Shown in pieces: positions 1 to 64,000 of a stretch of 64,000 nucleotides of DNA (position 1 is the stretch's first letter; each line of letters begins with the position of its first letter). The position numbers and the translations under genes are program-made. The notes under the pieces were generated by a model. It had not been told where the DNA came from, ran no database searches, and was given only the letters and a program-made list of their open reading frames with translations. The stretch lies in IMG/VR virus record IMGVR_UViG_3300031485_000046; one strand, written 5' to 3'. Origin of the DNA: a virus.

Positions 1-250
1 GCTGATATACTCAATATCATCTTTCTGCATACCTTTCTTTATCTTCTCCGTGAATATGCCTTCAATATCACGGAACGGAGCTTTATTATATTTCTTGAAG
101 TAATCCACACACCAACTGGATAATAATTTAGCCGTAGATGCTTCCATGTAATGGATTGACCATATCGGAGCGATAGCACGAATAAAATCATCGGACACGA
201 TTAAGCCAATAAGGATTTTTCGTTCTATGAATTTATCTGGCTTTTCCATT
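1..250 (-). CDS. Partial CDS (N-terminal 83 codons; continues beyond window start); possible DnaB-like replicative helicase N-terminal region
   Basis: ATG at 248-250 preceded by AGGAGGG RBS; open to position 1; sits directly downstream of the DnaC-like loader gene; weak resemblance to DnaB N-terminal domain. Confidence 0.5.
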
Positions 251-259
251 TAGGCCCTC

Positions 260-910
260 CTACTCGTTATTGTAATGGTACTTTATGATTTGTGAGCACA
301 TCCGTCCAATTCTAGATGGTATCCTAGCATCATCCATCATTTCAGACAATCCTTCAATGGACACGTTGCTAGTAAATATGGTTGGGCGCAAATATTCATA
401 TCGGGTATTTATCAACTTGTATATTTTCTCATAATTAGCTGGATTGAATATTCCCTTTTCCACTCCAAAATCATCTAATACTAATAATGGAATTTGAGAT
501 GCAACCTCTATGGGAGTGGCTAAAGCCCAGTCACGGTGATTGTGCTTACTTTCTTTGTCCAGCAAATCTGCCATAGAAGTGAAAATAAAATTCCTAGATG
601 TATTCTGGATATATGCTCTTTTCATTATTTCCACATATATGAACATGGCTAGTACAGTTTTGCCTGACCTGGGTTGATTATGCCATATGTATATCCCGCT
701 ACCTTCAGTAGCTGTCATGGCATCCGCAATCTTACTAACCTTTTGCTTGATAGATTTGGATGAATACGTTTCCAATTCTTTGAGCATTCTAGGAGTAAAA
801 TGCCCTCGCAAATGCATTTCAATAGGATGATTGTCCCATACATTTTCCCTTGCACAAAACTCGCATACTGTAAACTTATATTCTCTTCCGCATTTGTTGC
901 ACATACTCAT
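260..910 (-). CDS. DnaC/IstB-like helicase loader ATPase with N-terminal CxxC zinc ribbon
   Basis: Walker A GSGIYIWHNQPRSGKT, Walker B LLVLDDFG, sensor TSN; RBS AAGGAGGG 6 nt upstream of ATG. Confidence 0.85.
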   Translation of the reverse strand: MSMCNKCGREYKFTVCEFCARENVWDNHPIEMHLRGHFTPRMLKELETYSSKSIKQKVSKIADAMTATEGSGIYIWHNQPRSGKTVLAMFIYVEIMKRAYIQNTSRNFIFTSMADLLDKESKHNHRDWALATPIEVASQIPLLVLDDFGVEKGIFNPANYEKIYKLINTRYEYLRPTIFTSNVSIEGLSEMMDDARIPSRIGRMCSQIIKYHYNNE

Positions 911-930
911 AGGTATCCCTCCTTACAGGA

Positions 931-2346
931 TTATTCTGACTGAATCACATTACCCAACGCATCATAAAACACTATCTTTTCATCCACATGGAGTTTATTC
1001 TTTCCATTATGTCTTCGTATCCTGCTACGGAAATCTTCTATCATCCGATATTTTTTTACGAATTCTTCCATATCTCGTACTACGGGCATATAATCCATAG
1101 TTTTGTTATGAATATGCCATGACAGCAAAGTAGATAAATTGGCGGGCGGAACCTCCTCAGACATACTGAATCGGTACAAAGAATTTGCCCATTTCAGTAT
1201 TGGCGGATTCTTGGTTTTCAATGATTCTGCTAATTCTCTAGCCATTTCGACGAACGCCGGAGGCGTATTGTCGAGGGCTAATGAATAATAAAACCAGCTG
1301 AAAGCTGTTTTAGTACCTTCTTTATCTCTGGATGCAAACTCATTCCAAAGTAGGTTTGGAAGAGATACTTTTCCGGTTTCTTTAGATTTATTCCTACTTG
1401 TAACTGCTGTAAGCAGGAGATTCTTAATCTCTTCCGTTGTCCATTGTTTTCTCAGGTAAACCTGGTCGATCTTAAAGGTTTGGAAGAACTCTCGTAATTC
1501 TTTTCTTGGTTGATTGTTCTTCATGCTGACTATCGGTATTCCCTGCAACAATGCTGAAAGCATCTTGCAGGCGGATTGTATCGTTTTACTCTTTGGATCA
1601 AGGTTATGCTTTGTCACATTTGGAAGAGTATTCCAATAAGAAATTATTTCTGAATTAATATCAGATAAAACACTGGCGGACACGCATGTGTCCGATAAAG
1701 TTTTTATTCTTGTATCTTCTTTAGAAGATACAGGAAGAATAACTTTAGTTATTCTTTTGTATTTGTTTATATGTTTATTAGGTTTATATTGTGCCTCGGT
1801 GTTAGGCGTAATGTTAGCATTGATGTTAGGAGTAATGCTGTGAGTGTCATTTTCGATACTCTGGGCGAAAGCTGTTCGTACAACTGAATCGGTACGTTCA
1901 TTGACCTTTTCTACGGGTTCTGTAGAAGGTGTAAATAGTTCTATCAGCTTCAACGGGTTTATTTTGTACCATTCTTTTGCAGGTAAACCTCTGAATTCCG
2001 ATTGCATTACACCTTTTTGAATAAGGATCTTTTTTGCGTATATCACAAATTGTCCAGAAAGGTGCCCTTTTTCATACAGGTCCTTCTTGGTATAGTAAAA
2101 CCATCCTTTATGATTAGGGTACTTCTGCATGTTATACATACACATTTCAATATACATGGATACAAGTCCAGCAAACATCCATCCGTACTTTTTGACCAAT
2201 TCTTTGTTAACGGTATAATAGCTGATTTTACATACCAGGCGATTCATTATTTCGCATTCCTGTTCGTAAGTCAATTCTTTACATTTACCATATTTCTTTT
2301 GTAAAGATTCAATGGTTATTTTTTTATCTTTTTTTATTTTTTCCAT
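931..2346 (-). CDS. Hypothetical protein; possible replication initiation/replisome organiser (by position upstream of loader)
   Basis: Long ORF; start taken at MEKIKK (ATG 2344-2346); function inferred only from context. Confidence 0.65.
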   Translation of the reverse strand: MEKIKKDKKITIESLQKKYGKCKELTYEQECEIMNRLVCKISYYTVNKELVKKYGWMFAGLVSMYIEMCMYNMQKYPNHKGWFYYTKKDLYEKGHLSGQFVIYAKKILIQKGVMQSEFRGLPAKEWYKINPLKLIELFTPSTEPVEKVNERTDSVVRTAFAQSIENDTHSITPNINANITPNTEAQYKPNKHINKYKRITKVILPVSSKEDTRIKTLSDTCVSASVLSDINSEIISYWNTLPNVTKHNLDPKSKTIQSACKMLSALLQGIPIVSMKNNQPRKELREFFQTFKIDQVYLRKQWTTEEIKNLLLTAVTSRNKSKETGKVSLPNLLWNEFASRDKEGTKTAFSWFYYSLALDNTPPAFVEMARELAESLKTKNPPILKWANSLYRFSMSEEVPPANLSTLLSWHIHNKTMDYMPVVRDMEEFVKKYRMIEDFRSRIRRHNGKNKLHVDEKIVFYDALGNVIQSE

Positions 2347-2855
2347 GGCAATACATCTCTCGCTTTCCATGCACAATAATACAACATACTTGTACAAGAT
2401 GCCGCAGGAATATAATACCATGTAACAGATTTTTTGAATCGTTTTTCCTTTTCAATCTTGATAAAGTTAATGGATTGTAGAAATTTAATAACCTCCCGTA
2501 TCTTTTTAAGCGGGAATAGCGTTCTCTCTTGCATTTTTCGTAAAGGGTACGTAAACCAGATATTTCCTTGTTTATCTTCATGGTACTTATCTATCTCATC
2601 TAATTTTCGTTCTGCTGGATATAAATAGTAATGATCATACCCGGAATTTCCGTATGTGTCTTCCGCTATTTGTTTGGCTTCTATCATTAGTGAAATGATT
2701 ACTGCCGTTTCAGTACCCATTATTTTAAGGATATTTGAGTCAATCATAATCCTATCCATCCCACATAGATTCCATGCTACTTTTTCACGAATATCGGAAG
2801 TTATTTCCTTTCCATATACTTTCATAAATGTTTCCATATTCGGTAAACTTTCCAT
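2334..2855 (-). CDS. Hypothetical protein
   Basis: 173-codon ORF with RBS GGAGGTAC upstream of ATG. Confidence 0.7.
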   Translation of the reverse strand: MESLPNMETFMKVYGKEITSDIREKVAWNLCGMDRIMIDSNILKIMGTETAVIISLMIEAKQIAEDTYGNSGYDHYYLYPAERKLDEIDKYHEDKQGNIWFTYPLRKMQERTLFPLKKIREVIKFLQSINFIKIEKEKRFKKSVTWYYIPAASCTSMLYYCAWKARDVLPWKK

Positions 2856-2880
2856 TTATGTACCTCCTTCCGAAAAACCT

Positions 2881-3398
2881 TCAGGCCCTCCATTGTTAAA
2901 AAAGAGCGGAGGTTTTCAAAATTTGGCAACCTCCGCCCTTCCCACGCCCCTAATTCGTGTTTTTGTTTTTTGGAACAATGATGGTGAAACTTTTGCTTTA
3001 TTTACTCGAAACCTTTGTTGCAAGAATGACTGTTTCTGCTTGTCAGGAAATGAAAATCGTCATCATTTTCACATCCAAACTAGGATGATTACAATTATAA
3101 AATAGAATGCTGTTGTGCCGCACCTAGATCGGCCTAAGATTTTTGGTGAGTACATTCTATTTTATTTTTGTAAAATCCAAGCAGGCGTGTTCACTCTTTT
3201 GGAGCAAAACTACAGCCTCCTTTCATGTGTTTCAAGATATGGAGCTAATCTCGCTTCGTGCGAGAATGCATATTATCATACAATAGAAATTTGTCCTAGT
3301 AAAGTTGTCGAAATATTGATAGCAACGGCAGAGAAACGTATAGCGCCTTGCGTTGCATACGCATGGCGGAGAAACGGTCGGCGGAGAAACGGAGAAAC
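2881..3398. repeat. Non-coding element A: conserved TCAGGCCCTCCATT box (2881-2894) and GGCGGAGAAAC direct repeats (3365-3375, 3380-3390, partial 3391-3398); homologous to element at 15169-15697
   Basis: Shared end motifs at near-identical spacing (about 485 bp) in two intergenic regions. Confidence 0.6.
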
Positions 3399-3567
3399 TC
3401 CGCTCCTAAATCTCTGCATGGATCTCCGGAGTGCCTTCTGGATTCCTGAAAACGGTAATACTGCTTACCTCAGAAGTTATACCTGTTCCAGAATCGTATA
3501 CCTTTAAGCGGTGCTGGAACAAAGGTATTGCCAAATTGAGAAGCCTTACCGCGTCTTCTAATTCCAT

Positions 3568-3822
3568 TTACTGTTCCACCTTTGTCATAATTGTGGTACC
3601 GCCCATTTCTACAAACAGGATTGTATATTTACCTTCTGTTTTTTTGGCATACTTGTCGAAAAAGGCCATAAACGTAACAAATTCCATACATATTGTCCGT
3701 ACTACCGTAGGAACGCCTTCTGGAGTAGTTGCCCATTCCACATTAATGCTGATAATACCGTCTGGTAACTGGATTCTATCTGTTTTAGTTATCAATTTAT
3801 AAATCTTAATCCTTTCGTCCAT
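3568..3822 (-). CDS. Hypothetical small protein
   Basis: 84-codon ORF with RBS AAAGGAGAAGG. Confidence 0.6.
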   Translation of the reverse strand: MDERIKIYKLITKTDRIQLPDGIISINVEWATTPEGVPTVVRTICMEFVTFMAFFDKYAKKTEGKYTILFVEMGGTTIMTKVEQ

Positions 3823-4108
3823 TTTTATACCTTCTCCTTTCTATTATGAAAAATAGACTGATAACCACACCTATTACTTCCACGGATTTCATGTTTCCTT
3901 GGTTGGTACGCTATAGCCTTTACTTTCAAGCTATAGTTTCATGTCTTTTTTGCTACCTAGTGATCCTGAGCGATTCTAGAGCCAAGGTTATACTTCTCGT
4001 TTACATCTATCCGATATATAATACACAGGTAATTCTTTTCCTTCAGATGATGGAAAGAAAAAAAGTAGAATATATTAATCAGCTATATTTTTCACAAACG
4101 AATATGGG

Positions 4109-4134
4109 TAAAAAGAAGGCAAGGTACTGCCTTC
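4109..4134 (-). terminator. Rho-independent terminator downstream of primase gene
   Basis: Stem GAAGGCA/TGCCTTC (4115-4121, 4128-4134), 6-nt loop, U-run on minus strand (A-run 4110-4114 on plus). Confidence 0.5.
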
Positions 4135-4137
4135 TTC

Positions 4138-5046
4138 CTAAATCCAACCTAGCAATTCTTTCTTCAAGGCATCCGCGTCAGTTTGTGCCATATCACCGGG
4201 GTCACCTTGTATTTTTATAGAATAGGCATCCACGCCTCTAAGTATAAGTTCCGCAGTCAATTTTTCCGATTGTTTTATTGCCTGCGGATCATCATCGAAT
4301 ACCACAAATACTTTCTTGAACCTTTTGCTTATTTCCCTTACCTGATATTTAGTGTATTTTATCCCAAAAGTAGCAATAGCACCGTACCCAAATCTCCATG
4401 CGTCTGTGACACCCTCCACACAAATGCAAGCATCATAATCCTTAATTGGTATCGCTTGGTAAAATACGTGCTTGTGTTTTACTATCTCTCGTTGTTCTGG
4501 ACACGTTATATAGCGGAGGGAATGCTTGGCAGTAATATCCCTCGTCTGAAAAGACACAATACGATTTTCCCAATAGATGGGAATAACTAATCTGTGGGAG
4601 AATGATATTCCATCCATAAGACTGATAGGACCTGTGCCTTGTACATCCCATATCTTTTCGATTACCTCTGGATTAAACTTTCTTTTGGTAAGGTATCTTT
4701 TATGACGATCGTTCATTGGTGCAGTAGAAGGAGGCAGTCTGAATTTTTTCTGACCGACTCTTACTGTTACAGTAGATTTTACATGACTCTTACCTCCGTA
4801 TTTCCTTGCTATTTCCTTTGCTTCTTTCTCTGATACGTGTATAAGTAGTGCTAGAGCTTTATGGGTCGCTTTCCAACCGCATCTCCAACAGACATAAAAA
4901 TCATCCGCCATATTGTATCCTAAATGCATTCCTGGATTACCAATGCAAAAAGGGCAGGTCGTATTGACCCACCCTTCCCGACAATGTTTATGCCCTTCCG
5001 TAGCAAATGGTACGTTAAAATCCTTGTACAATTGGATTATATTCAC
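4138..5046 (-). CDS. DNA primase (DnaG-like, CHC2 zinc finger plus TOPRIM)
   Basis: HKHCREGWVNTTCPFC zinc finger; TOPRIM motifs CVEGVTDAWRF, VFDDDPQA, GDPGDM; GTG start with AGGAGG RBS. Confidence 0.85.
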   Translation of the reverse strand: MNIIQLYKDFNVPFATEGHKHCREGWVNTTCPFCIGNPGMHLGYNMADDFYVCWRCGWKATHKALALLIHVSEKEAKEIARKYGGKSHVKSTVTVRVGQKKFRLPPSTAPMNDRHKRYLTKRKFNPEVIEKIWDVQGTGPISLMDGISFSHRLVIPIYWENRIVSFQTRDITAKHSLRYITCPEQREIVKHKHVFYQAIPIKDYDACICVEGVTDAWRFGYGAIATFGIKYTKYQVREISKRFKKVFVVFDDDPQAIKQSEKLTAELILRGVDAYSIKIQGDPGDMAQTDADALKKELLGWI

Positions 5047-5551
5047 GGCAATCCTCCTGCATTAGGGCTTTCAGTTCGTTTATCGTATCCCAAATTCTTT
5101 CGTGTGTCCAACCTTTCTCTCTGAGGATGTGGCGCAATTTCCCACGAACTGCTCTACCGCTCATGCTACCATATTCTTCTTGTGCCTCTATAATCATATC
5201 ATATACGATTTTGGCAGAAGGACTCATACGATCCATCTTTTCTTCCCATTCTTCTTTAGCATCTACCGATTCAGGTGATGGTATAGTATATTCCATTTCT
5301 TCATCGAAAAAAGTACATGGAACCTTTTTCTGATGATACAGGTAATTGTTCAGTTTGGATTTTACGCACAAGGCAATCCAATTTATCAATGGTACGTTTT
5401 TATCCGCTTTGTATGTATTCAAGGCAACTGTATAGCCAACTGTAGCCTCAGAAAAAAGTTCCTCAAAATCTACTCCAGAGGTTTTATTGTACGACCAAGC
5501 TAATTTCCTTAGAAAGTTCTGGTACTTTTTATAGGTAGCGGTATCAGTCAC
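5015..5551 (-). CDS. Sigma-70 family-like transcription factor (regions 2 and 4)
   Basis: DFEELFSEATVGYTVALNTYKADKNVPLINWIALCVKSKL resembles sigma region 2; C-terminal HTH-like segment; start placed at GTG 5549-5551 with AGGAGGA RBS. Confidence 0.55.
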   Translation of the reverse strand: MTDTATYKKYQNFLRKLAWSYNKTSGVDFEELFSEATVGYTVALNTYKADKNVPLINWIALCVKSKLNNYLYHQKKVPCTFFDEEMEYTIPSPESVDAKEEWEEKMDRMSPSAKIVYDMIIEAQEEYGSMSGRAVRGKLRHILREKGWTHERIWDTINELKALMQEDCREYNPIVQGF

Positions 5552-5565
5552 AATATATTCCTCCT

Positions 5566-5784
5566 TTAGGATTTTCTGCTGTACTTGTGATGGTGTGGGC
5601 AGTAACAACGCCTATCAGAACGTAACACCAACCAATCCGCTTTTTTAGCACGGAAGACGCATTCTTCAAACGTATCACCAACAAATATCGCCTTGCGTTT
5701 ATACTTGTGGGAAGAGCAATATCTACAATCACATACCATTTCCATGTAGACTCTATCTCCCCACGTCACTCCCACAATAATCAT
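5566..5784 (-). CDS. Small Cys/His-rich protein
   Basis: 72-codon ORF immediately downstream of SNF2 gene; stop inside RBS of next gene. Confidence 0.45.
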   Translation of the reverse strand: MIIVGVTWGDRVYMEMVCDCRYCSSHKYKRKAIFVGDTFEECVFRAKKADWLVLRSDRRCYCPHHHKYSRKS

Positions 5785-5789
5785 AATAC

Positions 5790-7817
5790 CTACTCCGCAT
5801 AGGAATTCAGCATCGCGGTAAGCATAGAGCCTTCAGGAACATCTTCCCCATCCAGTACCGCAGTAATCACCTTTCTCTTTTCATCTATCATTTCTGCCAA
5901 CCTTTCTTCAATTGTGCCTCTGGGAAGAAGATACCAAATGTTGACAGCATTTTTTTGTCCAATACGATTGCACCTGTCCTCCGCCTGATCTAGGAGCCCA
6001 GGTGTCCAAGGCAGTTCAAGGAAAGCTACGTTGTGGGAAGCGGTAAGTGTGATACCTACTCCAGCCGCCTTAATATTACCTACGAACAATCTTACGGAAG
6101 GGTCATTCTGAAATCTATCCACTATCTCTGCTCGTTTTTGGGCAGATACAGACCCGTCTATTTTTACCGCAATCCCTGTATTGAATTCATCCATAATGGC
6201 TGATATGATTTCCTTGTGGACAGCAAACACTACAAGTTTATGGGAAGTATCGTTCAGGAAATCTTTAATCCATTCAATCGCACCCTTTAATGCACCCTTA
6301 GCCGCCATAAACCTAAGAGCAGAAATCTGGGCAAGTGCTTCCGCATTAGAAGCCTTAGCCGCTGCCAACGCACCTTTATTTTCAGTAACCCAACCAATAA
6401 AATCTCTTTCTACCTTTCGATATTCCTTCTCATTAGACAAGGCTACAGGGATGACTGCTCTCTGCTTAGGTGGCAATTCTGTCAGGACTTCTTCTTTCCT
6501 TCTACGGATCATAACTCCCTGAAGTTTTTCGTACAATTCTTCGAGATTAGAAGCACCATTGTAATCCCAACCGAATCCATTGTGCTTGGCATCGCAGTAC
6601 CGATTGGCAAAGTGCATGAAATTAGGAAAGAGATTAGGTTCTACCATGCGGATAGCATTGTATATCTCCTTAGGCCGATTGATTACGGGTGTTCCTGACA
6701 TAGGAATAATATGAGGGATCCTTTTTGCCAATGCTTTCACGGCTTTGGTTCGGATAGTAGCATTGTTCATTATTGCCTGACATTCATCCAGTACCAGCAC
6801 CTTAGGACTAAGGCTTGCAAGGTATTCTTGCCATCCTGCCACTATATCATAATTAAGGATGATTATGTCAGGGTTATCAAGTTGGTATGCCTTTTTTCCT
6901 TCAAGTACAACTGCCTTTCTATCATCAGAAAGGCATCCTTTCACTTCTTTCAGCCAATTATATTTTACCACTGCTGGTGAAATGACAATAGTAGGCTTCA
7001 GTTCAGGATGGGCATGAATGTAGGCAAGGGCTTGAATAGTTTTGCCTAGTCCCATATCATCTCCAATTATTGCTTTACCATTCCGATGTTCCAAAAAAGC
7101 TACTCCCTGTGCTTGGAAAGGGTACAGCTTTTTCTTCAAACCTTCTATATTCGCTTCCTTCATATCATGGACAGATTTCTCTATCCTTGATATGATGTTC
7201 ACCAGCCCTTCATCAATAGAGAAACCCCATTCTTTTACCTGTTTGATAGAGGCAGGCGAAGCAGAAGCAACCCAATACTTTTCGGTTTCCTTGCTGACAA
7301 ATGACCTGTTAGGAAGCGATTTTACCTTCCCAAGCAGATCACCTGTAGGCTCGAAGGTTAGTTTCATCATATCGCCAGCGACTAATGTGGCGATACTTTT
7401 CTGAGGTTCCCGATTACCATCGTAGGATTTGTGAGTAGAAGGCACCTGAACAGTTCCCGCGTCCTCGTAGGCTATGAGAACAGATTTAGGGAACCAAGAA
7501 TCAACAACCTTGCTTCTCGTAACACCTTTTGCCATCTCGATCTGTTCTGGCGTAAGGGATTCAAGAACAAGGTCACGCAAGCCCCAGTCCTTAAGACACT
7601 CAGGACCAATGCCAATGAGTTTAGAACCGGGATGGGTAAGTGCTCTTCCACATTTGGAACAACGAACTTCTGGATCAATCTCACCGTACCCGTATAGGTA
7701 AACTGCTCTTGCAGTTTCCCTAAGGATTGCGGCTTTGAAGTATATTGGTACACCTTTCTCTCTTGCTACTATGGGTCTGGTTCGATAGAACTTTGCAGGC
7801 AGCTCCATGAATGTCAT
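5790..7817 (-). CDS. SNF2/RAD54-family helicase
   Basis: DMGLGKTIQ (motif I), LVLDECQ (motif II), helicase C motifs LFVGNIKAAGVGITL and QAEDRCNRIGQ; RBS AAGGAGGG. Confidence 0.9.
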   Translation of the reverse strand: MTFMELPAKFYRTRPIVAREKGVPIYFKAAILRETARAVYLYGYGEIDPEVRCSKCGRALTHPGSKLIGIGPECLKDWGLRDLVLESLTPEQIEMAKGVTRSKVVDSWFPKSVLIAYEDAGTVQVPSTHKSYDGNREPQKSIATLVAGDMMKLTFEPTGDLLGKVKSLPNRSFVSKETEKYWVASASPASIKQVKEWGFSIDEGLVNIISRIEKSVHDMKEANIEGLKKKLYPFQAQGVAFLEHRNGKAIIGDDMGLGKTIQALAYIHAHPELKPTIVISPAVVKYNWLKEVKGCLSDDRKAVVLEGKKAYQLDNPDIIILNYDIVAGWQEYLASLSPKVLVLDECQAIMNNATIRTKAVKALAKRIPHIIPMSGTPVINRPKEIYNAIRMVEPNLFPNFMHFANRYCDAKHNGFGWDYNGASNLEELYEKLQGVMIRRRKEEVLTELPPKQRAVIPVALSNEKEYRKVERDFIGWVTENKGALAAAKASNAEALAQISALRFMAAKGALKGAIEWIKDFLNDTSHKLVVFAVHKEIISAIMDEFNTGIAVKIDGSVSAQKRAEIVDRFQNDPSVRLFVGNIKAAGVGITLTASHNVAFLELPWTPGLLDQAEDRCNRIGQKNAVNIWYLLPRGTIEERLAEMIDEKRKVITAVLDGEDVPEGSMLTAMLNSYAE

Positions 7818-7840
7818 GGTTTAATGCCCTCCTTTGGATT

Positions 7841-8152
7841 TTAGATGAGTTTCTGGTTCCTATTTAGCATTCCCTTCAGTTCATACTCCTTTTTTAACTT
7901 GTGGTAATACAAGTGCCAATCTGGAAGGGGATTCATGTGCAATTTCCCATCCCCCGATTCTGAAATGAACCATACTGCAAATCCTAACTTTCCTGAATAC
8001 CGAACGAGGAACTGGTCCCCGTTCTCGTTCATCCGCACCGCGTAACTCCAGCGGATGGTTTCTCCGCGGGCCTTCATATTCCGCATGGAAAAATGCTGAT
8101 CGCCTTGTGATATAAAGGCCCTACGAAGTTCGTTTACCGTATACTTTTTCAC
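7841..8152 (-). CDS. Hypothetical protein
   Basis: GTG start 8 nt after AAGGAGG; follows upstream stop directly. Confidence 0.6.
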   Translation of the reverse strand: MKKYTVNELRRAFISQGDQHFSMRNMKARGETIRWSYAVRMNENGDQFLVRYSGKLGFAVWFISESGDGKLHMNPLPDWHLYYHKLKKEYELKGMLNRNQKLI

Positions 8153-8455
8153 CTACATACCCTCCTTTATTCCGTATCTTTTTACTACCTCAAGTCTGCC
8201 ACAAGGTATACCCCCTATTTCAAATTCTACATAATCCTCTTCCTTTACCATAAATGTGATATTGGACAATCTTACGGTAGGTTTCAACAGGTATTTCTTT
8301 ATAACCTTTTTAAGTAGTTTATCCGTAGTCCATGTTTCCTCGTCCATTGTTAAAGGGGAATCGTGTTTCCATTGATCATTGACTTCATATCCCTCTTTTT
8401 TGTTGCCCCATACATCATACAGCCATATCTGAACATCCATATACTTTTGTTCCAT
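8153..8455 (-). CDS. Hypothetical protein
   Basis: Start placed at internal ATG (8453-8455) preceded by AAGGGGGG RBS. Confidence 0.55.
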   Translation of the reverse strand: MEQKYMDVQIWLYDVWGNKKEGYEVNDQWKHDSPLTMDEETWTTDKLLKKVIKKYLLKPTVRLSNITFMVKEEDYVEFEIGGIPCGRLEVVKRYGIKEGM

Positions 8456-8548
8456 CTTTAGTCCCCCCTTCATATTGATAAGGTACAAGAGCAAGGTATG
8501 ATACTATTTTATTTCATAGTGTAATAATATCATACCTTTTTTGTTATG

Positions 8549-9316
8549 TCAAACGCCAGTTGTGTCTGGCTTCATTATTTCATCAGCAATATACATACCA
8601 TTTCTGGAAAACACTTCGCCTAATTTCACAAGCCCTTCAATAATTTCCTTTTCATCCGTTAGCTCCTCGTAAAAATCCCTAAGTTTTAGAAAGGTATACC
8701 TAGAAAGCATTTTTATATAATGAGTTAGCCGTTCCTCTAGCAAGGAAATATTTCTCTGAATAGTATCCATTACCTCATCAGATACAGGTACAAGAATCCC
8801 CTCACCAATATCCGTTGAAGGAAATAGGGTGTTTTCATGGCAGTATATATTAGTGGAGCCGGAAATATAAATATCTAACTTTCCTAGATATTCAACCTTA
8901 GTATATTCCACATTAGGGAAGGGGTGTTCTACATACGAAAGTATCCTATAAACCAAATCTGGATATGTTTGTTCAAGATGGTGCCAGAATGATCCAAACC
9001 CTCGAAAGGTACGGCAATCTTTCTCTACCGTTTTTTCAAACCATTCTTCATGCCAGCTACCAACTGCTTGAGGAATATCTGTATCCTTGAGGACACAAGT
9101 AATTCTAGCACCATCATTCTTACAAGGATACGTAAAATCAGAATGTTCAAAGCCAATAAATGTTATCCCTTGCAATTTAAGAAACAACCGTACCTCTGCA
9201 TAAAAATGCTCGTCCCATTCCTCGGGAAGCTCTACCTTATATTCCGCAAGTGCCTTTCTCTGGATATTGGCGTCCAATTCATTATATCCGTACACTCGTA
9301 TTTTCCTGATTTTCAT
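8549..9316 (-). CDS. Hypothetical protein
   Basis: 255-codon ORF, coupled to upstream small ORF. Confidence 0.7.
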   Translation of the reverse strand: MKIRKIRVYGYNELDANIQRKALAEYKVELPEEWDEHFYAEVRLFLKLQGITFIGFEHSDFTYPCKNDGARITCVLKDTDIPQAVGSWHEEWFEKTVEKDCRTFRGFGSFWHHLEQTYPDLVYRILSYVEHPFPNVEYTKVEYLGKLDIYISGSTNIYCHENTLFPSTDIGEGILVPVSDEVMDTIQRNISLLEERLTHYIKMLSRYTFLKLRDFYEELTDEKEIIEGLVKLGEVFSRNGMYIADEIMKPDTTGV

Positions 9317-9468
9317 ATCCTACACCCTCCTATTCTGATATGGTGTAGGTTAATATTTTCTTTACCTGCATGTTCTTTTTCCTCCTTTGCTTTCTGGATA
9401 GCCTTTATAACCTCGTCAATGTCCTTATACAGGTATACCACATTATTTATGGTTATTTTGTGTATCAT
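9313..9468 (-). CDS. Small ORF (51 aa), not in the supplied ORF track
   Basis: ATG at 9466-9468 with AGGAGG RBS; stop TGA overlaps ATG of next gene (ATATGA). Confidence 0.4.
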   Translation of the reverse strand: MIHKITINNVVYLYKDIDEVIKAIQKAKEEKEHAGKENINLHHIRIGGCRI

Positions 9469-9479
9469 ACCTTTTCCTC

Positions 9480-9782
9480 CTATCCTTTGCAAAAAGAGTA
9501 AAATACCTTAGCGCATTCTCCATCCTTACTAAGGTGGATAAGGTTTGCCGTAAACATCGAAGAACAGGCAACGGCGTGTATTTCCATTCCGCATAGTGCC
9601 GATTCTTCCTTGAACCCATTTGGGCTTGTGGTAAATTCATCAAGCCAGATTCTCTGATTCCTGTATCTAACATAGGGAGAAGATACATCCATATTACCAT
9701 GCTCTTTGTTTACCGCATATTTGATTTCCTGCCAATGGTTACTGCCGAAGATCACCATTTTAGCATTTTCCCAATGTTTCAT
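9480..9782 (-). CDS. Hypothetical protein
   Basis: ORF with 4-nt overlap to upstream gene. Confidence 0.55.
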   Translation of the reverse strand: MKHWENAKMVIFGSNHWQEIKYAVNKEHGNMDVSSPYVRYRNQRIWLDEFTTSPNGFKEESALCGMEIHAVACSSMFTANLIHLSKDGECAKVFYSFCKG

Positions 9783-10072
9783 ACCTGCACCATCCTTTCT
9801 AGGATAGAAAACTCCTTCTCCAATACCTTTAGGGCCGTGTAAATATGGTCATCATTGTAATCCTTACTGTAAAACAAACTGGATATAGCAAAATCATTTT
9901 TCCTGTTTACAAAACCAAATATATCGAATAGTATTCTTCTCCTAAAATCTTTGTAGTCACCCCGTTCCTTTATCCATTTGGCATACCCAATGGCTTCTTC
10001 TTCTGGCGTAGTAGCAAGAAATTTAGCCATTTCCTCTTTCAGGTACTGGTAGTCTTCAGGCGTGATTTTCAT
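9779..10072 (-). CDS. Hypothetical protein
   Basis: 97-codon ORF in operon context. Confidence 0.6.
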   Translation of the reverse strand: MKITPEDYQYLKEEMAKFLATTPEEEAIGYAKWIKERGDYKDFRRRILFDIFGFVNRKNDFAISSLFYSKDYNDDHIYTALKVLEKEFSILERMVQV

Positions 10073-10324
10073 TTACCTTTCCTCCTGAGGATTATACGTA
10101 TGATCGAAAATGGTGCAATGGTCCGCATTGTAAACCCTTATCCTAAGAGTCCCATCTTCCTGAGGAATGCAAGATATACGAAGTATCTTATTTGGCTCAC
10201 CATTTTCCTTTACGAAAAGATCCGTGGCCATTTCCCCTGTTTTACTTCTGGGACCACCTGCAAGCAAAGTTTCCCTACCTTCAATTTCTGACCTGATCCA
10301 AAAATTTCTGATAGTCATACCCAA
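10073..10324 (-). CDS. Hypothetical protein
   Basis: 83-codon ORF in operon context. Confidence 0.55.
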   Translation of the reverse strand: MGMTIRNFWIRSEIEGRETLLAGGPRSKTGEMATDLFVKENGEPNKILRISCIPQEDGTLRIRVYNADHCTIFDHTYNPQEER

Positions 10325-10698
10325 AGCTCTCCTTCGTCATTATCCACCTTGAGGTTTCCGTCTTCTTCAAGAATCCATTTCACGGGATGGTATTGAGGAT
10401 TGATGTCCTTCATCATTACCATCCTTGTATCAGTAATCATGGCAACATATCCGCTTACTAGCTTCTGTCCTTTGGCGTTGCATAGGAAGAGTGTAGTGTT
10501 TCCTGCCGATCCTACGCCTAGTCCGAGGTAAATTGCGTCCTCATTTTCGTTGAATCCAACGAAAATGGGTGTAGGGGAGTGTGTGACTCCCCCCTCCGTG
10601 TCTACTTCTGGCTTCTGCAAACGGGTGACCTGAATATCATCACCCTCTGCCGTAATGCGGTACCGGTTTCCATCTATATTTACTATTTTCTTTGCCAT
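10315..10698 (-). CDS. Hypothetical protein
   Basis: Start at internal ATG (10696-10698) with AGAGGAGG RBS. Confidence 0.6.
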   Translation of the reverse strand: MAKKIVNIDGNRYRITAEGDDIQVTRLQKPEVDTEGGVTHSPTPIFVGFNENEDAIYLGLGVGSAGNTTLFLCNAKGQKLVSGYVAMITDTRMVMMKDINPQYHPVKWILEEDGNLKVDNDEGELWV

Positions 10699-10699
10699 T

Positions 10700-11092
10700 T
10701 TAGTTATCCTCCTCTTCAAAGTTTACCAACTCAGGCAGATACTTCCTGAGTGCGGGCAGACTGTAGAAAAACCTTGACGGTTTTCCTGTACCTGTTCTTG
10801 CCCTGAGGCATCCACCGCCTTCAGGGTAGAGGCTCATGGAGATCATGCGCCCGTTGGTGAAAGTGCCCTTCCAGGTAAGAGTTACCCTTCCAAAAATGTC
10901 TTCCTTAACTTCGATGTCAGGGTTGGGTTCCTCCCCTCTGACCTTTTCAAGTACCTCTACCCCTATTGAAAGGGGCCCGTAGGTGGTGATTTCTTTGCTG
11001 GGAGTGCCCCAGCAGTGGAGCATCCACCTGGCAAACTCGTGATATACCCTTTCTGCCTCCCTCGGGTCTTTTATGGTACGCCTTTCATCCAT
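10700..11092 (-). CDS. Hypothetical protein
   Basis: 130-codon ORF with AAAGGAGG RBS. Confidence 0.65.
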   Translation of the reverse strand: MDERRTIKDPREAERVYHEFARWMLHCWGTPSKEITTYGPLSIGVEVLEKVRGEEPNPDIEVKEDIFGRVTLTWKGTFTNGRMISMSLYPEGGGCLRARTGTGKPSRFFYSLPALRKYLPELVNFEEEDN

Positions 11093-11093
11093 G

Positions 11094-11348
11094 TTAGTTA
11101 TCCTCCTTTGCGGCTTTTCTGAAAACCGCCTTCAGCAGCTCGTGTCCTTCTTTTGAGATGCCTTTAATGTACTCTACCTTACCGCCGGGCTTCCTGGTAT
11201 TTCTAGGGGCATCATGTATAATGAAGAGCCCTGCCCTTCCGTACATTAGCCTAGTTTCTTTGCGCGGATCATCCTCGCTTCTTTTCGAGGCGAGGATGAT
11301 TTCAACTACCTGTTCGAGATGGTTTCTTACTGTCCTCATGGTACACAT
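11094..11348 (-). CDS. Hypothetical protein (first gene of leftward operon; start may be the ATG at 11337-11339)
   Basis: ORF with AAAGGAGG RBS; upstream is a divergent promoter region. Confidence 0.6.
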   Translation of the reverse strand: MCTMRTVRNHLEQVVEIILASKRSEDDPRKETRLMYGRAGLFIIHDAPRNTRKPGGKVEYIKGISKEGHELLKAVFRKAAKEDN

Positions 11349-11486
11349 TCCTCCTTTGGTTTTCTGTACTAAGGATTAGGTTGTCAAGGGTCACGGGTTT
11401 GTGCTCACTTCGCTGTCTGATGCTATTCTCTCATACCATATTTGATATGTCAAATGTCCAGTTTGTCAAACAATAGAGTCTTTTTA

Positions 11487-11515
11487 TTGACAGGATACGG
11501 TTAAGGATATATACT
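11487..11515 (+). promoter_or_regulatory. Sigma-70-type promoter for terminase operon
   Basis: TTGACA (11487-11492), 17-nt spacer, TATACT (11510-11515). Confidence 0.55.
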
Positions 11516-11595
11516 ATTTCAATCTACCTGTAATATTTTCATCTCGAAAAAATGTATATAATAGAAGCCAATTTTGAAAGGAGTGTTTCATACAC

Positions 11596-12162
11596 ATGGC
11601 ATATCGAAAATCAGGGAGACCTTTAGCAGTAGCAGAACCGTGGAATGAATCAATCCCAGAAAGGGCGTATGATCTTTGCCTTCTAGGATTGCGTGATGCC
11701 GATTTAGCCACGGCATTCGGAGTTTCTATATATACCATTGATAAATGGAAACAGACTCATCCAGAGTTTAGAGAAGCACTATCCAGAGGTAAAGAACAAG
11801 CTGACGCTAAAGTGGCAGACGCACTTTACCATAAGGCAGTAGGCTATGCCCATAAAGCTGTGGACATCAGAATAGTTGACGGCGAGGTAGTGAAAATACC
11901 ATACACTAAAATCTATCCACCAGATACTACTGCCTGCATATTCTGGTTGAAGAATAGGCAAAGACAGTACTGGACGGATACCAAGCAAAATGTTCATACT
12001 GGTACAGTGGGTGTGGAACATACTATGAGACGTCAACTTGACCTTTCTGATTTCTCCAAAGAAGAACTTGCCCTAGCAGAAAAACTAGCCTCTAGGATGC
12101 TTCAGGAGGGTACTCAGGATGCAGAGTTTACAGAAGAGGGGGAGAATGACGGGGATGAGTAA
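11596..12162 (+). CDS. terS: Terminase small subunit
   Basis: Immediately upstream of and overlapping terL; RBS AAAGGAG; family assignment is recalled resemblance to HTH-type small terminases. Confidence 0.7.
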   Translation: MAYRKSGRPLAVAEPWNESIPERAYDLCLLGLRDADLATAFGVSIYTIDKWKQTHPEFREALSRGKEQADAKVADALYHKAVGYAHKAVDIRIVDGEVVKIPYTKIYPPDTTACIFWLKNRQRQYWTDTKQNVHTGTVGVEHTMRRQLDLSDFSKEELALAEKLASRMLQEGTQDAEFTEEGENDGDE

Positions 12163-13714
12163 ATATGAACGTAAGGACGCCTTAAAACGCCAAAGAGAAA
12201 ACATCATCCCAAAATCAGATAGGTTCCAAGCATTACTTTTGAACCCATTGCAGATAAAAGCAGAAAAATGCCGTAGGTCCCTATTTGAATTTATGAAAGA
12301 ATTCTGGCCAGAAGTATCCACAAGTGACCCTACATGGAATTGGCATCTAGAATACCTAGCTAACGAACTGGAAAGGATGATGTATAGAGTAGCAAACAGA
12401 CAACCAAAAGAATACGACCTCATAATAAACATAAGCCCCGGTACCACAAAGTCTACCCTATGTTCCATAATGCTGAATGCATGGGTGTGGGCTAAATGGC
12501 CTTGGCTCCGATTCATCAACGCATCCTATTCTGGAGCCCTATCTCTGGAACATTCAGAATTGTGTCGTGACCTTATACGGTCAGAACGATACAAAAGGTT
12601 ATTCCCGTATTTGGAAATAAAGCAAGACAAGGATACCAAAACTAACTTTAAAATTTTATATGATGAAGAGCGTCTGGATTCCATAACAGGCGAAGCATCT
12701 ACACTAAAAAAGAGTGGTGGTAACAGATACTCCACCTCCGTAGGCGGCACCTTGACTGGATTCCATGCTGATGTACTGTTAGTAGACGATCCATTGGATC
12801 CGCAAAGAGCTGTATCCGACGTGGAAGTCCTTAAAGCCAACACATGGATAGATCAGACACTATCTACCAGAAAGGTAGATAAAGCGGTAACACCAACCAT
12901 AATCATAATGCAAAGGCTCCATCAGAATGACCCTACGGGTTATCTGCTATCCAAGAAGAATAAAAAGATAAAGCATATCTGCCTACCAGGTGAAATACGG
13001 AATTACAGGAAAAATTTGAAACCTAAAGCCCTAGCCAAGTATTATAAGGATGATCTGTTCGACCCTATAAGAATGCCATGGAAAGTCCTTGACGACCTAA
13101 GAGTAGACCTTGGTGAATTCGGGTATGCTTCCCAGATCGGCCAATCCGCAGTATCAGACAAGGGCAACTTATTCAAGGTAGAACACTTTCAAATCATCCA
13201 TAGTATGGTACCAGACCCAGACATAGTAAGATCCATACGATACTGGGACAAAGCCGGTACAGCTGGAGCTGGAGCATACACGGTGGGGGTACGAATGCTT
13301 GCATTGAATAATGGAAAATTCCTTATCACGGATGTTAAAAGAGGGCGGTGGTCCACAGAACAACGGGAAGCCATCATCAGACAGACTGCAGAAGCCGACG
13401 GTACAGACACAATAATCTGGCATGAACAAGAACCAGGTTCAGGCGGAAAAGAATCCGCAGAAGGCACTATAAGAAACCTAGCTGGATACACCACGTATGC
13501 AGATAGGGTAACTAGAAACAAGGAAATGAGAGCGGATCCATATTCAGTCCAAGTAAATAATGGTAACGTACTGTTACTATATGCTCCGTGGAACCAAGAC
13601 TTCATAGAAGAGCACAGATACTTCCCAAATTCAACATATAAGGATCAGGTAGACGCAGCCTCAGGAGCGTTCTCTAAGGCAGTACGGAAAAAGATAGCCG
13701 GTGCGATAGGATAA
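12155..13714 (+). CDS. terL: Terminase large subunit (ATPase plus RNase H-like nuclease)
   Basis: N-terminal ATPase region; C-terminal nuclease-domain pattern (IRYWDKAGTAGAGAY...DQVDAASGAF); start at ATG 12155 with RBS, overlapping terS stop. Confidence 0.9.
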   Translation: MSKYERKDALKRQRENIIPKSDRFQALLLNPLQIKAEKCRRSLFEFMKEFWPEVSTSDPTWNWHLEYLANELERMMYRVANRQPKEYDLIINISPGTTKSTLCSIMLNAWVWAKWPWLRFINASYSGALSLEHSELCRDLIRSERYKRLFPYLEIKQDKDTKTNFKILYDEERLDSITGEASTLKKSGGNRYSTSVGGTLTGFHADVLLVDDPLDPQRAVSDVEVLKANTWIDQTLSTRKVDKAVTPTIIIMQRLHQNDPTGYLLSKKNKKIKHICLPGEIRNYRKNLKPKALAKYYKDDLFDPIRMPWKVLDDLRVDLGEFGYASQIGQSAVSDKGNLFKVEHFQIIHSMVPDPDIVRSIRYWDKAGTAGAGAYTVGVRMLALNNGKFLITDVKRGRWSTEQREAIIRQTAEADGTDTIIWHEQEPGSGGKESAEGTIRNLAGYTTYADRVTRNKEMRADPYSVQVNNGNVLLLYAPWNQDFIEEHRYFPNSTYKDQVDAASGAFSKAVRKKIAGAIG

Positions 13715-13772
13715 ACATATAAAGGTAACCAAACAGATAACCCGTTTAGCCGTAGGCTATAGGGATAAATAA

Positions 13773-13817
13773 TGATACAGATAGATATGGATTCACCTAT
13801 CTGTATCATTTTTTTAT
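13773..13817 (+). terminator. Rho-independent terminator after terL
   Basis: Perfect 12-bp stem TGATACAGATAG/CTATCTGTATCA, 12-nt loop, T-run 13809-13817. Confidence 0.6.
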
Positions 13818-14325
13818 GGTAAAATACTCATACCGTAAGGTAAGCTATGATATAGTAAAAATTGGGTAGTTTGGTAGTTATAGAGGTAGTCAGATAGAAT
13901 AGGAAAAAAACTATCCATAAAAATAACATAGATAGGTAGACTAATATGGTATAATCTATAGAAACCTATATATCAATACAATCCATACTTTTACTATCCA
14001 AATAAGCTAATAATCCAATATAATCCAGATAATCCTAAACAGGTACATATAGTCAATTATAATAAGATACAGAAGAGGCAATCCCAAATCATACTAAGAT
14101 GGTATACCAATATATCTGATACACCATATAACCTATCTCATGTAACCATACGAATATGCATATGGATAAACAGTAAGAACGACATAATACAAATATACAC
14201 CAATTCAATCAAGCTAATAGGAACATACGCAATAAGCTAATATCCGATAAGCCTAAACAGGTACATAGTCAATATCAATATCTAGTCAATAGTAAACTAA
14301 CATGCGAGCCTCCCTAAGGTAGGTC

Positions 14326-14370
14326 CCATAAATTGGTACCATAAATTGGTACCATATCCTGGTTTACCAG
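14326..14370. repeat. Tandem repeat ATAAATTGGTACC (about 2.5 copies)
   Basis: Direct read of sequence. Confidence 0.6.
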
Positions 14371-14688
14371 CATGTGGTAACCTTACCTCCATCCTTACCA
14401 TCACCTATACCACCATTCATCTGGATCTAATCTGCCTATACCCATATTTAATCTATGGTATTTAATAAATGGACACCATATTTCATAAATGGATAGCCAA
14501 AACCATACAAGCCATATCCTATTCCGTATTCCAATCCAATATATAGATACCTATACCTCCACTTCACCATGTACTGGGAAACCCAGTAATTGGTATAAAA
14601 AAATGGGACCTAAGTGTGGTAACCTAGATTTATCTATGTATGATCGTTTATATAGTGAAACCGAGATTTATACCTATTATTTTGTCCT

Positions 14689-15080
14689 CCACTATACCAA
14701 TACGGTGGTATGCTGGATTGTAATCAGGAAATTCAAATACGGAGTAGACCTCGATGTTTTACTATGTATATATAGAACGTATCTTTATAACAGTACCTAC
14801 CAACTATCCACTACGGTGGTGTGTTGGATTGTACTTATAAATATGTGGAAAATAGAAAATGGGAGGTATTTCGATGTTTTACTATGTAGAACCGACGGTC
14901 TGTTTTTGTCAGGAATCTTCCAACTATCCACTACGGTGGTATATTGGGAGATACTTACCGAAACGTGTATGATATGAAATGGGAGGTATTTCGATGTTTT
15001 ACTATGCATATATAGAGATATTGATTGGTTCCCATTTACCCTATATCTTACCCAGTATCCACTACGGTGGTATGTTGGGT
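14689..15080. repeat. Four direct repeats, period about 120-130 bp, with conserved cores CCACTACGGTGGT and GGGAGGTATTTCGATGTTTTACTATG
   Basis: Core copies at about 14689, 14801, 14921, 15051; second core at 14751, 14871, 14991. Confidence 0.7.
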
Positions 15081-15168
15081 AGTATTAATCCGTAGTATGG
15101 GTAGGTACTGTCTAGATTGTTTATCTATATATAGAGAATGAATAAGGTGTGTCCATTCCCAAAATACC

Positions 15169-15697
15169 TCAGGCCCTCCATTATCTAGAATTTTCCCCAA
15201 TTATAAAAATTTGTCAACCTCTGGCAGCTAAATGGAGTATAAGTATCCTACGGATACATGTATAAAAATGAAATCTTGGACACGTATCCAACGGATTATT
15301 TTATAAAAATGGGATTGGATTATTTTTATTTATACAGGTTCAATTTGAGAAAATGCACCTGTTTGAGTTTTCGATGGGTAATTGGTATAACAATAGTTGG
15401 ATTATATAAAAACGGTATGGGATAATACCAGACCCGTTTTGAAGGCATAAATTGCATAAATCAGTTCCGTTTATTTTTTTATTTCCTATGGATGGTACCG
15501 AATATTTCGAGGAGAAAAGGAATCCATAAAAATCATACGAGGTTTTTCATGCTACCTAATCCAAAATACGTGGCGAATTTTCGGCTCCGTAATCGTTTTT
15601 CTAGAGGTGAGCGGTGAATTCATACCGGTAGAAAATGAGCGCCTTCTAGCGCACCGCTGGCGGAGAAACTCATTGGCGGAGAAACTGGCGGAGAAAA
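15169..15697. repeat. Non-coding element B: TCAGGCCCTCCATT box (15169-15182) and three GGCGGAGAAA(C/A) repeats (15659-15669, 15675-15685, 15687-15697)
   Basis: Homologous end motifs and spacing to element A (2881-3398). Confidence 0.6.
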
Positions 15698-15748
15698 TGG
15701 ATGGATTTTTCTGTTTTTCTGTTTTTCTGATTGTTGTACATCGTTTCT

Positions 15749-15797
15749 ACATTCTACATTCTACATTCTACATTCTACATTCTACATTCTGCATTTC
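15749..15797. repeat. Heptanucleotide tandem repeat ATTCTAC, about 7 copies
   Basis: Direct read of sequence. Confidence 0.75.
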
Positions 15798-16019
15798 AGA
15801 AGAATGCATGTGGTACTTTATAAGATGCATGTATGCAATGTCATATGCATCCTTAATTGTCTCCTGATTACTATACAATTATACACTATTCCTATTCCTG
15901 TTTCAATCGTAACAGATATTTTACTATTATATAATAATCTATAGTATTGTGTCATATTGTAGAATATTCTTATATTCATGAATATCAGACAAGCATAATG
16001 CAGAATGCATATTATACAA

Positions 16020-16213
16020 TGCATTATTCAGCTATATTTTTCACAAGCATTTTTTAGTAGTACAATGCATAATGCAGAATGCATCATGCATTATTCAATG
16101 AAACATTTCACAAGTGTTCATACAGTGCATACAATACATTCTGCATCATGCATCATGCATTATTCAGCTATATTTTTCACAAGCATTTTTTAGTAGTACA
16201 ATACATTCTGCAA
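16020..16213. repeat. Two copies of a 50-bp direct repeat (16021-16070, 16157-16206) plus three copies of TTCAATGAAAYATTTCACAAG
   Basis: Direct read of sequence; repeats about 136 bp apart. Confidence 0.6.
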
Positions 16214-16439
16214 TATGCATTGTATAGCATGTATTATTCAATGAAACATTTCACAAGTGTTACTGTATCCGAAGAGTATACAATGCATTTTTCAATGAAA
16301 TATTTCACAAGCGATACTGTGATCGAATTGTATCTGAATGACTATACAATTCACTATTATTTTATAAAACTCTATAGTATTGCAGAATACAGTAGAATTC
16401 AGTAGAATTATATTAAGTGTATAGTCTTTTCATGCATAG

Positions 16440-16467
16440 TTGACATTCTATCGTAGAGTGCTATACT
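16440..16467 (+). promoter_or_regulatory. Sigma-70-type promoter for three-gene cassette
   Basis: TTGACA (16440-16445), 16-nt spacer, TATACT (16462-16467). Confidence 0.5.
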
Positions 16468-16584
16468 GTACTCGTAGCAAGCGAGCGAGCAAGTTCTTTG
16501 ACAACTGAAGAAGCAAGCTCATAACAGAGTAACACTTCTTCAGAACATACGCGCACAACGTTGCGCAGAAAGAGAGTGTGTAGC

Positions 16585-16923
16585 ATGACAACGAGCAGCA
16601 AGAAGAACGTAAACAGTAAGAAAGCTGAAATAGTCGAACAGAAAGCAGTTGAAGTAAAGAAAGAAGAAGTAAGAGAAGCAAAGAAGATTAGCAATACTCA
16701 GAAGTGTGCTGATATGATCATGCAACTTGCGAAAGACGCTAAGTATACTCGCAGTGAAATTTGTAATGCTGTTTCAGATGCACTAACAGCATTAAGCATA
16801 GTCACAGTAAAGACTATGCTTTCAGACTTGCAGAACAGCAAGTATGCAAGACGTTATAGCACTCATACTATCGCAGTAAACAAAGAAACAAAGATTGTAA
16901 CAGTAGCAAGTGAGATAAAATGA
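16585..16923 (+). CDS. Hypothetical lysine-rich protein (cassette gene 1)
   Basis: ATG at 16585 downstream of promoter; 5' leader contains 9-bp inverted repeat CTGAAGAAG/CTTCTTCAG (16503-16545). Confidence 0.55.
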   Translation: MTTSSKKNVNSKKAEIVEQKAVEVKKEEVREAKKISNTQKCADMIMQLAKDAKYTRSEICNAVSDALTALSIVTVKTMLSDLQNSKYARRYSTHTIAVNKETKIVTVASEIK

Positions 16924-17132
16924 AGTATCAGCATGTTGAACGTTCGCAAGCTCTCGCAGTAAGTGACGTTGAAACTTTGCAGAATATTGCAAAAAGACGT
17001 CTGATCGATTTGAAACAGCTTGCAAGAGAAGCAGACTCTTTACTTGTCTTTTCAGTAATAAGAAATACATGTATTCAAATCGATCGAAGCATCGATGATG
17101 CACTTGAAAACGCAAGAAAATTACTGAAGTAG
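16920..17132 (+). CDS. Hypothetical protein (cassette gene 2)
   Basis: ATGA overlap with upstream stop. Confidence 0.5.
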   Translation: MKYQHVERSQALAVSDVETLQNIAKRRLIDLKQLAREADSLLVFSVIRNTCIQIDRSIDDALENARKLLK

Positions 17133-17141
17133 TACAAAAAA

Positions 17142-17185
17142 AGATAGTCAAGTATCTACAATTCGATACTTGACTATCTTTTTAT
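17142..17185 (+). terminator. Rho-independent terminator
   Basis: Perfect 15-bp stem AGATAGTCAAGTATC/GATACTTGACTATCT, 8-nt loop, T-rich tail. Confidence 0.6.
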
Positions 17186-17208
17186 CTCATTTGAAAGAGA
17201 GTGATACT

Positions 17209-17532
17209 ATGTTAGATAATCAGTATGAATTACATCAAAAGATACAAAAAATAGAACACAAGCATATCAGATTACATGCAAGCAATTGTATGTACAAATT
17301 GATGAATATTCAATTGTTACTTGAAGAACAGATTAATCTACTCATTTCTGATATTGTAGCAAATGATGCTTCTGTTAGTGAAATATTGCTAACAGAACGT
17401 CAAAGTACATTTGATAATGAACTTTTTGCGATAACGACAAAAGAAGATAGAAAAGCAATAGCAATACTGCATAATACTATAATCGATAGTATGAATGCAG
17501 TAAGAAAGACAATCATCTATACAGACGAATAA
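17209..17532 (+). CDS. Hypothetical protein (cassette gene 3)
   Basis: ATG at 17209 (MLDNQYELHQ) after weak RBS; ORF track start at 17170 lies inside the terminator. Confidence 0.5.
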   Translation: MLDNQYELHQKIQKIEHKHIRLHASNCMYKLMNIQLLLEEQINLLISDIVANDASVSEILLTERQSTFDNELFAITTKEDRKAIAILHNTIIDSMNAVRKTIIYTDE

Positions 17533-17574
17533 AATTACACAATAGAGCATAATTGATAGCAATTGAATAGAAAA

Positions 17575-17612
17575 GAGTAGTCAATACTAGACTACTCTTT
17601 TCTTTTTTATTC
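17575..17612 (+). terminator. Rho-independent terminator
   Basis: Stem AGAGTAGTC/GACTACTCT, 7-nt loop, T-run. Confidence 0.6.
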
Positions 17613-17750
17613 ATGCATACAATGCATGATGCATCCTGCACTATGCATAGTATAAGCGTTCATAGTAGCATTTGATAACATAACACTACACTATTTATTA
17701 CAATTAGACAATATACTACAATATGATAGTGTAGTGTGTATTGTCTATTC

Positions 17751-17794
17751 TATACACTACAATATAGACAAGTATACACTACAATATAGACAAG
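17751..17794. repeat. Tandem 22-bp direct repeat TATACACTACAATATAGACAAG (2 copies), flanked by inverted repeat ACACTACACTAT/ATAGTGTAGTGT
   Basis: Direct read of sequence. Confidence 0.6.
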
Positions 17795-17998
17795 TATAGA
17801 ATAGAGTATAATAATCTATAGTATGCTACACTATATAGCAATATAATATAATAATATATAATTGTATAGTAAAGCAGATACAATTCAATACAATGACTGC
17901 GCTAGTATACAATGCATGATGCATGATGCATCGTACACAATGCATAATGTAAAATCGATTTTACACGTTGCAGAATGCATGCTGGCTCCTGGCCCCCT

Positions 17999-18152
17999 CT
18001 AAAATTGTGACAAATTTTTCTGGATATTAAAATGGGTAATCCATTATTTTCTAAAGCATATTCATTATTTATTCTACGTATCTTTCACACACCCCTCGTA
18101 AAATTGCTACTGATTTTTCCCAATACTAAAGTGGGTAATCCATTATTTTCGA
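17999..18152. repeat. Two copies of about 55-bp element ending in TGGGTAATCCATTATTTTC (promoter-like)
   Basis: Copies at about 17999-18052 and 18094-18150; degenerate third at about 18340-18375. Confidence 0.55.
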
Positions 18153-18414
18153 TATATCTATTCTGTATGACTGTATAGATAGTATAAGATGCAGTATCCA
18201 ATTTTAACTAATGGATTAATATACCCAATTTACTCATACTATACGTATCTTCATGGATCCGTTTTCTTTCGTCTTTATTTTTACCATACCCCGTCATTCT
18301 GTATGAATTTATCCAAAAATAACCGCATAAATATTTTGTAAAAATTTATATGGGAGTTAAAATGGGTTGATTAGATCAGTAGAGAGGTTAGATCACACTA
18401 GGGAGTTAGATACG

Positions 18415-18452
18415 ATGCATCCTAGCCCGGATCCTGATAGGCTAGGATGCAT
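18415..18452. other. Perfect 13-bp inverted repeat (stem-loop) ATGCATCCTAGCC / GGCTAGGATGCAT with 12-nt loop
   Basis: Direct read of sequence; no T-run follows. Confidence 0.5.
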
Positions 18453-18674
18453 ATAGAAACTATGTTTGTCGTAATATATCTTGAAAACGCATCAGATTCG
18501 TTTCATACTGTGCGATTTCCTTGCTTATGGAAGCTGTTCGTTCTGTTTCAGACGTTGTTTCTATCGTCTAGAGTGAAAAAGATCGAATACCGTGCAAGGA
18601 TTTAACGTGTCATGCCATCCCATTCGGTTGTTCCCTCCGTCCTTGCGACTTTCCTATAAGGGATGGAAACCGGG

Positions 18675-18893
18675 TCATTTCGCCCGCTCCTCCCAGAACC
18701 GTCTGCGTCGCTCCTCCCTGTGACGCTTGATATTCTCCCGCACCCTCTGCGTGCGGGGCGGGAACGTGTTCAGATGGGTCAGCACCGGCTCCACGCTGAC
18801 AGCTCTGCCGAATTCCCTCTCCCATTCCTGGGCGTAGATTTCCTCGTAGGATAACATTTCGCGAAATCTGAGCCCCGTGCATCGTCCGCTCAT
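18675..18893 (-). CDS. Small basic, arginine-rich protein encoded in a GC-rich patch
   Basis: ATG overlaps stop of KdsB-like gene (ATGA); local composition visibly GC-richer than surroundings. Confidence 0.4.
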   Translation of the reverse strand: MSGRCTGLRFREMLSYEEIYAQEWEREFGRAVSVEPVLTHLNTFPPRTQRVRENIKRHREERRRRFWEERAK

Positions 18894-19684
18894 TCCTTAC
18901 CCTCCTTTTTTTCTATAATTTCATCATATTCATTTTCTTTACCAGAGTTTATTATACAACGAACAGCTTCCAAATCAGCAGGAGTATCTACACTAGGTCC
19001 AACTTTTTTTGCTCTTGTTATTTCTACTTTAATGGAAAAATCATGTTCTAATATTCTGAGCTGTTCCAGTGATTCTGCTGATGCCAAAGGTGTTTGTGGC
19101 ATTTTGGCATAATAATGGATTAAGAAACGTCTAGTAAATCCATAAATTCCTATATGTCGGTAGATGGGATATACTTCTTCCGGATCTCTAATAAAAGGGA
19201 TAGGAGACCTACTGAAATATAAAGCATCTCCATTTATTCTGAATGCCACTTTTACTACCGATGGATCATTGATAGTAGCGGTATCTGTAATAAGGGCACA
19301 TATCGTAGCAGATTCCGTAGCCCTATTTTCAGTTTTATAAAATAATGATATTACTTCATCAATCATACAAGGATTAAGTAATGGTTCATCCCCTTGTATG
19401 TTTATCACTATATTATTATTAGAGAATTTTTTAGCTATTTCCACAACTCTACTAGTTCCGTTTGTATGATTTGGAGAAGTTAGCATAGCTTCTCCACCGA
19501 AATTATTTACAGCCTGCACGATTCTTTCATCGTCAGTAGCTACAATCAACCGGTCAAGTAAAGTAGATCGTGAGGCTCGCTCGTACACTCTCTGGATCAT
19601 TGTTTTTCCGCATATATCAGCTAGAGGTTTACCGGGGAGCCTTGTAGAATTGTATCTAGCGGGGATAACTCCTAAAGTTATCAT
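18890..19684 (-). CDS. kdsB: CMP-Kdo synthetase-like cytidylyltransferase (3-deoxy-manno-octulosonate cytidylyltransferase family)
   Basis: IPARYNSTRLPGKPL, VATDDE, GGE, QGDEP, ALYFSR, HIGIYGF, LEQLR, VDTPADLE match KdsB signature blocks as recalled. Confidence 0.85.
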   Translation of the reverse strand: MITLGVIPARYNSTRLPGKPLADICGKTMIQRVYERASRSTLLDRLIVATDDERIVQAVNNFGGEAMLTSPNHTNGTSRVVEIAKKFSNNNIVINIQGDEPLLNPCMIDEVISLFYKTENRATESATICALITDTATINDPSVVKVAFRINGDALYFSRSPIPFIRDPEEVYPIYRHIGIYGFTRRFLIHYYAKMPQTPLASAESLEQLRILEHDFSIKVEITRAKKVGPSVDTPADLEAVRCIINSGKENEYDEIIEKKEGKE

Positions 19685-19703
19685 TATTTATCACTTCCAT
19701 TCA

Positions 19704-19850
19704 TTATTTAAGATTATGTGGTACTTTTTTGTCAAGTTCCAGTAATTTTGCATTAACTTTTTCTAGTTCAGCCATGAGAAATATTACCATATCGCATCTA
19801 TCAGGTAGTATTTTTTCTTTACCTGTTACTTTCCTCCATAATTCTACCAT
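19704..19850 (-). CDS. Short ORF (48 aa) paralogous to C-terminal half of the 20615-20914 protein; not in ORF track
   Basis: ELWRKVTGKEKILPDRCDMVIFLMAELEKVNAKL vs RLWRKTTGKDFIMPDRCDLVVYLMEELDKAKRRI; no clear RBS. Confidence 0.3.
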   Translation of the reverse strand: MVELWRKVTGKEKILPDRCDMVIFLMAELEKVNAKLLELDKKVPHNLK

Positions 19851-19906
19851 CGGGATTTGTCCAAAGTTTCTTGTTATTGTCGTATTTCTATCCAGTTCTA
19901 TAATAC

Positions 19907-20443
19907 TTATTCAGAAAGGTTGTCATGTTCACTTGCATTTTCCTCCTTTGTTGGAAGTGGTACCGGTAACTTTTCTTTTATGCAATTCATAAGGATTGTA
20001 TATTTCCTTTCTTGCATCATTTCTAATGCTTTTACCATCGTTTTTCCCCAACCATTACATGAATATTTTCCTAAGTCTTTAATGTAGGCAACGTATCCTT
20101 TCATTCCGTTTAGTTCTGTAGTCATTGGCTGAATTGTAATGGAATACGGAATTTTCATCAATTCATCTATAGTGGGATCCTCGTTTCTGTTTATATTTTG
20201 TGAAATTACCGACATATTTATCATGTCAAACCTATTAGACATACGGTCAGGTACGTTAATCGTAGCACCACATCCGGAGCATCGCAAAATTAAGGAATCT
20301 AATTCTGCAATCATTTTATATGGATTTGGATACGCATACTGTATTTGGTCAAGAGTGTCAATTGGTTTAGCGCAAAGTGGGCAAATTATTTGTCTACCGT
20401 CACAAAACAATACATAACGCCCTTGTCCTATAGAAAGACTCAT
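19907..20443 (-). CDS. Hypothetical protein with paired CxxC motifs
   Basis: 178-codon ORF with AAAGGAG RBS. Confidence 0.6.
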   Translation of the reverse strand: MSLSIGQGRYVLFCDGRQIICPLCAKPIDTLDQIQYAYPNPYKMIAELDSLILRCSGCGATINVPDRMSNRFDMINMSVISQNINRNEDPTIDELMKIPYSITIQPMTTELNGMKGYVAYIKDLGKYSCNGWGKTMVKALEMMQERKYTILMNCIKEKLPVPLPTKEENASEHDNLSE

Positions 20444-20637
20444 TCTTCCATCTCCTTTTTAAGCAAAGCCTTCTGCATTTTCCCCAAAGCCGCAAACAAC
20501 GTATCTTTACAACCCGTATAGATATACAGACTGCCCACAACTTTACCATCAACGAGTACAGTATATGTAGGAGATTTGATTGGCCCATGGTTCTCTTCGA
20601 GTATTATCACTATTTCATTCCCCCTTTTCCATTTCAC
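20440..20637 (-). CDS. Hypothetical small protein
   Basis: GTG start, no clear RBS, overlaps upstream gene by 23 nt. Confidence 0.35.
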   Translation of the reverse strand: MKWKRGNEIVIILEENHGPIKSPTYTVLVDGKVVGSLYIYTGCKDTLFAALGKMQKALLKKEMEE

Positions 20638-20914
20638 GTATTCTACGTTTAGCTTTATCCAATTCCTCCATCAGATATACTACTAAATCACATCTGTCTG
20701 GCATGATAAAATCTTTCCCTGTTGTTTTTCGCCATAGTCTTACCGCTCTCATATCCGCTTTCCATACAATATCGAACACATTCTGGAGTTGTTTAGCGTC
20801 TTCTTTCAAGGAATCCACGAGCATTTTCATATTTTCTAACCGTTTTTTCAAGGAATCTCTCTCTTTAACCAGCTTTTCTAGTTCTTGCATGAGCAATTTT
20901 CGATCACTTTCCAT
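20615..20914 (-). CDS. Hypothetical coiled-coil protein
   Basis: ATG 20912-20914 with AAGGAGGG RBS. Confidence 0.55.
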   Translation of the reverse strand: MESDRKLLMQELEKLVKERDSLKKRLENMKMLVDSLKEDAKQLQNVFDIVWKADMRAVRLWRKTTGKDFIMPDRCDLVVYLMEELDKAKRRIREMEKGE

Positions 20915-21044
20915 CAATGTCCCTCCTTATAAATTTGCGCTTCACTATATTATACAACACCATTTTTGCTCATTTATACATAGTTTTCCATGAAAATTGT
21001 GTTTAATTTGCAATTATAGTATACTGTATAGTTTTCTGTCATAG

Positions 21045-21073
21045 TAGACAAAATTGAATTATGGGTATATAAT
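21045..21073 (+). promoter_or_regulatory. Sigma-70-like promoter for morphogenesis operon
   Basis: TAGACA (21045-21050), 17-nt spacer, TATAAT (21068-21073). Confidence 0.5.
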
Positions 21074-21095
21074 GTATTTATAATACGGTAAGGAG

Positions 21096-22556
21096 GTGAG
21101 TAGGATAGAAAATATCAGTACCAACGAATTGGTTGGGCAATTACAGCGGATTACAGCTATGGCTGAACTGGCTACAAGAATGAATGTCGGTGCTAGGATG
21201 GGAATGCAGTATGACGGCCAACGGGATATTGCAAAAGCTCTTGGCTACCCACAAACAATACGGTACAACGACCTCCTTGCCGCATATACCCGTCAGGATA
21301 TGGCGAAAGCCATTATAGATCGTCCCGTAAAATCTACTTGGCGTGGAGATTTCAAGCTAGTAGAAACCCACAGGGACGATGATACGCAACTCGAAACAGC
21401 TTGGTCTACATTATATAGGAAATTGCACATAAAACAGAATTTCCTTAGAGTGGACAAGCTAGCCTGCCTCGGTAATTATGCTCTTCTTTTTCTTGGTTTC
21501 AATGATGTGAATAGTCCTGAAGAATTGATACGACCTGTTTCTGCTGGAGTAGGACGTGAATTGCTGTATTTGAAACCGTTTGGACAGAATGTCATTCAGA
21601 TCAAAGATTGGGAAGATGATACAAGTTCACCTGAATATGGAATGCCGCTTATTTATGAAGTAGACATTGGAGAAGCATCATCTAAAAAGAGCCGAACTGT
21701 CAGCATCCATCGGTCAAGGATTGTTCATGTAGCTTTCGACCTACTTGAATCAGAGTATGAAGGTGCTCCTGTTCTAGAAGTTGTTTTTAACCGTCTGAAA
21801 GACCTTGAAAAGCTAGTAGGCGGTTCTGCTGAAATGTTCTGGAGAGGTGCTAGACCTGGATATGCAGGTAAAATTGATCCAGAATACATGCTGACGAAAG
21901 ATACGGAAGAGGGATTGAAACGCCAGCTGGATGAGTTTGAAAATAATCTGCGAAGGATACTCATGCTTGAAGGTGTTACACTCGATAGCCTTGAGCCGCA
22001 GGTAGTTGACCCGTCTATGCACGTTGATATCCAGATTCAGATGATTTCTGCTATTACTGGTATTCCTAAGAGAATTCTTACAGGAAGTGAGCGAGGTGAT
22101 CTTGCTTCTACGCAAGACAAAGATAACTGGCTCGACCTTATCCAAATGCGACGGGAAGAATATGCTGAACCTAAGATCATTCGAGCAACCATTGACCGTT
22201 GTATTGAATTTGGTGTGCTTCCTAAGCCTGAAAAGGAAACATACAAAATAAAATGGCAGGATCTTTATGCACCGTCTGTTAAGGATCAAGCGGACATTGG
22301 GCAGATACGTTCGCTTGCCTTGAAACATTATACGTACAATCCTGAAGCAGAGCAGTTTATCCCGTTTGAAGCGTTCCTTACATTCTTCCTTGGTTTGGAA
22401 GATGAGGAAGTGGAGTATATCAAAAAGCTCCAGCAAACAAGTGAAAGGATATTGACGCCTGAATTAAAGGAACTTGCGAATGAAAATGCACCAACACGGA
22501 GAGAACGCCCTCCGCGGAGAGGAATACCTCGAGAGGATGAAGAACTAGAAAAGTGA
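21096..22556 (+). CDS. Portal protein
   Basis: Size and position (first gene of head module after terminase region); GTG start abuts RBS so true start may be downstream. Confidence 0.75.
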   Translation: MSRIENISTNELVGQLQRITAMAELATRMNVGARMGMQYDGQRDIAKALGYPQTIRYNDLLAAYTRQDMAKAIIDRPVKSTWRGDFKLVETHRDDDTQLETAWSTLYRKLHIKQNFLRVDKLACLGNYALLFLGFNDVNSPEELIRPVSAGVGRELLYLKPFGQNVIQIKDWEDDTSSPEYGMPLIYEVDIGEASSKKSRTVSIHRSRIVHVAFDLLESEYEGAPVLEVVFNRLKDLEKLVGGSAEMFWRGARPGYAGKIDPEYMLTKDTEEGLKRQLDEFENNLRRILMLEGVTLDSLEPQVVDPSMHVDIQIQMISAITGIPKRILTGSERGDLASTQDKDNWLDLIQMRREEYAEPKIIRATIDRCIEFGVLPKPEKETYKIKWQDLYAPSVKDQADIGQIRSLALKHYTYNPEAEQFIPFEAFLTFFLGLEDEEVEYIKKLQQTSERILTPELKELANENAPTRRERPPRRGIPREDEELEK

Positions 22557-22568
22557 GCAGGCTATTGG

Positions 22569-22629
22569 GGCAGACTAGGGAAATAACTACACTTACTTAT
22601 AATGGGCAGGTTTATTTGCCCTAGTCTGC
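22569..22629 (+). promoter_or_regulatory. Stem-loop between portal and scaffold genes
   Basis: GGCAGACTAGGG (22569-22580) pairs with CCCTAGTCTGC (22619-22629); internal GGGCA/TGCCC sub-hairpin. Confidence 0.4.
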
Positions 22630-22696
22630 TTCTCCTGCTCCAGCTATTCTTCATTCTCCTGATAATATAGATTGCAAAGGAGGTGGTGATTAAACA

Positions 22697-24121
22697 ATGA
22701 CAACCGCAGTAATCAGTATGTATCAGGTGCAGGCAAATAATTATGAAATTCGTATGGAAACGTACATGGGAAGAAAGCATTTGATCGTTCCTGTAGTGAT
22801 GATGGTAGAAGGTGTGCATTGTGGTAGTGCTGGCCCGTTGTTTCATTCAATAGAAGAGCTTGGTAAGTACCCTGATTCTTGGAATGGAATCCCTGTTTCT
22901 ATTCAGCATCCCGAGCAAGATGGGCAGTATATTTCCGCAAACAGTCCTGAAGTTCTTGAACGGCAGACTGTTGGGCAGGTTTTCAATACGTTTGTTGATG
23001 GAAATAAGCTAAAAGCAGAGTGCTGGATTGACATTGAACGTATTACCACTATTAGTCCAGAAGCATACGCATATCTCCAGAATAAACGACCTCTGGAAGT
23101 GAGTATTGGTGTGTTTTCAGATGATATTCCACAAGAAGGCGATTGGAACGGAGAACATTATATAGCTGTTGCCACCAATCATCGTCCTGATCATCTTGCT
23201 CTTCTTCCTGGTGGCAGAGGTGCGTGTTCCTGGGCAGATGGAGCAGGTATCAGAGCCAATTCTATGAAGAAAGGAGGAGAGCCGGTGGATATTACTGCAA
23301 CGATAAAGGATCTTGTGTGTAAAGGATATGGAGTTCTATCGTATCAGAGTAATGAAGGTTTTCGTTCCATTATGTCGCAGATACAGGATGTGCTCAATGG
23401 GTACGATACGGGTCTAAAACTGCATTATCTGTCGGAAGTATACGAGGATTTTTTCGTATATGAGGTGAATTCTCGTATCAATCCAGAAACCTACATTACA
23501 TCCGTAAAGTATTACAAACGTCCGTATTCTGTTAATGAAGATGGAAAAGTTACGCTGGGAGATGTAGCTACGGAAGTGATGCGCAAAATTGTGTATGATG
23601 AGGTTAAAACTAATTCCAAGTATCGAAGAAAGGATGATGTGAAAGTGGACAAAGCAAAAATGGATATTCTGGTCCAGAGCGGAGTGTTTTCCGAAGCTGA
23701 CCAGGAGTGGCTTACGGGACTCGATGCCGAGCGCCTTGATAAGCTGGTTACTGCTTGCACTAAGAAAGTGGAAACTCCGCAGGCGAATGAGGCGAAAGTG
23801 GATATTCCCACAGTCATTCAGGCACTGGCTGAACAGTTTAAGACTCCTGAGCAGTACATCCAGCTGATGCCGGAAGAAATGCGTGATCAGATGGAATCGG
23901 GACTGAAACTGCACAGGGAACAGCGTCAGGCAGTCATTGACAAGATCAAGGCGTTCAATGTATTTTCGGAAGAAGAGCTTCAGAAAAAATCTATGGATGA
24001 ACTGAACAAGATTTCTAAGCTGATTCCTGCGCCTAGGGATTATTCGCTTGCCGGAGCCAAATCTGTCAATACGAATACGGAAACTGAGGAAGTTCTGCTT
24101 CCTCTCGGGCTGAAAGCCTAA
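22697..24121 (+). CDS. Putative prohead protease/scaffolding protein
   Basis: Position after portal; N-terminal globular domain followed by acidic coiled-coil region; RBS AAAGGAGGTGGTG. Confidence 0.55.
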   Translation: MTTAVISMYQVQANNYEIRMETYMGRKHLIVPVVMMVEGVHCGSAGPLFHSIEELGKYPDSWNGIPVSIQHPEQDGQYISANSPEVLERQTVGQVFNTFVDGNKLKAECWIDIERITTISPEAYAYLQNKRPLEVSIGVFSDDIPQEGDWNGEHYIAVATNHRPDHLALLPGGRGACSWADGAGIRANSMKKGGEPVDITATIKDLVCKGYGVLSYQSNEGFRSIMSQIQDVLNGYDTGLKLHYLSEVYEDFFVYEVNSRINPETYITSVKYYKRPYSVNEDGKVTLGDVATEVMRKIVYDEVKTNSKYRRKDDVKVDKAKMDILVQSGVFSEADQEWLTGLDAERLDKLVTACTKKVETPQANEAKVDIPTVIQALAEQFKTPEQYIQLMPEEMRDQMESGLKLHREQRQAVIDKIKAFNVFSEEELQKKSMDELNKISKLIPAPRDYSLAGAKSVNTNTETEEVLLPLGLKA

Positions 24122-24142
24122 TAAAAAGGAGGGTAAAAGAAT

Positions 24143-24634
24143 ATGGCGTACAATACCATCAAAGTTAAGAAGTATTCGGATGTTATTGAGGAGAAAGTTG
24201 CCAGTGCGGCAATCACTCCGGGTATGCTTCTCATCATTGAAAGTGCAGGTACTGTGAAAGCGCACGATCAGGCGGATAAGGACGCATTTCCTATTTTCGC
24301 ACTTGAGGACGAACTTCAGGGCAAAGGGATTGATGATGCGTATGCAGCGAATGACCCTGTCCAGTGCTGGATTCCCTATCGCGGAGATATTGTGAATGCT
24401 ATTCTCGCTGACGGACAGAAGGTTGTTATTGGGGATCCTCTTACCAGTGATGGCTACGGTCGCCTGAAGAAGCATGTTACCGACGTTGGTGCGTCTGCGG
24501 CTGAACTTGTTTCCGTGTACCCGCTACAGATTGTTGGGTATGCCGCCGAAGCTCTTGACCTGTCTGGTTCTAGCGGAGCCGAAGTTTCAGGCCCTCTCGG
24601 CTATCACAAGCGCCTGCTCGTCAGGATTGCGTAA
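24143..24634 (+). CDS. Putative head decoration protein
   Basis: Small ORF immediately upstream of capsid gene (lambda D-E-like order); RBS AAGGAGGG. Confidence 0.45.
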   Translation: MAYNTIKVKKYSDVIEEKVASAAITPGMLLIIESAGTVKAHDQADKDAFPIFALEDELQGKGIDDAYAANDPVQCWIPYRGDIVNAILADGQKVVIGDPLTSDGYGRLKKHVTDVGASAAELVSVYPLQIVGYAAEALDLSGSSGAEVSGPLGYHKRLLVRIA

Positions 24635-24661
24635 TCACAAACATAAGGAGGAGTGCTGAAT

Positions 24662-25783
24662 ATGGAACCCAATGTCTATATGGATTTTCTTGCTAACGGA
24701 GCGGCTCAGGGAGAAGTTGCCCAGAACCTTCAGGTGAATGGTCGGCTTGATCCTGCTATGCTTCGTCCGTATATTGGAAGGGATGGAGCATCCTACATCA
24801 CCGTCTGCAAACACGGTGCTGATCCCAAGGATCCTAAGAGTTATCAGTCTATCCGCGTGAATTCTGGTGCAACTCTTCGCAGAGAAGAGTGGCAGTATCT
24901 GGACGAGGCTGTTCTCAATGTTTCTCGGTATCGTCTTGGCGGTATTGCTGACCTTGAGGCAAACGGACTTGTTTACAACCTCAACAATGCTATGGGAACC
25001 ACCGTTCTTGAGTACCATGATGTATCTGACGCTTTCGAGGCAGAACTTACGATGGATGGGGTTACTAGGAGCAAGGGAGACCGTGTGAATTTCGGTGCAA
25101 AGTACCTGCCCATTCCTATCATTCATGTGGACTACGAGATTAATGCTCGTGTTCTTGCCGCTTCTCGTAGCCTTGGTAATGCGCTCGATACGACTCAGGC
25201 AGAAGTTGCCGCTCGTAAGGTTATGGAGAAGCTAGAGAAAATGATGTTCACCAGCGAAACTTACTCGTTTGGTGGGGGAACAATCTATTCTCTTGTCAAT
25301 CATCCTCATCGTAATCCTGTTACTCTCACGGTGAATTGGGATGATAGTACGTCTACTTCTTCTGGTGATCCTGTCATTACAGGTGCAAAGATCATTCAGG
25401 ATGTTCTTGCTATGAAGCAGGCAAGCATTGATGCTTACCACTATGGTCCCTGGATGCTATACATTCCGACCGCATACGAAACAGTCCTTGACTCGGATTA
25501 TGATACCGTTACGCCTGGCACTACGATTCGGGAGAGGATTATGAAGATCGAAGGTATCAAAGGTATCAAGGTTATTGATGTACTCGCTTCCAATAACGTG
25601 CTCCTTGTGCAGATGACCCCCGATGTGGTTCGCCTTGTGAAGGGCATGGCTATTCAGAACGTGGAATGGCAGACTGAGGGACGCTTCATCAATAAGTACA
25701 AAGTTATGACGATCCAGGTTCCTCAGGTTCGTTCTGACTACAACCAGAAGAGCGGCATCGTTCATCTCGCTCCTGCACCCTAA
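24662..25783 (+). CDS. Major capsid protein
   Basis: Size and position; ATG 24662 with AAGGAGG RBS. Confidence 0.7.
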   Translation: MEPNVYMDFLANGAAQGEVAQNLQVNGRLDPAMLRPYIGRDGASYITVCKHGADPKDPKSYQSIRVNSGATLRREEWQYLDEAVLNVSRYRLGGIADLEANGLVYNLNNAMGTTVLEYHDVSDAFEAELTMDGVTRSKGDRVNFGAKYLPIPIIHVDYEINARVLAASRSLGNALDTTQAEVAARKVMEKLEKMMFTSETYSFGGGTIYSLVNHPHRNPVTLTVNWDDSTSTSSGDPVITGAKIIQDVLAMKQASIDAYHYGPWMLYIPTAYETVLDSDYDTVTPGTTIRERIMKIEGIKGIKVIDVLASNNVLLVQMTPDVVRLVKGMAIQNVEWQTEGRFINKYKVMTIQVPQVRSDYNQKSGIVHLAPAP

Positions 25784-25830
25784 AGGTTAATATCAGGCTA
25801 ATCACGCCTATATAAAGGAGGCATGTAAAA

Positions 25831-26259
25831 ATGGTTGAAAGTAAGGCAGTAAAGAAAAAGGTAGTAAAGAAAAAGGTTGTTGAAAAGAAAGAACCTGAAA
25901 TTACTACTTCCAAAACTGAGGTGATTACTCCTCAGATTGTTGTTACCCCTCCGGGAATGTGTACATGGAGGAAAAAGGAAGGTGCTACATTCAGGCTTGG
26001 TAATGGTAAGAAAGTAAAGCCGAATGAAGTATTCAAGGCGTATCCTCGTGAAATTCCGCCTGCATTTCGTGACCTGTTTGAATTGCTTGAAGGTGATGAG
26101 AATGCTGTGGAACGAGTGATTACCGCTCCTTCTAAGTTTGCTATTGGTGAACGTGAAGACGGTATGTTTGATGTAGTTGATCCTGATGGTAAGTGTATCA
26201 ATGATGTTCCGCTCGGTAAAGAGGATGCCGAAAAACTGCTTATAGCACTCTCTACTTGA
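25831..26259 (+). CDS. Hypothetical protein with lysine-rich N-terminus
   Basis: RBS AAGGAGG; 142 codons. Confidence 0.6.
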   Translation: MVESKAVKKKVVKKKVVEKKEPEITTSKTEVITPQIVVTPPGMCTWRKKEGATFRLGNGKKVKPNEVFKAYPREIPPAFRDLFELLEGDENAVERVITAPSKFAIGEREDGMFDVVDPDGKCINDVPLGKEDAEKLLIALST

Positions 26260-26263
26260 TACA

Positions 26264-26977
26264 ATGCGGGCGTGGAATACTCCGAGGATATGGGATAAAG
26301 GTGAATGTTGGATAATAGGAGGAGGACCTTCTATTATGCGACAGTTCCATATTCCTGAGAATGTGATTGAGGCGGTTAGAGAAAAAAGATTACCGCTTTC
26401 TGCATATTCTCCGTACATGGAAAGCATTCATTCTAAGCATATCATCGGAGTAAACATGGCATTCCAGCTAGGAAATTGGGTTGATTTTTGTTTCTTCGGA
26501 GACGATGGTTGGTTTCGGGACCATAGAAAAGAATTAGCCCAATTTACTGGTGTAAGGGTATCTTGCGCACCTATGTTCAGTAAAAATACGTACCATGCAG
26601 ATAATGGGGAACGTATTAAGTACCTAGCGCAGGATCCTAAAAAATCACACGGTATTAGTGAAGTACCTTACACCGTATGTTGGAATGCAAATAGCGGAGC
26701 GGCGGCAATCAGCCTAGCTTCTCATCTAGGTGCTAAAAAGATTGTTCTGTTAGGATTCGATATGCAGTTAGATCCTAATGGAAATAGTCATTGGCACAAA
26801 GAGTATCAAATGAATCCAGCAAAACGATCCGTGTTTCCTCGACACCTTAGAGGGTTTCCAATTATCGCCGCGGATGCTAAACGGATGGGCATCGAAATAC
26901 TAAATGCCTCACCTGAAAGCGTAATAGACGATTTTCCTAAAATGACAGTGGAGGCGATATTGAATGGTTCTCCATAA
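26264..26977 (+). CDS. Sialyltransferase-like (CMP-sugar-dependent) glycosyltransferase candidate 1
   Basis: Motifs CWIIGGGPS, SGAAAISLASHLGAKKIVLLGFD, HWHKE resemble GT42/GT29-type and Maf/DUF115-type transferases (recalled). Confidence 0.6.
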   Translation: MRAWNTPRIWDKGECWIIGGGPSIMRQFHIPENVIEAVREKRLPLSAYSPYMESIHSKHIIGVNMAFQLGNWVDFCFFGDDGWFRDHRKELAQFTGVRVSCAPMFSKNTYHADNGERIKYLAQDPKKSHGISEVPYTVCWNANSGAAAISLASHLGAKKIVLLGFDMQLDPNGNSHWHKEYQMNPAKRSVFPRHLRGFPIIAADAKRMGIEILNASPESVIDDFPKMTVEAILNGSP

Positions 26978-27578
26978 AAACAATATCGCGGTTATAGGAC
27001 ACGGTCCTAGCACTCGTGGAAGGAAACTAGGCAGTTTCATTAACCTTTGTGATACGGTCATTCGCATGATCGAATGTGATTGGCAGGATGCAGAAGATTA
27101 CGGTAGTAAATATACGATCGGTGTATATGCTACGGGAGGATCTGACGATTTTACAAAGGTGATTGAACGAAAGCCTTCTCTTTGCTGGTGGGTGTACGTT
27201 GCGGCTGGAACCCGTCCTTCTACGGCGATGAATGATGATACAGTAGATGCTCCAGGTGTTGCGGGTCGTCCGATACGGTGGTTACGAAGAACCGTATGGG
27301 ATTGGATCGGTGATAATAAAAAGTTCTCTAGAGGTACTGCTGCCGCGATTGCGTCTATGGCGATCCTAAAACCCACTACAGTTCATTTAGTTGGGTTTGA
27401 TGATGTTGCAAGGGGTGGAATGCTGAAAGGAGCATATCATCCTCCTGAGTTGCAACAGTACCTCAAAGAACAAGGAAAGACACTTGCCAGAAGTGAAACA
27501 GACCATGATTGGAATAATGAAGGCACCGTACTCCAACGTGCCGCAGACTATTACGGAGTTGAGGTGAATTTTCTATGA
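26964..27578 (+). CDS. Sialyltransferase-like glycosyltransferase candidate 2 (paralogue)
   Basis: Motifs IAVIGHGPS, RGTAAAIASMAILKPTTVHLVGFDD, HDWNNE; RBS GGAGGCG. Confidence 0.6.
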   Translation: MVLHKNNIAVIGHGPSTRGRKLGSFINLCDTVIRMIECDWQDAEDYGSKYTIGVYATGGSDDFTKVIERKPSLCWWVYVAAGTRPSTAMNDDTVDAPGVAGRPIRWLRRTVWDWIGDNKKFSRGTAAAIASMAILKPTTVHLVGFDDVARGGMLKGAYHPPELQQYLKEQGKTLARSETDHDWNNEGTVLQRAADYYGVEVNFL

Positions 27579-28813
27579 AGACAATATCAGAGGAATATAT
27601 TCGCCTTAATTCTGAGGTACACAACCAGCGGAGAGGGTACGGTAATTCAGCCAATCGGTTTGCTAAGGACATTGGGCTTGTTTTGCATCAGTTCCACACA
27701 ATGTCTTTTCTGGATTATGGATGCGGAAAAGAATCTTTGATCCGTTGTATTACGAAGGACTATCCGTATCTTGCCCAGAGAGCAAAGTATGGAGCATACG
27801 ATCCAGCTATACCGCACCGGTCCGTTAAGCCGGAAGAGCAGTATGATATGGTTATTTCTACAGATGTTCTTGAACACATTGAACCTGAATATCTGTCAGC
27901 CGTGCTGGAAGAGATCAAAGGATATGCTAAAAAAGGCGTCTATCTGAATATCTGTATGCGACCGTCAGGAGATATTCTACCTGATGGTCGAAATGCCCAT
28001 CTGATCGTTAAAGATGCCCCGTGGTGGCGTGAAACACTATCCAAAGCGTTTGAAGGATGGGCACTGGAAGAACGGGATGTACTTGACTCTTGGCGCAATT
28101 ATACAGTAGTATTGACACCACCTAAGATTCAAAAGCCATTAAATATCGTCTGTTTCTACTGGAAAGGTACGAGTAATCGGTACCCAGGATGGGACGATGT
28201 GGATTTGGCAAAGATTTATGTCAACAATCTGTATAATGGCGTCCGTCGAAATTTGAACAAGGATTACAAGTTCATCTTGTTTTCCAATGATATTGAAGAT
28301 GGGCTGGATCCACATGTAGAGATACGAAAGTTCCAGCCTATCTCGTGGACAGGGTGCAATCCTAAGTTGTATGTGCATAGCCCAGATGCAGGATTAGAGG
28401 GAAGGGTGCTTACGTTTGATATGGATACTATCATCGTAGGAGACCTTACTAATTTTGCAGAATACGATGGGGCTTTCACTACACGGATGGAACCTGACCG
28501 AAGAAGAGTAACAGCAGGAGACCTGCTAGGATTTGAAGCAGGTGAAACGTACCAGTTATGGGAGAATTATAAGAATATCTCCAAGTATGCTGAAAAGTAT
28601 CAAGGAGATGAAAGGGAGATCTACAAACTTCTTTGGAAACATTTGCTGTACTGGCAAGAAGAAATACCCGGGCAGTTGGTTTCTTATAAAGGTGATGTTC
28701 GTCCTAATCAGAACAGACTGCCTAGAAATGCAAGAATTGTAAGTGCGCACGGTAAGCCTCGTCCGCATGAGATCAATGCGGAATGGATTAAATCGTGTTG
28801 GTGGGGAAAATGA
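27575..28813 (+). CDS. Fusion protein: N-terminal class I SAM-dependent methyltransferase, C-terminal domain of unknown (possibly transferase) function
   Basis: FLDYGCGKESL (motif I-like) and MVISTDVLEHIEP (motif II-like); C-terminal FDMDTIIVGD. Confidence 0.6.
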   Translation: MKTISEEYIRLNSEVHNQRRGYGNSANRFAKDIGLVLHQFHTMSFLDYGCGKESLIRCITKDYPYLAQRAKYGAYDPAIPHRSVKPEEQYDMVISTDVLEHIEPEYLSAVLEEIKGYAKKGVYLNICMRPSGDILPDGRNAHLIVKDAPWWRETLSKAFEGWALEERDVLDSWRNYTVVLTPPKIQKPLNIVCFYWKGTSNRYPGWDDVDLAKIYVNNLYNGVRRNLNKDYKFILFSNDIEDGLDPHVEIRKFQPISWTGCNPKLYVHSPDAGLEGRVLTFDMDTIIVGDLTNFAEYDGAFTTRMEPDRRRVTAGDLLGFEAGETYQLWENYKNISKYAEKYQGDEREIYKLLWKHLLYWQEEIPGQLVSYKGDVRPNQNRLPRNARIVSAHGKPRPHEINAEWIKSCWWGK

Positions 28814-29526
28814 AACCGTATGTAGAATCTCCCATTATCATAACAGGTTGTCCACGAAGCGGAACTAGCATCATTTCTGGGATGTTAGAAATATGTGGTG
28901 CATTTGCAGGAACTATTCCACAGCCTACGAAACACGAAACAAGAGGCATGGGAGAGAATCGGGTTATATATGAGGATGTTGTTAAACCGTATATTCAGAG
29001 TTTGCAAGCGGATCCATCTGGACAATGGCCATTGATGGATTCTGAAAAACTGATGATTCCTATCGACTGGGAATCAATGATTTCAGACGCCTTGCACAAG
29101 GATGGCTATATGGGAGGCAAATGGCTATATAAGAGTAATACTGCGGCTCTTATGTGGAAAGTGTGGTCCTACGCCTATCCTAGCGCCAAATGGGTCCTAG
29201 TACGCAGGCGTACAGGTGACATAGTTTCTTCATGTTTGCAGACCTCGTATATGAAAGCATTCAAAAATCCTGCATATCGTAAGGAAATTGGAGCGGAAAC
29301 AGAATCAGAAGCATGGATCCATTGGGTACATAAGTATGAAGAAGCCTTTGTAGGGATGTTGACTGCGGGAGTTAATTGTAAGGTTGTCTGGCCGGAAAGA
29401 TTCGTAAGAAACGATTATCAACAGTTGTATGAAGTAATTGAATGGGTAGGGCTTGAATGGAAATCTTCTGTAGCAGATTATCTAGACCCAAAGCTATGGA
29501 AGAATGAACGGAAGGAGGAGTGCTGA
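28810..29526 (+). CDS. Sulfotransferase
   Basis: IIITGCPRSGTSIISGML (5'-PSB PAPS-binding motif) and VLVRRRTGDIVSS (3'-PB-like); ATG 28810 overlaps upstream stop (ATGA). Confidence 0.7.
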   Translation: MKPYVESPIIITGCPRSGTSIISGMLEICGAFAGTIPQPTKHETRGMGENRVIYEDVVKPYIQSLQADPSGQWPLMDSEKLMIPIDWESMISDALHKDGYMGGKWLYKSNTAALMWKVWSYAYPSAKWVLVRRRTGDIVSSCLQTSYMKAFKNPAYRKEIGAETESEAWIHWVHKYEEAFVGMLTAGVNCKVVWPERFVRNDYQQLYEVIEWVGLEWKSSVADYLDPKLWKNERKEEC

Positions 29527-29894
29527 TGGCTAGAGTAACTCCAGCGGAAGTAAAATTGATCCTTCCTGATTCTGAACTGACAGATCCTACGATCACTGCG
29601 TTTATCACCAGTGCGAATAATCTGGTAAATGCAGTGCTTACGGATTACTTGACGGAGCCGTTGCTTACCGAAGTAGAAAAATGGCTGACCGCGCACATGA
29701 TTGCTTCTACAGTTGAGAGAATGGCAACTAGGGAAGGTGCCGGCGGTGCAGAAATTTACTACACGGGTAAGTACGGACAGAATCTAACATCCACACCATA
29801 CGGCCAGATGGTGCTGTCGTTAGATCCATCAGGAAGAATGGCGGCTCTCGGTGGCAAGACTGTCACCATGATTGCCATTAAGAATTTTGATTGA
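29527..29894 (+). CDS. Putative head-tail connector/adaptor protein
   Basis: Position and size; ATG 29527 with AGGAGG RBS. Confidence 0.55.
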
Positions 29895-30277
29895 TGGTTA
29901 GCGGGCTTATCAAGTTCATAAAAAAAGTGTGTGTTCAGCCTGCCGTTTATTGGGGTGCTCCGAAGCCCGATGGATTTGGCGGAATGACATACGGCACTCC
30001 CGTAGAAATAAAATGTAGGTGGACAGATAAAGTGCAGGTAATAAAGTGGCAAAGTGCATACGTACCGACAAGTAATGAATTTATTTCTTATGCGGAAATA
30101 CTGTTGTATTATGATGTGGAGCTTCAAGGTGTGTTATGGCTTGGTTCTCTTACATCCTTGTCTACCACACAAAAAGCCGCTCCACTTACAATACCTGGCG
30201 CACGGGAAATAAAGACATTGGAACGGGTTCCTTTGTTCAGATCGTCTACGGAATTCGTAAAGAAGGTGTATCTGTAA
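29891..30277 (+). CDS. Hypothetical head-tail joining protein
   Basis: Operon position; 4-nt overlaps. Confidence 0.55.
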   Translation: MMVSGLIKFIKKVCVQPAVYWGAPKPDGFGGMTYGTPVEIKCRWTDKVQVIKWQSAYVPTSNEFISYAEILLYYDVELQGVLWLGSLTSLSTTQKAAPLTIPGAREIKTLERVPLFRSSTEFVKKVYL

Positions 30278-30771
30278 TGGCATACGCGGTATGGAATGGT
30301 TTGCCAAAAGTGATTCAAAATCTAAATGCACAGATAATGAAAATTCAGGGACGAACACTACTTGGATTGATACGTGGTGCATCAATTATCAAAGATACGA
30401 TGGATTCTATGCCTCCTGTTATACCTGTTGATACAGGAAATATGCGCCATAGTTGGTTTGTTGTCACGAACAATGGTGGTGTTCGAGCTGGAAAGAATCC
30501 TAGTTTTCTGCCGGGTCCGCATAATGATCGAGATGTTGCAAAGCTAAAGAGTGACCACGCTAAGGCGATTTCAGTATCCGCTTCTATGATTAAAGGCAAA
30601 GAACCGGCGGTAGCATTAGGTTTTTCTGCCTATTATACGATGTGGGTACATGAAAACGTAGGCGCACATTTTACAAAACCGGGTTCTGGTGCTAAGTTTT
30701 TTGAAGCAGGAATAAAAAATAGTACCAAACGAGTATTGATGGTGATACAATCGGAGGCGAAAATACGATGA
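30277..30771 (+). CDS. HK97 gp10-like neck/tail completion protein
   Basis: VDTGNMRHSW motif; ATG 30277 overlaps upstream stop (TAATG). Confidence 0.6.
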   Translation: MAYAVWNGLPKVIQNLNAQIMKIQGRTLLGLIRGASIIKDTMDSMPPVIPVDTGNMRHSWFVVTNNGGVRAGKNPSFLPGPHNDRDVAKLKSDHAKAISVSASMIKGKEPAVALGFSAYYTMWVHENVGAHFTKPGSGAKFFEAGIKNSTKRVLMVIQSEAKIR

Positions 30772-31205
30772 ATGCTCCTTCTATTGATATAAAGGATATT
30801 TTAGCGTATATTCCTCCTTCCGAATCATCTAGTGGATACGATCCTGTTAATGAGTTTGGATTAACATTCGGATCAAATTTATTTGTAGGACGAGAGCCTG
30901 CACAACCAGACGAAACAGTTACAATTTTCGACGTTGTAGGATGGGAGCCTCAGCTTACCTTTAACAAAGAAGAGATATATGAGTACCCGGCTGTTCAAGT
31001 AAGAGTTCGTTCCAGATCGTATGTCACTGGTTGGAATCTTCTTGAACAGATTGTACGGAGGTTGCACGGAATTGCTCAGGAAACATGGAATGGGACATTG
31101 TATAGTGTAGTGCGGTGTTCCAGAGCACCGATGCTCTTGGATTGGGATGAAAATGCAAGAGTGCGGTTAATTGCTAGTTTTGAAATTCAAAGGAGGAGTG
31201 CTTAA
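30768..31205 (+). CDS. Putative tail terminator/neck protein
   Basis: Position between neck genes and major tail protein. Confidence 0.55.
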   Translation: MNAPSIDIKDILAYIPPSESSSGYDPVNEFGLTFGSNLFVGREPAQPDETVTIFDVVGWEPQLTFNKEEIYEYPAVQVRVRSRSYVTGWNLLEQIVRRLHGIAQETWNGTLYSVVRCSRAPMLLDWDENARVRLIASFEIQRRSA

Positions 31206-31206
31206 T

Positions 31207-31641
31207 ATGGCAATTGCTGGTGTTGGAACAGTATTCAACCGTTGGGACCCTACAGCGGGATCGTCGGGCGGATGGAAAAGAATTGCGGAGATTAACAATA
31301 TCACTGGCCCGGGTATGTCGAGGGATACGATTGATACATCCACCCTTGATACTGAGGGCGGATATCGGACATTCATCACAGGATTCAGAAATGCAGGCAC
31401 CATGACCCTTGCGATGAATTTTACTCAGGCAACCTATCTTCAGATGAAGGCAGATTTTGAGAGTAATGATCCTGTTTCTTATCAGGTCATTCTTCCGGAT
31501 GATGAAGAAACTGTGATCGAATTCGATGGACTTGTTACTGAAATTCCGTTGACGATTCCTACGGATGACAAGATTACTGCGGATGTTACGATTCAGATCA
31601 GCGGCCCTGTTGATGTATTCAAGGGCAGTAGTGGAATGTAA
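31207..31641 (+). CDS. Major tail protein
   Basis: Position upstream of chaperone pair and tape measure; ATG 31207 with AAAGGAGG RBS. Confidence 0.7.
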   Translation: MAIAGVGTVFNRWDPTAGSSGGWKRIAEINNITGPGMSRDTIDTSTLDTEGGYRTFITGFRNAGTMTLAMNFTQATYLQMKADFESNDPVSYQVILPDDEETVIEFDGLVTEIPLTIPTDDKITADVTIQISGPVDVFKGSSGM

Positions 31642-31660
31642 TTAAGAGAGGAGCCTAATC

Positions 31661-32083
31661 ATGGCATTTTTGAACAGGGAAGAACTTCTGAAAAAAGCAC
31701 CGTTTAGGGTGGAACGAGTAGATTTTCCTAATGGGGATTTTGTGTTCGTTCGCCAAATGTCTTCTAAGATGAAAGATCAGCTAGAAAATTCGGTTCTTAG
31801 GCGTAGTATTGACAAGAACGGACAGGTACAGTTTGAACAGGATCTTTCAGGATTCAATGCAAAAGTAGCGGCACTTTCTCTTTGTGATGAAGAAGGTAAT
31901 CTGCTTCTTTCTTTGAAGGATGCAGACCTGCTTGCAGAGAACAAACCCGCAGAAATGATTGATACCATTTCTCTTAAAGCAGGTGAACTGAACGGCATTT
32001 CTGTCAATGCGAAAGAGGAAGCAGTAAAAAACTCCGAGAGCGGCACACCCGAAGATTCCTCTTCAGGTTGTGTCGAGAATTAG
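31661..32083 (+). CDS. Tail assembly chaperone (gpG-like)
   Basis: Acidic small protein directly upstream of tape measure, with overlapping -1 frame ORF. Confidence 0.7.
   Translation: MAFLNREELLKKAPFRVERVDFPNGDFVFVRQMSSKMKDQLENSVLRRSIDKNGQVQFEQDLSGFNAKVAALSLCDEEGNLLLSLKDADLLAENKPAEMIDTISLKAGELNGISVNAKEEAVKNSESGTPEDSSSGCVEN
32026..32032 (+). other. Candidate -1 programmed ribosomal frameshift slippery site A_AAA_AAC
   Basis: Heptamer in zero frame of chaperone ORF (codons GTA AAA AAC); -1 frame open from 31987 to 32433. Confidence 0.55.
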
Positions 32084-32433
32084 GATACACACACCCTAAC
32101 GATCTGCTGGAATGCCTCTCACTTGAGGAACTCCAAGAATGGGAGGCATTCGATTCCTTAGAGCCTGTGGGAAGATTAGAAGAACGAATGGAATATATGT
32201 TTGGGATGGTTTGCGCAGTTATCACAAACAATATTGCCGCCATATTCGGTAAGAAGGGTTCTAATCAGACTACAGTAACTCCAGCAGATTTCATGCCTAA
32301 ATGGGGTGTGTTCCCTGAAGAAGTAAAAAAGGAAAAACAGATACAATCTGTTGAGGAAATGAAACAAATACTGCTTTCTATGGCTAAAGTACAGAATACC
32401 AAACATCCTAGAGAAAGGAGGCGAAGAAAATAA
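32032..32433 (+). CDS. Frameshift extension of tail assembly chaperone (gpGT-like C-terminal part)
   Basis: -1 frame ORF ending at tape measure start; no independent RBS. Confidence 0.55.
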   Translation, partial: LRERHTRRFLFRLCRELGYTHPNDLLECLSLEELQEWEAFDSLEPVGRLEERMEYMFGMVCAVITNNIAAIFGKKGSNQTTVTPADFMPKWGVFPEEVKKEKQIQSVEEMKQILLSMAKVQNTKHPRERRRRK

Positions 32434-35067
32434 ATGGCGATAGGTGGTACTGCTAGTCTTGGAACACTTGTTACCACACTTGGTGTTAATTCAAAACCAC
32501 TGTTGACTGCGGAAAAGCAGGTAGCCACATTTGCTAATAGAACGAATACGTTGATGGCGTCTGTCCGTAGGACAATGATGACCGTATTCGCTACTGTTGG
32601 TGTGGGCCGTCTTGCTAAAGGATTTCTTGATGCCGCCGTATCTGTGGAAAATTACAAAGTATCTTTGAACGCCGTTATCAAGGACGCACAAAAAACGGAA
32701 GCTGTATTCCAAGACCTTTTCAAATGGGCGTCCATCAATCCTATTGATACGGATGATGCTATTAAATCATTTGTTCGTCTGAAAACAGCTGGTGTGGAAA
32801 ATACAAAAGCCGCTGTTGTCGCCGCGGCAGATGCGGCAACAGTTATGCAGAAACCTGTTGAATACGTAGCAAATGCGATGGTTTCTACGAATAATAAGAT
32901 GCTTCGGCAGATAGGTGTACAGCTTGACCGTACAGGTAAAACAGCTATTATCCGAAGTGGTAAAGTACGAATTGAAGTTGAAAAAGATATAGACAAGATC
33001 CGTCAAGGCATTATCGAGGTTCTTCAAAAGAATTTCGGTGGTGCGATGGATGCTTTCAAAAATACCTGGAGAGGTTCTCTGAATACCATGAAAGGTCTTT
33101 GGTGGACTTTCATGGCGGAAGTTATGGGAACAAACAATTCAGGAGGTCCTTATGAAACATTGGTCAAAGGGATAAACAGGGTTCGGGATGCTTGGATAGA
33201 ATGGAGAGAAACTACGGATTATACAGAATTTGTAGCAAATACCCAAGCAGTATTTTCAGCCATGATTGATGGGATGATAAAGGGTATTGAGATGTTAGTA
33301 AAAGGGTTTAAGTGGTTGCTTGATAATCTAGAGATGGTAAAAACAGCGATTATTGTACTTGCAAGTGCGAGAGTGATGGGGCTTCTTATCCGTTCCTTTG
33401 CTCTCCTTCGTACTGAATTAATTGCAGGAAGTGCAGCCACTTCGTTATTTATGAAGGCGATATATGCGCTCAGGCTTGCATTTCTTGAACTACGCACGGC
33501 AAATACAATTTTAGGAGGGCTAAAAGGGGCACTTGCCGCTTTGGGGCTAGGGCCGGGTGGTTTGTTAATCGGAGCAATCGGTGGTTTGGTACTCCTTGCG
33601 GAAAATTTGAAACCTCCGTTCCAAGTTGCGTATGATGAGATTCGCAGATTCAAGCAGGAATTACGCACCATCCCTGTAGACAAGATTAAGGAGATTGTTG
33701 ATCTTAGTTATTCCATGGGTGGGTTTGGGATGGGGGGAAATTATAAAGCCTCCATAGCGCAAGCAGTACAAAATGAAACAGGTAGAACATTGGCTGAAAT
33801 AAAAACACAAGCTGGTAAAATGAAAGCTATGTGGAATTACATGAAGCAAAAAGGGTATGGGGATAAGATATATGTAGAGCCAGAAACAACAGATCAACCT
33901 AGTATGGGCGGCGGTGAATCTAAGTATAAAAAACTCATCCAGCAAATGAAGGATGAGGCAAAATATCTTGGTGCAAACGTACAAGCCTTTCTTCCTATAC
34001 TGGATCAATGGGCATCTAAGATGAAACCTCTTTCTGAGGATTGGAAGCTGATTAAAGATTATGCTGTGGAAATAAGAACAGGAATGGCTAAAGAAGCTGG
34101 GAAAGAAGCCGCTGATACAATGAAACGGCTGGAAGAGCAAATAAAATTGCAAAAGGAAGCGAGAGAAGCGGCGGAACAAGGAGTAGAAAAGTTCTGGAGC
34201 ACCGCGGCTAATGGATTTTCGCAAGGACTTATTAAAGGTCAAGAGTATTTCCAGATGCTCACAAATGAATTTGAAAAATTGAAAGAAGCGGTAAATGCAG
34301 AAGCCGGTGGGTTTTTGAATATGGAAGATATATTCAATTGGACTGAACCGATGTGGACTATATTTTCTGAATTGCAGAGTGTGGGAGGACATCTTGCTAA
34401 TCTTGACCTTACTAGGCTCAACGAGCAGTTGGAAAAAGGGGTTCTTTCTCAAAAAGAGTGGAATGCGGCCGTACAGGAATTACTCGACAAATACTCCGCG
34501 CTTCCTTCTGTCGTGGAACAAGTAAACAACGCTCAGCAAAACACAAAGAAGACCTCCGACGAGTTCGGAATAAGCGCAAAACTCTGGGCGAACGACCTCT
34601 CACAAGGACTTGCACAAGCCATTGTCAACGCCGAAGACCTGGGTGACGCGCTGCGGAATATTGCCAAGTCCATAGCAGGGAGTTTTTTACAAAAGCTCAT
34701 CGGTGGATGGATCGGCGGTTTATTCGCCGACGGCGCGGCCTTTCAAGGCGGGAGCGTCATCCCGTTCGCAAAAGGTGGTATCGTGGGCCGCCCGACAATC
34801 TTCCCTATGGCTCGCGGCATGGGCTTGATGGGGGAAGCTGGCCCGGAGGCGGTCATGCCGTTGACACGGACAGCAGGGGGCGAGCTTGGCGTTAAGGCAG
34901 AGGGTAACGGCAGCGGCGAGATGAATATCACCATGAATATCAACGCCGTTGATAGCCGCTCCTTCGTGGAGATGATGCGGTCGAACAGGGCGAGCGTTGA
35001 AAGCATCGTTGTGGAAAATATTATGAAAAACGGGGCTGTTAGGAGTGCTATGAGGGGGATGGCGTAA
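32434..35067 (+). CDS. Tail tape measure protein
   Basis: 877 codons, hydrophobic segments, position after chaperone pair. Confidence 0.9.
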   Translation: MAIGGTASLGTLVTTLGVNSKPLLTAEKQVATFANRTNTLMASVRRTMMTVFATVGVGRLAKGFLDAAVSVENYKVSLNAVIKDAQKTEAVFQDLFKWASINPIDTDDAIKSFVRLKTAGVENTKAAVVAAADAATVMQKPVEYVANAMVSTNNKMLRQIGVQLDRTGKTAIIRSGKVRIEVEKDIDKIRQGIIEVLQKNFGGAMDAFKNTWRGSLNTMKGLWWTFMAEVMGTNNSGGPYETLVKGINRVRDAWIEWRETTDYTEFVANTQAVFSAMIDGMIKGIEMLVKGFKWLLDNLEMVKTAIIVLASARVMGLLIRSFALLRTELIAGSAATSLFMKAIYALRLAFLELRTANTILGGLKGALAALGLGPGGLLIGAIGGLVLLAENLKPPFQVAYDEIRRFKQELRTIPVDKIKEIVDLSYSMGGFGMGGNYKASIAQAVQNETGRTLAEIKTQAGKMKAMWNYMKQKGYGDKIYVEPETTDQPSMGGGESKYKKLIQQMKDEAKYLGANVQAFLPILDQWASKMKPLSEDWKLIKDYAVEIRTGMAKEAGKEAADTMKRLEEQIKLQKEAREAAEQGVEKFWSTAANGFSQGLIKGQEYFQMLTNEFEKLKEAVNAEAGGFLNMEDIFNWTEPMWTIFSELQSVGGHLANLDLTRLNEQLEKGVLSQKEWNAAVQELLDKYSALPSVVEQVNNAQQNTKKTSDEFGISAKLWANDLSQGLAQAIVNAEDLGDALRNIAKSIAGSFLQKLIGGWIGGLFADGAAFQGGSVIPFAKGGIVGRPTIFPMARGMGLMGEAGPEAVMPLTRTAGGELGVKAEGNGSGEMNITMNINAVDSRSFVEMMRSNRASVESIVVENIMKNGAVRSAMRGMA

Positions 35068-35399
35068 TGGCAGAGACATTTTCCTATTCGCCTCTCTATG
35101 CGTATCAAAGAGGATTAAATCATAATGTCCTGATAACGGAGTTTGAATCAGGAAAAGAGCAACGTAAGTATTTAGGAGTTCGTGCTAGGACGTGGACACT
35201 CGGATTCCGAGCCGACGTTGCTACCATCCAGGGAATCGAGGATTTCTACAATGCCCGTGGTGGTAATTACGAGGCGTTCAACTGGACACCTCCGGGAGGA
35301 AGCGCCATTTCCGTCCGGTTTGAGGAAGGGAGCCTGTCGGTCAGTTATTACGGCTCTCAGTACGGCGAATGTGAAGTCACATTGAGGGAGATATTATGA
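35067..35399 (+). CDS. Minor tail protein M-like (lambda gpM family)
   Basis: GGNYEAFNWTPP resembles lambda gpM GGWKSFLWTPP (recalled); TAATG coupling to tape measure. Confidence 0.75.
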   Translation: MAETFSYSPLYAYQRGLNHNVLITEFESGKEQRKYLGVRARTWTLGFRADVATIQGIEDFYNARGGNYEAFNWTPPGGSAISVRFEEGSLSVSYYGSQYGECEVTLREIL

Positions 35400-35938
35400 G
35401 CAGGGCAGGAGCGGCATATATAGCAGAATCGGCGAATGACGAACTGAAGCCTATCCTGCTGGTGCGTGCGCTGGATATTCCACAGGTGCTCAATCCTTCG
35501 GTCAAGGTCAGTCTGTATTTGACCAATGCGCAAACGGACATATCCTTTTTTGACGAGAATGATAACACCCAATTGTACACTGCATGCGCCCTGTCCTATG
35601 ACCAGGTGCAGGCGTCCACGGATAATGAGATCGGCACGGTAAACGTGCGGCTGGACAACGTATCAGGGACGTTTACCAGCCTTGCGAAGGACTACCTTTT
35701 ACGCGGCGTGAGAATGCATCTGCTGGAGGCGTTCCAGGATACGTTATTGTCTCCTGCCGGGGCGCGGTGGATATTCCAGGGACATCTCGAAAAAGCGATT
35801 ATAGGGATGTCAGCCATCGAGGTGATGGTCAAGGCGGATTTTTCTCTTTCGACGCGGGTTCCTCGCAGGCTCTACTGGGTGAAGGACTTCCCGCATCTCC
35901 CGTCTGCGAAAGACCCGCGGACGCTGGCGCTGAAATGA
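35396..35938 (+). CDS. Minor tail protein L-like
   Basis: Position in M-L-K-J order. Confidence 0.6.
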   Translation: MSRAGAAYIAESANDELKPILLVRALDIPQVLNPSVKVSLYLTNAQTDISFFDENDNTQLYTACALSYDQVQASTDNEIGTVNVRLDNVSGTFTSLAKDYLLRGVRMHLLEAFQDTLLSPAGARWIFQGHLEKAIIGMSAIEVMVKADFSLSTRVPRRLYWVKDFPHLPSAKDPRTLALK

Positions 35939-36321
35939 TCGGTATTCCGTGGAAGACGAAAGGGCGGGACCGGGACGGGATTGACTGCGTCGGTCTAGCC
36001 CTTCTCGCGCAAAAGGAGCTGTACGGGCGGGAGTATGACTTCCCATTTGACTACGACCCGGAGACGGGGGATGAGCGCGTTTTGCTCGACTGGCTGGAAG
36101 ACATAGCTGATGAAGTGGACATACCGCAGAATGGAGACCTGGTGATTTATCGGATGCCGGGAATTGACGGGATTGTAAAACATCACATCGGTACGGTCGT
36201 TGGCGAGGCATTGTTGCACATTTATCCGGGGAAGAGTTCTCGGAAGGTGAAAATCAGGATGAAACGGATCTACAAAATCTACCGGGCGAAGGAGGTGGAG
36301 ACATGCCGGGAGCGGCAATAG
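35935..36321 (+). CDS. Tail assembly protein K-like (NlpC/P60 peptidase fold)
   Basis: GIDCVGLALL (Cys) and HHIG (His) motifs; start at internal ATG 35935. Confidence 0.7.
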   Translation: MIGIPWKTKGRDRDGIDCVGLALLAQKELYGREYDFPFDYDPETGDERVLLDWLEDIADEVDIPQNGDLVIYRMPGIDGIVKHHIGTVVGEALLHIYPGKSSRKVKIRMKRIYKIYRAKEVETCRERQ

Positions 36322-39300
36322 GGGCGCTGTTAGGATTTGCCTTGTCAGGAACTGGGCTTGGGATAGGACTTGCAGGATTCCTTGGCGTTTCAGCCGGTAC
36401 CCTCTGGATGGTTGGGGCCTCCCTCGGTTCGTTGTTCGACGGACCGGATATCGACCTTGGAGGTTCGACGCCTAATTACACATTCGGACAGCTGTCGAAT
36501 ACGAAGAGCCAAATGCTCCCCATCCCCATCGTATACGGGCGGTGCAGGGTCGGCGGGAATGTGTTCATGCAGACGTTTTACGACGATACCTTGCAGAAAA
36601 TGGATATGCTGGTCGGTGTTTCCGAAGGGCCAATCCAGTCCATAAAATCCATTTACGCCAGCGACACGGAACTGACGGATGTAAACGGTGATATTACCCA
36701 CGAATTGGAAGAGGTGACGCTGAACGTCCACCTCGGTGAACCAGGCCAGGTTGCTGACAGCCGAGACCCCAGCGGGAGCACATATGCGAATGTGGCTTAT
36801 GTGGGGCTGACGCTGAAGGCGCAGGACGGGCTATCAGGCAACCCTACCATATCGTCCATAGTGGAAGGGCGGAAGATATGGACGCCTGCTGGTACGATGT
36901 TTTCAAGGAACCCAGCGTGGATCGTCTATGACTTCCTGACCAATACCCGCTACGGCGTCGGCATTCCAACAGACCTGATCGACCTCGACTCATTCATGGC
37001 GTCCGCCGACTATTGTGACGCTCTGGTTGAGGGTGAACCTCGTTTCACACTGGATTATATCATCGACACTCAGCGACCGGCGGTGGACCATCTGCAATCC
37101 ATGCTGGCTTGTTTTAGAGGGTATTTCCTCGCCCGGGACAAGATCGAATTGCACGTGGAGCAGGCCGGGAGTGTGTACAAGGCCCTTGGGCCGGATAATT
37201 TCGTGAAGGACAGCTTCACCTGGTGGCAGAAGAGCGGCGACGATTCACCGAACAGAATCACCCTGGAGTGGATCGACCCGGACAACCATTACGAGCAGTC
37301 CTCGGCTGTGTTTGAGTATCAGGAGGATATGCAGGCTCGTGGTGTTTTTGAAAAATCATTCTCCGTGCTCGGAGTAACCCGCTCGTCCCAGGTAGGTCGG
37401 TTGGGTAATTACCTGATGGAAACAGCAAAGCGGGTACAGAATTTCTGCTCGTTCCAGGTGGGACTCCAAGATGCCGACATCGAGGCAGGGGAAATCATAT
37501 CCCTGACATATCCCGATTTTACGGGGTGGGATTCGAAACCCTTCCGGGTTGTGGCGGTGCAGGACCACGGTGATTCGGGTTTAGTTACAATCACCTGTGC
37601 GGAATATGATGCGACGGTATACGGTGATGATGCGCTGCCTGTGCAGACACCCATAGTAGACCCGACGCCCGTTACCTATGACGATGTGTACTCCCTCGCT
37701 CTTGAGGATATGGGGCATATCGCCGATGACGGGACATGGTTCCCGGTAATTCGTGCTACGTGGCAGAACCCGTCCGACTACACGCCCGCTGCACTTAACA
37801 TCCGCTGGCGATATAGCGGCGATACGGTATGGAACCTGCATCTGAACACGTCCCGGCTGACCACGCAGACCAACATTACCGGGCTGACTACCGGAGAGGA
37901 TCTGGAAGTTTGGGTTAATTGCGTTAAGCCAAATAATGGCAGGGAGACAACCGGGGCGACGGCAACGCTGTCCGTAGGACGGGATGTTACCCCTCCGGCG
38001 GCCCCAACTTCCCTTACTGCAACGGGATGGTTTGGAAGCATTAATCTGGAATGGGTGAATCCTGCTGACAGGGACCTTAGTCATATCGAGGTATGGGAAA
38101 ATGCCATTGATAACAGGGCAACCGCAGTAAAAATTGCCGAGACAAAAGGGACATCATACCAGCGGTATGTAGGGTCGTTCATTACTCGTTACTACTGGGT
38201 GCGGGCGGTTGATTTCTCAGGCAACGTGGGCGCATGGAACGCTACGGCAGGCACGGCTGGCAACTCTGACCAGAAGAACCATCAGGATTTTGTAGATTTG
38301 GTGCTACAGGAAAATCCGTATCTCGCAGAAGTACAGACAGACCTCAACTCAGCGATAGTTTTAGGCGACACAAACATTAAGACAATTGACCTGCCTGGCT
38401 ATGAGCAGAGGATAGCCAACCGCATTGATGAGGTCAACGATGACATAATGACGCAGGTCAACACGTATGCTGACGGAACTATCGATGCGATGCTTGACGC
38501 TTCCGAAGCAATAAGTGCAGTAAGAGATGCGGGGATTATTACCGATCCTGTTACGGGATTGACAAGCATTTTCGCCCTTGATGCATACAAGACAGCAAAT
38601 GACGCAAGAGTATCAAACGTTGAGATTGACCTTGATGCAGTCGAATCCACTCTTACATCTAAGGTCACTCTGGCACAGGTGGACGAGCGGATCGCAGGGG
38701 CTGTCTTCGGCGATGCAGGGGAATTGCTCCTGTCCGGCGTGGATGCACGGGTGTCGCTGGTAGAGGAGACCCTTGACGGTGTTGAGGCCGAACTTCTCGA
38801 AAAGGCAACATACGTGGAGGTGAACGAACTCGGCGGGCGAATCGGCACAGCAGAGTCAAGGTTAGACGGTCATGATGCGGAGATTGCCATGCTTGCCACG
38901 TCACAGGAACTTGACGAGGTAGAGAGCCGTGTGACAACGGCAGAGCTTAATATCGATGCCCTTGAAGGATCAATTGTCAATAAGGTTGCCAGCACGGTAA
39001 CGATTACACAAGACCAAGAGGAGCTAATAGCACAGGGCCTGGTTGATGCGATGCTAAACGACCGTGAGGCACAGACCGATGCTAAGGCAAAAACGCAGAG
39101 TGCATTAGCAATAGCGGAGTCTGAACTGTACGCCCATGTCAATGATGAGATGGAAGCAGAGGCGGGGCAGAGATTGTTGTTGGCGGCGAAAGTTGACAAT
39201 AATCAAGCGACTATCCAGAGTGAGTCTGTCGCACGAGCAAATGCTGATTCCGCCATAGCCTCTAATGTATCAACATTGTCAACCACCGTAGGGAACAACA

Positions 39301-39773
39301 CATCAGCGATACAGACAATTGACAGTTCAGTAGACGGGATTCAATCAAAACACGCCGTTAAAATCGATACAAACGGATATGTCACAGGCTATGAACTTAT
39401 CGGCACAGGCGCATCAAGCTCCATGGTGTTCCACGTTGATAATTTCCTAGTCGGCAAGCCGGGTACAACCAACAAATATCCGTTTGTAATCGGCACGGTA
39501 GACGGTGTATCGCGGGTTTCTATGGACTCGGCGTTTATACAGGATGCGGCAATCGAGAATGTGAAGATTGCAAATGCAACAATAACAAGGTTAAAAATTG
39601 AAGGACACACTCTGACTGAGGTCGCATCGTATTACGTTGCAGCAGCGAAGGATATGTTAGAGGACGCAACGTGGACTTACTACACGGATATCGACCAAAT
39701 AACAATTACAACAGAAGCGGGTTATCCAGCACCGATAACGTGGACGGCAGTGCTCAATACAGGAGCAGGGTGA
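36303..39773 (+). CDS. Host specificity/tip attachment protein J-like, with glycine-rich hydrophobic N-terminal segment
   Basis: NPAWIVYDFLTNTRYGVGIP region resembles lambda gpJ NNMAWCLWDMLTHPRYGMG (recalled); 1156 codons; RBS AAGGAGGTGGAG. Confidence 0.85.
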   Translation: MPGAAIGALLGFALSGTGLGIGLAGFLGVSAGTLWMVGASLGSLFDGPDIDLGGSTPNYTFGQLSNTKSQMLPIPIVYGRCRVGGNVFMQTFYDDTLQKMDMLVGVSEGPIQSIKSIYASDTELTDVNGDITHELEEVTLNVHLGEPGQVADSRDPSGSTYANVAYVGLTLKAQDGLSGNPTISSIVEGRKIWTPAGTMFSRNPAWIVYDFLTNTRYGVGIPTDLIDLDSFMASADYCDALVEGEPRFTLDYIIDTQRPAVDHLQSMLACFRGYFLARDKIELHVEQAGSVYKALGPDNFVKDSFTWWQKSGDDSPNRITLEWIDPDNHYEQSSAVFEYQEDMQARGVFEKSFSVLGVTRSSQVGRLGNYLMETAKRVQNFCSFQVGLQDADIEAGEIISLTYPDFTGWDSKPFRVVAVQDHGDSGLVTITCAEYDATVYGDDALPVQTPIVDPTPVTYDDVYSLALEDMGHIADDGTWFPVIRATWQNPSDYTPAALNIRWRYSGDTVWNLHLNTSRLTTQTNITGLTTGEDLEVWVNCVKPNNGRETTGATATLSVGRDVTPPAAPTSLTATGWFGSINLEWVNPADRDLSHIEVWENAIDNRATAVKIAETKGTSYQRYVGSFITRYYWVRAVDFSGNVGAWNATAGTAGNSDQKNHQDFVDLVLQENPYLAEVQTDLNSAIVLGDTNIKTIDLPGYEQRIANRIDEVNDDIMTQVNTYADGTIDAMLDASEAISAVRDAGIITDPVTGLTSIFALDAYKTANDARVSNVEIDLDAVESTLTSKVTLAQVDERIAGAVFGDAGELLLSGVDARVSLVEETLDGVEAELLEKATYVEVNELGGRIGTAESRLDGHDAEIAMLATSQELDEVESRVTTAELNIDALEGSIVNKVASTVTITQDQEELIAQGLVDAMLNDREAQTDAKAKTQSALAIAESELYAHVNDEMEAEAGQRLLLAAKVDNNQATIQSESVARANADSAIASNVSTLSTTVGNNTSAIQTIDSSVDGIQSKHAVKIDTNGYVTGYELIGTGASSSMVFHVDNFLVGKPGTTNKYPFVIGTVDGVSRVSMDSAFIQDAAIENVKIANATITRLKIEGHTLTEVASYYVAAAKDMLEDATWTYYTDIDQITITTEAGYPAPITWTAVLNTGAG

Positions 39774-39794
39774 AACGTTACTTTCGGGGCAAGG

Positions 39795-40004
39795 TTGCTC
39801 CGTAACGGTGTAGTAATCAACACAAGGGACGCTTTTTATTACTCTTTATATCAAGGGATGTCTCCGGTTGTTTTTAGTTTTGTTGATACAGGGGCATCGA
39901 CAGGATCAACTACTTATAAGATACAGGTTAAGCGGGTTCGGTCTCTGGACTGTCATGTTTCGGCATCGGAGAGGACGATGGTGGTTCATTATGCCTACAG
40001 ATAG
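39795..40004 (+). CDS. Hypothetical small protein
   Basis: TTG start, weak RBS. Confidence 0.3.
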   Translation: MLRNGVVINTRDAFYYSLYQGMSPVVFSFVDTGASTGSTTYKIQVKRVRSLDCHVSASERTMVVHYAYR

Positions 40005-40350
40005 GGGAACATGGTTTACGTATTATTCTCAAAACGGGGAGATTTACGGGAGCTATTCAAATACACGCGAGAACATGCTGATTGACCTAGCTGACAAGTC
40101 ATACATCGAAGCACCCGACAATGACATTGACATCAGCAATAAATATGTAGACAACGGAGAAGTTAAAATCAGACCTAACATGAACCTTGCCATTATTGGA
40201 GGGGTAATCACGGGCATACCGCAGGGCGCAACGGTCACACTGGGCGAGCAGTCTTTTACTGTCGATGATGGGGAAGCTGACATCGAGGGATATACAGGGA
40301 TAGTTAAAATAACATGCTGGCCCTATCTTGATGCGGAGGTGACGCTATGA
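39991..40350 (+). CDS. Hypothetical protein
   Basis: Internal ATG 39991 overlapping upstream stop. Confidence 0.5.
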   Translation: MPTDRGTWFTYYSQNGEIYGSYSNTRENMLIDLADKSYIEAPDNDIDISNKYVDNGEVKIRPNMNLAIIGGVITGIPQGATVTLGEQSFTVDDGEADIEGYTGIVKITCWPYLDAEVTL

Positions 40351-40541
40351 AAATAAACTACAAGCCGACCTCTGCGGAGGTGCGGAAAAAACGCAAAGAG
40401 GACTATCTGCAACGCTTCCCGGTTGAACGGCAGTTGGAAGCCCTCACGGAAGCGGCATCGGGCAGACCGGAAAAACTGAATGAACTCATGCAGGGCCTCG
40501 CTGAAATACGCAGGGCCTTGCCATTTGCGAAGGAGGAATGA
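40347..40541 (+). CDS. Hypothetical small protein
   Basis: ATGA coupling. Confidence 0.5.
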   Translation: MKINYKPTSAEVRKKRKEDYLQRFPVERQLEALTEAASGRPEKLNELMQGLAEIRRALPFAKEE

Positions 40542-41947
40542 ATTTGAGCTGGTATAGAACAGGTACCGTAGCCGTAACAAACGGAAGTAAGACAGTCACA
40601 GGAGTAGGTACGTTGTGGACAACGGCAGTCAATGCTGGTGACGCTTTCGCCCTTGTTGACGCAAATCTAAACCCGACTGATGCATGGTATGAGGTGGAGT
40701 CCGTCACGAACAATACGACTCTGGTGCTGAAGCAGAGTTACGCCGGGACAACCGGGAGCAATAATCAATATTGTGTATTTAACATGGTCGGCAACATGAC
40801 CACGCCGTCATTTGCTCAGAGGTTGGCTACGTTCTTCGCATCCTTCCAGAGTTTGATCGACAAGCCGACGACCACACCTACGGCATCCAGCATCCCGGTT
40901 GCGGACTCCGGCGGGAAAATCGCCGACGGATGGGTTCCTGACACTATAGCACGTCTCGCCTCACCAGCACTCACTGGCTCCCCCACAGCCCCCACGCAGT
41001 CAGCGAGCGATGATAGCACGAAGATTGCCACGACTGCGTTTGTGAAGGATCAGGTGGCATCGGAGACTGTTGCCGGAATGGTTGAACTCGCCACGTCAGC
41101 AGAGGTTTTAGCAGGGGAGGATACAGAAAGGGCGGTAACACCTGCGGGCTTAAAAGCGGGATTAGAAGCATCTTACGCTATCTTTGACTCTGACCGCATT
41201 TATGATGGCGTGAACCTCGAAACCAAGTTTGCCGCTGAGATAGCGGGATATACAGATGTTTGGGCATGGATAAAGGCACGTATTGCAGCAGGAGATTACA
41301 GTGGTCTGCATGTCGGTGATTACGTCCAGTTTACGGTAGGGTCTGATACGGTTCAAGCTCAGATTGCAGGAATGGATACGTATTATAGGACTGGAGACTC
41401 CCCACTCGGTCACCACATTGATTTTATCTCTAGGGATTGCCTGACGGCAACATATCAATGGAATACAACAGGCAACAACAACGGCAACTCATCTAATCCA
41501 TCTCCGTGGATGGTGTCTGCACTCAAAGCAAGCCTTGACGGACTTGTAACAAGCCTCCCAGCGGGGTTGCAGTCTGTTGTGGTTACAAAACGAGCATTTA
41601 TTGAAACACGATATACAAGTGGGTCAACGTTGATTGACTCGACATCGTGGGCTTGGAACAACATGGGCAAGTTGTGGGTTCCGTCTGAGTTCGAGGTTTT
41701 TGGCACTATAGTTTGGGGGACACGTGGATACAGTAATAACGGCGGGGTGCAGTATCCTATTTTTGGGAACTCATGGAAAAACAGGATGAAAGGCGCAGGG
41801 CATAACGGGGAGCGCACCGTCTGGTGGTTGTCTTCCGTCTATAGTGGCAATTCTGAGTCATGTTGCAATGTCGGCAACGGCGGGATTATCGGCCGCAGTA
41901 ACGCATCCGACGCTTATAGGGTGCCGCTCTGCTTCCGAATATCGTAG
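40538..41947 (+). CDS. Side tail fibre protein
   Basis: SDDSTKIATTAFVKDQV motif typical of tail fibres; RBS AGGAGG. Confidence 0.8.
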   Translation: MNLSWYRTGTVAVTNGSKTVTGVGTLWTTAVNAGDAFALVDANLNPTDAWYEVESVTNNTTLVLKQSYAGTTGSNNQYCVFNMVGNMTTPSFAQRLATFFASFQSLIDKPTTTPTASSIPVADSGGKIADGWVPDTIARLASPALTGSPTAPTQSASDDSTKIATTAFVKDQVASETVAGMVELATSAEVLAGEDTERAVTPAGLKAGLEASYAIFDSDRIYDGVNLETKFAAEIAGYTDVWAWIKARIAAGDYSGLHVGDYVQFTVGSDTVQAQIAGMDTYYRTGDSPLGHHIDFISRDCLTATYQWNTTGNNNGNSSNPSPWMVSALKASLDGLVTSLPAGLQSVVVTKRAFIETRYTSGSTLIDSTSWAWNNMGKLWVPSEFEVFGTIVWGTRGYSNNGGVQYPIFGNSWKNRMKGAGHNGERTVWWLSSVYSGNSESCCNVGNGGIIGRSNASDAYRVPLCFRIS

Positions 41948-41953
41948 GAGGTG

Positions 41954-42478
41954 ATGGATATGAACGACATGGAGTACAACAATGCTGTACAGATACTGCG
42001 ACAAACGGATTATGTCGCGCTGAAGCTCGCAGAGGGCGCAGACCCTCTCGAATATGCCGAGGTCTTAAAACTCCGTCAATCGTGCCGAGATAAAATTAAC
42101 GATTGGAACGGAGAAGATTTCATCGCACCGACATTTGAGGATTTGAGAAACAGAAAATATCGGGAAATCTCACAGGCCCACAAGGAGCATGTGGCAGGAA
42201 GCATCATGACATCCCTCGGCTTCCCCATGCAGTTCGACATGAAGGACAATCTCATGGTGGAAGGAACCATAAAACTGGCACAGGCAAGCGGAGCAACTAC
42301 AATTTACCTGACTGACGCAGAGGATGTCACTCATTACGACATCCCTCTTGCAGACGCACAGGCCGTGTTGCTTGAGATGAGTACTGCATTTGCACAGGCT
42401 CATGCTAAAAAACAGACGCTTCGGGAGCGGACAGCAGAAGCACAGACCCAGAGCGATCTGGACAAGATAAGCTGGTAG
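41954..42478 (+). CDS. Tail fibre assembly protein (Tfa-like)
   Basis: Position immediately after tail fibre; RBS AGGAGGTG; start ambiguous (41954 or 41960). Confidence 0.6.
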   Translation: MDMNDMEYNNAVQILRQTDYVALKLAEGADPLEYAEVLKLRQSCRDKINDWNGEDFIAPTFEDLRNRKYREISQAHKEHVAGSIMTSLGFPMQFDMKDNLMVEGTIKLAQASGATTIYLTDAEDVTHYDIPLADAQAVLLEMSTAFAQAHAKKQTLRERTAEAQTQSDLDKISW

Positions 42479-42490
42479 GAGGGGGATCGT

Positions 42491-42577
42491 GTGGTAGTGA
42501 TTCAGTGTCAGGATTTCTGGCCGATTGTTCTTGGCGGTGCGATCATCTTTATATTGGTGATGATGCTAAGGAGGTGA
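42491..42577 (+). CDS. Very small hydrophobic ORF (28 aa) upstream of endolysin
   Basis: GTG 5 nt after GGAGGGGG; single predicted TM segment. Confidence 0.25.
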   Translation: MVVIQCQDFWPIVLGGAIIFILVMMLRR

Positions 42578-42581
42578 AAAA

Positions 42582-42968
42582 ATGGGAAATCTTTCCAAAA
42601 ACTTTTCTAGTTCAGAATTTGAATGTCCACATTGTCATCAATCTCCAATGGATCCGTTGCTGATTTCTATATTGCAGATAATTAGAAACTATGTGAAATT
42701 GCCTATTGTTGTAAATTCAGGGTATCGTTGCCCTGAACATAACAAAAGGGTGGGAGGTGTTGCCAACTCCCAACATATCTTTGGTAAAGCGGCGGATATT
42801 TATGTTGAAGGCTGGTCAAATAAACAGTTGTTAGATGTAATCCGCGCCCTGACTGTAGCGAAAAAGATTTATGTAGGGTATGCGTACATTATAAAAAACT
42901 CGAATCGTGCCGTACATATTGATGTTCGTATACCCGAATCCAATACAGTCAGGGGGTGGATGAAATAG
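42582..42968 (+). CDS. Endolysin, peptidase M15-type (zinc D-Ala-D-Ala carboxypeptidase-like)
   Basis: SGYRCPEHNKRVGGVANSQHIFGKAADI with His/Asp metal ligands; RBS AAGGAGGTG. Confidence 0.85.
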   Translation: MGNLSKNFSSSEFECPHCHQSPMDPLLISILQIIRNYVKLPIVVNSGYRCPEHNKRVGGVANSQHIFGKAADIYVEGWSNKQLLDVIRALTVAKKIYVGYAYIIKNSNRAVHIDVRIPESNTVRGWMK

Positions 42969-43345
42969 AGTCCCAGAACATAGAACTTCGTGAACTTCGG
43001 GACGATATAAAAGAGATCAAGGATACGATGAAAGAACTGGCAAAGGTAGCAAGTACCCAAGCCCTTCAAAATCAACGCCTTGACATGGTAGAAAGGGATA
43101 TGTCCAATATTAAAGATGATTTGCTTTCAATCCATCGAGAACTTGTTATTATTGATAAACGATGCCTTGAACGATCACCTGTTATAGAGTTTGGGAAAAA
43201 ACGAATGGATAGTCCGGATAAGTATATGTCTAATGATACGTGGTGGACAATGTTTATCGGTAGTGCAGTTCGGAATGGGGTATGGATCGTTTTAACGGGT
43301 TTGATTGTTCCGTTGATTCTTTATTTAACGGGGGTGAAAAAATGA
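42956..43345 (+). CDS. Lysis-associated membrane protein (coiled coil plus C-terminal TM)
   Basis: C-terminal hydrophobic segment; start uncertain. Confidence 0.5.
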   Translation: MDEIESQNIELRELRDDIKEIKDTMKELAKVASTQALQNQRLDMVERDMSNIKDDLLSIHRELVIIDKRCLERSPVIEFGKKRMDSPDKYMSNDTWWTMFIGSAVRNGVWIVLTGLIVPLILYLTGVKK

Positions 43346-43881
43346 ATCTCCTGGAAGTGGTACCTGCACTTGATTCAATTATTGGTAAGATCATTCAAGA
43401 TCCAAATCAAGCAGGGAATCTAAAACTGGAACTAGAAAAATTGGATGTTCAAAAAGATATTGAACGGTATAAAGTACAGCAGAGTTGGTTGAGCAATAAA
43501 TCCGTATACGTTGCGGGAGCAATCCCTACAATCCTATGGCTTCTGTCAGTAGTGGTAGCATTCAACCACATCATCGCTCCACTACTTATAGGAATGGGCA
43601 TGAATATTCCTGTTCTGGAACTACCTTCGTATTATACTGATCTTGCTGGTACGATTGTTCTTGGTTTGTTTGCGAAGAAGGCGTGGGATGGTAGCACTAT
43701 TGAGAAGTTAGGTAAAAAACCTAAAGAAGAAAAGGCTGTAGAAGTAAAGGTAGTAGAAAAAGTAAAAGTTCCTGTTGTGGACGAATCTGGAGAAGAGCCT
43801 GTTTCTGAAATACCGAAAGATGATCCAGACTATTACAATAAGCGGTATGAGGAACTTATCAAGAAATTTAACAAGACATAA
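43342..43881 (+). CDS. Putative holin-like membrane protein
   Basis: Multiple hydrophobic helices; ATGA coupling; last gene before terminator. Confidence 0.55.
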   Translation: MNLLEVVPALDSIIGKIIQDPNQAGNLKLELEKLDVQKDIERYKVQQSWLSNKSVYVAGAIPTILWLLSVVVAFNHIIAPLLIGMGMNIPVLELPSYYTDLAGTIVLGLFAKKAWDGSTIEKLGKKPKEEKAVEVKVVEKVKVPVVDESGEEPVSEIPKDDPDYYNKRYEELIKKFNKT

Positions 43882-43895
43882 AGTTAAAACAAAAA

Positions 43896-43928
43896 GGGAG
43901 GGTCAAACTTCGACCACTCCCTTTTTTT
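43896..43928. terminator. Bidirectional rho-independent terminator between convergent gene blocks
   Basis: Imperfect stem GGGAGGGTC/GACCACTCCC, A-run upstream, T-run 43922-43928. Confidence 0.6.
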
Positions 43929-43930
43929 GT

Positions 43931-44581
43931 TTATTCTGCTACAAGAATTTCTGCAAGAGATTCATCTAGTTTATATACCGCGTCCCATAACGCATTACAA
44001 AAATCATTGAATTCCTTCATAGCGGGAGGGTTCCCTCTAAGTTTGTAAATATGTCGCCATTCTCGCATATTACCTGTAACAAGCATTTTTGTTGGAGTAC
44101 ATTCAGGCAATAGGTATTTAGCTGTATCATTCCCGTGCTTTTCTTGAATCTTTTTTACAAGCTGGGTTCCTTTATACAACCAATCCAATACTTCTGCATC
44201 TTGTTCAATAGCTTCAGGAAGTATGAACCCAATAGGATTCTTAATGATGGATTTAAGTGACCATCGTGTGCTTTGTACGGAAAAGGAAAGCAACCTATGC
44301 CGTGCAAATTGCTGAAGAAGAGCCCTAGAGATGTTAGAAACTTCCACGACGAGGACAATGTGTTCTATCACACTTTCATGACCGTCTTTGATTCGTTTAA
44401 GGACATACTGTTTTGCTGTTTCCGTATCATACCCATCTTCTTTCCAGAATACAATTAGGTCTTCATACTCATCAGTTATTGCAGGAAAAGCCTCTTGATT
44501 CACACAAATCTTAGATCCATGTAAAGCGTTTTGCAAAACAGTGGCATCTAACACTTTTACAGTCACAGGAAACTCTCTCAT
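43931..44581 (-). CDS. thyX: Flavin-dependent thymidylate synthase ThyX
   Basis: RHRLLSFSVQS matches ThyX RHR(x7)S motif; start at ATG 44579-44581 with AGAGGAG RBS. Confidence 0.85.
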   Translation of the reverse strand: MREFPVTVKVLDATVLQNALHGSKICVNQEAFPAITDEYEDLIVFWKEDGYDTETAKQYVLKRIKDGHESVIEHIVLVVEVSNISRALLQQFARHRLLSFSVQSTRWSLKSIIKNPIGFILPEAIEQDAEVLDWLYKGTQLVKKIQEKHGNDTAKYLLPECTPTKMLVTGNMREWRHIYKLRGNPPAMKEFNDFCNALWDAVYKLDESLAEILVAE

Positions 44582-44749
44582 AAAATCATCACTCCTCTTA
44601 CGTAAATACATACGTATCCTTGGCGAATCCTTGCGTCAGGATCGCATTCTTTTAGAAAAGAGATATAGAATCATGTCTAAACTGTTTTTTATTGCAGGAA
44701 AGCGTATTATCCGTCAGAATGACGTGTGCCCATCCTGCGATGTTAAATC

Positions 44750-45265
44750 CTAATAAGCACCCGACGTAAAACAGGAAGAAGCTATGCATATCAAATCTCC
44801 TATTGTTCCAGAGTTTTCTATAATATGGTCAAAACAGAATCCATCTAATTCCGTTTCTGACGGATGATTCTTCTGTTCTTCTGTAAGACCATTATCATAG
44901 TTAGGACGTTCGATACGAACCGTAATCACTTTGTATCCATTCTTTTTTCCCCATTGTCGCATAATCTGGATCTCATTCAAATACCGGCAGTCTGTTATTG
45001 CTATTTGATTTGGATAACTGTTAGTCTCCAGCATGCGACAGACAAGATTCACCCAAGTATCTCGATTATATTCCCTTACGGTAGAAGCAAGATCCTGTAG
45101 AAATTTACGACCTCGTTCATCTTTGTGCCCATTCCAACCCAACTTGATAGCAAAATCCTTAAGCCGACCAGCAAAGGAATATTTATTGTACCCATCTAAT
45201 CCTAACGCAAATGTATCTTTACCGGCTCTAGCTTTACCAGATATAAGAATGATCGTTTTATTCAT
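44750..45265 (-). CDS. Deoxynucleoside monophosphate kinase (P-loop)
   Basis: ISGKARAGKDT P-loop; size and context. Confidence 0.75.
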   Translation of the reverse strand: MNKTIILISGKARAGKDTFALGLDGYNKYSFAGRLKDFAIKLGWNGHKDERGRKFLQDLASTVREYNRDTWVNLVCRMLETNSYPNQIAITDCRYLNEIQIMRQWGKKNGYKVITVRIERPNYDNGLTEEQKNHPSETELDGFCFDHIIENSGTIGDLICIASSCFTSGAY

Positions 45266-45407
45266 CCGAAGTATTACCTTTTTCTACAGAAGGTAAGGGT
45301 TCATTTGTTTGTGCTGGACTAAAACATTTAGCCAATGTGGGTAGTCCATCTTCTTCTGCTACTTGCCGCATAATTTCCCGCAATTTCTGAGGCATGATTC
45401 TTGCCAT
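45258..45407 (-). CDS. Small ORF (49 aa)
   Basis: ATG 45405-45407 with GTGAGGT RBS-like sequence. Confidence 0.35.
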   Translation of the reverse strand: MARIMPQKLREIMRQVAEEDGLPTLAKCFSPAQTNEPLPSVEKGNTSDE

Positions 45408-45412
45408 GCTGA

Positions 45413-45829
45413 TTACCTCACTTTCGTCAATAACATAGGAATATATACTTTTACTTTTCTTCTTCCCCACCGTAGTGCCTCTTGCCGAGTATGGAAACAA
45501 ATATCTATCTTGTTTCCAGTTATTCTTTTTCCTCTATCATCTACCCTGCGCCATCCAATGCCTTGCAAATGTACCCATGTACCAAATGGAATATATTTTG
45601 GTGCGGCAATTGTAACATCAGGTGTCGTTCGATTCCCGCTTGCTGTTACTGTAGGATCTCCAGAATAACACATACCTTTAATTGCTTTAGGATCTAATGG
45701 AGCGTATCCTGTGGCAACCATTTCAATTGTCTTAGATAAAGGATACGAAAAAACGGGATGTACTGAAAGTAACATCCCGAAACCAAACATCATACTACCG
45801 AGAAGGAGGATCTTCTTTATCGACATCAT
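45413..45829 (-). CDS. Secreted 3D-domain protein (putative cell-wall hydrolase)
   Basis: N-terminal signal peptide; 3D-domain pattern TASG...PFGT...DRG...GNKIDI. Confidence 0.7.
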   Translation of the reverse strand: MMSIKKILLLGSMMFGFGMLLSVHPVFSYPLSKTIEMVATGYAPLDPKAIKGMCYSGDPTVTASGNRTTPDVTIAAPKYIPFGTWVHLQGIGWRRVDDRGKRITGNKIDICFHTRQEALRWGRRKVKVYIPMLLTKVR

Positions 45830-45956
45830 TCCAAAACTGGGTCATTTTCTTACCTACCCAAATGTACATTACGATAAGAGCAATAATGTACAATCCGATA
45901 AGTGTGCCGATAACCGTCAACAACCAAAATATCCACATAGGTAGATATATTGTCAT
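45795..45956 (-). CDS. Small membrane protein
   Basis: Two hydrophobic helices; starts 1 nt after dUTPase stop. Confidence 0.4.
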   Translation of the reverse strand: MTIYLPMWIFWLLTVIGTLIGLYIIALIVMYIWVGKKMTQFWNDVDKEDPPSR

Positions 45957-45957
45957 A

Positions 45958-46428
45958 TCAGACACCTGTACTTCCAAAACCACCCGCACCTCTATCAGTA
46001 TCCGTGAGGGAATTTACATACTCATTAAGCGCATGAACTACTGGAACCACAACAGCTTGGGCGATTCTGTCACCATGCTCAATAATAATGTCTGGATCAG
46101 TTATCCACCCCGCATGTTCAATCAATACCTTTATTTCACCGCGGTAATCAGAATCAATAGTGCCTGGGGCGTTTGGAATCCTTAGTTTTGTAGTAAATGA
46201 CAGTCCTGATCTTGGGCGTATTTGCATTTCACAGCCTTCAGGTATTTCTACTGCAAGTCCTGTGGGAATAGCTTTAATCTGCCCAGGTTTTACCGTTATA
46301 TTCCCGTCAGGGTACAGGAAAGGATCTGCTAGACATGCTTTTAGATCCATCCCGCTTGCTCCTACAGACATATACTTAGGTGAAGTAGCTGCAGGGTCAA
46401 GCAGTTTCCACTTCAGGATAACAGTCAT
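45958..46428 (-). CDS. dut: dUTP diphosphatase
   Basis: Motifs RSGL, GTIDSDYRGE, GAGGFGSTG. Confidence 0.85.
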   Translation of the reverse strand: MTVILKWKLLDPAATSPKYMSVGASGMDLKACLADPFLYPDGNITVKPGQIKAIPTGLAVEIPEGCEMQIRPRSGLSFTTKLRIPNAPGTIDSDYRGEIKVLIEHAGWITDPDIIIEHGDRIAQAVVVPVVHALNEYVNSLTDTDRGAGGFGSTGV

Positions 46429-46439
46429 TATACTCCTCC

Positions 46440-47090
46440 TTATCTAATCTGGAATGTTTTTGTAAATCCGTTTCTACTTTTGCACCATCCTACTAGCCAA
46501 TAACAAAATGGTGTATCACTCAATGCGATCAATATTTTAACAACCCACTGGCTCATTATCATGGAAAATAAAACAGGCATGGGCATAATTCCATAAAATG
46601 CAATAACGATAAAGATTACCGTATCGAAAAACTGGCTAGATATGGTACCTACGTTATTTCTAAGCCACAAATGTTTTCCATGTGTTAAATCCTTTAGCTT
46701 ATGAAATACCCATACATCATTCAGCTGGCTGACAAGATAAGCAGTCAATGAAGCTCCAGTAATCCTACCAACTCTTCCAAAGAGTTCTGTAAAGAATTCC
46801 TGCCTCTCATAGAAAGGAGCGGCGGGAAGCATAACAGCGATAAACCCTAGTGACATAGCAAGCAGACTACAAAAGAATCCTGCCCATACAACCCTTGTAA
46901 CTACTTTCTTACCCCATACCTCTCCAATCACATCAGTCATAAGAAAAGTAATTGGGTATGCGATAACACCTGCTGGTAGAATGAAATCCCCAAACATAAA
47001 CAGTTTTGTTGCCAATACGTTTGCAGTTACCAACGATGTCACAAATACTGCAACCAGTGTGATGAATGTTCTTGGAATCTTGAGTTCCAT
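46440..47090 (-). CDS. YhhQ/VUT-family queuosine-precursor transporter
   Basis: Multi-pass membrane protein; YPITFLMTDVIGEVWG, LTAYLVSQLNDVWVFHKLK, FFDTVIFIVIAF align with recalled E. coli YhhQ blocks. Confidence 0.7.
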   Translation of the reverse strand: MELKIPRTFITLVAVFVTSLVTANVLATKLFMFGDFILPAGVIAYPITFLMTDVIGEVWGKKVVTRVVWAGFFCSLLAMSLGFIAVMLPAAPFYERQEFFTELFGRVGRITGASLTAYLVSQLNDVWVFHKLKDLTHGKHLWLRNNVGTISSQFFDTVIFIVIAFYGIMPMPVLFSMIMSQWVVKILIALSDTPFCYWLVGWCKSRNGFTKTFQIR

Positions 47091-47105
47091 GCTGATACTC
47101 CTCCC

Positions 47106-47714
47106 TTAGATTACGGTACTTCGTCTTTTTCTGTTCTGTATCTGAAATACTTTATCCGCCGATTCAATCAAAGCATCAGAATGGGTAATCATGATAATTT
47201 GTAATCCGAGTTTGTCTGATACCTGTTTTAGCATCTCACTTGCTTTAGGTAGCAATCCTTCAGAAAGATTCTTGAATGGTTCATCCAGTAACAGCACATT
47301 CCGAGTTTTTGGCCGTTGCATAGACCATGATGCAACCCTAAGCGCAAAACTAGCTACATCTACTGCACCACCTCCAGACGCTGATAAAGGATCTATCACC
47401 TGCTTTCCTCGTTGAAACATCAGATCACATTCAGTCTTACCTCTCCTTTGCACAAATTCTACCAACATACTGTATGGATCATCAAATACAGAATCAAGTG
47501 CCATCGAAACCGTATCTGCTATATGGTACTGCAACGATTGTTGTGTTTTCAATCCTACTTCCTTTACTACCGCTATCGCTTGTTCGTGCTTTCTTATTTC
47601 TCGGTGTGTTTCTGCTAATCCTTGTTTGGCAGTTTCTAATGACTGTTCAAGCTGTTCTTTCTGCCCTTTCAATCGTTCAAGCTGGATTCGCAATTGCCTT
47701 ATCTCATTTTTCAT
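47106..47714 (-). CDS. SbcC/Rad50-like ATPase, C-terminal half
   Basis: Signature-like LSASGGGAVD, Walker B LLLDEP, H-loop ITHS, preceded by coiled coil. Confidence 0.75.
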   Translation of the reverse strand: MKNEIRQLRIQLERLKGQKEQLEQSLETAKQGLAETHREIRKHEQAIAVVKEVGLKTQQSLQYHIADTVSMALDSVFDDPYSMLVEFVQRRGKTECDLMFQRGKQVIDPLSASGGGAVDVASFALRVASWSMQRPKTRNVLLLDEPFKNLSEGLLPKASEMLKQVSDKLGLQIIMITHSDALIESADKVFQIQNRKRRSTVI

Positions 47715-47982
47715 TGTCTGAATATGATTGCGCTATTTCTTCAAGAAGCGAATCCAGTTTAGAGGAAACAGTATCCAAATTACTCTGGATTTTTGCAAGA
47801 GTTTTTTCCGCTTCTTCTAAATCCTTACAACCCCATTTTTCCGCTAGTTCTTTCAACATATAGTCTTTCTTGCCTTTTAATTCAGCTATTTTTGCTTTAC
47901 CGTCTTCAATCTTCTTCTTTAGTACAAATAGTTCCTTTTCTGTCAGTTTAGAGGAGCGAATTGCCATCTTTATCACATCCAT
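47704..47982 (-). CDS. Coiled-coil protein
   Basis: 92-codon ORF overlapping the SbcC C-half by 11 nt. Confidence 0.5.
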   Translation of the reverse strand: MDVIKMAIRSSKLTEKELFVLKKKIEDGKAKIAELKGKKDYMLKELAEKWGCKDLEEAEKTLAKIQSNLDTVSSKLDSLLEEIAQSYSDNEK

Positions 47983-48271
47983 TCATATAGTTTTGGTACC
48001 GCCTACAATGGTCCTTTTTAACACAAGTATGGAAGCATATTTGAGCCGCAACCATACATTCTCTTGCAGTACACCACAAGAATTCTGTTTCATGCAAAGC
48101 AGCCAATTCCTCGAATCGTTTCATTCTGTTTCTGCTCAATACTTTAGGTTTTTCCCCGAATACCCACTGTCGAATCATAGGAGGATTAATTGTGCCGTTT
48201 ACGGGAACTTCAACAATTCCTTTAGGTTTTTTTAGGAATTTACGAGTTTTCTTCTTAGCATACTTTTTCAT
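47948..48271 (-). CDS. Small Cys-rich basic protein
   Basis: ATGA overlap with SbcD stop. Confidence 0.45.
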   Translation of the reverse strand: MKKYAKKKTRKFLKKPKGIVEVPVNGTINPPMIRQWVFGEKPKVLSRNRMKRFEELAALHETEFLWCTARECMVAAQICFHTCVKKDHCRRYQNYMNGCDKDGNSLL

Positions 48272-49170
48272 AGCACTTCACCATCCATCGCTTTATGGAT
48301 AAGTGATATAACTGATTTTCTTAGTTTATTGGTTGAAAGAAATTCCCTTAGATTGTCTTCGAATGACAATGACACATTCCAGTCCTCCTTCAGGCGTGAT
48401 ATAAATGCTTCCATCCGCATATCTCTTTCTGCCTTTACCTCAAGATGTTCCTTTGTAATCACATCTGTCTTTATTGGTAGATATTCTGCGGTTACACTAT
48501 TTGTTTCAGCAAACCATAAATATACCCTAGGTTTGTGTTCCGCCTGATCCGCAGTTTGTCTTGTGATAGATCCAGGATTTACTAGCAATCTATCTTTATA
48601 TTTTACCACAAAAGGTGTATGGTTGTCACCTGTCAATATTAATTTATACTTAGAAAATTTTCTAAGTATTTGCTCCGCAGTAGGATCTGTACATCCTAGC
48701 CATGGTTTATTGCCTGTATATGTAAACTTGTGCCATACAGCAACATTTTCAAATGCACTACCTGCTAGTAGTTCTGAAATAGCCTCATTGGGTTTTTCTT
48801 CCCCCCAATGCCCATTTCTTAAAACTGTAATGTTATGTGCTGTACTTAAAGTATACATCCCAGACCGTTGTGCAAGTTCCATATTATGTTGTGGCAAATC
48901 GTGATTCCCGTATACCGTTAAAAAAGCAGGACCATTTTTGAATTCAGAAAACTGGTTGAAAAATGATATTGATGCAGAGAGTAAATAGGGTGATGTTTTC
49001 CATGTATGGAATAAATCTCCAGCATGGATAACAGGGCAACCATACTTTCTTTGCAATTCCATAATATAGTTCGCTTTTATCCATTGGGATTCCCAAAAAT
49101 TATCAGTACGGCAGATTGGTTGTGTGTCTCTCAAATGCCAATCTGCCGTAAGAATTGCCGTAGGTTTCAT
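48268..49170 (-). CDS. SbcD/Mre11-like nuclease (calcineurin-like phosphoesterase)
   Basis: Motifs TADWHL, GDLFH, GNHD, GDNH. Confidence 0.85.
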   Translation of the reverse strand: MKPTAILTADWHLRDTQPICRTDNFWESQWIKANYIMELQRKYGCPVIHAGDLFHTWKTSPYLLSASISFFNQFSEFKNGPAFLTVYGNHDLPQHNMELAQRSGMYTLSTAHNITVLRNGHWGEEKPNEAISELLAGSAFENVAVWHKFTYTGNKPWLGCTDPTAEQILRKFSKYKLILTGDNHTPFVVKYKDRLLVNPGSITRQTADQAEHKPRVYLWFAETNSVTAEYLPIKTDVITKEHLEVKAERDMRMEAFISRLKEDWNVSLSFEDNLREFLSTNKLRKSVISLIHKAMDGEVL

Positions 49171-50219
49171 TTCTTACCTCCTTTTTTACTGCCGCATAAA
49201 GGACAAGTATCTGGAAATAGCGCATCAAACTTTTCCTGAAGTTTATTAGTTTCTTGCACTATATTATACATATCCTCGTCATTTTCCTTTATGTTTGTGA
49301 AAAGAAGGTATACATCTTTTTTATTATCGTAAAGTGTTCTTAGGTTTTGAAACAATTCAATAGCATTGTCTACTTGCGTTTCCTTAATAGGAAATGCTTC
49401 AAGTTTTTTTAATGCTTGTGATACTGCTTTTATTTCTGAAACAATGTCTGAAGCTCGAAGGAAAGTGTGTTCCAGTTGCGTTTTTTCTTCACGCAAAGTA
49501 AAATACTCCGTTACTTTTTTATCTATAGCAAAAAGAGGTTCAAATTCTTCCATTTGTAAATCAACCTCTTCTATGACATCAATAATCCTACTCAATTCCA
49601 TCAGGTCTTTGTCAAGTTTCTCTATCCTATTTTGAAGTTTCTCCGCACGGATAATTTTCTTTTCCATTTCAGAAATATGATTAAACTTAATAAGGGAATT
49701 TTCATATTCCTCTATTTTGCTTTCGTATACCCGTACATCCTGATTTAATTGCCTTTGCCACGATGCAAGTGTTTTCATTGTAGCATCAATAATGTCTAGG
49801 TGTGCGATCCTATTAAAATGAGCCGCTACCTCACCTGCACTAGAATCAAGTAAAAAGGGTCGGTCAAACTGCTGTTGCAGATTTACCTCGTCAATATTAA
49901 GGATTCGCACAACATCATCGGGAACATCTGTTTTGATAGCAGTCAGCTTGCTACCGTTTATTGTGTACCCATGTCCGCTATCATGTTTCCAACGGGTAAT
50001 CTCGTTATCAGGTACTTGAATAGTAACAGAAGTATCTCCGCCCCAGTCAGAACGAAAAGCATCTCCTAAGGGTCTATTCCAAATAACCCATCGTAATGCT
50101 CTTAGGATAGCAGTCTTGCCAGAGTCTGAGGGGCCAATGATAGCATTGACCCCTGCTTCAAACTCGAATTGGCTTTTCGTATGTGACTGGAAATTTCTTA
50201 GCTCCACTCGCTCAATCAT
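49167..50219 (-). CDS. SbcC/Rad50-like ATPase, N-terminal half with coiled coil and C-terminal CxxC hook
   Basis: Walker A GPSDSGKT; long coiled coil; CPLCG. Confidence 0.8.
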   Translation of the reverse strand: MIERVELRNFQSHTKSQFEFEAGVNAIIGPSDSGKTAILRALRWVIWNRPLGDAFRSDWGGDTSVTIQVPDNEITRWKHDSGHGYTINGSKLTAIKTDVPDDVVRILNIDEVNLQQQFDRPFLLDSSAGEVAAHFNRIAHLDIIDATMKTLASWQRQLNQDVRVYESKIEEYENSLIKFNHISEMEKKIIRAEKLQNRIEKLDKDLMELSRIIDVIEEVDLQMEEFEPLFAIDKKVTEYFTLREEKTQLEHTFLRASDIVSEIKAVSQALKKLEAFPIKETQVDNAIELFQNLRTLYDNKKDVYLLFTNIKENDEDMYNIVQETNKLQEKFDALFPDTCPLCGSKKGGKK

Positions 50220-50221
50220 AA

Positions 50222-50590
50222 TTATTTACCTTTGTTTTTCTGCAAAAGCTGAAAGAATACTTTTGCATCCATAATTACGATAGGATCTTTTCGACTTTTT
50301 TTCGCAAACAGCAACCATTCTGTTCCTGGAATGGTATTGGTTTGCGCTTGCTCTATCCAAGATGGGATAGACCAATTTTCCTGTGCTTTACACTCAACAG
50401 AGTATGGAAATTCTTTCAGCACTTTTGCTTCCATGCGAACATCTACGCCATTCTGCCCCATACCTCTAGATTCGATAGGGCAATCGTGGCCCCATTCATA
50501 CCCAGTTAGATTCGATATTTGTTCACAAACCCATTTCTGTAGCCTGCGACCTTTATCCTTAGCAGATGCAACAGATATCCGTTTTTTCAT
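50222..50590 (-). CDS. Putative PD-(D/E)xK nuclease (Holliday junction resolvase-like)
   Basis: GVDV...VECK arrangement; placed between recombinase and SbcCD. Confidence 0.5.
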   Translation of the reverse strand: MKKRISVASAKDKGRRLQKWVCEQISNLTGYEWGHDCPIESRGMGQNGVDVRMEAKVLKEFPYSVECKAQENWSIPSWIEQAQTNTIPGTEWLLFAKKSRKDPIVIMDAKVFFQLLQKNKGK

Positions 50591-51651
50591 ACCAATACCC
50601 TGCGTTTCCTATTGGAATCGAATTGTGATTCAACTTCTTCCCATAAATCAATTACAGCATCTTCCAATTTCTTTTCAAGCCCGTCTTCTTCAATCATCCG
50701 AATAGATTCTTCTAATGATTTGCCTAGTTTCGTATCTCCAAGCGCATAAACAGTATTACCGCTCATCTTCTTCAGGTATTGCAGATTCTCTCGAATATTA
50801 TCAATACCATAATCAAAGATTATAGTTAAAGGAGCAGAACGATACGGCTTCCATACAGAATTCTTGTATACTTCCACTTCTGTAGTTACGCCAATTACTC
50901 GTTCCACTTCCTTTTTGTTGATAGTTTTTACAACCTTTATCTTTTTAGGACTACTGAATTTCAGTCGAGTGGATGCATAAAATCCAATTGCAAATCCACC
51001 TGCGGCAGAAGTTTTTTCAGCATAAGGAGAAGAATCTCCTGAACTCCTTACCTGATTAGAACAGACCACAAGAAACTTCTTTTCCGTAATGACACGGCAG
51101 GTTTTTCGTAGCTGTTCCGAAAACTCCTTTGCCCTTCTCATTCCCATTTTGTCGCCTTCTTTTCCCTCTAATTCAAGGTTGGTAGAAAGAGCGGCTAGAG
51201 AATCCACAAATACTCCGTGCAAATTTCCTTCAGGTTCTGGTGCCCATTTACGAATAGGTTCAAACACTTCAGGTACAGTATCAGGGTGGTCTATCTCCAT
51301 TTCCTCTACATCAAGATCGAACATCGTAGCAAATTGCCTATTCAACCTTGCTTCGGGATCACGAAAGAAAATAGAACCACCCTGCCTTTGTATTGCACCT
51401 GCTATCTGACATAACACAACTGTCTTACCACTGCCTGATGGGCCAAATGCTTCTACGAGCACTCCACCCGGCAACCCACCACCTCTTACCCTTCCACCTG
51501 ATATAGCAAGGTCAAGCAACGTAGAACCCGTAGATACTTTGTGCGTAAAATCACCATCATACTCCTTTTTCTTTGCAGGTGGTTCACTCATTCTTTGCTT
51601 TATCTGGGTAGTTAATTTACTTGGCGTCAGCTTTTTCTTTCTTACCACCAT
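50587..51651 (-). CDS. RecA/UvsX-family recombinase
   Basis: Walker A GPSGSGKT preceded by STGSTLLDLAISGG; RBS AGGAGG. Confidence 0.8.
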   Translation of the reverse strand: MVVRKKKLTPSKLTTQIKQRMSEPPAKKKEYDGDFTHKVSTGSTLLDLAISGGRVRGGGLPGGVLVEAFGPSGSGKTVVLCQIAGAIQRQGGSIFFRDPEARLNRQFATMFDLDVEEMEIDHPDTVPEVFEPIRKWAPEPEGNLHGVFVDSLAALSTNLELEGKEGDKMGMRRAKEFSEQLRKTCRVITEKKFLVVCSNQVRSSGDSSPYAEKTSAAGGFAIGFYASTRLKFSSPKKIKVVKTINKKEVERVIGVTTEVEVYKNSVWKPYRSAPLTIIFDYGIDNIRENLQYLKKMSGNTVYALGDTKLGKSLEESIRMIEEDGLEKKLEDAVIDLWEEVESQFDSNRKRRVLV

Positions 51652-52027
51652 TCTCTATCTCCTCCATGCGTTTGATGATAGCTTCAATCTGGTCTACTGT
51701 AAGTTTCTTTTTATTCAGTAGACCACTGGCAGTAATCTTATACCGATCCATTGGTATATTATCAGCCTTAAGGAGTAAGAGCCGTTTTGCAATATCATTC
51801 ACCATTGTAGGCGTTGAAGGAGCTTCCTTGCTTAGTTCCTTCTCCACTAAATCACATATAACATGTGATCTGGACAGACCTTTGTACACCGTATATAGGC
51901 TAAACTTGTCGGCAAGGGCAGGGGGAAGATACCCCCCTGCCATCTTGTTCCGATCAAGAAGAGCCTTAGGCTTTTTTTCTACAGGAGCAATCACTTCAGC
52001 CTTTTTCTTCTTAATCGTCTTCGCCAT
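51617..52027 (-). CDS. Hypothetical protein
   Basis: RBS AAGGAGG; 136 codons. Confidence 0.6.
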   Translation of the reverse strand: MAKTIKKKKAEVIAPVEKKPKALLDRNKMAGGYLPPALADKFSLYTVYKGLSRSHVICDLVEKELSKEAPSTPTMVNDIAKRLLLLKADNIPMDRYKITASGLLNKKKLTVDQIEAIIKRMEEIENGGKKEKADAK

Positions 52028-52029
52028 AA

Positions 52030-53304
52030 TTAATCCTCCTTAGCATCCATACAATCGTCCCATTTCGCACAATCATCACATTCATCATATTCTTCACAAT
52101 CTTTTCCGAATACATGACCGTGCGGACACTTGTTCTTTCCAGCTTTCTTATTTACCTTTTCTTCTTTCTTTCCCTTTTTAGCAGGTTCTTCTTTCAGTTT
52201 CTTTCTACCAGTACCATCACAGGGATTGCATACGCCCCCTCTAGAATTCTTACCAGTACCCTTGCAAGCCACACATTTTTCCTTTTCCGGAATATCTTCC
52301 TCTTCTTCCTCTTCTTCTACTTCATCATCATCTTCATCATCGTCCGTATCCTCTTCATCCTCCTCTTCTTCATCTTCGTCATCCGTATCTTCATCCTCAT
52401 CTTCGTCAGAGATGTCGTCCTCGTCCTCGTCATCCTCGTCAGAAGAATCATCAGCATCGTCTTCATCCTCTTCGTCAGGATCAGCCTCTTTCTTTTTCTT
52501 GGATTTCATCATACTACGGACAGAAGTTCCATCTTCTTCTTCGTCATCCTCAGTTTCATACTCAAAGAATTTAGCTTCCAGCTCATTATACGTAAGCACC
52601 TGAAGAATCTCATCCAGATTAGGAACATCTTTCAGATCCTTTTCCTTATATGGCTTTTCACGTTCTTCAAAATCAATTCTGGAGGTAGCGGCGTACTTAT
52701 TCTTACCAAACTGTTCCTCGCTGAAACGAATCTTGAGAGTAAGCCCTTCATCAGGATCAGGGAATACAGCATTCGTATCATCTTCTTCAAGTTCCTCATT
52801 CAGCTTATCCTGAAAAAGATACTGCGAAATATCCCAAATATGAGGTTTCTTTTCGTGATCCTTTGAATTCAGAGGCACCACTACGTACAAGTTCCGAAGA
52901 GAAGGCTTGAGTGCCTTCAGTTCATCGTCTTCCGCATCTCCATCTTTCACTCGCTTAGCTCGATGTTCGCAGATAGGACATTTCTTACCGAAAGTTGTGA
53001 GGCAGACAAAGGTTTCCTTATTTGCCCCTATTCCGCGATGTACTTTATACGGCTTCTTATACCACTGCTCTCCAACAGTAGCAATACCAAGATCCACATT
53101 CTTATCCATATGCTTTGGGTCTGTAACAGTATATGGAAGAATGTCGAGTGATACTCTAGAACCCGGCTCTTCTTTGAATACTCGAATATTTTTAGGCAGA
53201 TTCAGATATCCGTATTTAGAACCTTGTGCTTTCTGCTGTTTCACATTACCAGCAACTGCCGCCCTGAATTTGCTGTTACTGCCCTTTTTTCCAAGTTTAG
53301 CCAT
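52030..53304 (-). CDS. Putative ssDNA-binding protein with long acidic D/E tract and Cys-rich C-terminus
   Basis: Position in replication module; zinc-ligand-like CPICEH; function inferred. Confidence 0.55.
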   Translation of the reverse strand: MAKLGKKGSNSKFRAAVAGNVKQQKAQGSKYGYLNLPKNIRVFKEEPGSRVSLDILPYTVTDPKHMDKNVDLGIATVGEQWYKKPYKVHRGIGANKETFVCLTTFGKKCPICEHRAKRVKDGDAEDDELKALKPSLRNLYVVVPLNSKDHEKKPHIWDISQYLFQDKLNEELEEDDTNAVFPDPDEGLTLKIRFSEEQFGKNKYAATSRIDFEEREKPYKEKDLKDVPNLDEILQVLTYNELEAKFFEYETEDDEEEDGTSVRSMMKSKKKKEADPDEEDEDDADDSSDEDDEDEDDISDEDEDEDTDDEDEEEEDEEDTDDDEDDDEVEEEEEEEDIPEKEKCVACKGTGKNSRGGVCNPCDGTGRKKLKEEPAKKGKKEEKVNKKAGKNKCPHGHVFGKDCEEYDECDDCAKWDDCMDAKED

Positions 53305-53306
53305 AT

Positions 53307-53459
53307 TTACTTTTCCTCCTTATGATTTATAATGTGAATTGGCCCTTCACAATCAGGATCCACACATTCTTTACAACCGATAGTTCGTCTTGCCTGCGTA
53401 ATATGCTCACAATGCACACAACCCTCTTCAGGGTAGTTTCTGCACTGGAACCAAGGCAT
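53307..53459 (-). CDS. Small zinc-ribbon ORF (50 aa), not in ORF track
   Basis: ATG 53457-53459 with AGGAGG RBS; CxxC...CxxC...C. Confidence 0.45.
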   Translation of the reverse strand: MPWFQCRNYPEEGCVHCEHITQARRTIGCKECVDPDCEGPIHIINHKEEK

Positions 53460-53623
53460 GTTTTATTCCTCCTCTTCTTCTTCGTTCTCTCCTGCTTTCT
53501 TTTTAAGAAAATCATCAAATGCATTTAGCCATGCAGTCATTTGAAGCCTGCTGAAAAGATATACAAAGAATGGTATGATAAATGCACAAAGGACGCTGAT
53601 AATAAGGATTTGGGTAAATGACA

Positions 53624-54118
53624 CTATGATTTCCTCGCTTTCTTTTTCTTCACCATAGAAGCGGCAACGGTTTCATTCACTTTCTCATTTTTCCGCGTCC
53701 TCTCTTCTGAAAGATTTCTAGGAATAGACGGCCCTGCAAAATACTGCATACCATGTAGCTTGATTAACCCATCAAGTGTATCTTTTCTGGAAGCGATCGC
53801 ATCGAATGCTGATTTAGCCATACCGTACCTATACTGTGCTTCGATTACTTCCTCCGCGGCTTTCTTGTAAGAATCTTGAAGGATGATTGTATCTGCTACA
53901 AGATTCTCGGTTATCTTGCCCAAACCAAATGCATCAGGATCTGCTCGTATCTCTTTACTCAACTCAGCCTTAACAGCGTCAAACTGTTCCTTCATATAGT
54001 CAAGTTCCTTCCTAGCTTCACTTACTACATCTCCGTATTTCTTCATCAGGATCGGCTGTTCAAGCAATTCTACATCAAGGGCAGTTTCGTCAATGTTTAC
54101 ATCAAGATTGTACTCCAT
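53624..54118 (-). CDS. Hypothetical protein
   Basis: 164-codon ORF in replication operon. Confidence 0.6.
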   Translation of the reverse strand: MEYNLDVNIDETALDVELLEQPILMKKYGDVVSEARKELDYMKEQFDAVKAELSKEIRADPDAFGLGKITENLVADTIILQDSYKKAAEEVIEAQYRYGMAKSAFDAIASRKDTLDGLIKLHGMQYFAGPSIPRNLSEERTRKNEKVNETVAASMVKKKKARKS

Positions 54119-54189
54119 TATAATTCTCCTTTCTTAATTTATTTTCGTTGCTACACTATATAATACAACCTGCTTTTATCCTATTTAGA

Positions 54190-55104
54190 TCAATTTTCTC
54201 CGCAAACAATAGAAAAACATGCAAACGTAAGTCCTGGAAATCCCGTATTGTAGAACGGTTCTATGAACTGTTCCATAACTAGCCCTGCTTGCATGTTCTC
54301 TCCCTTAAGGAGAATCGTGTTGCAGTAGCTAAGAACCAGCCTGCGAATTGACTCAGGATCTTGGTCTTTCAACTTAGTAAGAATTCCTGCCACTTTCTTC
54401 CAAGGTGCTTTTTGCATAAGAACACGGCATAATTCAATAGCATCTGATTGTACCTCAGCCGCTCTCTTTGCAACTTCTATCCGCATTTCAGCGGGCACAC
54501 CAAGCACCTGATCCAATATCTGCAACGCATTTCTTGGATGACCCTGACTATCCATAATAATCTGTTCATACACTTCTTTAGTCAATTTATGTCCTTCTGT
54601 TTTTACAACAGAACGAAGCAAGGTCATCATTTCTGAATCTGTTAACTGTTTCACCTGATACTGTGAACATCTTCCTTTTATCGTAGCAATCAATTTCTGT
54701 GGATCTGTCGTAGCCAATATATAGTAAACATGTGGTGGTGTATCTTCCAACGCTTTTAGTAGTGCGGACTGGGCATCATTGGTTAGTCGATGAACTTCAT
54801 CCAGTAACCACACTCTACATTTACCTGATAAAGGTTTATACTGCGATTGCCTGCGTATTTCCCTTACAGTTTCAATGCCTCGAAAATCAGCACTATCCAC
54901 TTCCTTAAAATCATCTTCTGAACAACCAAGTTCCGTAGCGATGATTCTACCAAGGGTAGTCTTACCACAACCGGTAGGGCCGTGCAGAAGATATGCATGA
55001 GGATGATCTTCTTTAGCCAGATCCGATTTGAGTGCCGCTACCACTTCTACGTTGCCAACAACCTCGTCAAAAGTAGCTGGACGATATTTATGATAAAGGG
55101 ACAT
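54190..55104 (-). CDS. Clamp loader subunit (AAA+; DNA polymerase III gamma/tau or RFC-like)
   Basis: KYRPATFDEVVGN, Walker A GPTGCGKTT, Walker B LLDEVH, GRCSQ sensor. Confidence 0.85.
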   Translation of the reverse strand: MSLYHKYRPATFDEVVGNVEVVAALKSDLAKEDHPHAYLLHGPTGCGKTTLGRIIATELGCSEDDFKEVDSADFRGIETVREIRRQSQYKPLSGKCRVWLLDEVHRLTNDAQSALLKALEDTPPHVYYILATTDPQKLIATIKGRCSQYQVKQLTDSEMMTLLRSVVKTEGHKLTKEVYEQIIMDSQGHPRNALQILDQVLGVPAEMRIEVAKRAAEVQSDAIELCRVLMQKAPWKKVAGILTKLKDQDPESIRRLVLSYCNTILLKGENMQAGLVMEQFIEPFYNTGFPGLTFACFSIVCGEN

Positions 55105-55109
55105 AGTAA

Positions 55110-55316
55110 TTACTCCCTAAACGGAATACACATTTGTCCTTTTGCAGGTGCACCAGATAGAGATACATTCGTACACATTCCGAGTACCTGTTTCATATCA
55201 TCCACAGCACATTCCTCGATCATTCCCACAATTTCTCCATCACGAATTCTAACCAGAAGATAATTGAACCCAATCTCGCTGAACTTACTAGGATACGCCA
55301 CTATTGTGAATTTCAT
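55110..55316 (-). CDS. Hypothetical small protein
   Basis: 68-codon ORF. Confidence 0.5.
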   Translation of the reverse strand: MKFTIVAYPSKFSEIGFNYLLVRIRDGEIVGMIEECAVDDMKQVLGMCTNVSLSGAPAKGQMCIPFRE

Positions 55317-55498
55317 AATTTACCCTCCTTCTCAATGCATTCAGTACACCTGACAGGTTTTCTGTTATGGCAGAACAACCTGATCCCATACATCAGACAA
55401 CCGTAGCATGTGTCCATATAATCATACGTAGTTGTGTCAAGGTACTCACATGATTCACAATACTTGTTCTTAGGCTTTGCTACTTTTATAATTGCCAA
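55313..55498 (-). CDS. Small Cys-rich zinc-finger protein
   Basis: Multiple CxxC pairs. Confidence 0.5.
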   Translation of the reverse strand: MAIIKVAKPKNKYCESCEYLDTTTYDYMDTCYGCLMYGIRLFCHNRKPVRCTECIEKEGKL

Positions 55499-55510
55499 TC
55501 CTACCCCTCC

Positions 55511-57328
55511 TTATTTGAAATGGTAATCTCCCTTCTCATTCCAAGAACAATCAACAGGACACACTTCTGCTTCTACTTCCAAGGGTACATTTATCCAGCT
55601 CCAGTGCTTAGGTAAATCTTCACAAGTAATCCTATGAACAGTAGACGCAACCATATCTAATTCGTCAGGATGCACATCCAACACCATTGCGTCATGTATC
55701 TGTCCGATCAATCTGGATTTCCAGTTCTGTTCTCTGGATATCTTGTCAACCTGAATGAACGACCATAACAGACAATGAAATGCACTTCCCTGAATAGGAA
55801 TATTTATGCATTCATTCCTACGCATGATACCAGAACATCTGAATCCTGTGTACATGCTCACATACCCGTTTTTTTGATACCCTTCCCACCACTTGTCTTT
55901 CCAACGATTATACACTTTGAATCGCCTATTCCAAAAATCATCTTCAATTTTCTTGATATGGTCCGTAAACTTATCGAAGGAATCTAGCTTGTTTGCAATC
56001 AAGTGGTCGGAAATATGACCTCCGTCATGCTCAATGCCTTCACCTTTCTTCCATTTGCCTTTAGATAATCCGCACCATTTACAAGCAATATTTTCGGCGC
56101 AGTTTACATAATAGTCACCATAGAACTGCGGAAATACAAATCCGTTCTTTGCCGCTTGCCTCATCATTTTATGCGATGGTATACTCTTGTCTAACTTATC
56201 AAGTACAAATATCTGACAAGCCATATCACCGTGCATATCCGATGAAGGATCTTCAATGTACTTTCTCATAACAGGGTCATGATGGTAACACTCGCTGATT
56301 CTTACTTCCACTCCTGAATAGTCTATTTCAAGTAGCTGGTGACCTGGCTTAGGAAATATCGCTTTGCGAGTAATCTCCATAGCCTCTTTATCTCGCTTGG
56401 GAATATTTTGGAAGTTTATCCGCTCCGATGAATTATGTACGCATATTTGGTTCACGATAAAATTATGATATTTTTCCACTTCAATATCGTACACATCTAC
56501 CGGCTCATCAAGGTACTCTATTGTGTGGTCTGTATGATTAGACAATACCTTATTAGAAAGACGTGTATCTGATAACGCCCTCGCTTGCACGTATGTTCCA
56601 TCTATTAGACGGATTTTGTGCTCAGGTGTCACATCTAAGTATCCTTTCCCACCTCCACCGTTTATAGAGTAATGGATTCGCACAACTTTCTTATGTCCTG
56701 TTTTGCCAGCCCATATAACTTTTTGAATAGAAGGGCGGAGTTTATCGTCAAAACAATACACATAATCACCCTTCTTTACATTTTCAATAGGGGTCCCTTC
56801 TGGTTGTGCTTCAAAATCTTTCATTACCAATACTTTAGATCCTTTAGCTACACAAGAGCGAAATGTCTTTACTGTATGCAAATTAAAGAAAGGATGCAAG
56901 TATCCGCCTACTTGTTCTCTTATGAAAGCATCCAGATACGTATCTCGCACCTTTTTCAATTTGCGCATTTCCAAAATCCACTTTATCTCAGGAATATCAA
57001 TCTGGGAAAGTGCTTCATCGTCTGTTGCACCCTTGCCAGATGGTGTCAACTTTGCAGGGGTGATTTTCCTAACATTGTACAAAAGGTGTGCTAACTGCCA
57101 ATTAGAATCAGGGTTAGCCTTAGCACCATACACCTTCGTCCAATGCATATAGAATTTAGTATCCCTGAGTTTTCTATCCAATCGTGCTATTTTTTTGTCA
57201 AGGTACTCTTTTTTCTTTAAGCAGTAATCAACATCAATCCGCATTCCTTCTTGTTCTGCCCTCGCAAAAGCAAGGATGCCATCTTGCAATAGCTGATATG
57301 CTTCAGGAAGATTAGGTGTCAGTTGCAT
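55511..57328 (-). CDS. DNA polymerase family A, polymerase subunit (intein-containing)
   Basis: NFQNIP, motif A DYSGVEVRI, motif B RQAAKNGFVFPQFYG, motif C QIHDAMV; start at ATG 57326-57328 with AAGGAGGG RBS. Confidence 0.9.
   Translation of the reverse strand: MQLTPNLPEAYQLLQDGILAFARAEQEGMRIDVDYCLKKKEYLDKKIARLDRKLRDTKFYMHWTKVYGAKANPDSNWQLAHLLYNVRKITPAKLTPSGKGATDDEALSQIDIPEIKWILEMRKLKKVRDTYLDAFIREQVGGYLHPFFNLHTVKTFRSCVAKGSKVLVMKDFEAQPEGTPIENVKKGDYVYCFDDKLRPSIQKVIWAGKTGHKKVVRIHYSINGGGGKGYLDVTPEHKIRLIDGTYVQARALSDTRLSNKVLSNHTDHTIEYLDEPVDVYDIEVEKYHNFIVNQICVHNSSERINFQNIPKRDKEAMEITRKAIFPKPGHQLLEIDYSGVEVRISECYHHDPVMRKYIEDPSSDMHGDMACQIFVLDKLDKSIPSHKMMRQAAKNGFVFPQFYGDYYVNCAENIACKWCGLSKGKWKKGEGIEHDGGHISDHLIANKLDSFDKFTDHIKKIEDDFWNRRFKVYNRWKDKWWEGYQKNGYVSMYTGFRCSGIMRRNECINIPIQGSAFHCLLWSFIQVDKISREQNWKSRLIGQIHDAMVLDVHPDELDMVASTVHRITCEDLPKHWSWINVPLEVEAEVCPVDCSWNEKGDYHFK
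56432..56854 (-). mobile_element. Mini-intein (141 aa) inserted in polymerase
   Basis: Begins Cys (CVAKGSKV), TPEH block B, ends YHNFIVNQICVHN followed by Ser; flanking exteins reconstitute HTVKTFRS-SERINFQNIP. Confidence 0.8.
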
Positions 57329-58590
57329 CCTATGTACCCTCCTTGCTGAATCCATCGCATTTGTTTAGATGCTAACCGGTAAGTGAACAAACTATCCATA
57401 CCACAGTATATCAATAGTTTATTCCAAATATCAGATCCTACAGGAACATCAAGCAATTTGTTCATGGAATTGCTATCTTTATCATCCGCCCCTTTAAGAT
57501 ATGGAGCGACCTCATCATCATACCCTGCTACACCAAAATTGATATAGGTTTGTATCTTCAATCCTGTGATGTCTGGTCTGTTATCAAGAATGTGTGTAGC
57601 CAACATAGTATCCCATATCCAGTTTTTTACTTCATACCCCAGAATATTTTGTGTCCATGTGTGTTCAAACTTCAGATTTTGGGCAATCTTTCCTATCTTG
57701 TCTGATTGCAAAATTTCCTTAAGCAGTCTATTTCCTTTCTTACTTTTAGGCATCCCAAAAACTATTGCATCTTCAGGATTACTACACATGGACATGCAGA
57801 TGATTTTGTGCTTGCTTGTATCATGCGGTTTAAGGCCCGTCGTTTCATAATCAATAGCAATAGAAAACGGAAACTTTCTAGAAAGAAACTCTTCAAAAAT
57901 TCCTACTAGCTCACTTTCTGATTTTACTATCTTGATAGCCGTCATTTCATCTGGATATGTTTGCATAGACATGTCCACTGTATTTAATGCCCTGTCAAGG
58001 TCCTGTTTCCATACTGTTCGATATTCCTGTGCATCTTGTTTTTCTACAAACTCTGGATGAAATATCGGGCAGATCCACGTATTGTATTTCCTATCTGGAA
58101 TAGTAAATCCTCTCCATTTATTCATTCCACCTAAATTCTTTGTCCAGATAGAACCTATCACGGAGTTTAATGCTAGTTCACCTACAAGAATTATCACTTT
58201 AGGTTTATACTGCTCAATAGTAGATAGCACTCTTCGTCGGCAACATTGAACTTCTTTTGTCCACGGATTGGTGGTTTCCTTGGACCCTGAAGCATAGCAA
58301 GACAAAGCAAAGAGATTCAGACAGTCTTTGAACAAATCAACGCCTCTACGTTCAAATTCTCGCCTAAGCGTTGTTCCAAATCTGTCTTGCCACGGTTTGC
58401 CTACTCGATCATCTCTACTGCTTGGCATATCACCAATGACCATTATTTTCTTTTCAAATTCCCCGAATGGTGCCATTCTAGGAGACGAAATATCTTTATA
58501 CAACCCACAAGAAGCGCAAGAGAAAGCCTTATTACCACTAGGCCTAGTTTTAGATTTAGTTTCTTCTACTGAAAAGAATCCACTAGCCAT
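57319..58590 (-). CDS. DNA polymerase A accessory subunit: UDG-like domain plus 3'-5' exonuclease domain
   Basis: N-terminal CASCG and IMVIGDMPS (family-4 UDG-like, variant motif); Exo I IDYETTGL; separate ORF overlapping pol subunit by 10 nt. Confidence 0.85.
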   Translation of the reverse strand: MASGFFSVEETKSKTRPSGNKAFSCASCGLYKDISSPRMAPFGEFEKKIMVIGDMPSSRDDRVGKPWQDRFGTTLRREFERRGVDLFKDCLNLFALSCYASGSKETTNPWTKEVQCCRRRVLSTIEQYKPKVIILVGELALNSVIGSIWTKNLGGMNKWRGFTIPDRKYNTWICPIFHPEFVEKQDAQEYRTVWKQDLDRALNTVDMSMQTYPDEMTAIKIVKSESELVGIFEEFLSRKFPFSIAIDYETTGLKPHDTSKHKIICMSMCSNPEDAIVFGMPKSKKGNRLLKEILQSDKIGKIAQNLKFEHTWTQNILGYEVKNWIWDTMLATHILDNRPDITGLKIQTYINFGVAGYDDEVAPYLKGADDKDSNSMNKLLDVPVGSDIWNKLLIYCGMDSLFTYRLASKQMRWIQQGGYIGCN

Positions 58591-58594
58591 CTTA

Positions 58595-59602
58595 CTAACC
58601 TTTCATTTCTAGAACGCCAACATACTCCCAATTATCTCCTATGAACTTGATAGCGTTTTCACCAAGAATGCATTTTTTAAGCATTTTACTTACATCCTTA
58701 AGAAGTTCAGGACGAATAGTAAATTTCTTTTCCTCACCTTTATATTTCAGATTCATCTCTTCTTCAAACCAGCCAACTTCAGACTGACCACGAATAATCA
58801 TGCGTTTGGGCTTGATAGTTATTGTTACAGCATTACTTTCTGCTTCACTGGAAAAGATAGACGCACGGTCTAACACCTCTTCAATAGCTCTAGGCAATTC
58901 AAAATCCGCACCCTGCACATCCATATATTTCGACACATCTGGAAATGTATCTCCGAAGAAAGTTCGGCAAGAATACTCCGTACCTTTCTCAGTCTTGAAA
59001 TGAATCCACCCGTGCCCTTCTGCAATATGTGTGGGTACACATCCATTCAATCTCTTTATAGTGCTTGCTGGCAAAAGAAACGTAGACACAGGCATCTTTT
59101 CAGTTAACTTGTACACCATTATTCTATAACTGTCAGACGCTTCAACGGAACCTTTTTCTGTCACATTTACACAAGTAATGATCGGACGGCTCATATCATT
59201 GGAACAAGCAAAGGAAACAAATTTAAGCGCCTTCATAAGACCTTCAGGTACTTTCTTCCATTTGCTTTTCTCACCAATCGCTTCTAGAGGCATCCGTATC
59301 TTTTCTTGAAGAGTAAGTCCTGCTTTAGCTTTACCTGCTTTCATGCGAACCTCAGAACCATTTGCCTCTATTTCTACATCATTGGTTTTCATTTTGCACA
59401 GCACCTGATAAAACTCGTCAGCCTTGATAGCACCCTCAAGCCCATCTAATCCTTCCACAGGATGGGACACACTTATTTCGTCATTGAATGTCATTACTTT
59501 CCCATCCTTAAAAGCAAAGCAGGTAGACTGTTCAATGTGCTCCTTAGACGCAAGACCGGGCTTCACTATTTCAAGAGCTTCCAGAATATCTTCCCTATTC
59601 AT
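58595..59602 (-). CDS. Putative sliding clamp (DnaN-like)
   Basis: Size and position between polymerase and other replication genes; weak pattern similarity. Confidence 0.5.
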   Translation of the reverse strand: MNREDILEALEIVKPGLASKEHIEQSTCFAFKDGKVMTFNDEISVSHPVEGLDGLEGAIKADEFYQVLCKMKTNDVEIEANGSEVRMKAGKAKAGLTLQEKIRMPLEAIGEKSKWKKVPEGLMKALKFVSFACSNDMSRPIITCVNVTEKGSVEASDSYRIMVYKLTEKMPVSTFLLPASTIKRLNGCVPTHIAEGHGWIHFKTEKGTEYSCRTFFGDTFPDVSKYMDVQGADFELPRAIEEVLDRASIFSSEAESNAVTITIKPKRMIIRGQSEVGWFEEEMNLKYKGEEKKFTIRPELLKDVSKMLKKCILGENAIKFIGDNWEYVGVLEMKG

Positions 59603-60189
59603 ATTATATCCACCCCTTTTGCCCTATTTCGTTTTACCTGCCGATGTATAAGAAATGCAAACTGTTTATACATGTTAATAAAATTATACCCAACATGCTT
59701 TAGTTTGCCTTTCTGTATTTCCCACGGAGTGCATATCCTATCTGCTTTCTCCCATCGCATGTCAAGTACATATTTATCAAAAGGAATAAAATCGTATCGT
59801 TCCGCCCAATAAGAAGACATAAGCCCATTATTCAGAACAAGTACACAAAAATGGATGTCGTATTTACTGCATTTATTATACAATTCCTCACAACTATGCA
59901 TTGTCTTGGGCAGATGCAGTCTAGGGTAATTACGAAGCTGGGAGTAAGACTGCCTTATCCAGAATTTTACTGGAATTGTTGTCTGTTCATTTTTTAGTCC
60001 TACATCCACAATTAAACCAATCCCTGAGAACATGTTTTGCGTCTTACCGGGTAATTCACACCGCAACGGACTCATAGGCATATTAACTAATTTTTCAACA
60101 TACCTGAGAACCATGCCGTTGTACTTATTTATATCTTCCTGCGGATTTCTTCCCTTAGTGTCTGATTCTACCTTGAACATCGGTTCCAT
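59599..60189 (-). CDS. Hypothetical protein adjacent to DpdA-like gene
   Basis: 196-codon ORF. Confidence 0.6.
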   Translation of the reverse strand: MEPMFKVESDTKGRNPQEDINKYNGMVLRYVEKLVNMPMSPLRCELPGKTQNMFSGIGLIVDVGLKNEQTTIPVKFWIRQSYSQLRNYPRLHLPKTMHSCEELYNKCSKYDIHFCVLVLNNGLMSSYWAERYDFIPFDKYVLDMRWEKADRICTPWEIQKGKLKHVGYNFINMYKQFAFLIHRQVKRNRAKGVDII

Positions 60190-60204
60190 ATTATGTTTCC
60201 CTCC

Positions 60205-61176
60205 TTATATAGTGAATAATCCTTTGCTTACTTGGAATTGAACTCCTTTGCGATATTCATTCACCCATTGCTCTAATCCTAGAATGTATCGGATGTTAAT
60301 TTCACAACGAACATCAAAGGATTGAATCTCATCATACGTGTACCCATCATCTTCAATCTGTTTTAATTTCCGAGGTGTAAGTACACCCATTCCTTTACTA
60401 GACCGTTGCTTCGATACACAAAACACCATCGGTTGCTTTGAATAATCAGGATTCTTGAATCCACCGATAGGGTACATGATAGAACCCCACGCGGCAACTA
60501 TTCTCCAAGTAGCGGCATCAGCACTAGTAAAAGGTAGCGTTTTCAGCACGGGCAACATCCATACTGCAAATCCGTGTGTTTTAACACGGATTCTATTTAT
60601 ATGGATGTAAGAAAATACTGACCGCATCCAAGATAGCCTAGATTGGACACTCATATCGTTTGCAGGTGACACTCCGATATAGTCAGTAAGTTCTACCATT
60701 TTGTGCAACCATTCCCAATCTTCTCCTTGATGGAAGACATGAATAGGAGTGATCCCTGCATCTTTCATCCTAAGAAGATTTTCGTATCCTTTCGCGGCCG
60801 CTGTATTGATAATTTTCTTATTCTCCGCAGTCTTCACTCGATTGAGATGTGTAGAAGTACCAGGAGAACCGGGGATCACATCGAGGTTGACTACCCTCAA
60901 CTTTTTATTATCATCCGCCGCTATTTGGATTGCCTCTTTAGCATAACTAATGTAGGCGTCAATGGGAATAGAATGACCTTTAGCCCATGCTGAAAACGCA
61001 CCTGAATCAAGAATGATGTTTCCATTTAATGTAGGAACTTGTCTGCACCATTCTTTAAGCTGTTTTGGATAGAGATAAGAAACCAGTCTGTTCGTAATCC
61101 GCCTGTTGAGTTCCTTACCGCGTTCTTCCTTAGGATTAAAAACAGGACCGGCAAAATACAAACGGACTGGCTTCAT
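60205..61176 (-). CDS. dpdA: DpdA-like tRNA-guanine transglycosylase-family protein (7-deazaguanine DNA transglycosylase candidate)
   Basis: ILDSGAF motif resembling TGT catalytic DSGGFQ; no zinc subdomain; adjacent to queF and queC. Confidence 0.65.
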   Translation of the reverse strand: MKPVRLYFAGPVFNPKEERGKELNRRITNRLVSYLYPKQLKEWCRQVPTLNGNIILDSGAFSAWAKGHSIPIDAYISYAKEAIQIAADDNKKLRVVNLDVIPGSPGTSTHLNRVKTAENKKIINTAAAKGYENLLRMKDAGITPIHVFHQGEDWEWLHKMVELTDYIGVSPANDMSVQSRLSWMRSVFSYIHINRIRVKTHGFAVWMLPVLKTLPFTSADAATWRIVAAWGSIMYPIGGFKNPDYSKQPMVFCVSKQRSSKGMGVLTPRKLKQIEDDGYTYDEIQSFDVRCEINIRYILGLEQWVNEYRKGVQFQVSKGLFTI

Positions 61177-61178
61177 TT

Positions 61179-61604
61179 TCAGTTACCTGTTCCGTCGTAC
61201 TCGGCAATCACCGAAATATCAGTACCACCTCTGCGATTGAAATTAGCCTCTATTCGCATGTGGTACGGTTTGCAAGCGTTCGACAGATCGTCCAGTATTT
61301 TGTTTGTAACAGACTCCATAAACGCTCCGTGCTGACGATATGCTCCCATGTATATCTTGAGTGCTTTCGTTTCCAAACAAAAATCCTTTGGAAAGTATCG
61401 AATCGTGATAGTGCCAAAATCAGGATTTCCTGTACGCGGACACAGACTGGAAAATTCCGTGAATACGAACTCCGTGGCGTATTGCCTGTCTTTGCACGGA
61501 TTATCAAATACTTCAAGAAGAGCTGGATCTGGATTATTGTACCTGTCGTACGGTACGACTGTTCCGAGGTTTTTCAGATGGTCTACATTCACTTTTCTAT
61601 CCAT
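61179..61604 (-). CDS. queF: NADPH-dependent 7-cyano-7-deazaguanine reductase QueF
   Basis: EFSSLCPRTGNPDFGT (catalytic Cys motif) and ETKALKIYM (QueF motif); start ATG 61602-61604 with GAGGAGGG RBS. Confidence 0.85.
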   Translation of the reverse strand: MDRKVNVDHLKNLGTVVPYDRYNNPDPALLEVFDNPCKDRQYATEFVFTEFSSLCPRTGNPDFGTITIRYFPKDFCLETKALKIYMGAYRQHGAFMESVTNKILDDLSNACKPYHMRIEANFNRRGGTDISVIAEYDGTGN

Positions 61605-62292
61605 TGTTTGCACCCTCCTCATAGAATACTGGGTCGATCAGATTGTTTTCTGCAAAGGCCTCAAGGCGTTCATAACAACTTCCACATTTTCCGCAAGGAT
61701 TCGGTTGGTTCTTGTAACAAGTTCTTGTAAGGTGATATGGTGCGTTATTTGCAATACCATACTGCACTATCTGACTTTTAGACATGTGAAGGAACGGTGC
61801 AAGTATATTCACATTTCTATCCGTACCAAGATAAATCGCTGTATCCATTGCTTTATGAAATTCTGGGCGACAATCAGGGTAAATAGCATGATCGCCTCTA
61901 TGAATTCCTATAGCAATATTCTCTATACCTTTTGACCACGCCATACCGGCTAGGATCGACAGGAACACTAGATTACGAGCAGGTACCACCGTCTGACTCA
62001 TATTCGATGATTCATAGTGTCCTTCCGGTATTTCTCCACCGCTTAGAAGCAGACTAGATTCCATTCCAGTAAATGCTCCGGACAGGTCTACAACTTCGTA
62101 GGTCAATTCGCAAGGAACGGCAGACACATAATATTTCAATACTGCGTCTGCCGCTCTTCGTTCGTACACATTGTGTTTGCTACCGTACTGGAAATTTACA
62201 CAATGGATTTTCTTGAATTCCTTGCGAATAAGCCAAGCAAGAACTGTTGCAGAATCCAGTCCTCCTGAGAAAGAAAGGACTGCGGAACGCAT
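61597..62292 (-). CDS. queC: 7-cyano-7-deazaguanine synthase QueC
   Basis: PP-loop SFSGGLDS; C-terminal CGKCGSC; start at ATG 62290-62292 (longer ORF-track N-terminus rejected). Confidence 0.85.
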   Translation of the reverse strand: MRSAVLSFSGGLDSATVLAWLIRKEFKKIHCVNFQYGSKHNVYERRAADAVLKYYVSAVPCELTYEVVDLSGAFTGMESSLLLSGGEIPEGHYESSNMSQTVVPARNLVFLSILAGMAWSKGIENIAIGIHRGDHAIYPDCRPEFHKAMDTAIYLGTDRNVNILAPFLHMSKSQIVQYGIANNAPYHLTRTCYKNQPNPCGKCGSCYERLEAFAENNLIDPVFYEEGANNG

Positions 62293-62293
62293 C

Positions 62294-63211
62294 TTACTTC
62301 TTCTTTCCAGCCTTCTTGCCAGCTTTCGCTTCCTTAGCCGGAGCGGTCTTTGCAGGCGCTTCCTTCTTTGCAGAAGCTTTCTTTTCCGCCATTTCTGCCT
62401 TCGCCTCCTTCTTTTTAGAAGATTTACTACCACCATCGTGCTTCACGATTTCCTTAGTGATCTTACTGCCTTTCTCACACTTGATATCCGTGAACTTCAC
62501 GATGTTGCCATCTTCCTTGTCAATGTAGATAAGCACAGGGAAGCGGCAATATTTAGGATTAGTCCCATCAGAAAGAATTGTAGAAAGAGCGGCGATGGTT
62601 GCGTCGGGGAACTGCTTTGCCGCAAGTTCGATCAGATCCTTTTTGCTGTACCGACCCTCATTGATAAGGTCGATAAAAAATTCGATCCTTTTGGCAGTCT
62701 TATTGCCACCAAATATCTCATCCTTCGTTTTCGTGGGCTTATCAGATTTTGCAGGCTTTTCTGCCTTCGGAGCCTTAGCAGGCTTTTCTTCCTTGGCTTT
62801 ACTCTTGCCCTTCTTAGGAATAGGAAGTACCTCTATTTCGTCTTCCTCTTCTTCCTCTACATCGTCACCGTCTTCGACATCTTCGTCCTCATCGCTTTCG
62901 TCCCCATCTTCCCCTTCCTCGTTGACCCCTTCATCGTCTTCGTCTTCATCGTCAGCTTCTTCGTCCCCTTCGACTTCTTCCTCATCCGCATCCTCCTCGT
63001 CGGCATCCTCTTCCTCTTCATCAGCATACTTAGCCTGAATCTGTGCAAGAATATCCATCGTTTCCTCGGAAAGTCCATCCTCTTCGCTTACAGCTTCAGA
63101 AGCCTCAAGCAGTTCAGCTTCCAGTTCGTCAGTACCGAGCTTTACATCAATGGGAGGCTCGATAATAGTATTAATCTCCTTAGCCGCCTTAACCAGTTCA
63201 CTTTTCTTCAT
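62294..63211 (-). CDS. Hypothetical protein with long acidic (D/E) and lysine-rich low-complexity tracts
   Basis: RBS TAGGAGGG; 305 codons. Confidence 0.6.
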   Translation of the reverse strand: MKKSELVKAAKEINTIIEPPIDVKLGTDELEAELLEASEAVSEEDGLSEETMDILAQIQAKYADEEEEDADEEDADEEEVEGDEEADDEDEDDEGVNEEGEDGDESDEDEDVEDGDDVEEEEEDEIEVLPIPKKGKSKAKEEKPAKAPKAEKPAKSDKPTKTKDEIFGGNKTAKRIEFFIDLINEGRYSKKDLIELAAKQFPDATIAALSTILSDGTNPKYCRFPVLIYIDKEDGNIVKFTDIKCEKGSKITKEIVKHDGGSKSSKKKEAKAEMAEKKASAKKEAPAKTAPAKEAKAGKKAGKKK

Positions 63212-63321
63212 AATCTTTGTTCCCTCCTAAATAGATTTTTGTGGATCGCTTGTTTTTTTGCTCTCTGACATATAATAACATATAATTCACGTCCAGTCAG
63301 ATTGTATATAAAACAGATTTA

Positions 63322-64000
63322 TTAAAAATAACTCCCGATAAAGGGTCGGCCTCGTTGCAAGCATTGAAGCACTTTCACTTGCCTTGTCCTGTCAAATTCT
63401 GATTCCCTTACAACTAATTCTCCTAAGCGCATAATACCGATTTTCTTTTCCTCGTCTGTTTGATTCAAACTATATGTAGCCGTTGTGTGGGCATACTTTC
63501 GTTTGTCTTCCGAGAAGTCTGACAAAGATAAGGTTTCCTTGTCATAACTTGACGCTGCCGCTTGTGTAGCCGTAATCAATAAACAATGTTTCTCCTGACT
63601 CAACTTTCGCATCCTTTGCCAAATCTTGTTTATCTGCCCCCTCCCGTCTAACCTGCTACAGTCATAATCTGGAGCAAGAATGTCCGCATAATCTATCAGA
63701 ACTACATCAGGTACGAACCCATCCTGTCGCTCCCACAACGTAAGCAGATTGCTAATTTCCTGCATGGTAAGAGTTTCATTTGGATATGTGGCTAACTTAA
63801 ATTTCTTATTATGTTTCTTCTGCCATGCTTTCATAATCTTGTATGCGTCCTTCCATGTAAGTGTTTTGACAGAAGGACTGTACTCTAGCCAAACAGCACC
63901 TCGTATTCTATCACAATTCCTACATGGTTTATACTCTGGATAATCTTGTTTTGCTTCCATCAGCATATCAAAGGTAATCTTCTTTTGTTCCATATCCGGA
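63322..64000 (-). CDS. Partial CDS (C-terminal region; N-terminus beyond window end): RecA-fold DnaB-like helicase
   Basis: VVLIDYADIL (Walker B-like) and CLLITATQ blocks spaced as in DnaB C-terminal domain; ORF open to window edge. Confidence 0.55.
   Translation of the reverse strand, partial: PDMEQKKITFDMLMEAKQDYPEYKPCRNCDRIRGAVWLEYSPSVKTLTWKDAYKIMKAWQKKHNKKFKLATYPNETLTMQEISNLLTLWERQDGFVPDVVLIDYADILAPDYDCSRLDGRGQINKIWQRMRKLSQEKHCLLITATQAAASSYDKETLSLSDFSEDKRKYAHTTATYSLNQTDEEKKIGIMRLGELVVRESEFDRTRQVKVLQCLQRGRPFIGSYF

What the first reader, a model, noticed from the sequence alone, without database searches (positions are those of the whole stretch)
60205..62292. 7-deazaguanine DNA-modification module (DpdA-like, QueF, QueC)
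QueC (PP-loop SFSGGLDS, CGKCGSC) and QueF (catalytic Cys motif, ETKALKIYM) are clear; the adjacent 323-aa protein has a TGT-like ILDSGAF motif without the tRNA-binding zinc subdomain, as expected for DpdA DNA transglycosylases. The presence of QueF suggests preQ1 (aminomethyl) rather than preQ0 as the inserted base. FolE, QueD and QueE are not in the window, so the early pathway is host-supplied or encoded off-window.
Basis: partly seen in the sequence, partly recalled or inferred. Interest (0 to 1): 0.75.

Follow-up and report, generated by a model that had tools for sequence, protein, structure and literature searches.

The report
Phage preQ1 DNA-modification gene set
A 64.6-kb uncultured tailed phage carries four genes (a precursor importer, QueC, QueF and a DNA-guanine transglycosylase) that most likely swap some guanines in its DNA for the modified base preQ1; this anti-restriction trick is already documented in other phages, so the case is a sound but fairly ordinary new example.

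Summary
Three tightly packed minus-strand genes encode QueC (61597-62292), a unimodular QueF (61179-61604/61622) and a 323-aa DpdA-type transglycosylase (60205-61176).

- **Missing early pathway.** The window is all but 611 nt of a circular 64,611-bp genome. FolE, QueD and QueE are absent from the whole genome, so they are not merely off-window.
- **Missed gene.** A fourth pathway gene lies 13 kb away: a YhhQ queuosine-precursor transporter (46440-47090).
- **Reduced lineage.** Most relatives of this DpdA clade carry the full pathway next to QueF-DpdA-clamp.
- **Possible specificity signature.** The window DpdA has a GxSPAND loop where preQ0-inserting DpdA1 enzymes (9g-, CAjan- and Iggy-like) have GGM/LVG. 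Across 124 relatives the loop tracks QueF presence (81:2 versus 1:18).

This is a new member of a known kind and of moderate interest. Chemical proof by LC-MS is still lacking.

The parts
60205..61176 (-). DpdA-type DNA-guanine transglycosylase, 323 aa, closest to phage subfamily DpdA1. Putative active-site residues are D57 (DSG), D99, Q150-G151 and D220. The beta6 loop is G168-V-S-P-A-N-D174.
61179..61622 (-). Unimodular QueF (NADPH-dependent preQ0 reductase giving preQ1). The likely start is at 61604 (141 aa).
   Evidence: PF14489 at 4.5e-29 and TIGR03139 at 143 bits against a cutoff of 86.9. B. subtilis QueF 4f8b at 1e-23, with the Cys55, Asp62, Glu78-motif and Glu97 equivalents conserved and His96 replaced by Met. 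41% identity to Dp-1 QueF.
61597..62292 (-). QueC (7-cyano-7-deazaguanine synthase, CDG to preQ0), 231 aa.
   Evidence: PF06508 at 5.8e-56 and TIGR00364 at 170.9 bits against a cutoff of 150.3. PDB QueC 2pg3 at 2.2e-27, with the SGGxDS loop and four Zn cysteines aligned.
46440..47090 (-). YhhQ-family queuosine-precursor (preQ0/preQ1) transporter, 216 aa. It lies 13 kb from the module, next to the dUTPase, ThyX and dNMP-kinase genes.
   Evidence: Pfam Vut_1 at 181.5 bits. TIGR00697 at 164 bits against a cutoff of 50.95. Phage precedents sit beside DpdA in CDKM15 and MS1. In six viral contigs (L052, L059, L065, L071, L084, L087) YhhQ lies directly upstream of DpdA.
59599..60189 (-). 196-aa lineage-specific ORF inserted between DpdA and the sliding clamp. 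Its function is unknown and its membership of the pathway is unproven.
   Evidence: No Pfam, NCBIfam, PHROG or PADLOC hit. No match in cultured phages. Only 11 homologues, all at 57% identity or more, and all in the window's own lineage. AlphaFold2 pLDDT 41.5, so unusable.

Best explanation
The phage replaces a fraction of the guanines in its own double-stranded DNA with 7-aminomethyl-7-deazaguanine (dPreQ1), after replication. The proposed steps are:

1. **Precursor supply.** The host's queuosine pathway (FolE, QueD, QueE) provides 7-carboxy-7-deazaguanine. The phage YhhQ transporter also imports free preQ0 or preQ1.
2. **QueC.** Phage QueC converts CDG to preQ0.
3. **QueF.** Phage QueF reduces free preQ0 to preQ1 using NADPH.
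4. **DpdA.** The DpdA1-type transglycosylase is expressed from the replication operon, between the helicase and the clamp and polymerase. It exchanges guanine in DNA for the preQ1 base through an Asp nucleophile, as TGT enzymes do.

The likely benefit is resistance to host restriction enzymes.

What is shown here: the gene identities, the fold, conservation of catalytic and family-defining residues, absence of the early pathway from the genome, and the shared loop motif with dPreQ1 phages. What is inferred: the substrate (preQ1), DNA as the target, the extent and sequence context of modification, and the protective role.
For: **Gene identities.**
- Gene assignments.

**Relatives.**
- The window DpdA is homologous to that of Dp-1 (E 3e-22). 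Dp-1 carries 3389 dPreQ1 per 10^6 nt (PMC6884629).
- It is homologous to phiSM DpdA1 (E 6e-24). phiSM carries dPreQ1 and mdPreQ1 (PMC10516641).
- Phage QueFs complement an E. coli queF deletion, and a phage DpdA (VH7D DpdA2) inserts the free preQ1 base (PMC10516641).

**Residues and loop motif.**
- The window QueF keeps Cys55, Asp62, Glu97 and the Glu78 NADPH motif.
- The DpdA loop G168VSPAND174 is identical in type to Dp-1, phiSM and Flasso (GISPAND).
- The loop differs from the 9g-like phage JenP1 (TLGGLVG), the CAjan-like phage Seurat (TIGGMVG) and Iggy (TIGGMVG). In these three lineages preQ0 is the base inserted (PMC6884629, PMC10484667).
- Among 124 relatives, SPxND goes with QueF 81:2 and non-SPxND 1:18 (Fisher 8e-17). 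After collapsing to clusters at 50% identity the counts are 24:1 versus 1:11.

**Genome context.**
- The genome closes to 64,611 bp.
- HMMs built from the clade's own FolE, QueD and QueE find nothing in it.
- DpdA-clamp-polymerase synteny is shared with Dp-1, Flasso, JenP1, Seurat and Iggy.
Against: - There is no chemical evidence. Nobody has analysed this phage's DNA.
- phiSM DpdA1 was inactive when expressed in E. coli. The only direct proof that a phage DpdA inserts free preQ1 comes from subfamily DpdA2 (PMC10516641).
- The window QueF has Met at the position of B. subtilis His96 and lacks the protective Cys99/Cys53. Its catalytic competence is therefore inferred, although the Met variant is conserved across a whole QueF subclade, including phages with full pathways.
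- The SPAND-QueF association could partly reflect shared ancestry. One of the two patterns used to collect viral loci contained SPAND.
- Mapping the SPAND loop onto the TGT GGLAVGE / bDpdA G206-G207-M208 pocket rests on strand order in the model and motif resemblance. It does not rest on a residue-level superposition, and profile comparison with E. coli TGT aligned only the DSG motif.
- The host is unknown, so availability of CDG is assumed.
Confidence: 0.7

Rival explanations
1. DpdA inserts preQ0, the ancestral DpdA substrate. Either QueF reduces it afterwards on the DNA, or QueF serves only the host tRNA queuosine pool. The DNA would then end up as dPreQ0 or a mixture.
For: All DpdAs characterised before 2023 insert preQ0 (PMC6884629, PMC10164549). 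VH7D DpdA2 is promiscuous and inserts preQ0 and CDG at lower efficiency (PMC10516641). No DpdA1 has been shown in vitro to use preQ1.
Against: The window QueF is of the bacterial free-base type, with the NADPH motif. Phage QueFs did not align with the tRNA-acting QueF-L (PMC10516641). Dp-1, with the same DpdA loop, has dPreQ1 and no detectable dPreQ0 (PMC6884629). The loop motif separates cleanly from the preQ0 inserters.
Confidence: 0.12
2. dPreQ1 is only an intermediate. An unrecognised phage enzyme then decorates the aminomethyl group, giving a known (methyl, formyl) or new derivative. Candidates are the lineage-specific 196-aa ORF beside DpdA, or the methyltransferase-like and sulfotransferase-like genes at 27575-29526.
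For: mdPreQ1 and fdPreQ1 exist in Cellulophaga and Flavobacterium phages (PMC10516641). The 196-aa ORF is inserted exactly between DpdA and the clamp only in this lineage, and it has many invariant polar residues.
Against: There is no homologue of DpdM (DUF3109, phiSM gp53) in the window. No formyltransferase or PTPS-like (DpdN, DpdL) Pfam hit occurs anywhere in the genome. The 196-aa protein has no detectable fold or family. The methyltransferase and sulfotransferase genes sit in the virion module.
Confidence: 0.1
3. The genes boost or hijack host tRNA queuosine modification, acting as a translation-tuning auxiliary metabolic module. The 323-aa protein would be a divergent tRNA transglycosylase, and the DNA would stay unmodified.
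For: 48 phages encode preQ0-pathway genes without DpdA and were proposed to boost Q-tRNA (PMC6884629). Database annotations call these proteins 'queuine tRNA-ribosyltransferase'.
Against: The best structural match is the DNA enzyme DpdA. There is no zinc motif, and the protein is about 50 residues shorter than bacterial TGT. Its homologues in Dp-1, phiSM, CAjan, 9g and Iggy modify DNA (PMC6884629, PMC10516641, PMC10484667). The gene lies between the replicative helicase and the clamp and polymerase.
Confidence: 0.05

Closest known systems
Streptococcus phage Dp-1 (and MS1) QueF-QueC-QueD-QueE-FolE-QueT-DpdA cluster, with dPreQ1 in DNA (PMC6884629)
   Same: The DpdA is homologous (27-29% identity over 95%) and has the same GxSPAND loop and no zinc site. 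QueF is unimodular (41% identity) and QueC is 38% identical. Dp-1 also encodes a precursor transporter and places the cluster next to the DnaN clamp.
   Different: Dp-1 encodes the complete pathway from GTP. The window phage lacks FolE, QueD and QueE. The transporter is the ECF-type QueT in Dp-1 but YhhQ here, and here it is not adjacent to the module. The window QueF has Met instead of His96.
Cellulophaga phage phiSM DpdA1 system, giving dPreQ1 and mdPreQ1 (PMC10516641)
   Same: It gives the best local DpdA similarity (34.8% identity, E 6e-24). It shares the GISPAND loop and has QueF and QueC flanking DpdA.
   Different: phiSM has the full pathway plus the DpdM methyltransferase (DUF3109) and a ParB-like gene. 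None of these is found in the window. The phiSM DpdA is shorter (240 aa).
Queuovirinae and Iggyvirus DpdA1 systems (9g/JenP1 giving dG+; CAjan/Seurat and Iggy giving dPreQ0)
   Same: The same DpdA family (23-26% identity, E 1e-15) and the same DpdA-clamp-DNA polymerase synteny.
   Different: They have no QueF. They carry the full FolE/QueD/QueE/QueC (or Gat-QueC) set. The beta6 loop is T(I/L)GG(M/L)VG rather than GVSPAND, and the insertion after the LD(V/G)I motif is shorter.
Bacterial DpdA of the Dpd restriction-modification system (PDB 7UI4; PMC10164549)
   Different: Only 13% identity and no sequence-level hit. bDpdA is 413 aa with four insertions and a CXCX2CX22H zinc site, needs the DpdB ATPase, and inserts preQ0 at low frequency. 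No DpdB or DpdC is present here.
DpdA-only or transporter-only phages ('third group', PMC6884629)
   Same: They depend on host-made or imported 7-deazaguanine precursors. Some encode YhhQ.
   Different: The window phage keeps the last two biosynthetic steps, QueC and QueF. It is therefore intermediate between full-pathway and DpdA-only phages. Its sister lineage L007-L010 keeps QueF only.

Membership tests
DpdA (DNA 7-deazaguanine transglycosylase), phage subfamily DpdA1 | TGT/DpdA-type (beta/alpha)8 barrel fold | tested here: met
DpdA (DNA 7-deazaguanine transglycosylase), phage subfamily DpdA1 | Sequence homology to experimentally validated phage DpdA1 proteins | tested here: met
   tblastn gives phiSM 6e-24, Dp-1 3e-22, Iggy 5e-16, and JenP1 and Seurat 4-5e-15. 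PHROG 887 at 1e-41. No Pfam or NCBIfam model matches.
DpdA (DNA 7-deazaguanine transglycosylase), phage subfamily DpdA1 | Conserved catalytic aspartates (TGT Asp102/Asp280; bDpdA D95, D130, D256) | tested here: inconclusive
   D57, D99 and D220 are invariant in 57 homologues. They follow strands 52-57, 91-96 and 218-221 of the model. D57 in ILDSGAF aligns with E. coli TGT D89 in LTDSGGF. The D99 and D220 equivalences are inferred from strand order only, with no residue-level superposition available.
DpdA (DNA 7-deazaguanine transglycosylase), phage subfamily DpdA1 | Genomic linkage to 7-deazaguanine synthesis genes | tested here: met
   QueC-QueF-DpdA are contiguous. 81 of 124 relatives have QueF in the same locus.
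DpdA (DNA 7-deazaguanine transglycosylase), phage subfamily DpdA1 | Exchange of guanine in DNA for a 7-deazaguanine base | not testable with these tools
   This requires LC-MS/MS of phage DNA or heterologous expression.
Bacterial DpdA / tRNA-guanine transglycosylase (TGT) | Structural zinc site CXCX2CX22H | tested here: not met
   The protein has only three Cys (44, 253, 291) and no CxCxxC. The Dp-1 DpdA likewise has one Cys. The protein is therefore not filed as bDpdA or TGT.
QueF (NADPH-dependent preQ0 reductase), unimodular | Cys55, Asp62, Glu97 and the QueF motif E(S/L)K(S/A)hK(L/Y)(Y/F/W) including Glu78 (definition in PMC5372742) | tested here: met
   Alignment to 4f8b shows SLCPRTGNPDF (Cys, Asp), ETKALKIY (Thr at motif position 2) and FME (Glu). 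TIGR03139 gives 143 bits against a cutoff of 86.9. One difference is His96 replaced by Met, and there is no Cys99 or Cys53.
QueC (preQ0 synthase) | PP-loop SGGxDS, four zinc-binding Cys, and an equivalog HMM score above cutoff | tested here: met
   SFSGGLDS and C-x8-C-x2-C-x2-C align to 2pg3 and 3bl5. TIGR00364 gives 170.9 bits against a cutoff of 150.3. Sequence alone cannot separate it from the proposed ADG-stopping QueC*.
YhhQ / Vut_1 queuosine-precursor transporter | Full-length match to the equivalog model | tested here: met
   TIGR00697 gives 164 bits against a cutoff of 50.95, covering 4-195 of 201 model positions. Pfam PF02592 gives 181.5 bits. Substrate range was not tested.
dPreQ1-decorating enzymes DpdM, DpdN and DpdL | Homologue of DUF3109 DpdM, a formyltransferase DpdN or a PTPS-like DpdL in the genome | tested here: not met
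   phiSM gp53 (DpdM) has no tblastn hit in the window. No such Pfam family appears among the genes of the genome. The QueD HMM finds nothing.

The most novel reading that the evidence does not exclude
The beta6-loop motif of DpdA1 enzymes may be the determinant of which 7-deazaguanine is put into DNA. The loop reads GxSP(A/x)ND in QueF-linked and transporter-only phages and GG(M/L)VG in preQ0 phages. Asn173 and Asp174 would replace the Gly-Gly-Met/Leu backbone pocket to accept the charged aminomethyl group of preQ1. If so, this window's reduced system (YhhQ + QueC + QueF + DpdA, with no GTP-to-CDG steps) marks a lineage that has shifted from self-sufficient synthesis to scavenging host or environmental precursors. 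The loop would then let dPreQ1 and dPreQ0 phages be told apart from sequence alone across hundreds of uncultured phages. The adjacent lineage-specific 196-aa ORF might add a further step that has not been described.
Probability: 0.35. Interest if true: 0.55.

Novelty: new member of a known kind. Interest (0 to 1): 0.35.

Why it matters
7-deazaguanine DNA modifications protect phages from restriction enzymes and Cas9, and they interfere with sequencing and cloning. This phage extends the dPreQ1-type system into an uncultured siphovirus clade: 764 database homologues, none among the 120 listed carrying a Pfam domain or a functional name.

It also shows step-wise loss of the pathway. Relatives carry the full set, this phage carries QueC + QueF + YhhQ, and the sister lineage carries QueF only. 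That pattern speaks to how far phages lean on host queuosine metabolism or on free precursors in the environment.

The most useful by-product is a testable sequence signature, SPAND versus GGM/LVG, which may predict preQ1 versus preQ0 insertion by DpdA1 enzymes. I found no description of this signature in the papers I read (PMC6884629, PMC10516641, PMC10164549, PMC10484667).

Tried and rejected
- **Nucleotide search.** A nucleotide search of the module against 50,697 phage records found no match.
- **Sequence search against solved structures.** Neither the single sequence nor the profile found TGT or DpdA. The link needed fold comparison.
- **hhalign of the DpdA family against E. coli TGT.** It aligned only the DSG motif (probability 2%). 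The catalytic mapping beyond D57 therefore stays inferred.
- **The 196-aa ORF.** It has no family hit in four libraries and no phage match. It has only 11 close homologues, and its structure model is unusable (pLDDT 41.5). I ran no further search on it.
- **preQ1 riboswitch or other RNA element near the module or YhhQ.** None found.
- **tRNA genes.** None found.
- **Promoter and terminator scan.** Counts were no higher than in shuffled sequence.
- **Host assignment from genomes carrying DpdA relatives.** The hits are mostly short MAG contigs from many phyla, probably mis-binned phage, so they are uninformative.
- **False QueF calls.** The tblastn 'QueF' hits in loci L043 and L085 turned out to be FolE (CEHH motif). 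I excluded them.
- **Off-window FolE/QueD/QueE.** This idea was rejected once the genome was closed into a circle.
Full report
**The observation.** The three ORFs exist exactly as described, all on the minus strand.
- The 323-aa protein lies at 60205-61176.
- QueF lies at 61179-61622. The more likely start is 61604, which gives the 141 aa used by an independent gene caller.
- QueC lies at 61597-62292.

The DNA shows tight packing. QueC starts 1 nt after the upstream stop. The QueF ATG overlaps the QueC stop in ATGGATAG. The DpdA ATG lies 2 nt after the QueF TGA. The quoted motifs are all present: SFSGGLDS, CGKCGSC, SLCPRTGNPDF, ETKALKIY and ILDSGAF.

**QueC and QueF.** Both pass curated cut-offs.
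- QueC scores 170.9 bits on TIGR00364 (cutoff 150.3) and 5.8e-56 on Pfam.
- QueF scores 143 bits on TIGR03139 (cutoff 86.9) and 4.5e-29 on Pfam.
- Against solved structures, QueC aligns end to end with 2pg3 and 3bl5, including the PP-loop and the four zinc cysteines.
- QueF aligns with B. subtilis QueF 4f8b (1e-23).
- The four features that PMC5372742 uses to define the QueF family are all present: Cys55, Asp62, Glu97 and the NADPH motif containing Glu78.

Two differences stand out in QueF. Met replaces His96 (HGAFMES against HGDFHED), and the protective Cys99/Cys53 is missing. The Met is not a private mutation. It characterises a whole subclade of phage QueFs, including phages with complete pathways. 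I therefore read it as a tolerated variant and flag it as untested.

**The 323-aa protein.**
- No Pfam, NCBIfam, PADLOC or PDB sequence search recognises it.
- It matches PHROG 887 (1e-41).
- By tblastn it matches 175 cultured-phage records at 23-35% identity. These include Cellulophaga phiSM, Streptococcus Dp-1 and MS1, Bacillus Flasso, Pseudomonas Iggy, and the 9g-like and CAjan-like coliphages, several of them annotated DpdA.
- An AlphaFold2 model built on 57 homologues is confident (pLDDT 92.1).
- Foldseek against viral models returns phage 'queuosine tRNA-ribosyltransferases' with TM 0.6-0.77.
- D57, D99 and D220 are invariant and sit after strands 3, 4 and 8 of the barrel. D57 aligns with the catalytic Asp of E. 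coli TGT.
- The protein has three cysteines and no CxCxxC zinc motif. Dp-1 DpdA has one cysteine. Bacterial DpdA, by contrast, keeps the zinc site (PMC10164549).

**Where the rest of the pathway is.** A Logan contig (SRR34859213_1977, 60,630 bp) is 100% identical to the window. It joins window position 1 to position 64000 through 611 nt that lie inside the dnaB gene. Conversely, the window bridges the two ends of that contig (window 14887-18867). The genome is therefore a 64,611-bp circle, or a circularly permuted linear molecule, and the window is 99% of it.

Several searches found no FolE, QueD or QueE anywhere in the genome:
- precomputed Pfam hits for all called genes;
- my Pfam and NCBIfam scans of the uncovered stretch;
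- tblastn with the Dp-1, Flasso and phiSM enzymes;
- HMMs built from this clade's own FolE (78 sequences), QueD (39) and QueE (23), run against every ORF of 30 aa or more. The only weak hit was FolE against QueF itself, and both are T-fold proteins.

A fourth pathway gene does turn up at 46440-47090 (minus strand). It is a YhhQ queuosine-precursor transporter (Pfam Vut_1 181.5 bits; TIGR00697 164 bits against 50.95). Only 12 of 50,697 phage records have such a gene. In Clostridium phage CDKM15 and Streptococcus phage MS1 it lies beside DpdA.

**Relatives.**
- The big protein database holds 764 homologues. None of the 120 listed carries a Pfam domain or a functional name.
- I examined 79 viral contigs and 34 genome or MAG contigs carrying relatives. 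The usual layout is QueD-QueE ... QueC-FolE-QueF-DpdA-clamp, which is a complete pathway.
- The window's own lineage (L011-L014, 96-99% DpdA identity) has QueC-QueF-DpdA-196aa-clamp.
- A sister lineage (71% identity, L007-L010) has only QueF-DpdA-193aa-clamp.
- Six viral contigs (L052, L059, L065, L071, L084, L087) have just YhhQ-DpdA.

The window phage is thus a reduced form. It should depend on host CDG, on imported preQ0 or preQ1, or on both. PMC6884629 already raised this idea for DpdA-only phages.

**preQ1 or preQ0?** Published work establishes three points.
- Dp-1 DNA contains dPreQ1 and no dPreQ0 (PMC6884629).
- phiSM contains dPreQ1 and mdPreQ1 (PMC10516641).
- Phage QueFs act on the free base, and VH7D DpdA2 inserts free preQ1 (PMC10516641).

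I aligned the window DpdA with characterised enzymes. After strand 6 it reads G168-V-S-P-A-N-D174.
- Dp-1, phiSM and Flasso read GISPAND.
- JenP1 (9g-like, preQ0 then G+) reads TLGGLVG.
- Seurat (CAjan-like, dPreQ0) reads TIGGMVG.
- Iggy (dPreQ0, PMC10484667) reads TIGGMVG.

The GG(M/L) version resembles the G206-G207-M208 of bacterial DpdA and the GGLAVGE of TGT. Those motifs form the pocket for the 7-substituent (PMC10164549). This positional equivalence is my inference from strand order.

Across 124 relatives the motif tracks QueF.

| Loop type | QueF present | QueC or FolE present, no QueF |
|---|---|---|
| SPxND | 81 | 2 |
| non-SPxND | 1 | 18 |

Fisher's test gives 8e-17. After collapsing to clusters at 50% identity the counts are 24:1 against 1:11, plus one mixed cluster. 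Nine transporter-only loci also have SPxND.

Two caveats apply. Relatedness inflates the statistic. One of the two search patterns used on viral contigs contained SPAND, although the non-SPAND sequences were collected by the other pattern. Taken together, preQ1 is the best-supported inserted base.

**Further decoration.**
- No DpdM (DUF3109) homologue is present.
- No formyltransferase or PTPS-like protein is present.
- The 196-aa ORF between DpdA and the clamp is confined to this lineage. It has no recognisable family and could not be modelled. Its role is open.

**Comparison and verdict.** This is a DpdA1-type 7-deazaguanine DNA-modification system of the dPreQ1 branch, as in Dp-1 and phiSM. 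It sits in the same replication-module position, before the clamp and polymerase, as in Queuovirinae and Iggyvirus.

It differs from those systems in three ways:
- it has lost the GTP-to-CDG steps;
- it carries a distal YhhQ;
- its QueF has the His96-to-Met change.

Interest is moderate (0.35). The chemistry and the gene logic were published in 2019-2023. The loop signature and the graded pathway loss are useful and testable additions.

Noticed in passing
window 55511-57355 (-): The family-A DNA polymerase gene is interrupted by a mini-intein (CVAKG...VHN|S) inserted just before the SSERINFQNIP motif. Pfam Intein_splicing scores 36.4 bits against a cutoff of 35.8. The 71%-related lineage has an uninterrupted 463-aa polymerase.
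   Followed up: partly
L012:7133-7483 region (IMGVR_UViG_3300028241_000475); also L027/L034, L064, L078: Some relatives, including one whose DpdA is 98% identical to the window's, have QueF split by a roughly 330-aa intein. The intein carries an HNH-like endonuclease motif and is inserted immediately before the catalytic cysteine (SL|C...HN|CP), so the catalytic Cys is the +1 extein residue. The window QueF has no intein.
   Followed up: partly
window 18890-19684 (-): The phage encodes a CMP-Kdo synthetase (KdsB; NF003952 at 287 bits). This lipopolysaccharide-pathway auxiliary gene implies a diderm host. The closest named homologues (56-64% identity) are from Synergistota: Synergistaceae, Aminivibrio and Aminobacterium.
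   Followed up: partly
window 1 and 64000; window 14887-18867: The window ends are joined by 611 nt of dnaB in an identical public contig, giving a circular map of 64,611 bp. That contig in turn lacks window 14887-18867. This stretch is low in G+C (0.33-0.35), holds only small ORFs, and has no family hits or tRNAs.
   Followed up: partly
window 61179-61604 (-), QueF residue equivalent to B. subtilis His96: Met replaces His96, and neither protective cysteine (Cys99 or Cys53) is present. The FME variant is shared by a whole subclade of phage QueFs linked to this DpdA clade. The functional consequence is unknown.
   Followed up: partly
window 62294-63211 (-); compare L125:8214-8822 (phiSM gp55): The 305-aa protein just upstream of QueC has a long Asp/Glu-rich stretch and a Lys/Ala/Glu-rich, histone-H1-like tail. 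In Cellulophaga phage phiSM a similarly Lys/Ala-rich low-complexity protein sits next to QueF. This may be a coincidence or a DNA-binding partner.
   Followed up: no
window 57319-58590 (-): A single 423-aa protein fuses a uracil-DNA-glycosylase-superfamily domain (1.9e-13) to a 3'-5' exonuclease domain (1.9e-12). It is encoded just upstream of, and overlapping, the polymerase gene, so the polymerase's proofreading domain is a separate polypeptide.
   Followed up: no
window 27575-28813 and 28795-29526 (+): A methyltransferase-like gene (Methyltransf_23, weak) and a sulfotransferase-like gene (Sulfotransfer_3) lie inside the head-tail structural module. NCBIfam gave only marginal hits to the first, including a pseudaminic-acid-associated methylase (E 0.004), and none to the second. 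This may reflect virion protein or glycan modification.
   Followed up: no
window 43931-47090 (-): YhhQ sits in a nucleotide-metabolism cluster with dUTPase (45958-46428), a dNMP-kinase-like gene and ThyX (43931-44611). The precursor importer is therefore grouped with nucleotide-supply genes rather than with the modification genes.
   Followed up: no
DpdA residues 168-174 (window 60655-60675) and relatives L007-L128: The loop motif GxSP(A/x)ND versus GG(M/L)VG in DpdA1 enzymes separates QueF-linked (preQ1) systems from QueF-less (preQ0) systems. This includes the experimentally characterised phages Dp-1 and phiSM on one side and the 9g-like, CAjan-like and Iggy phages on the other.
   Followed up: yes
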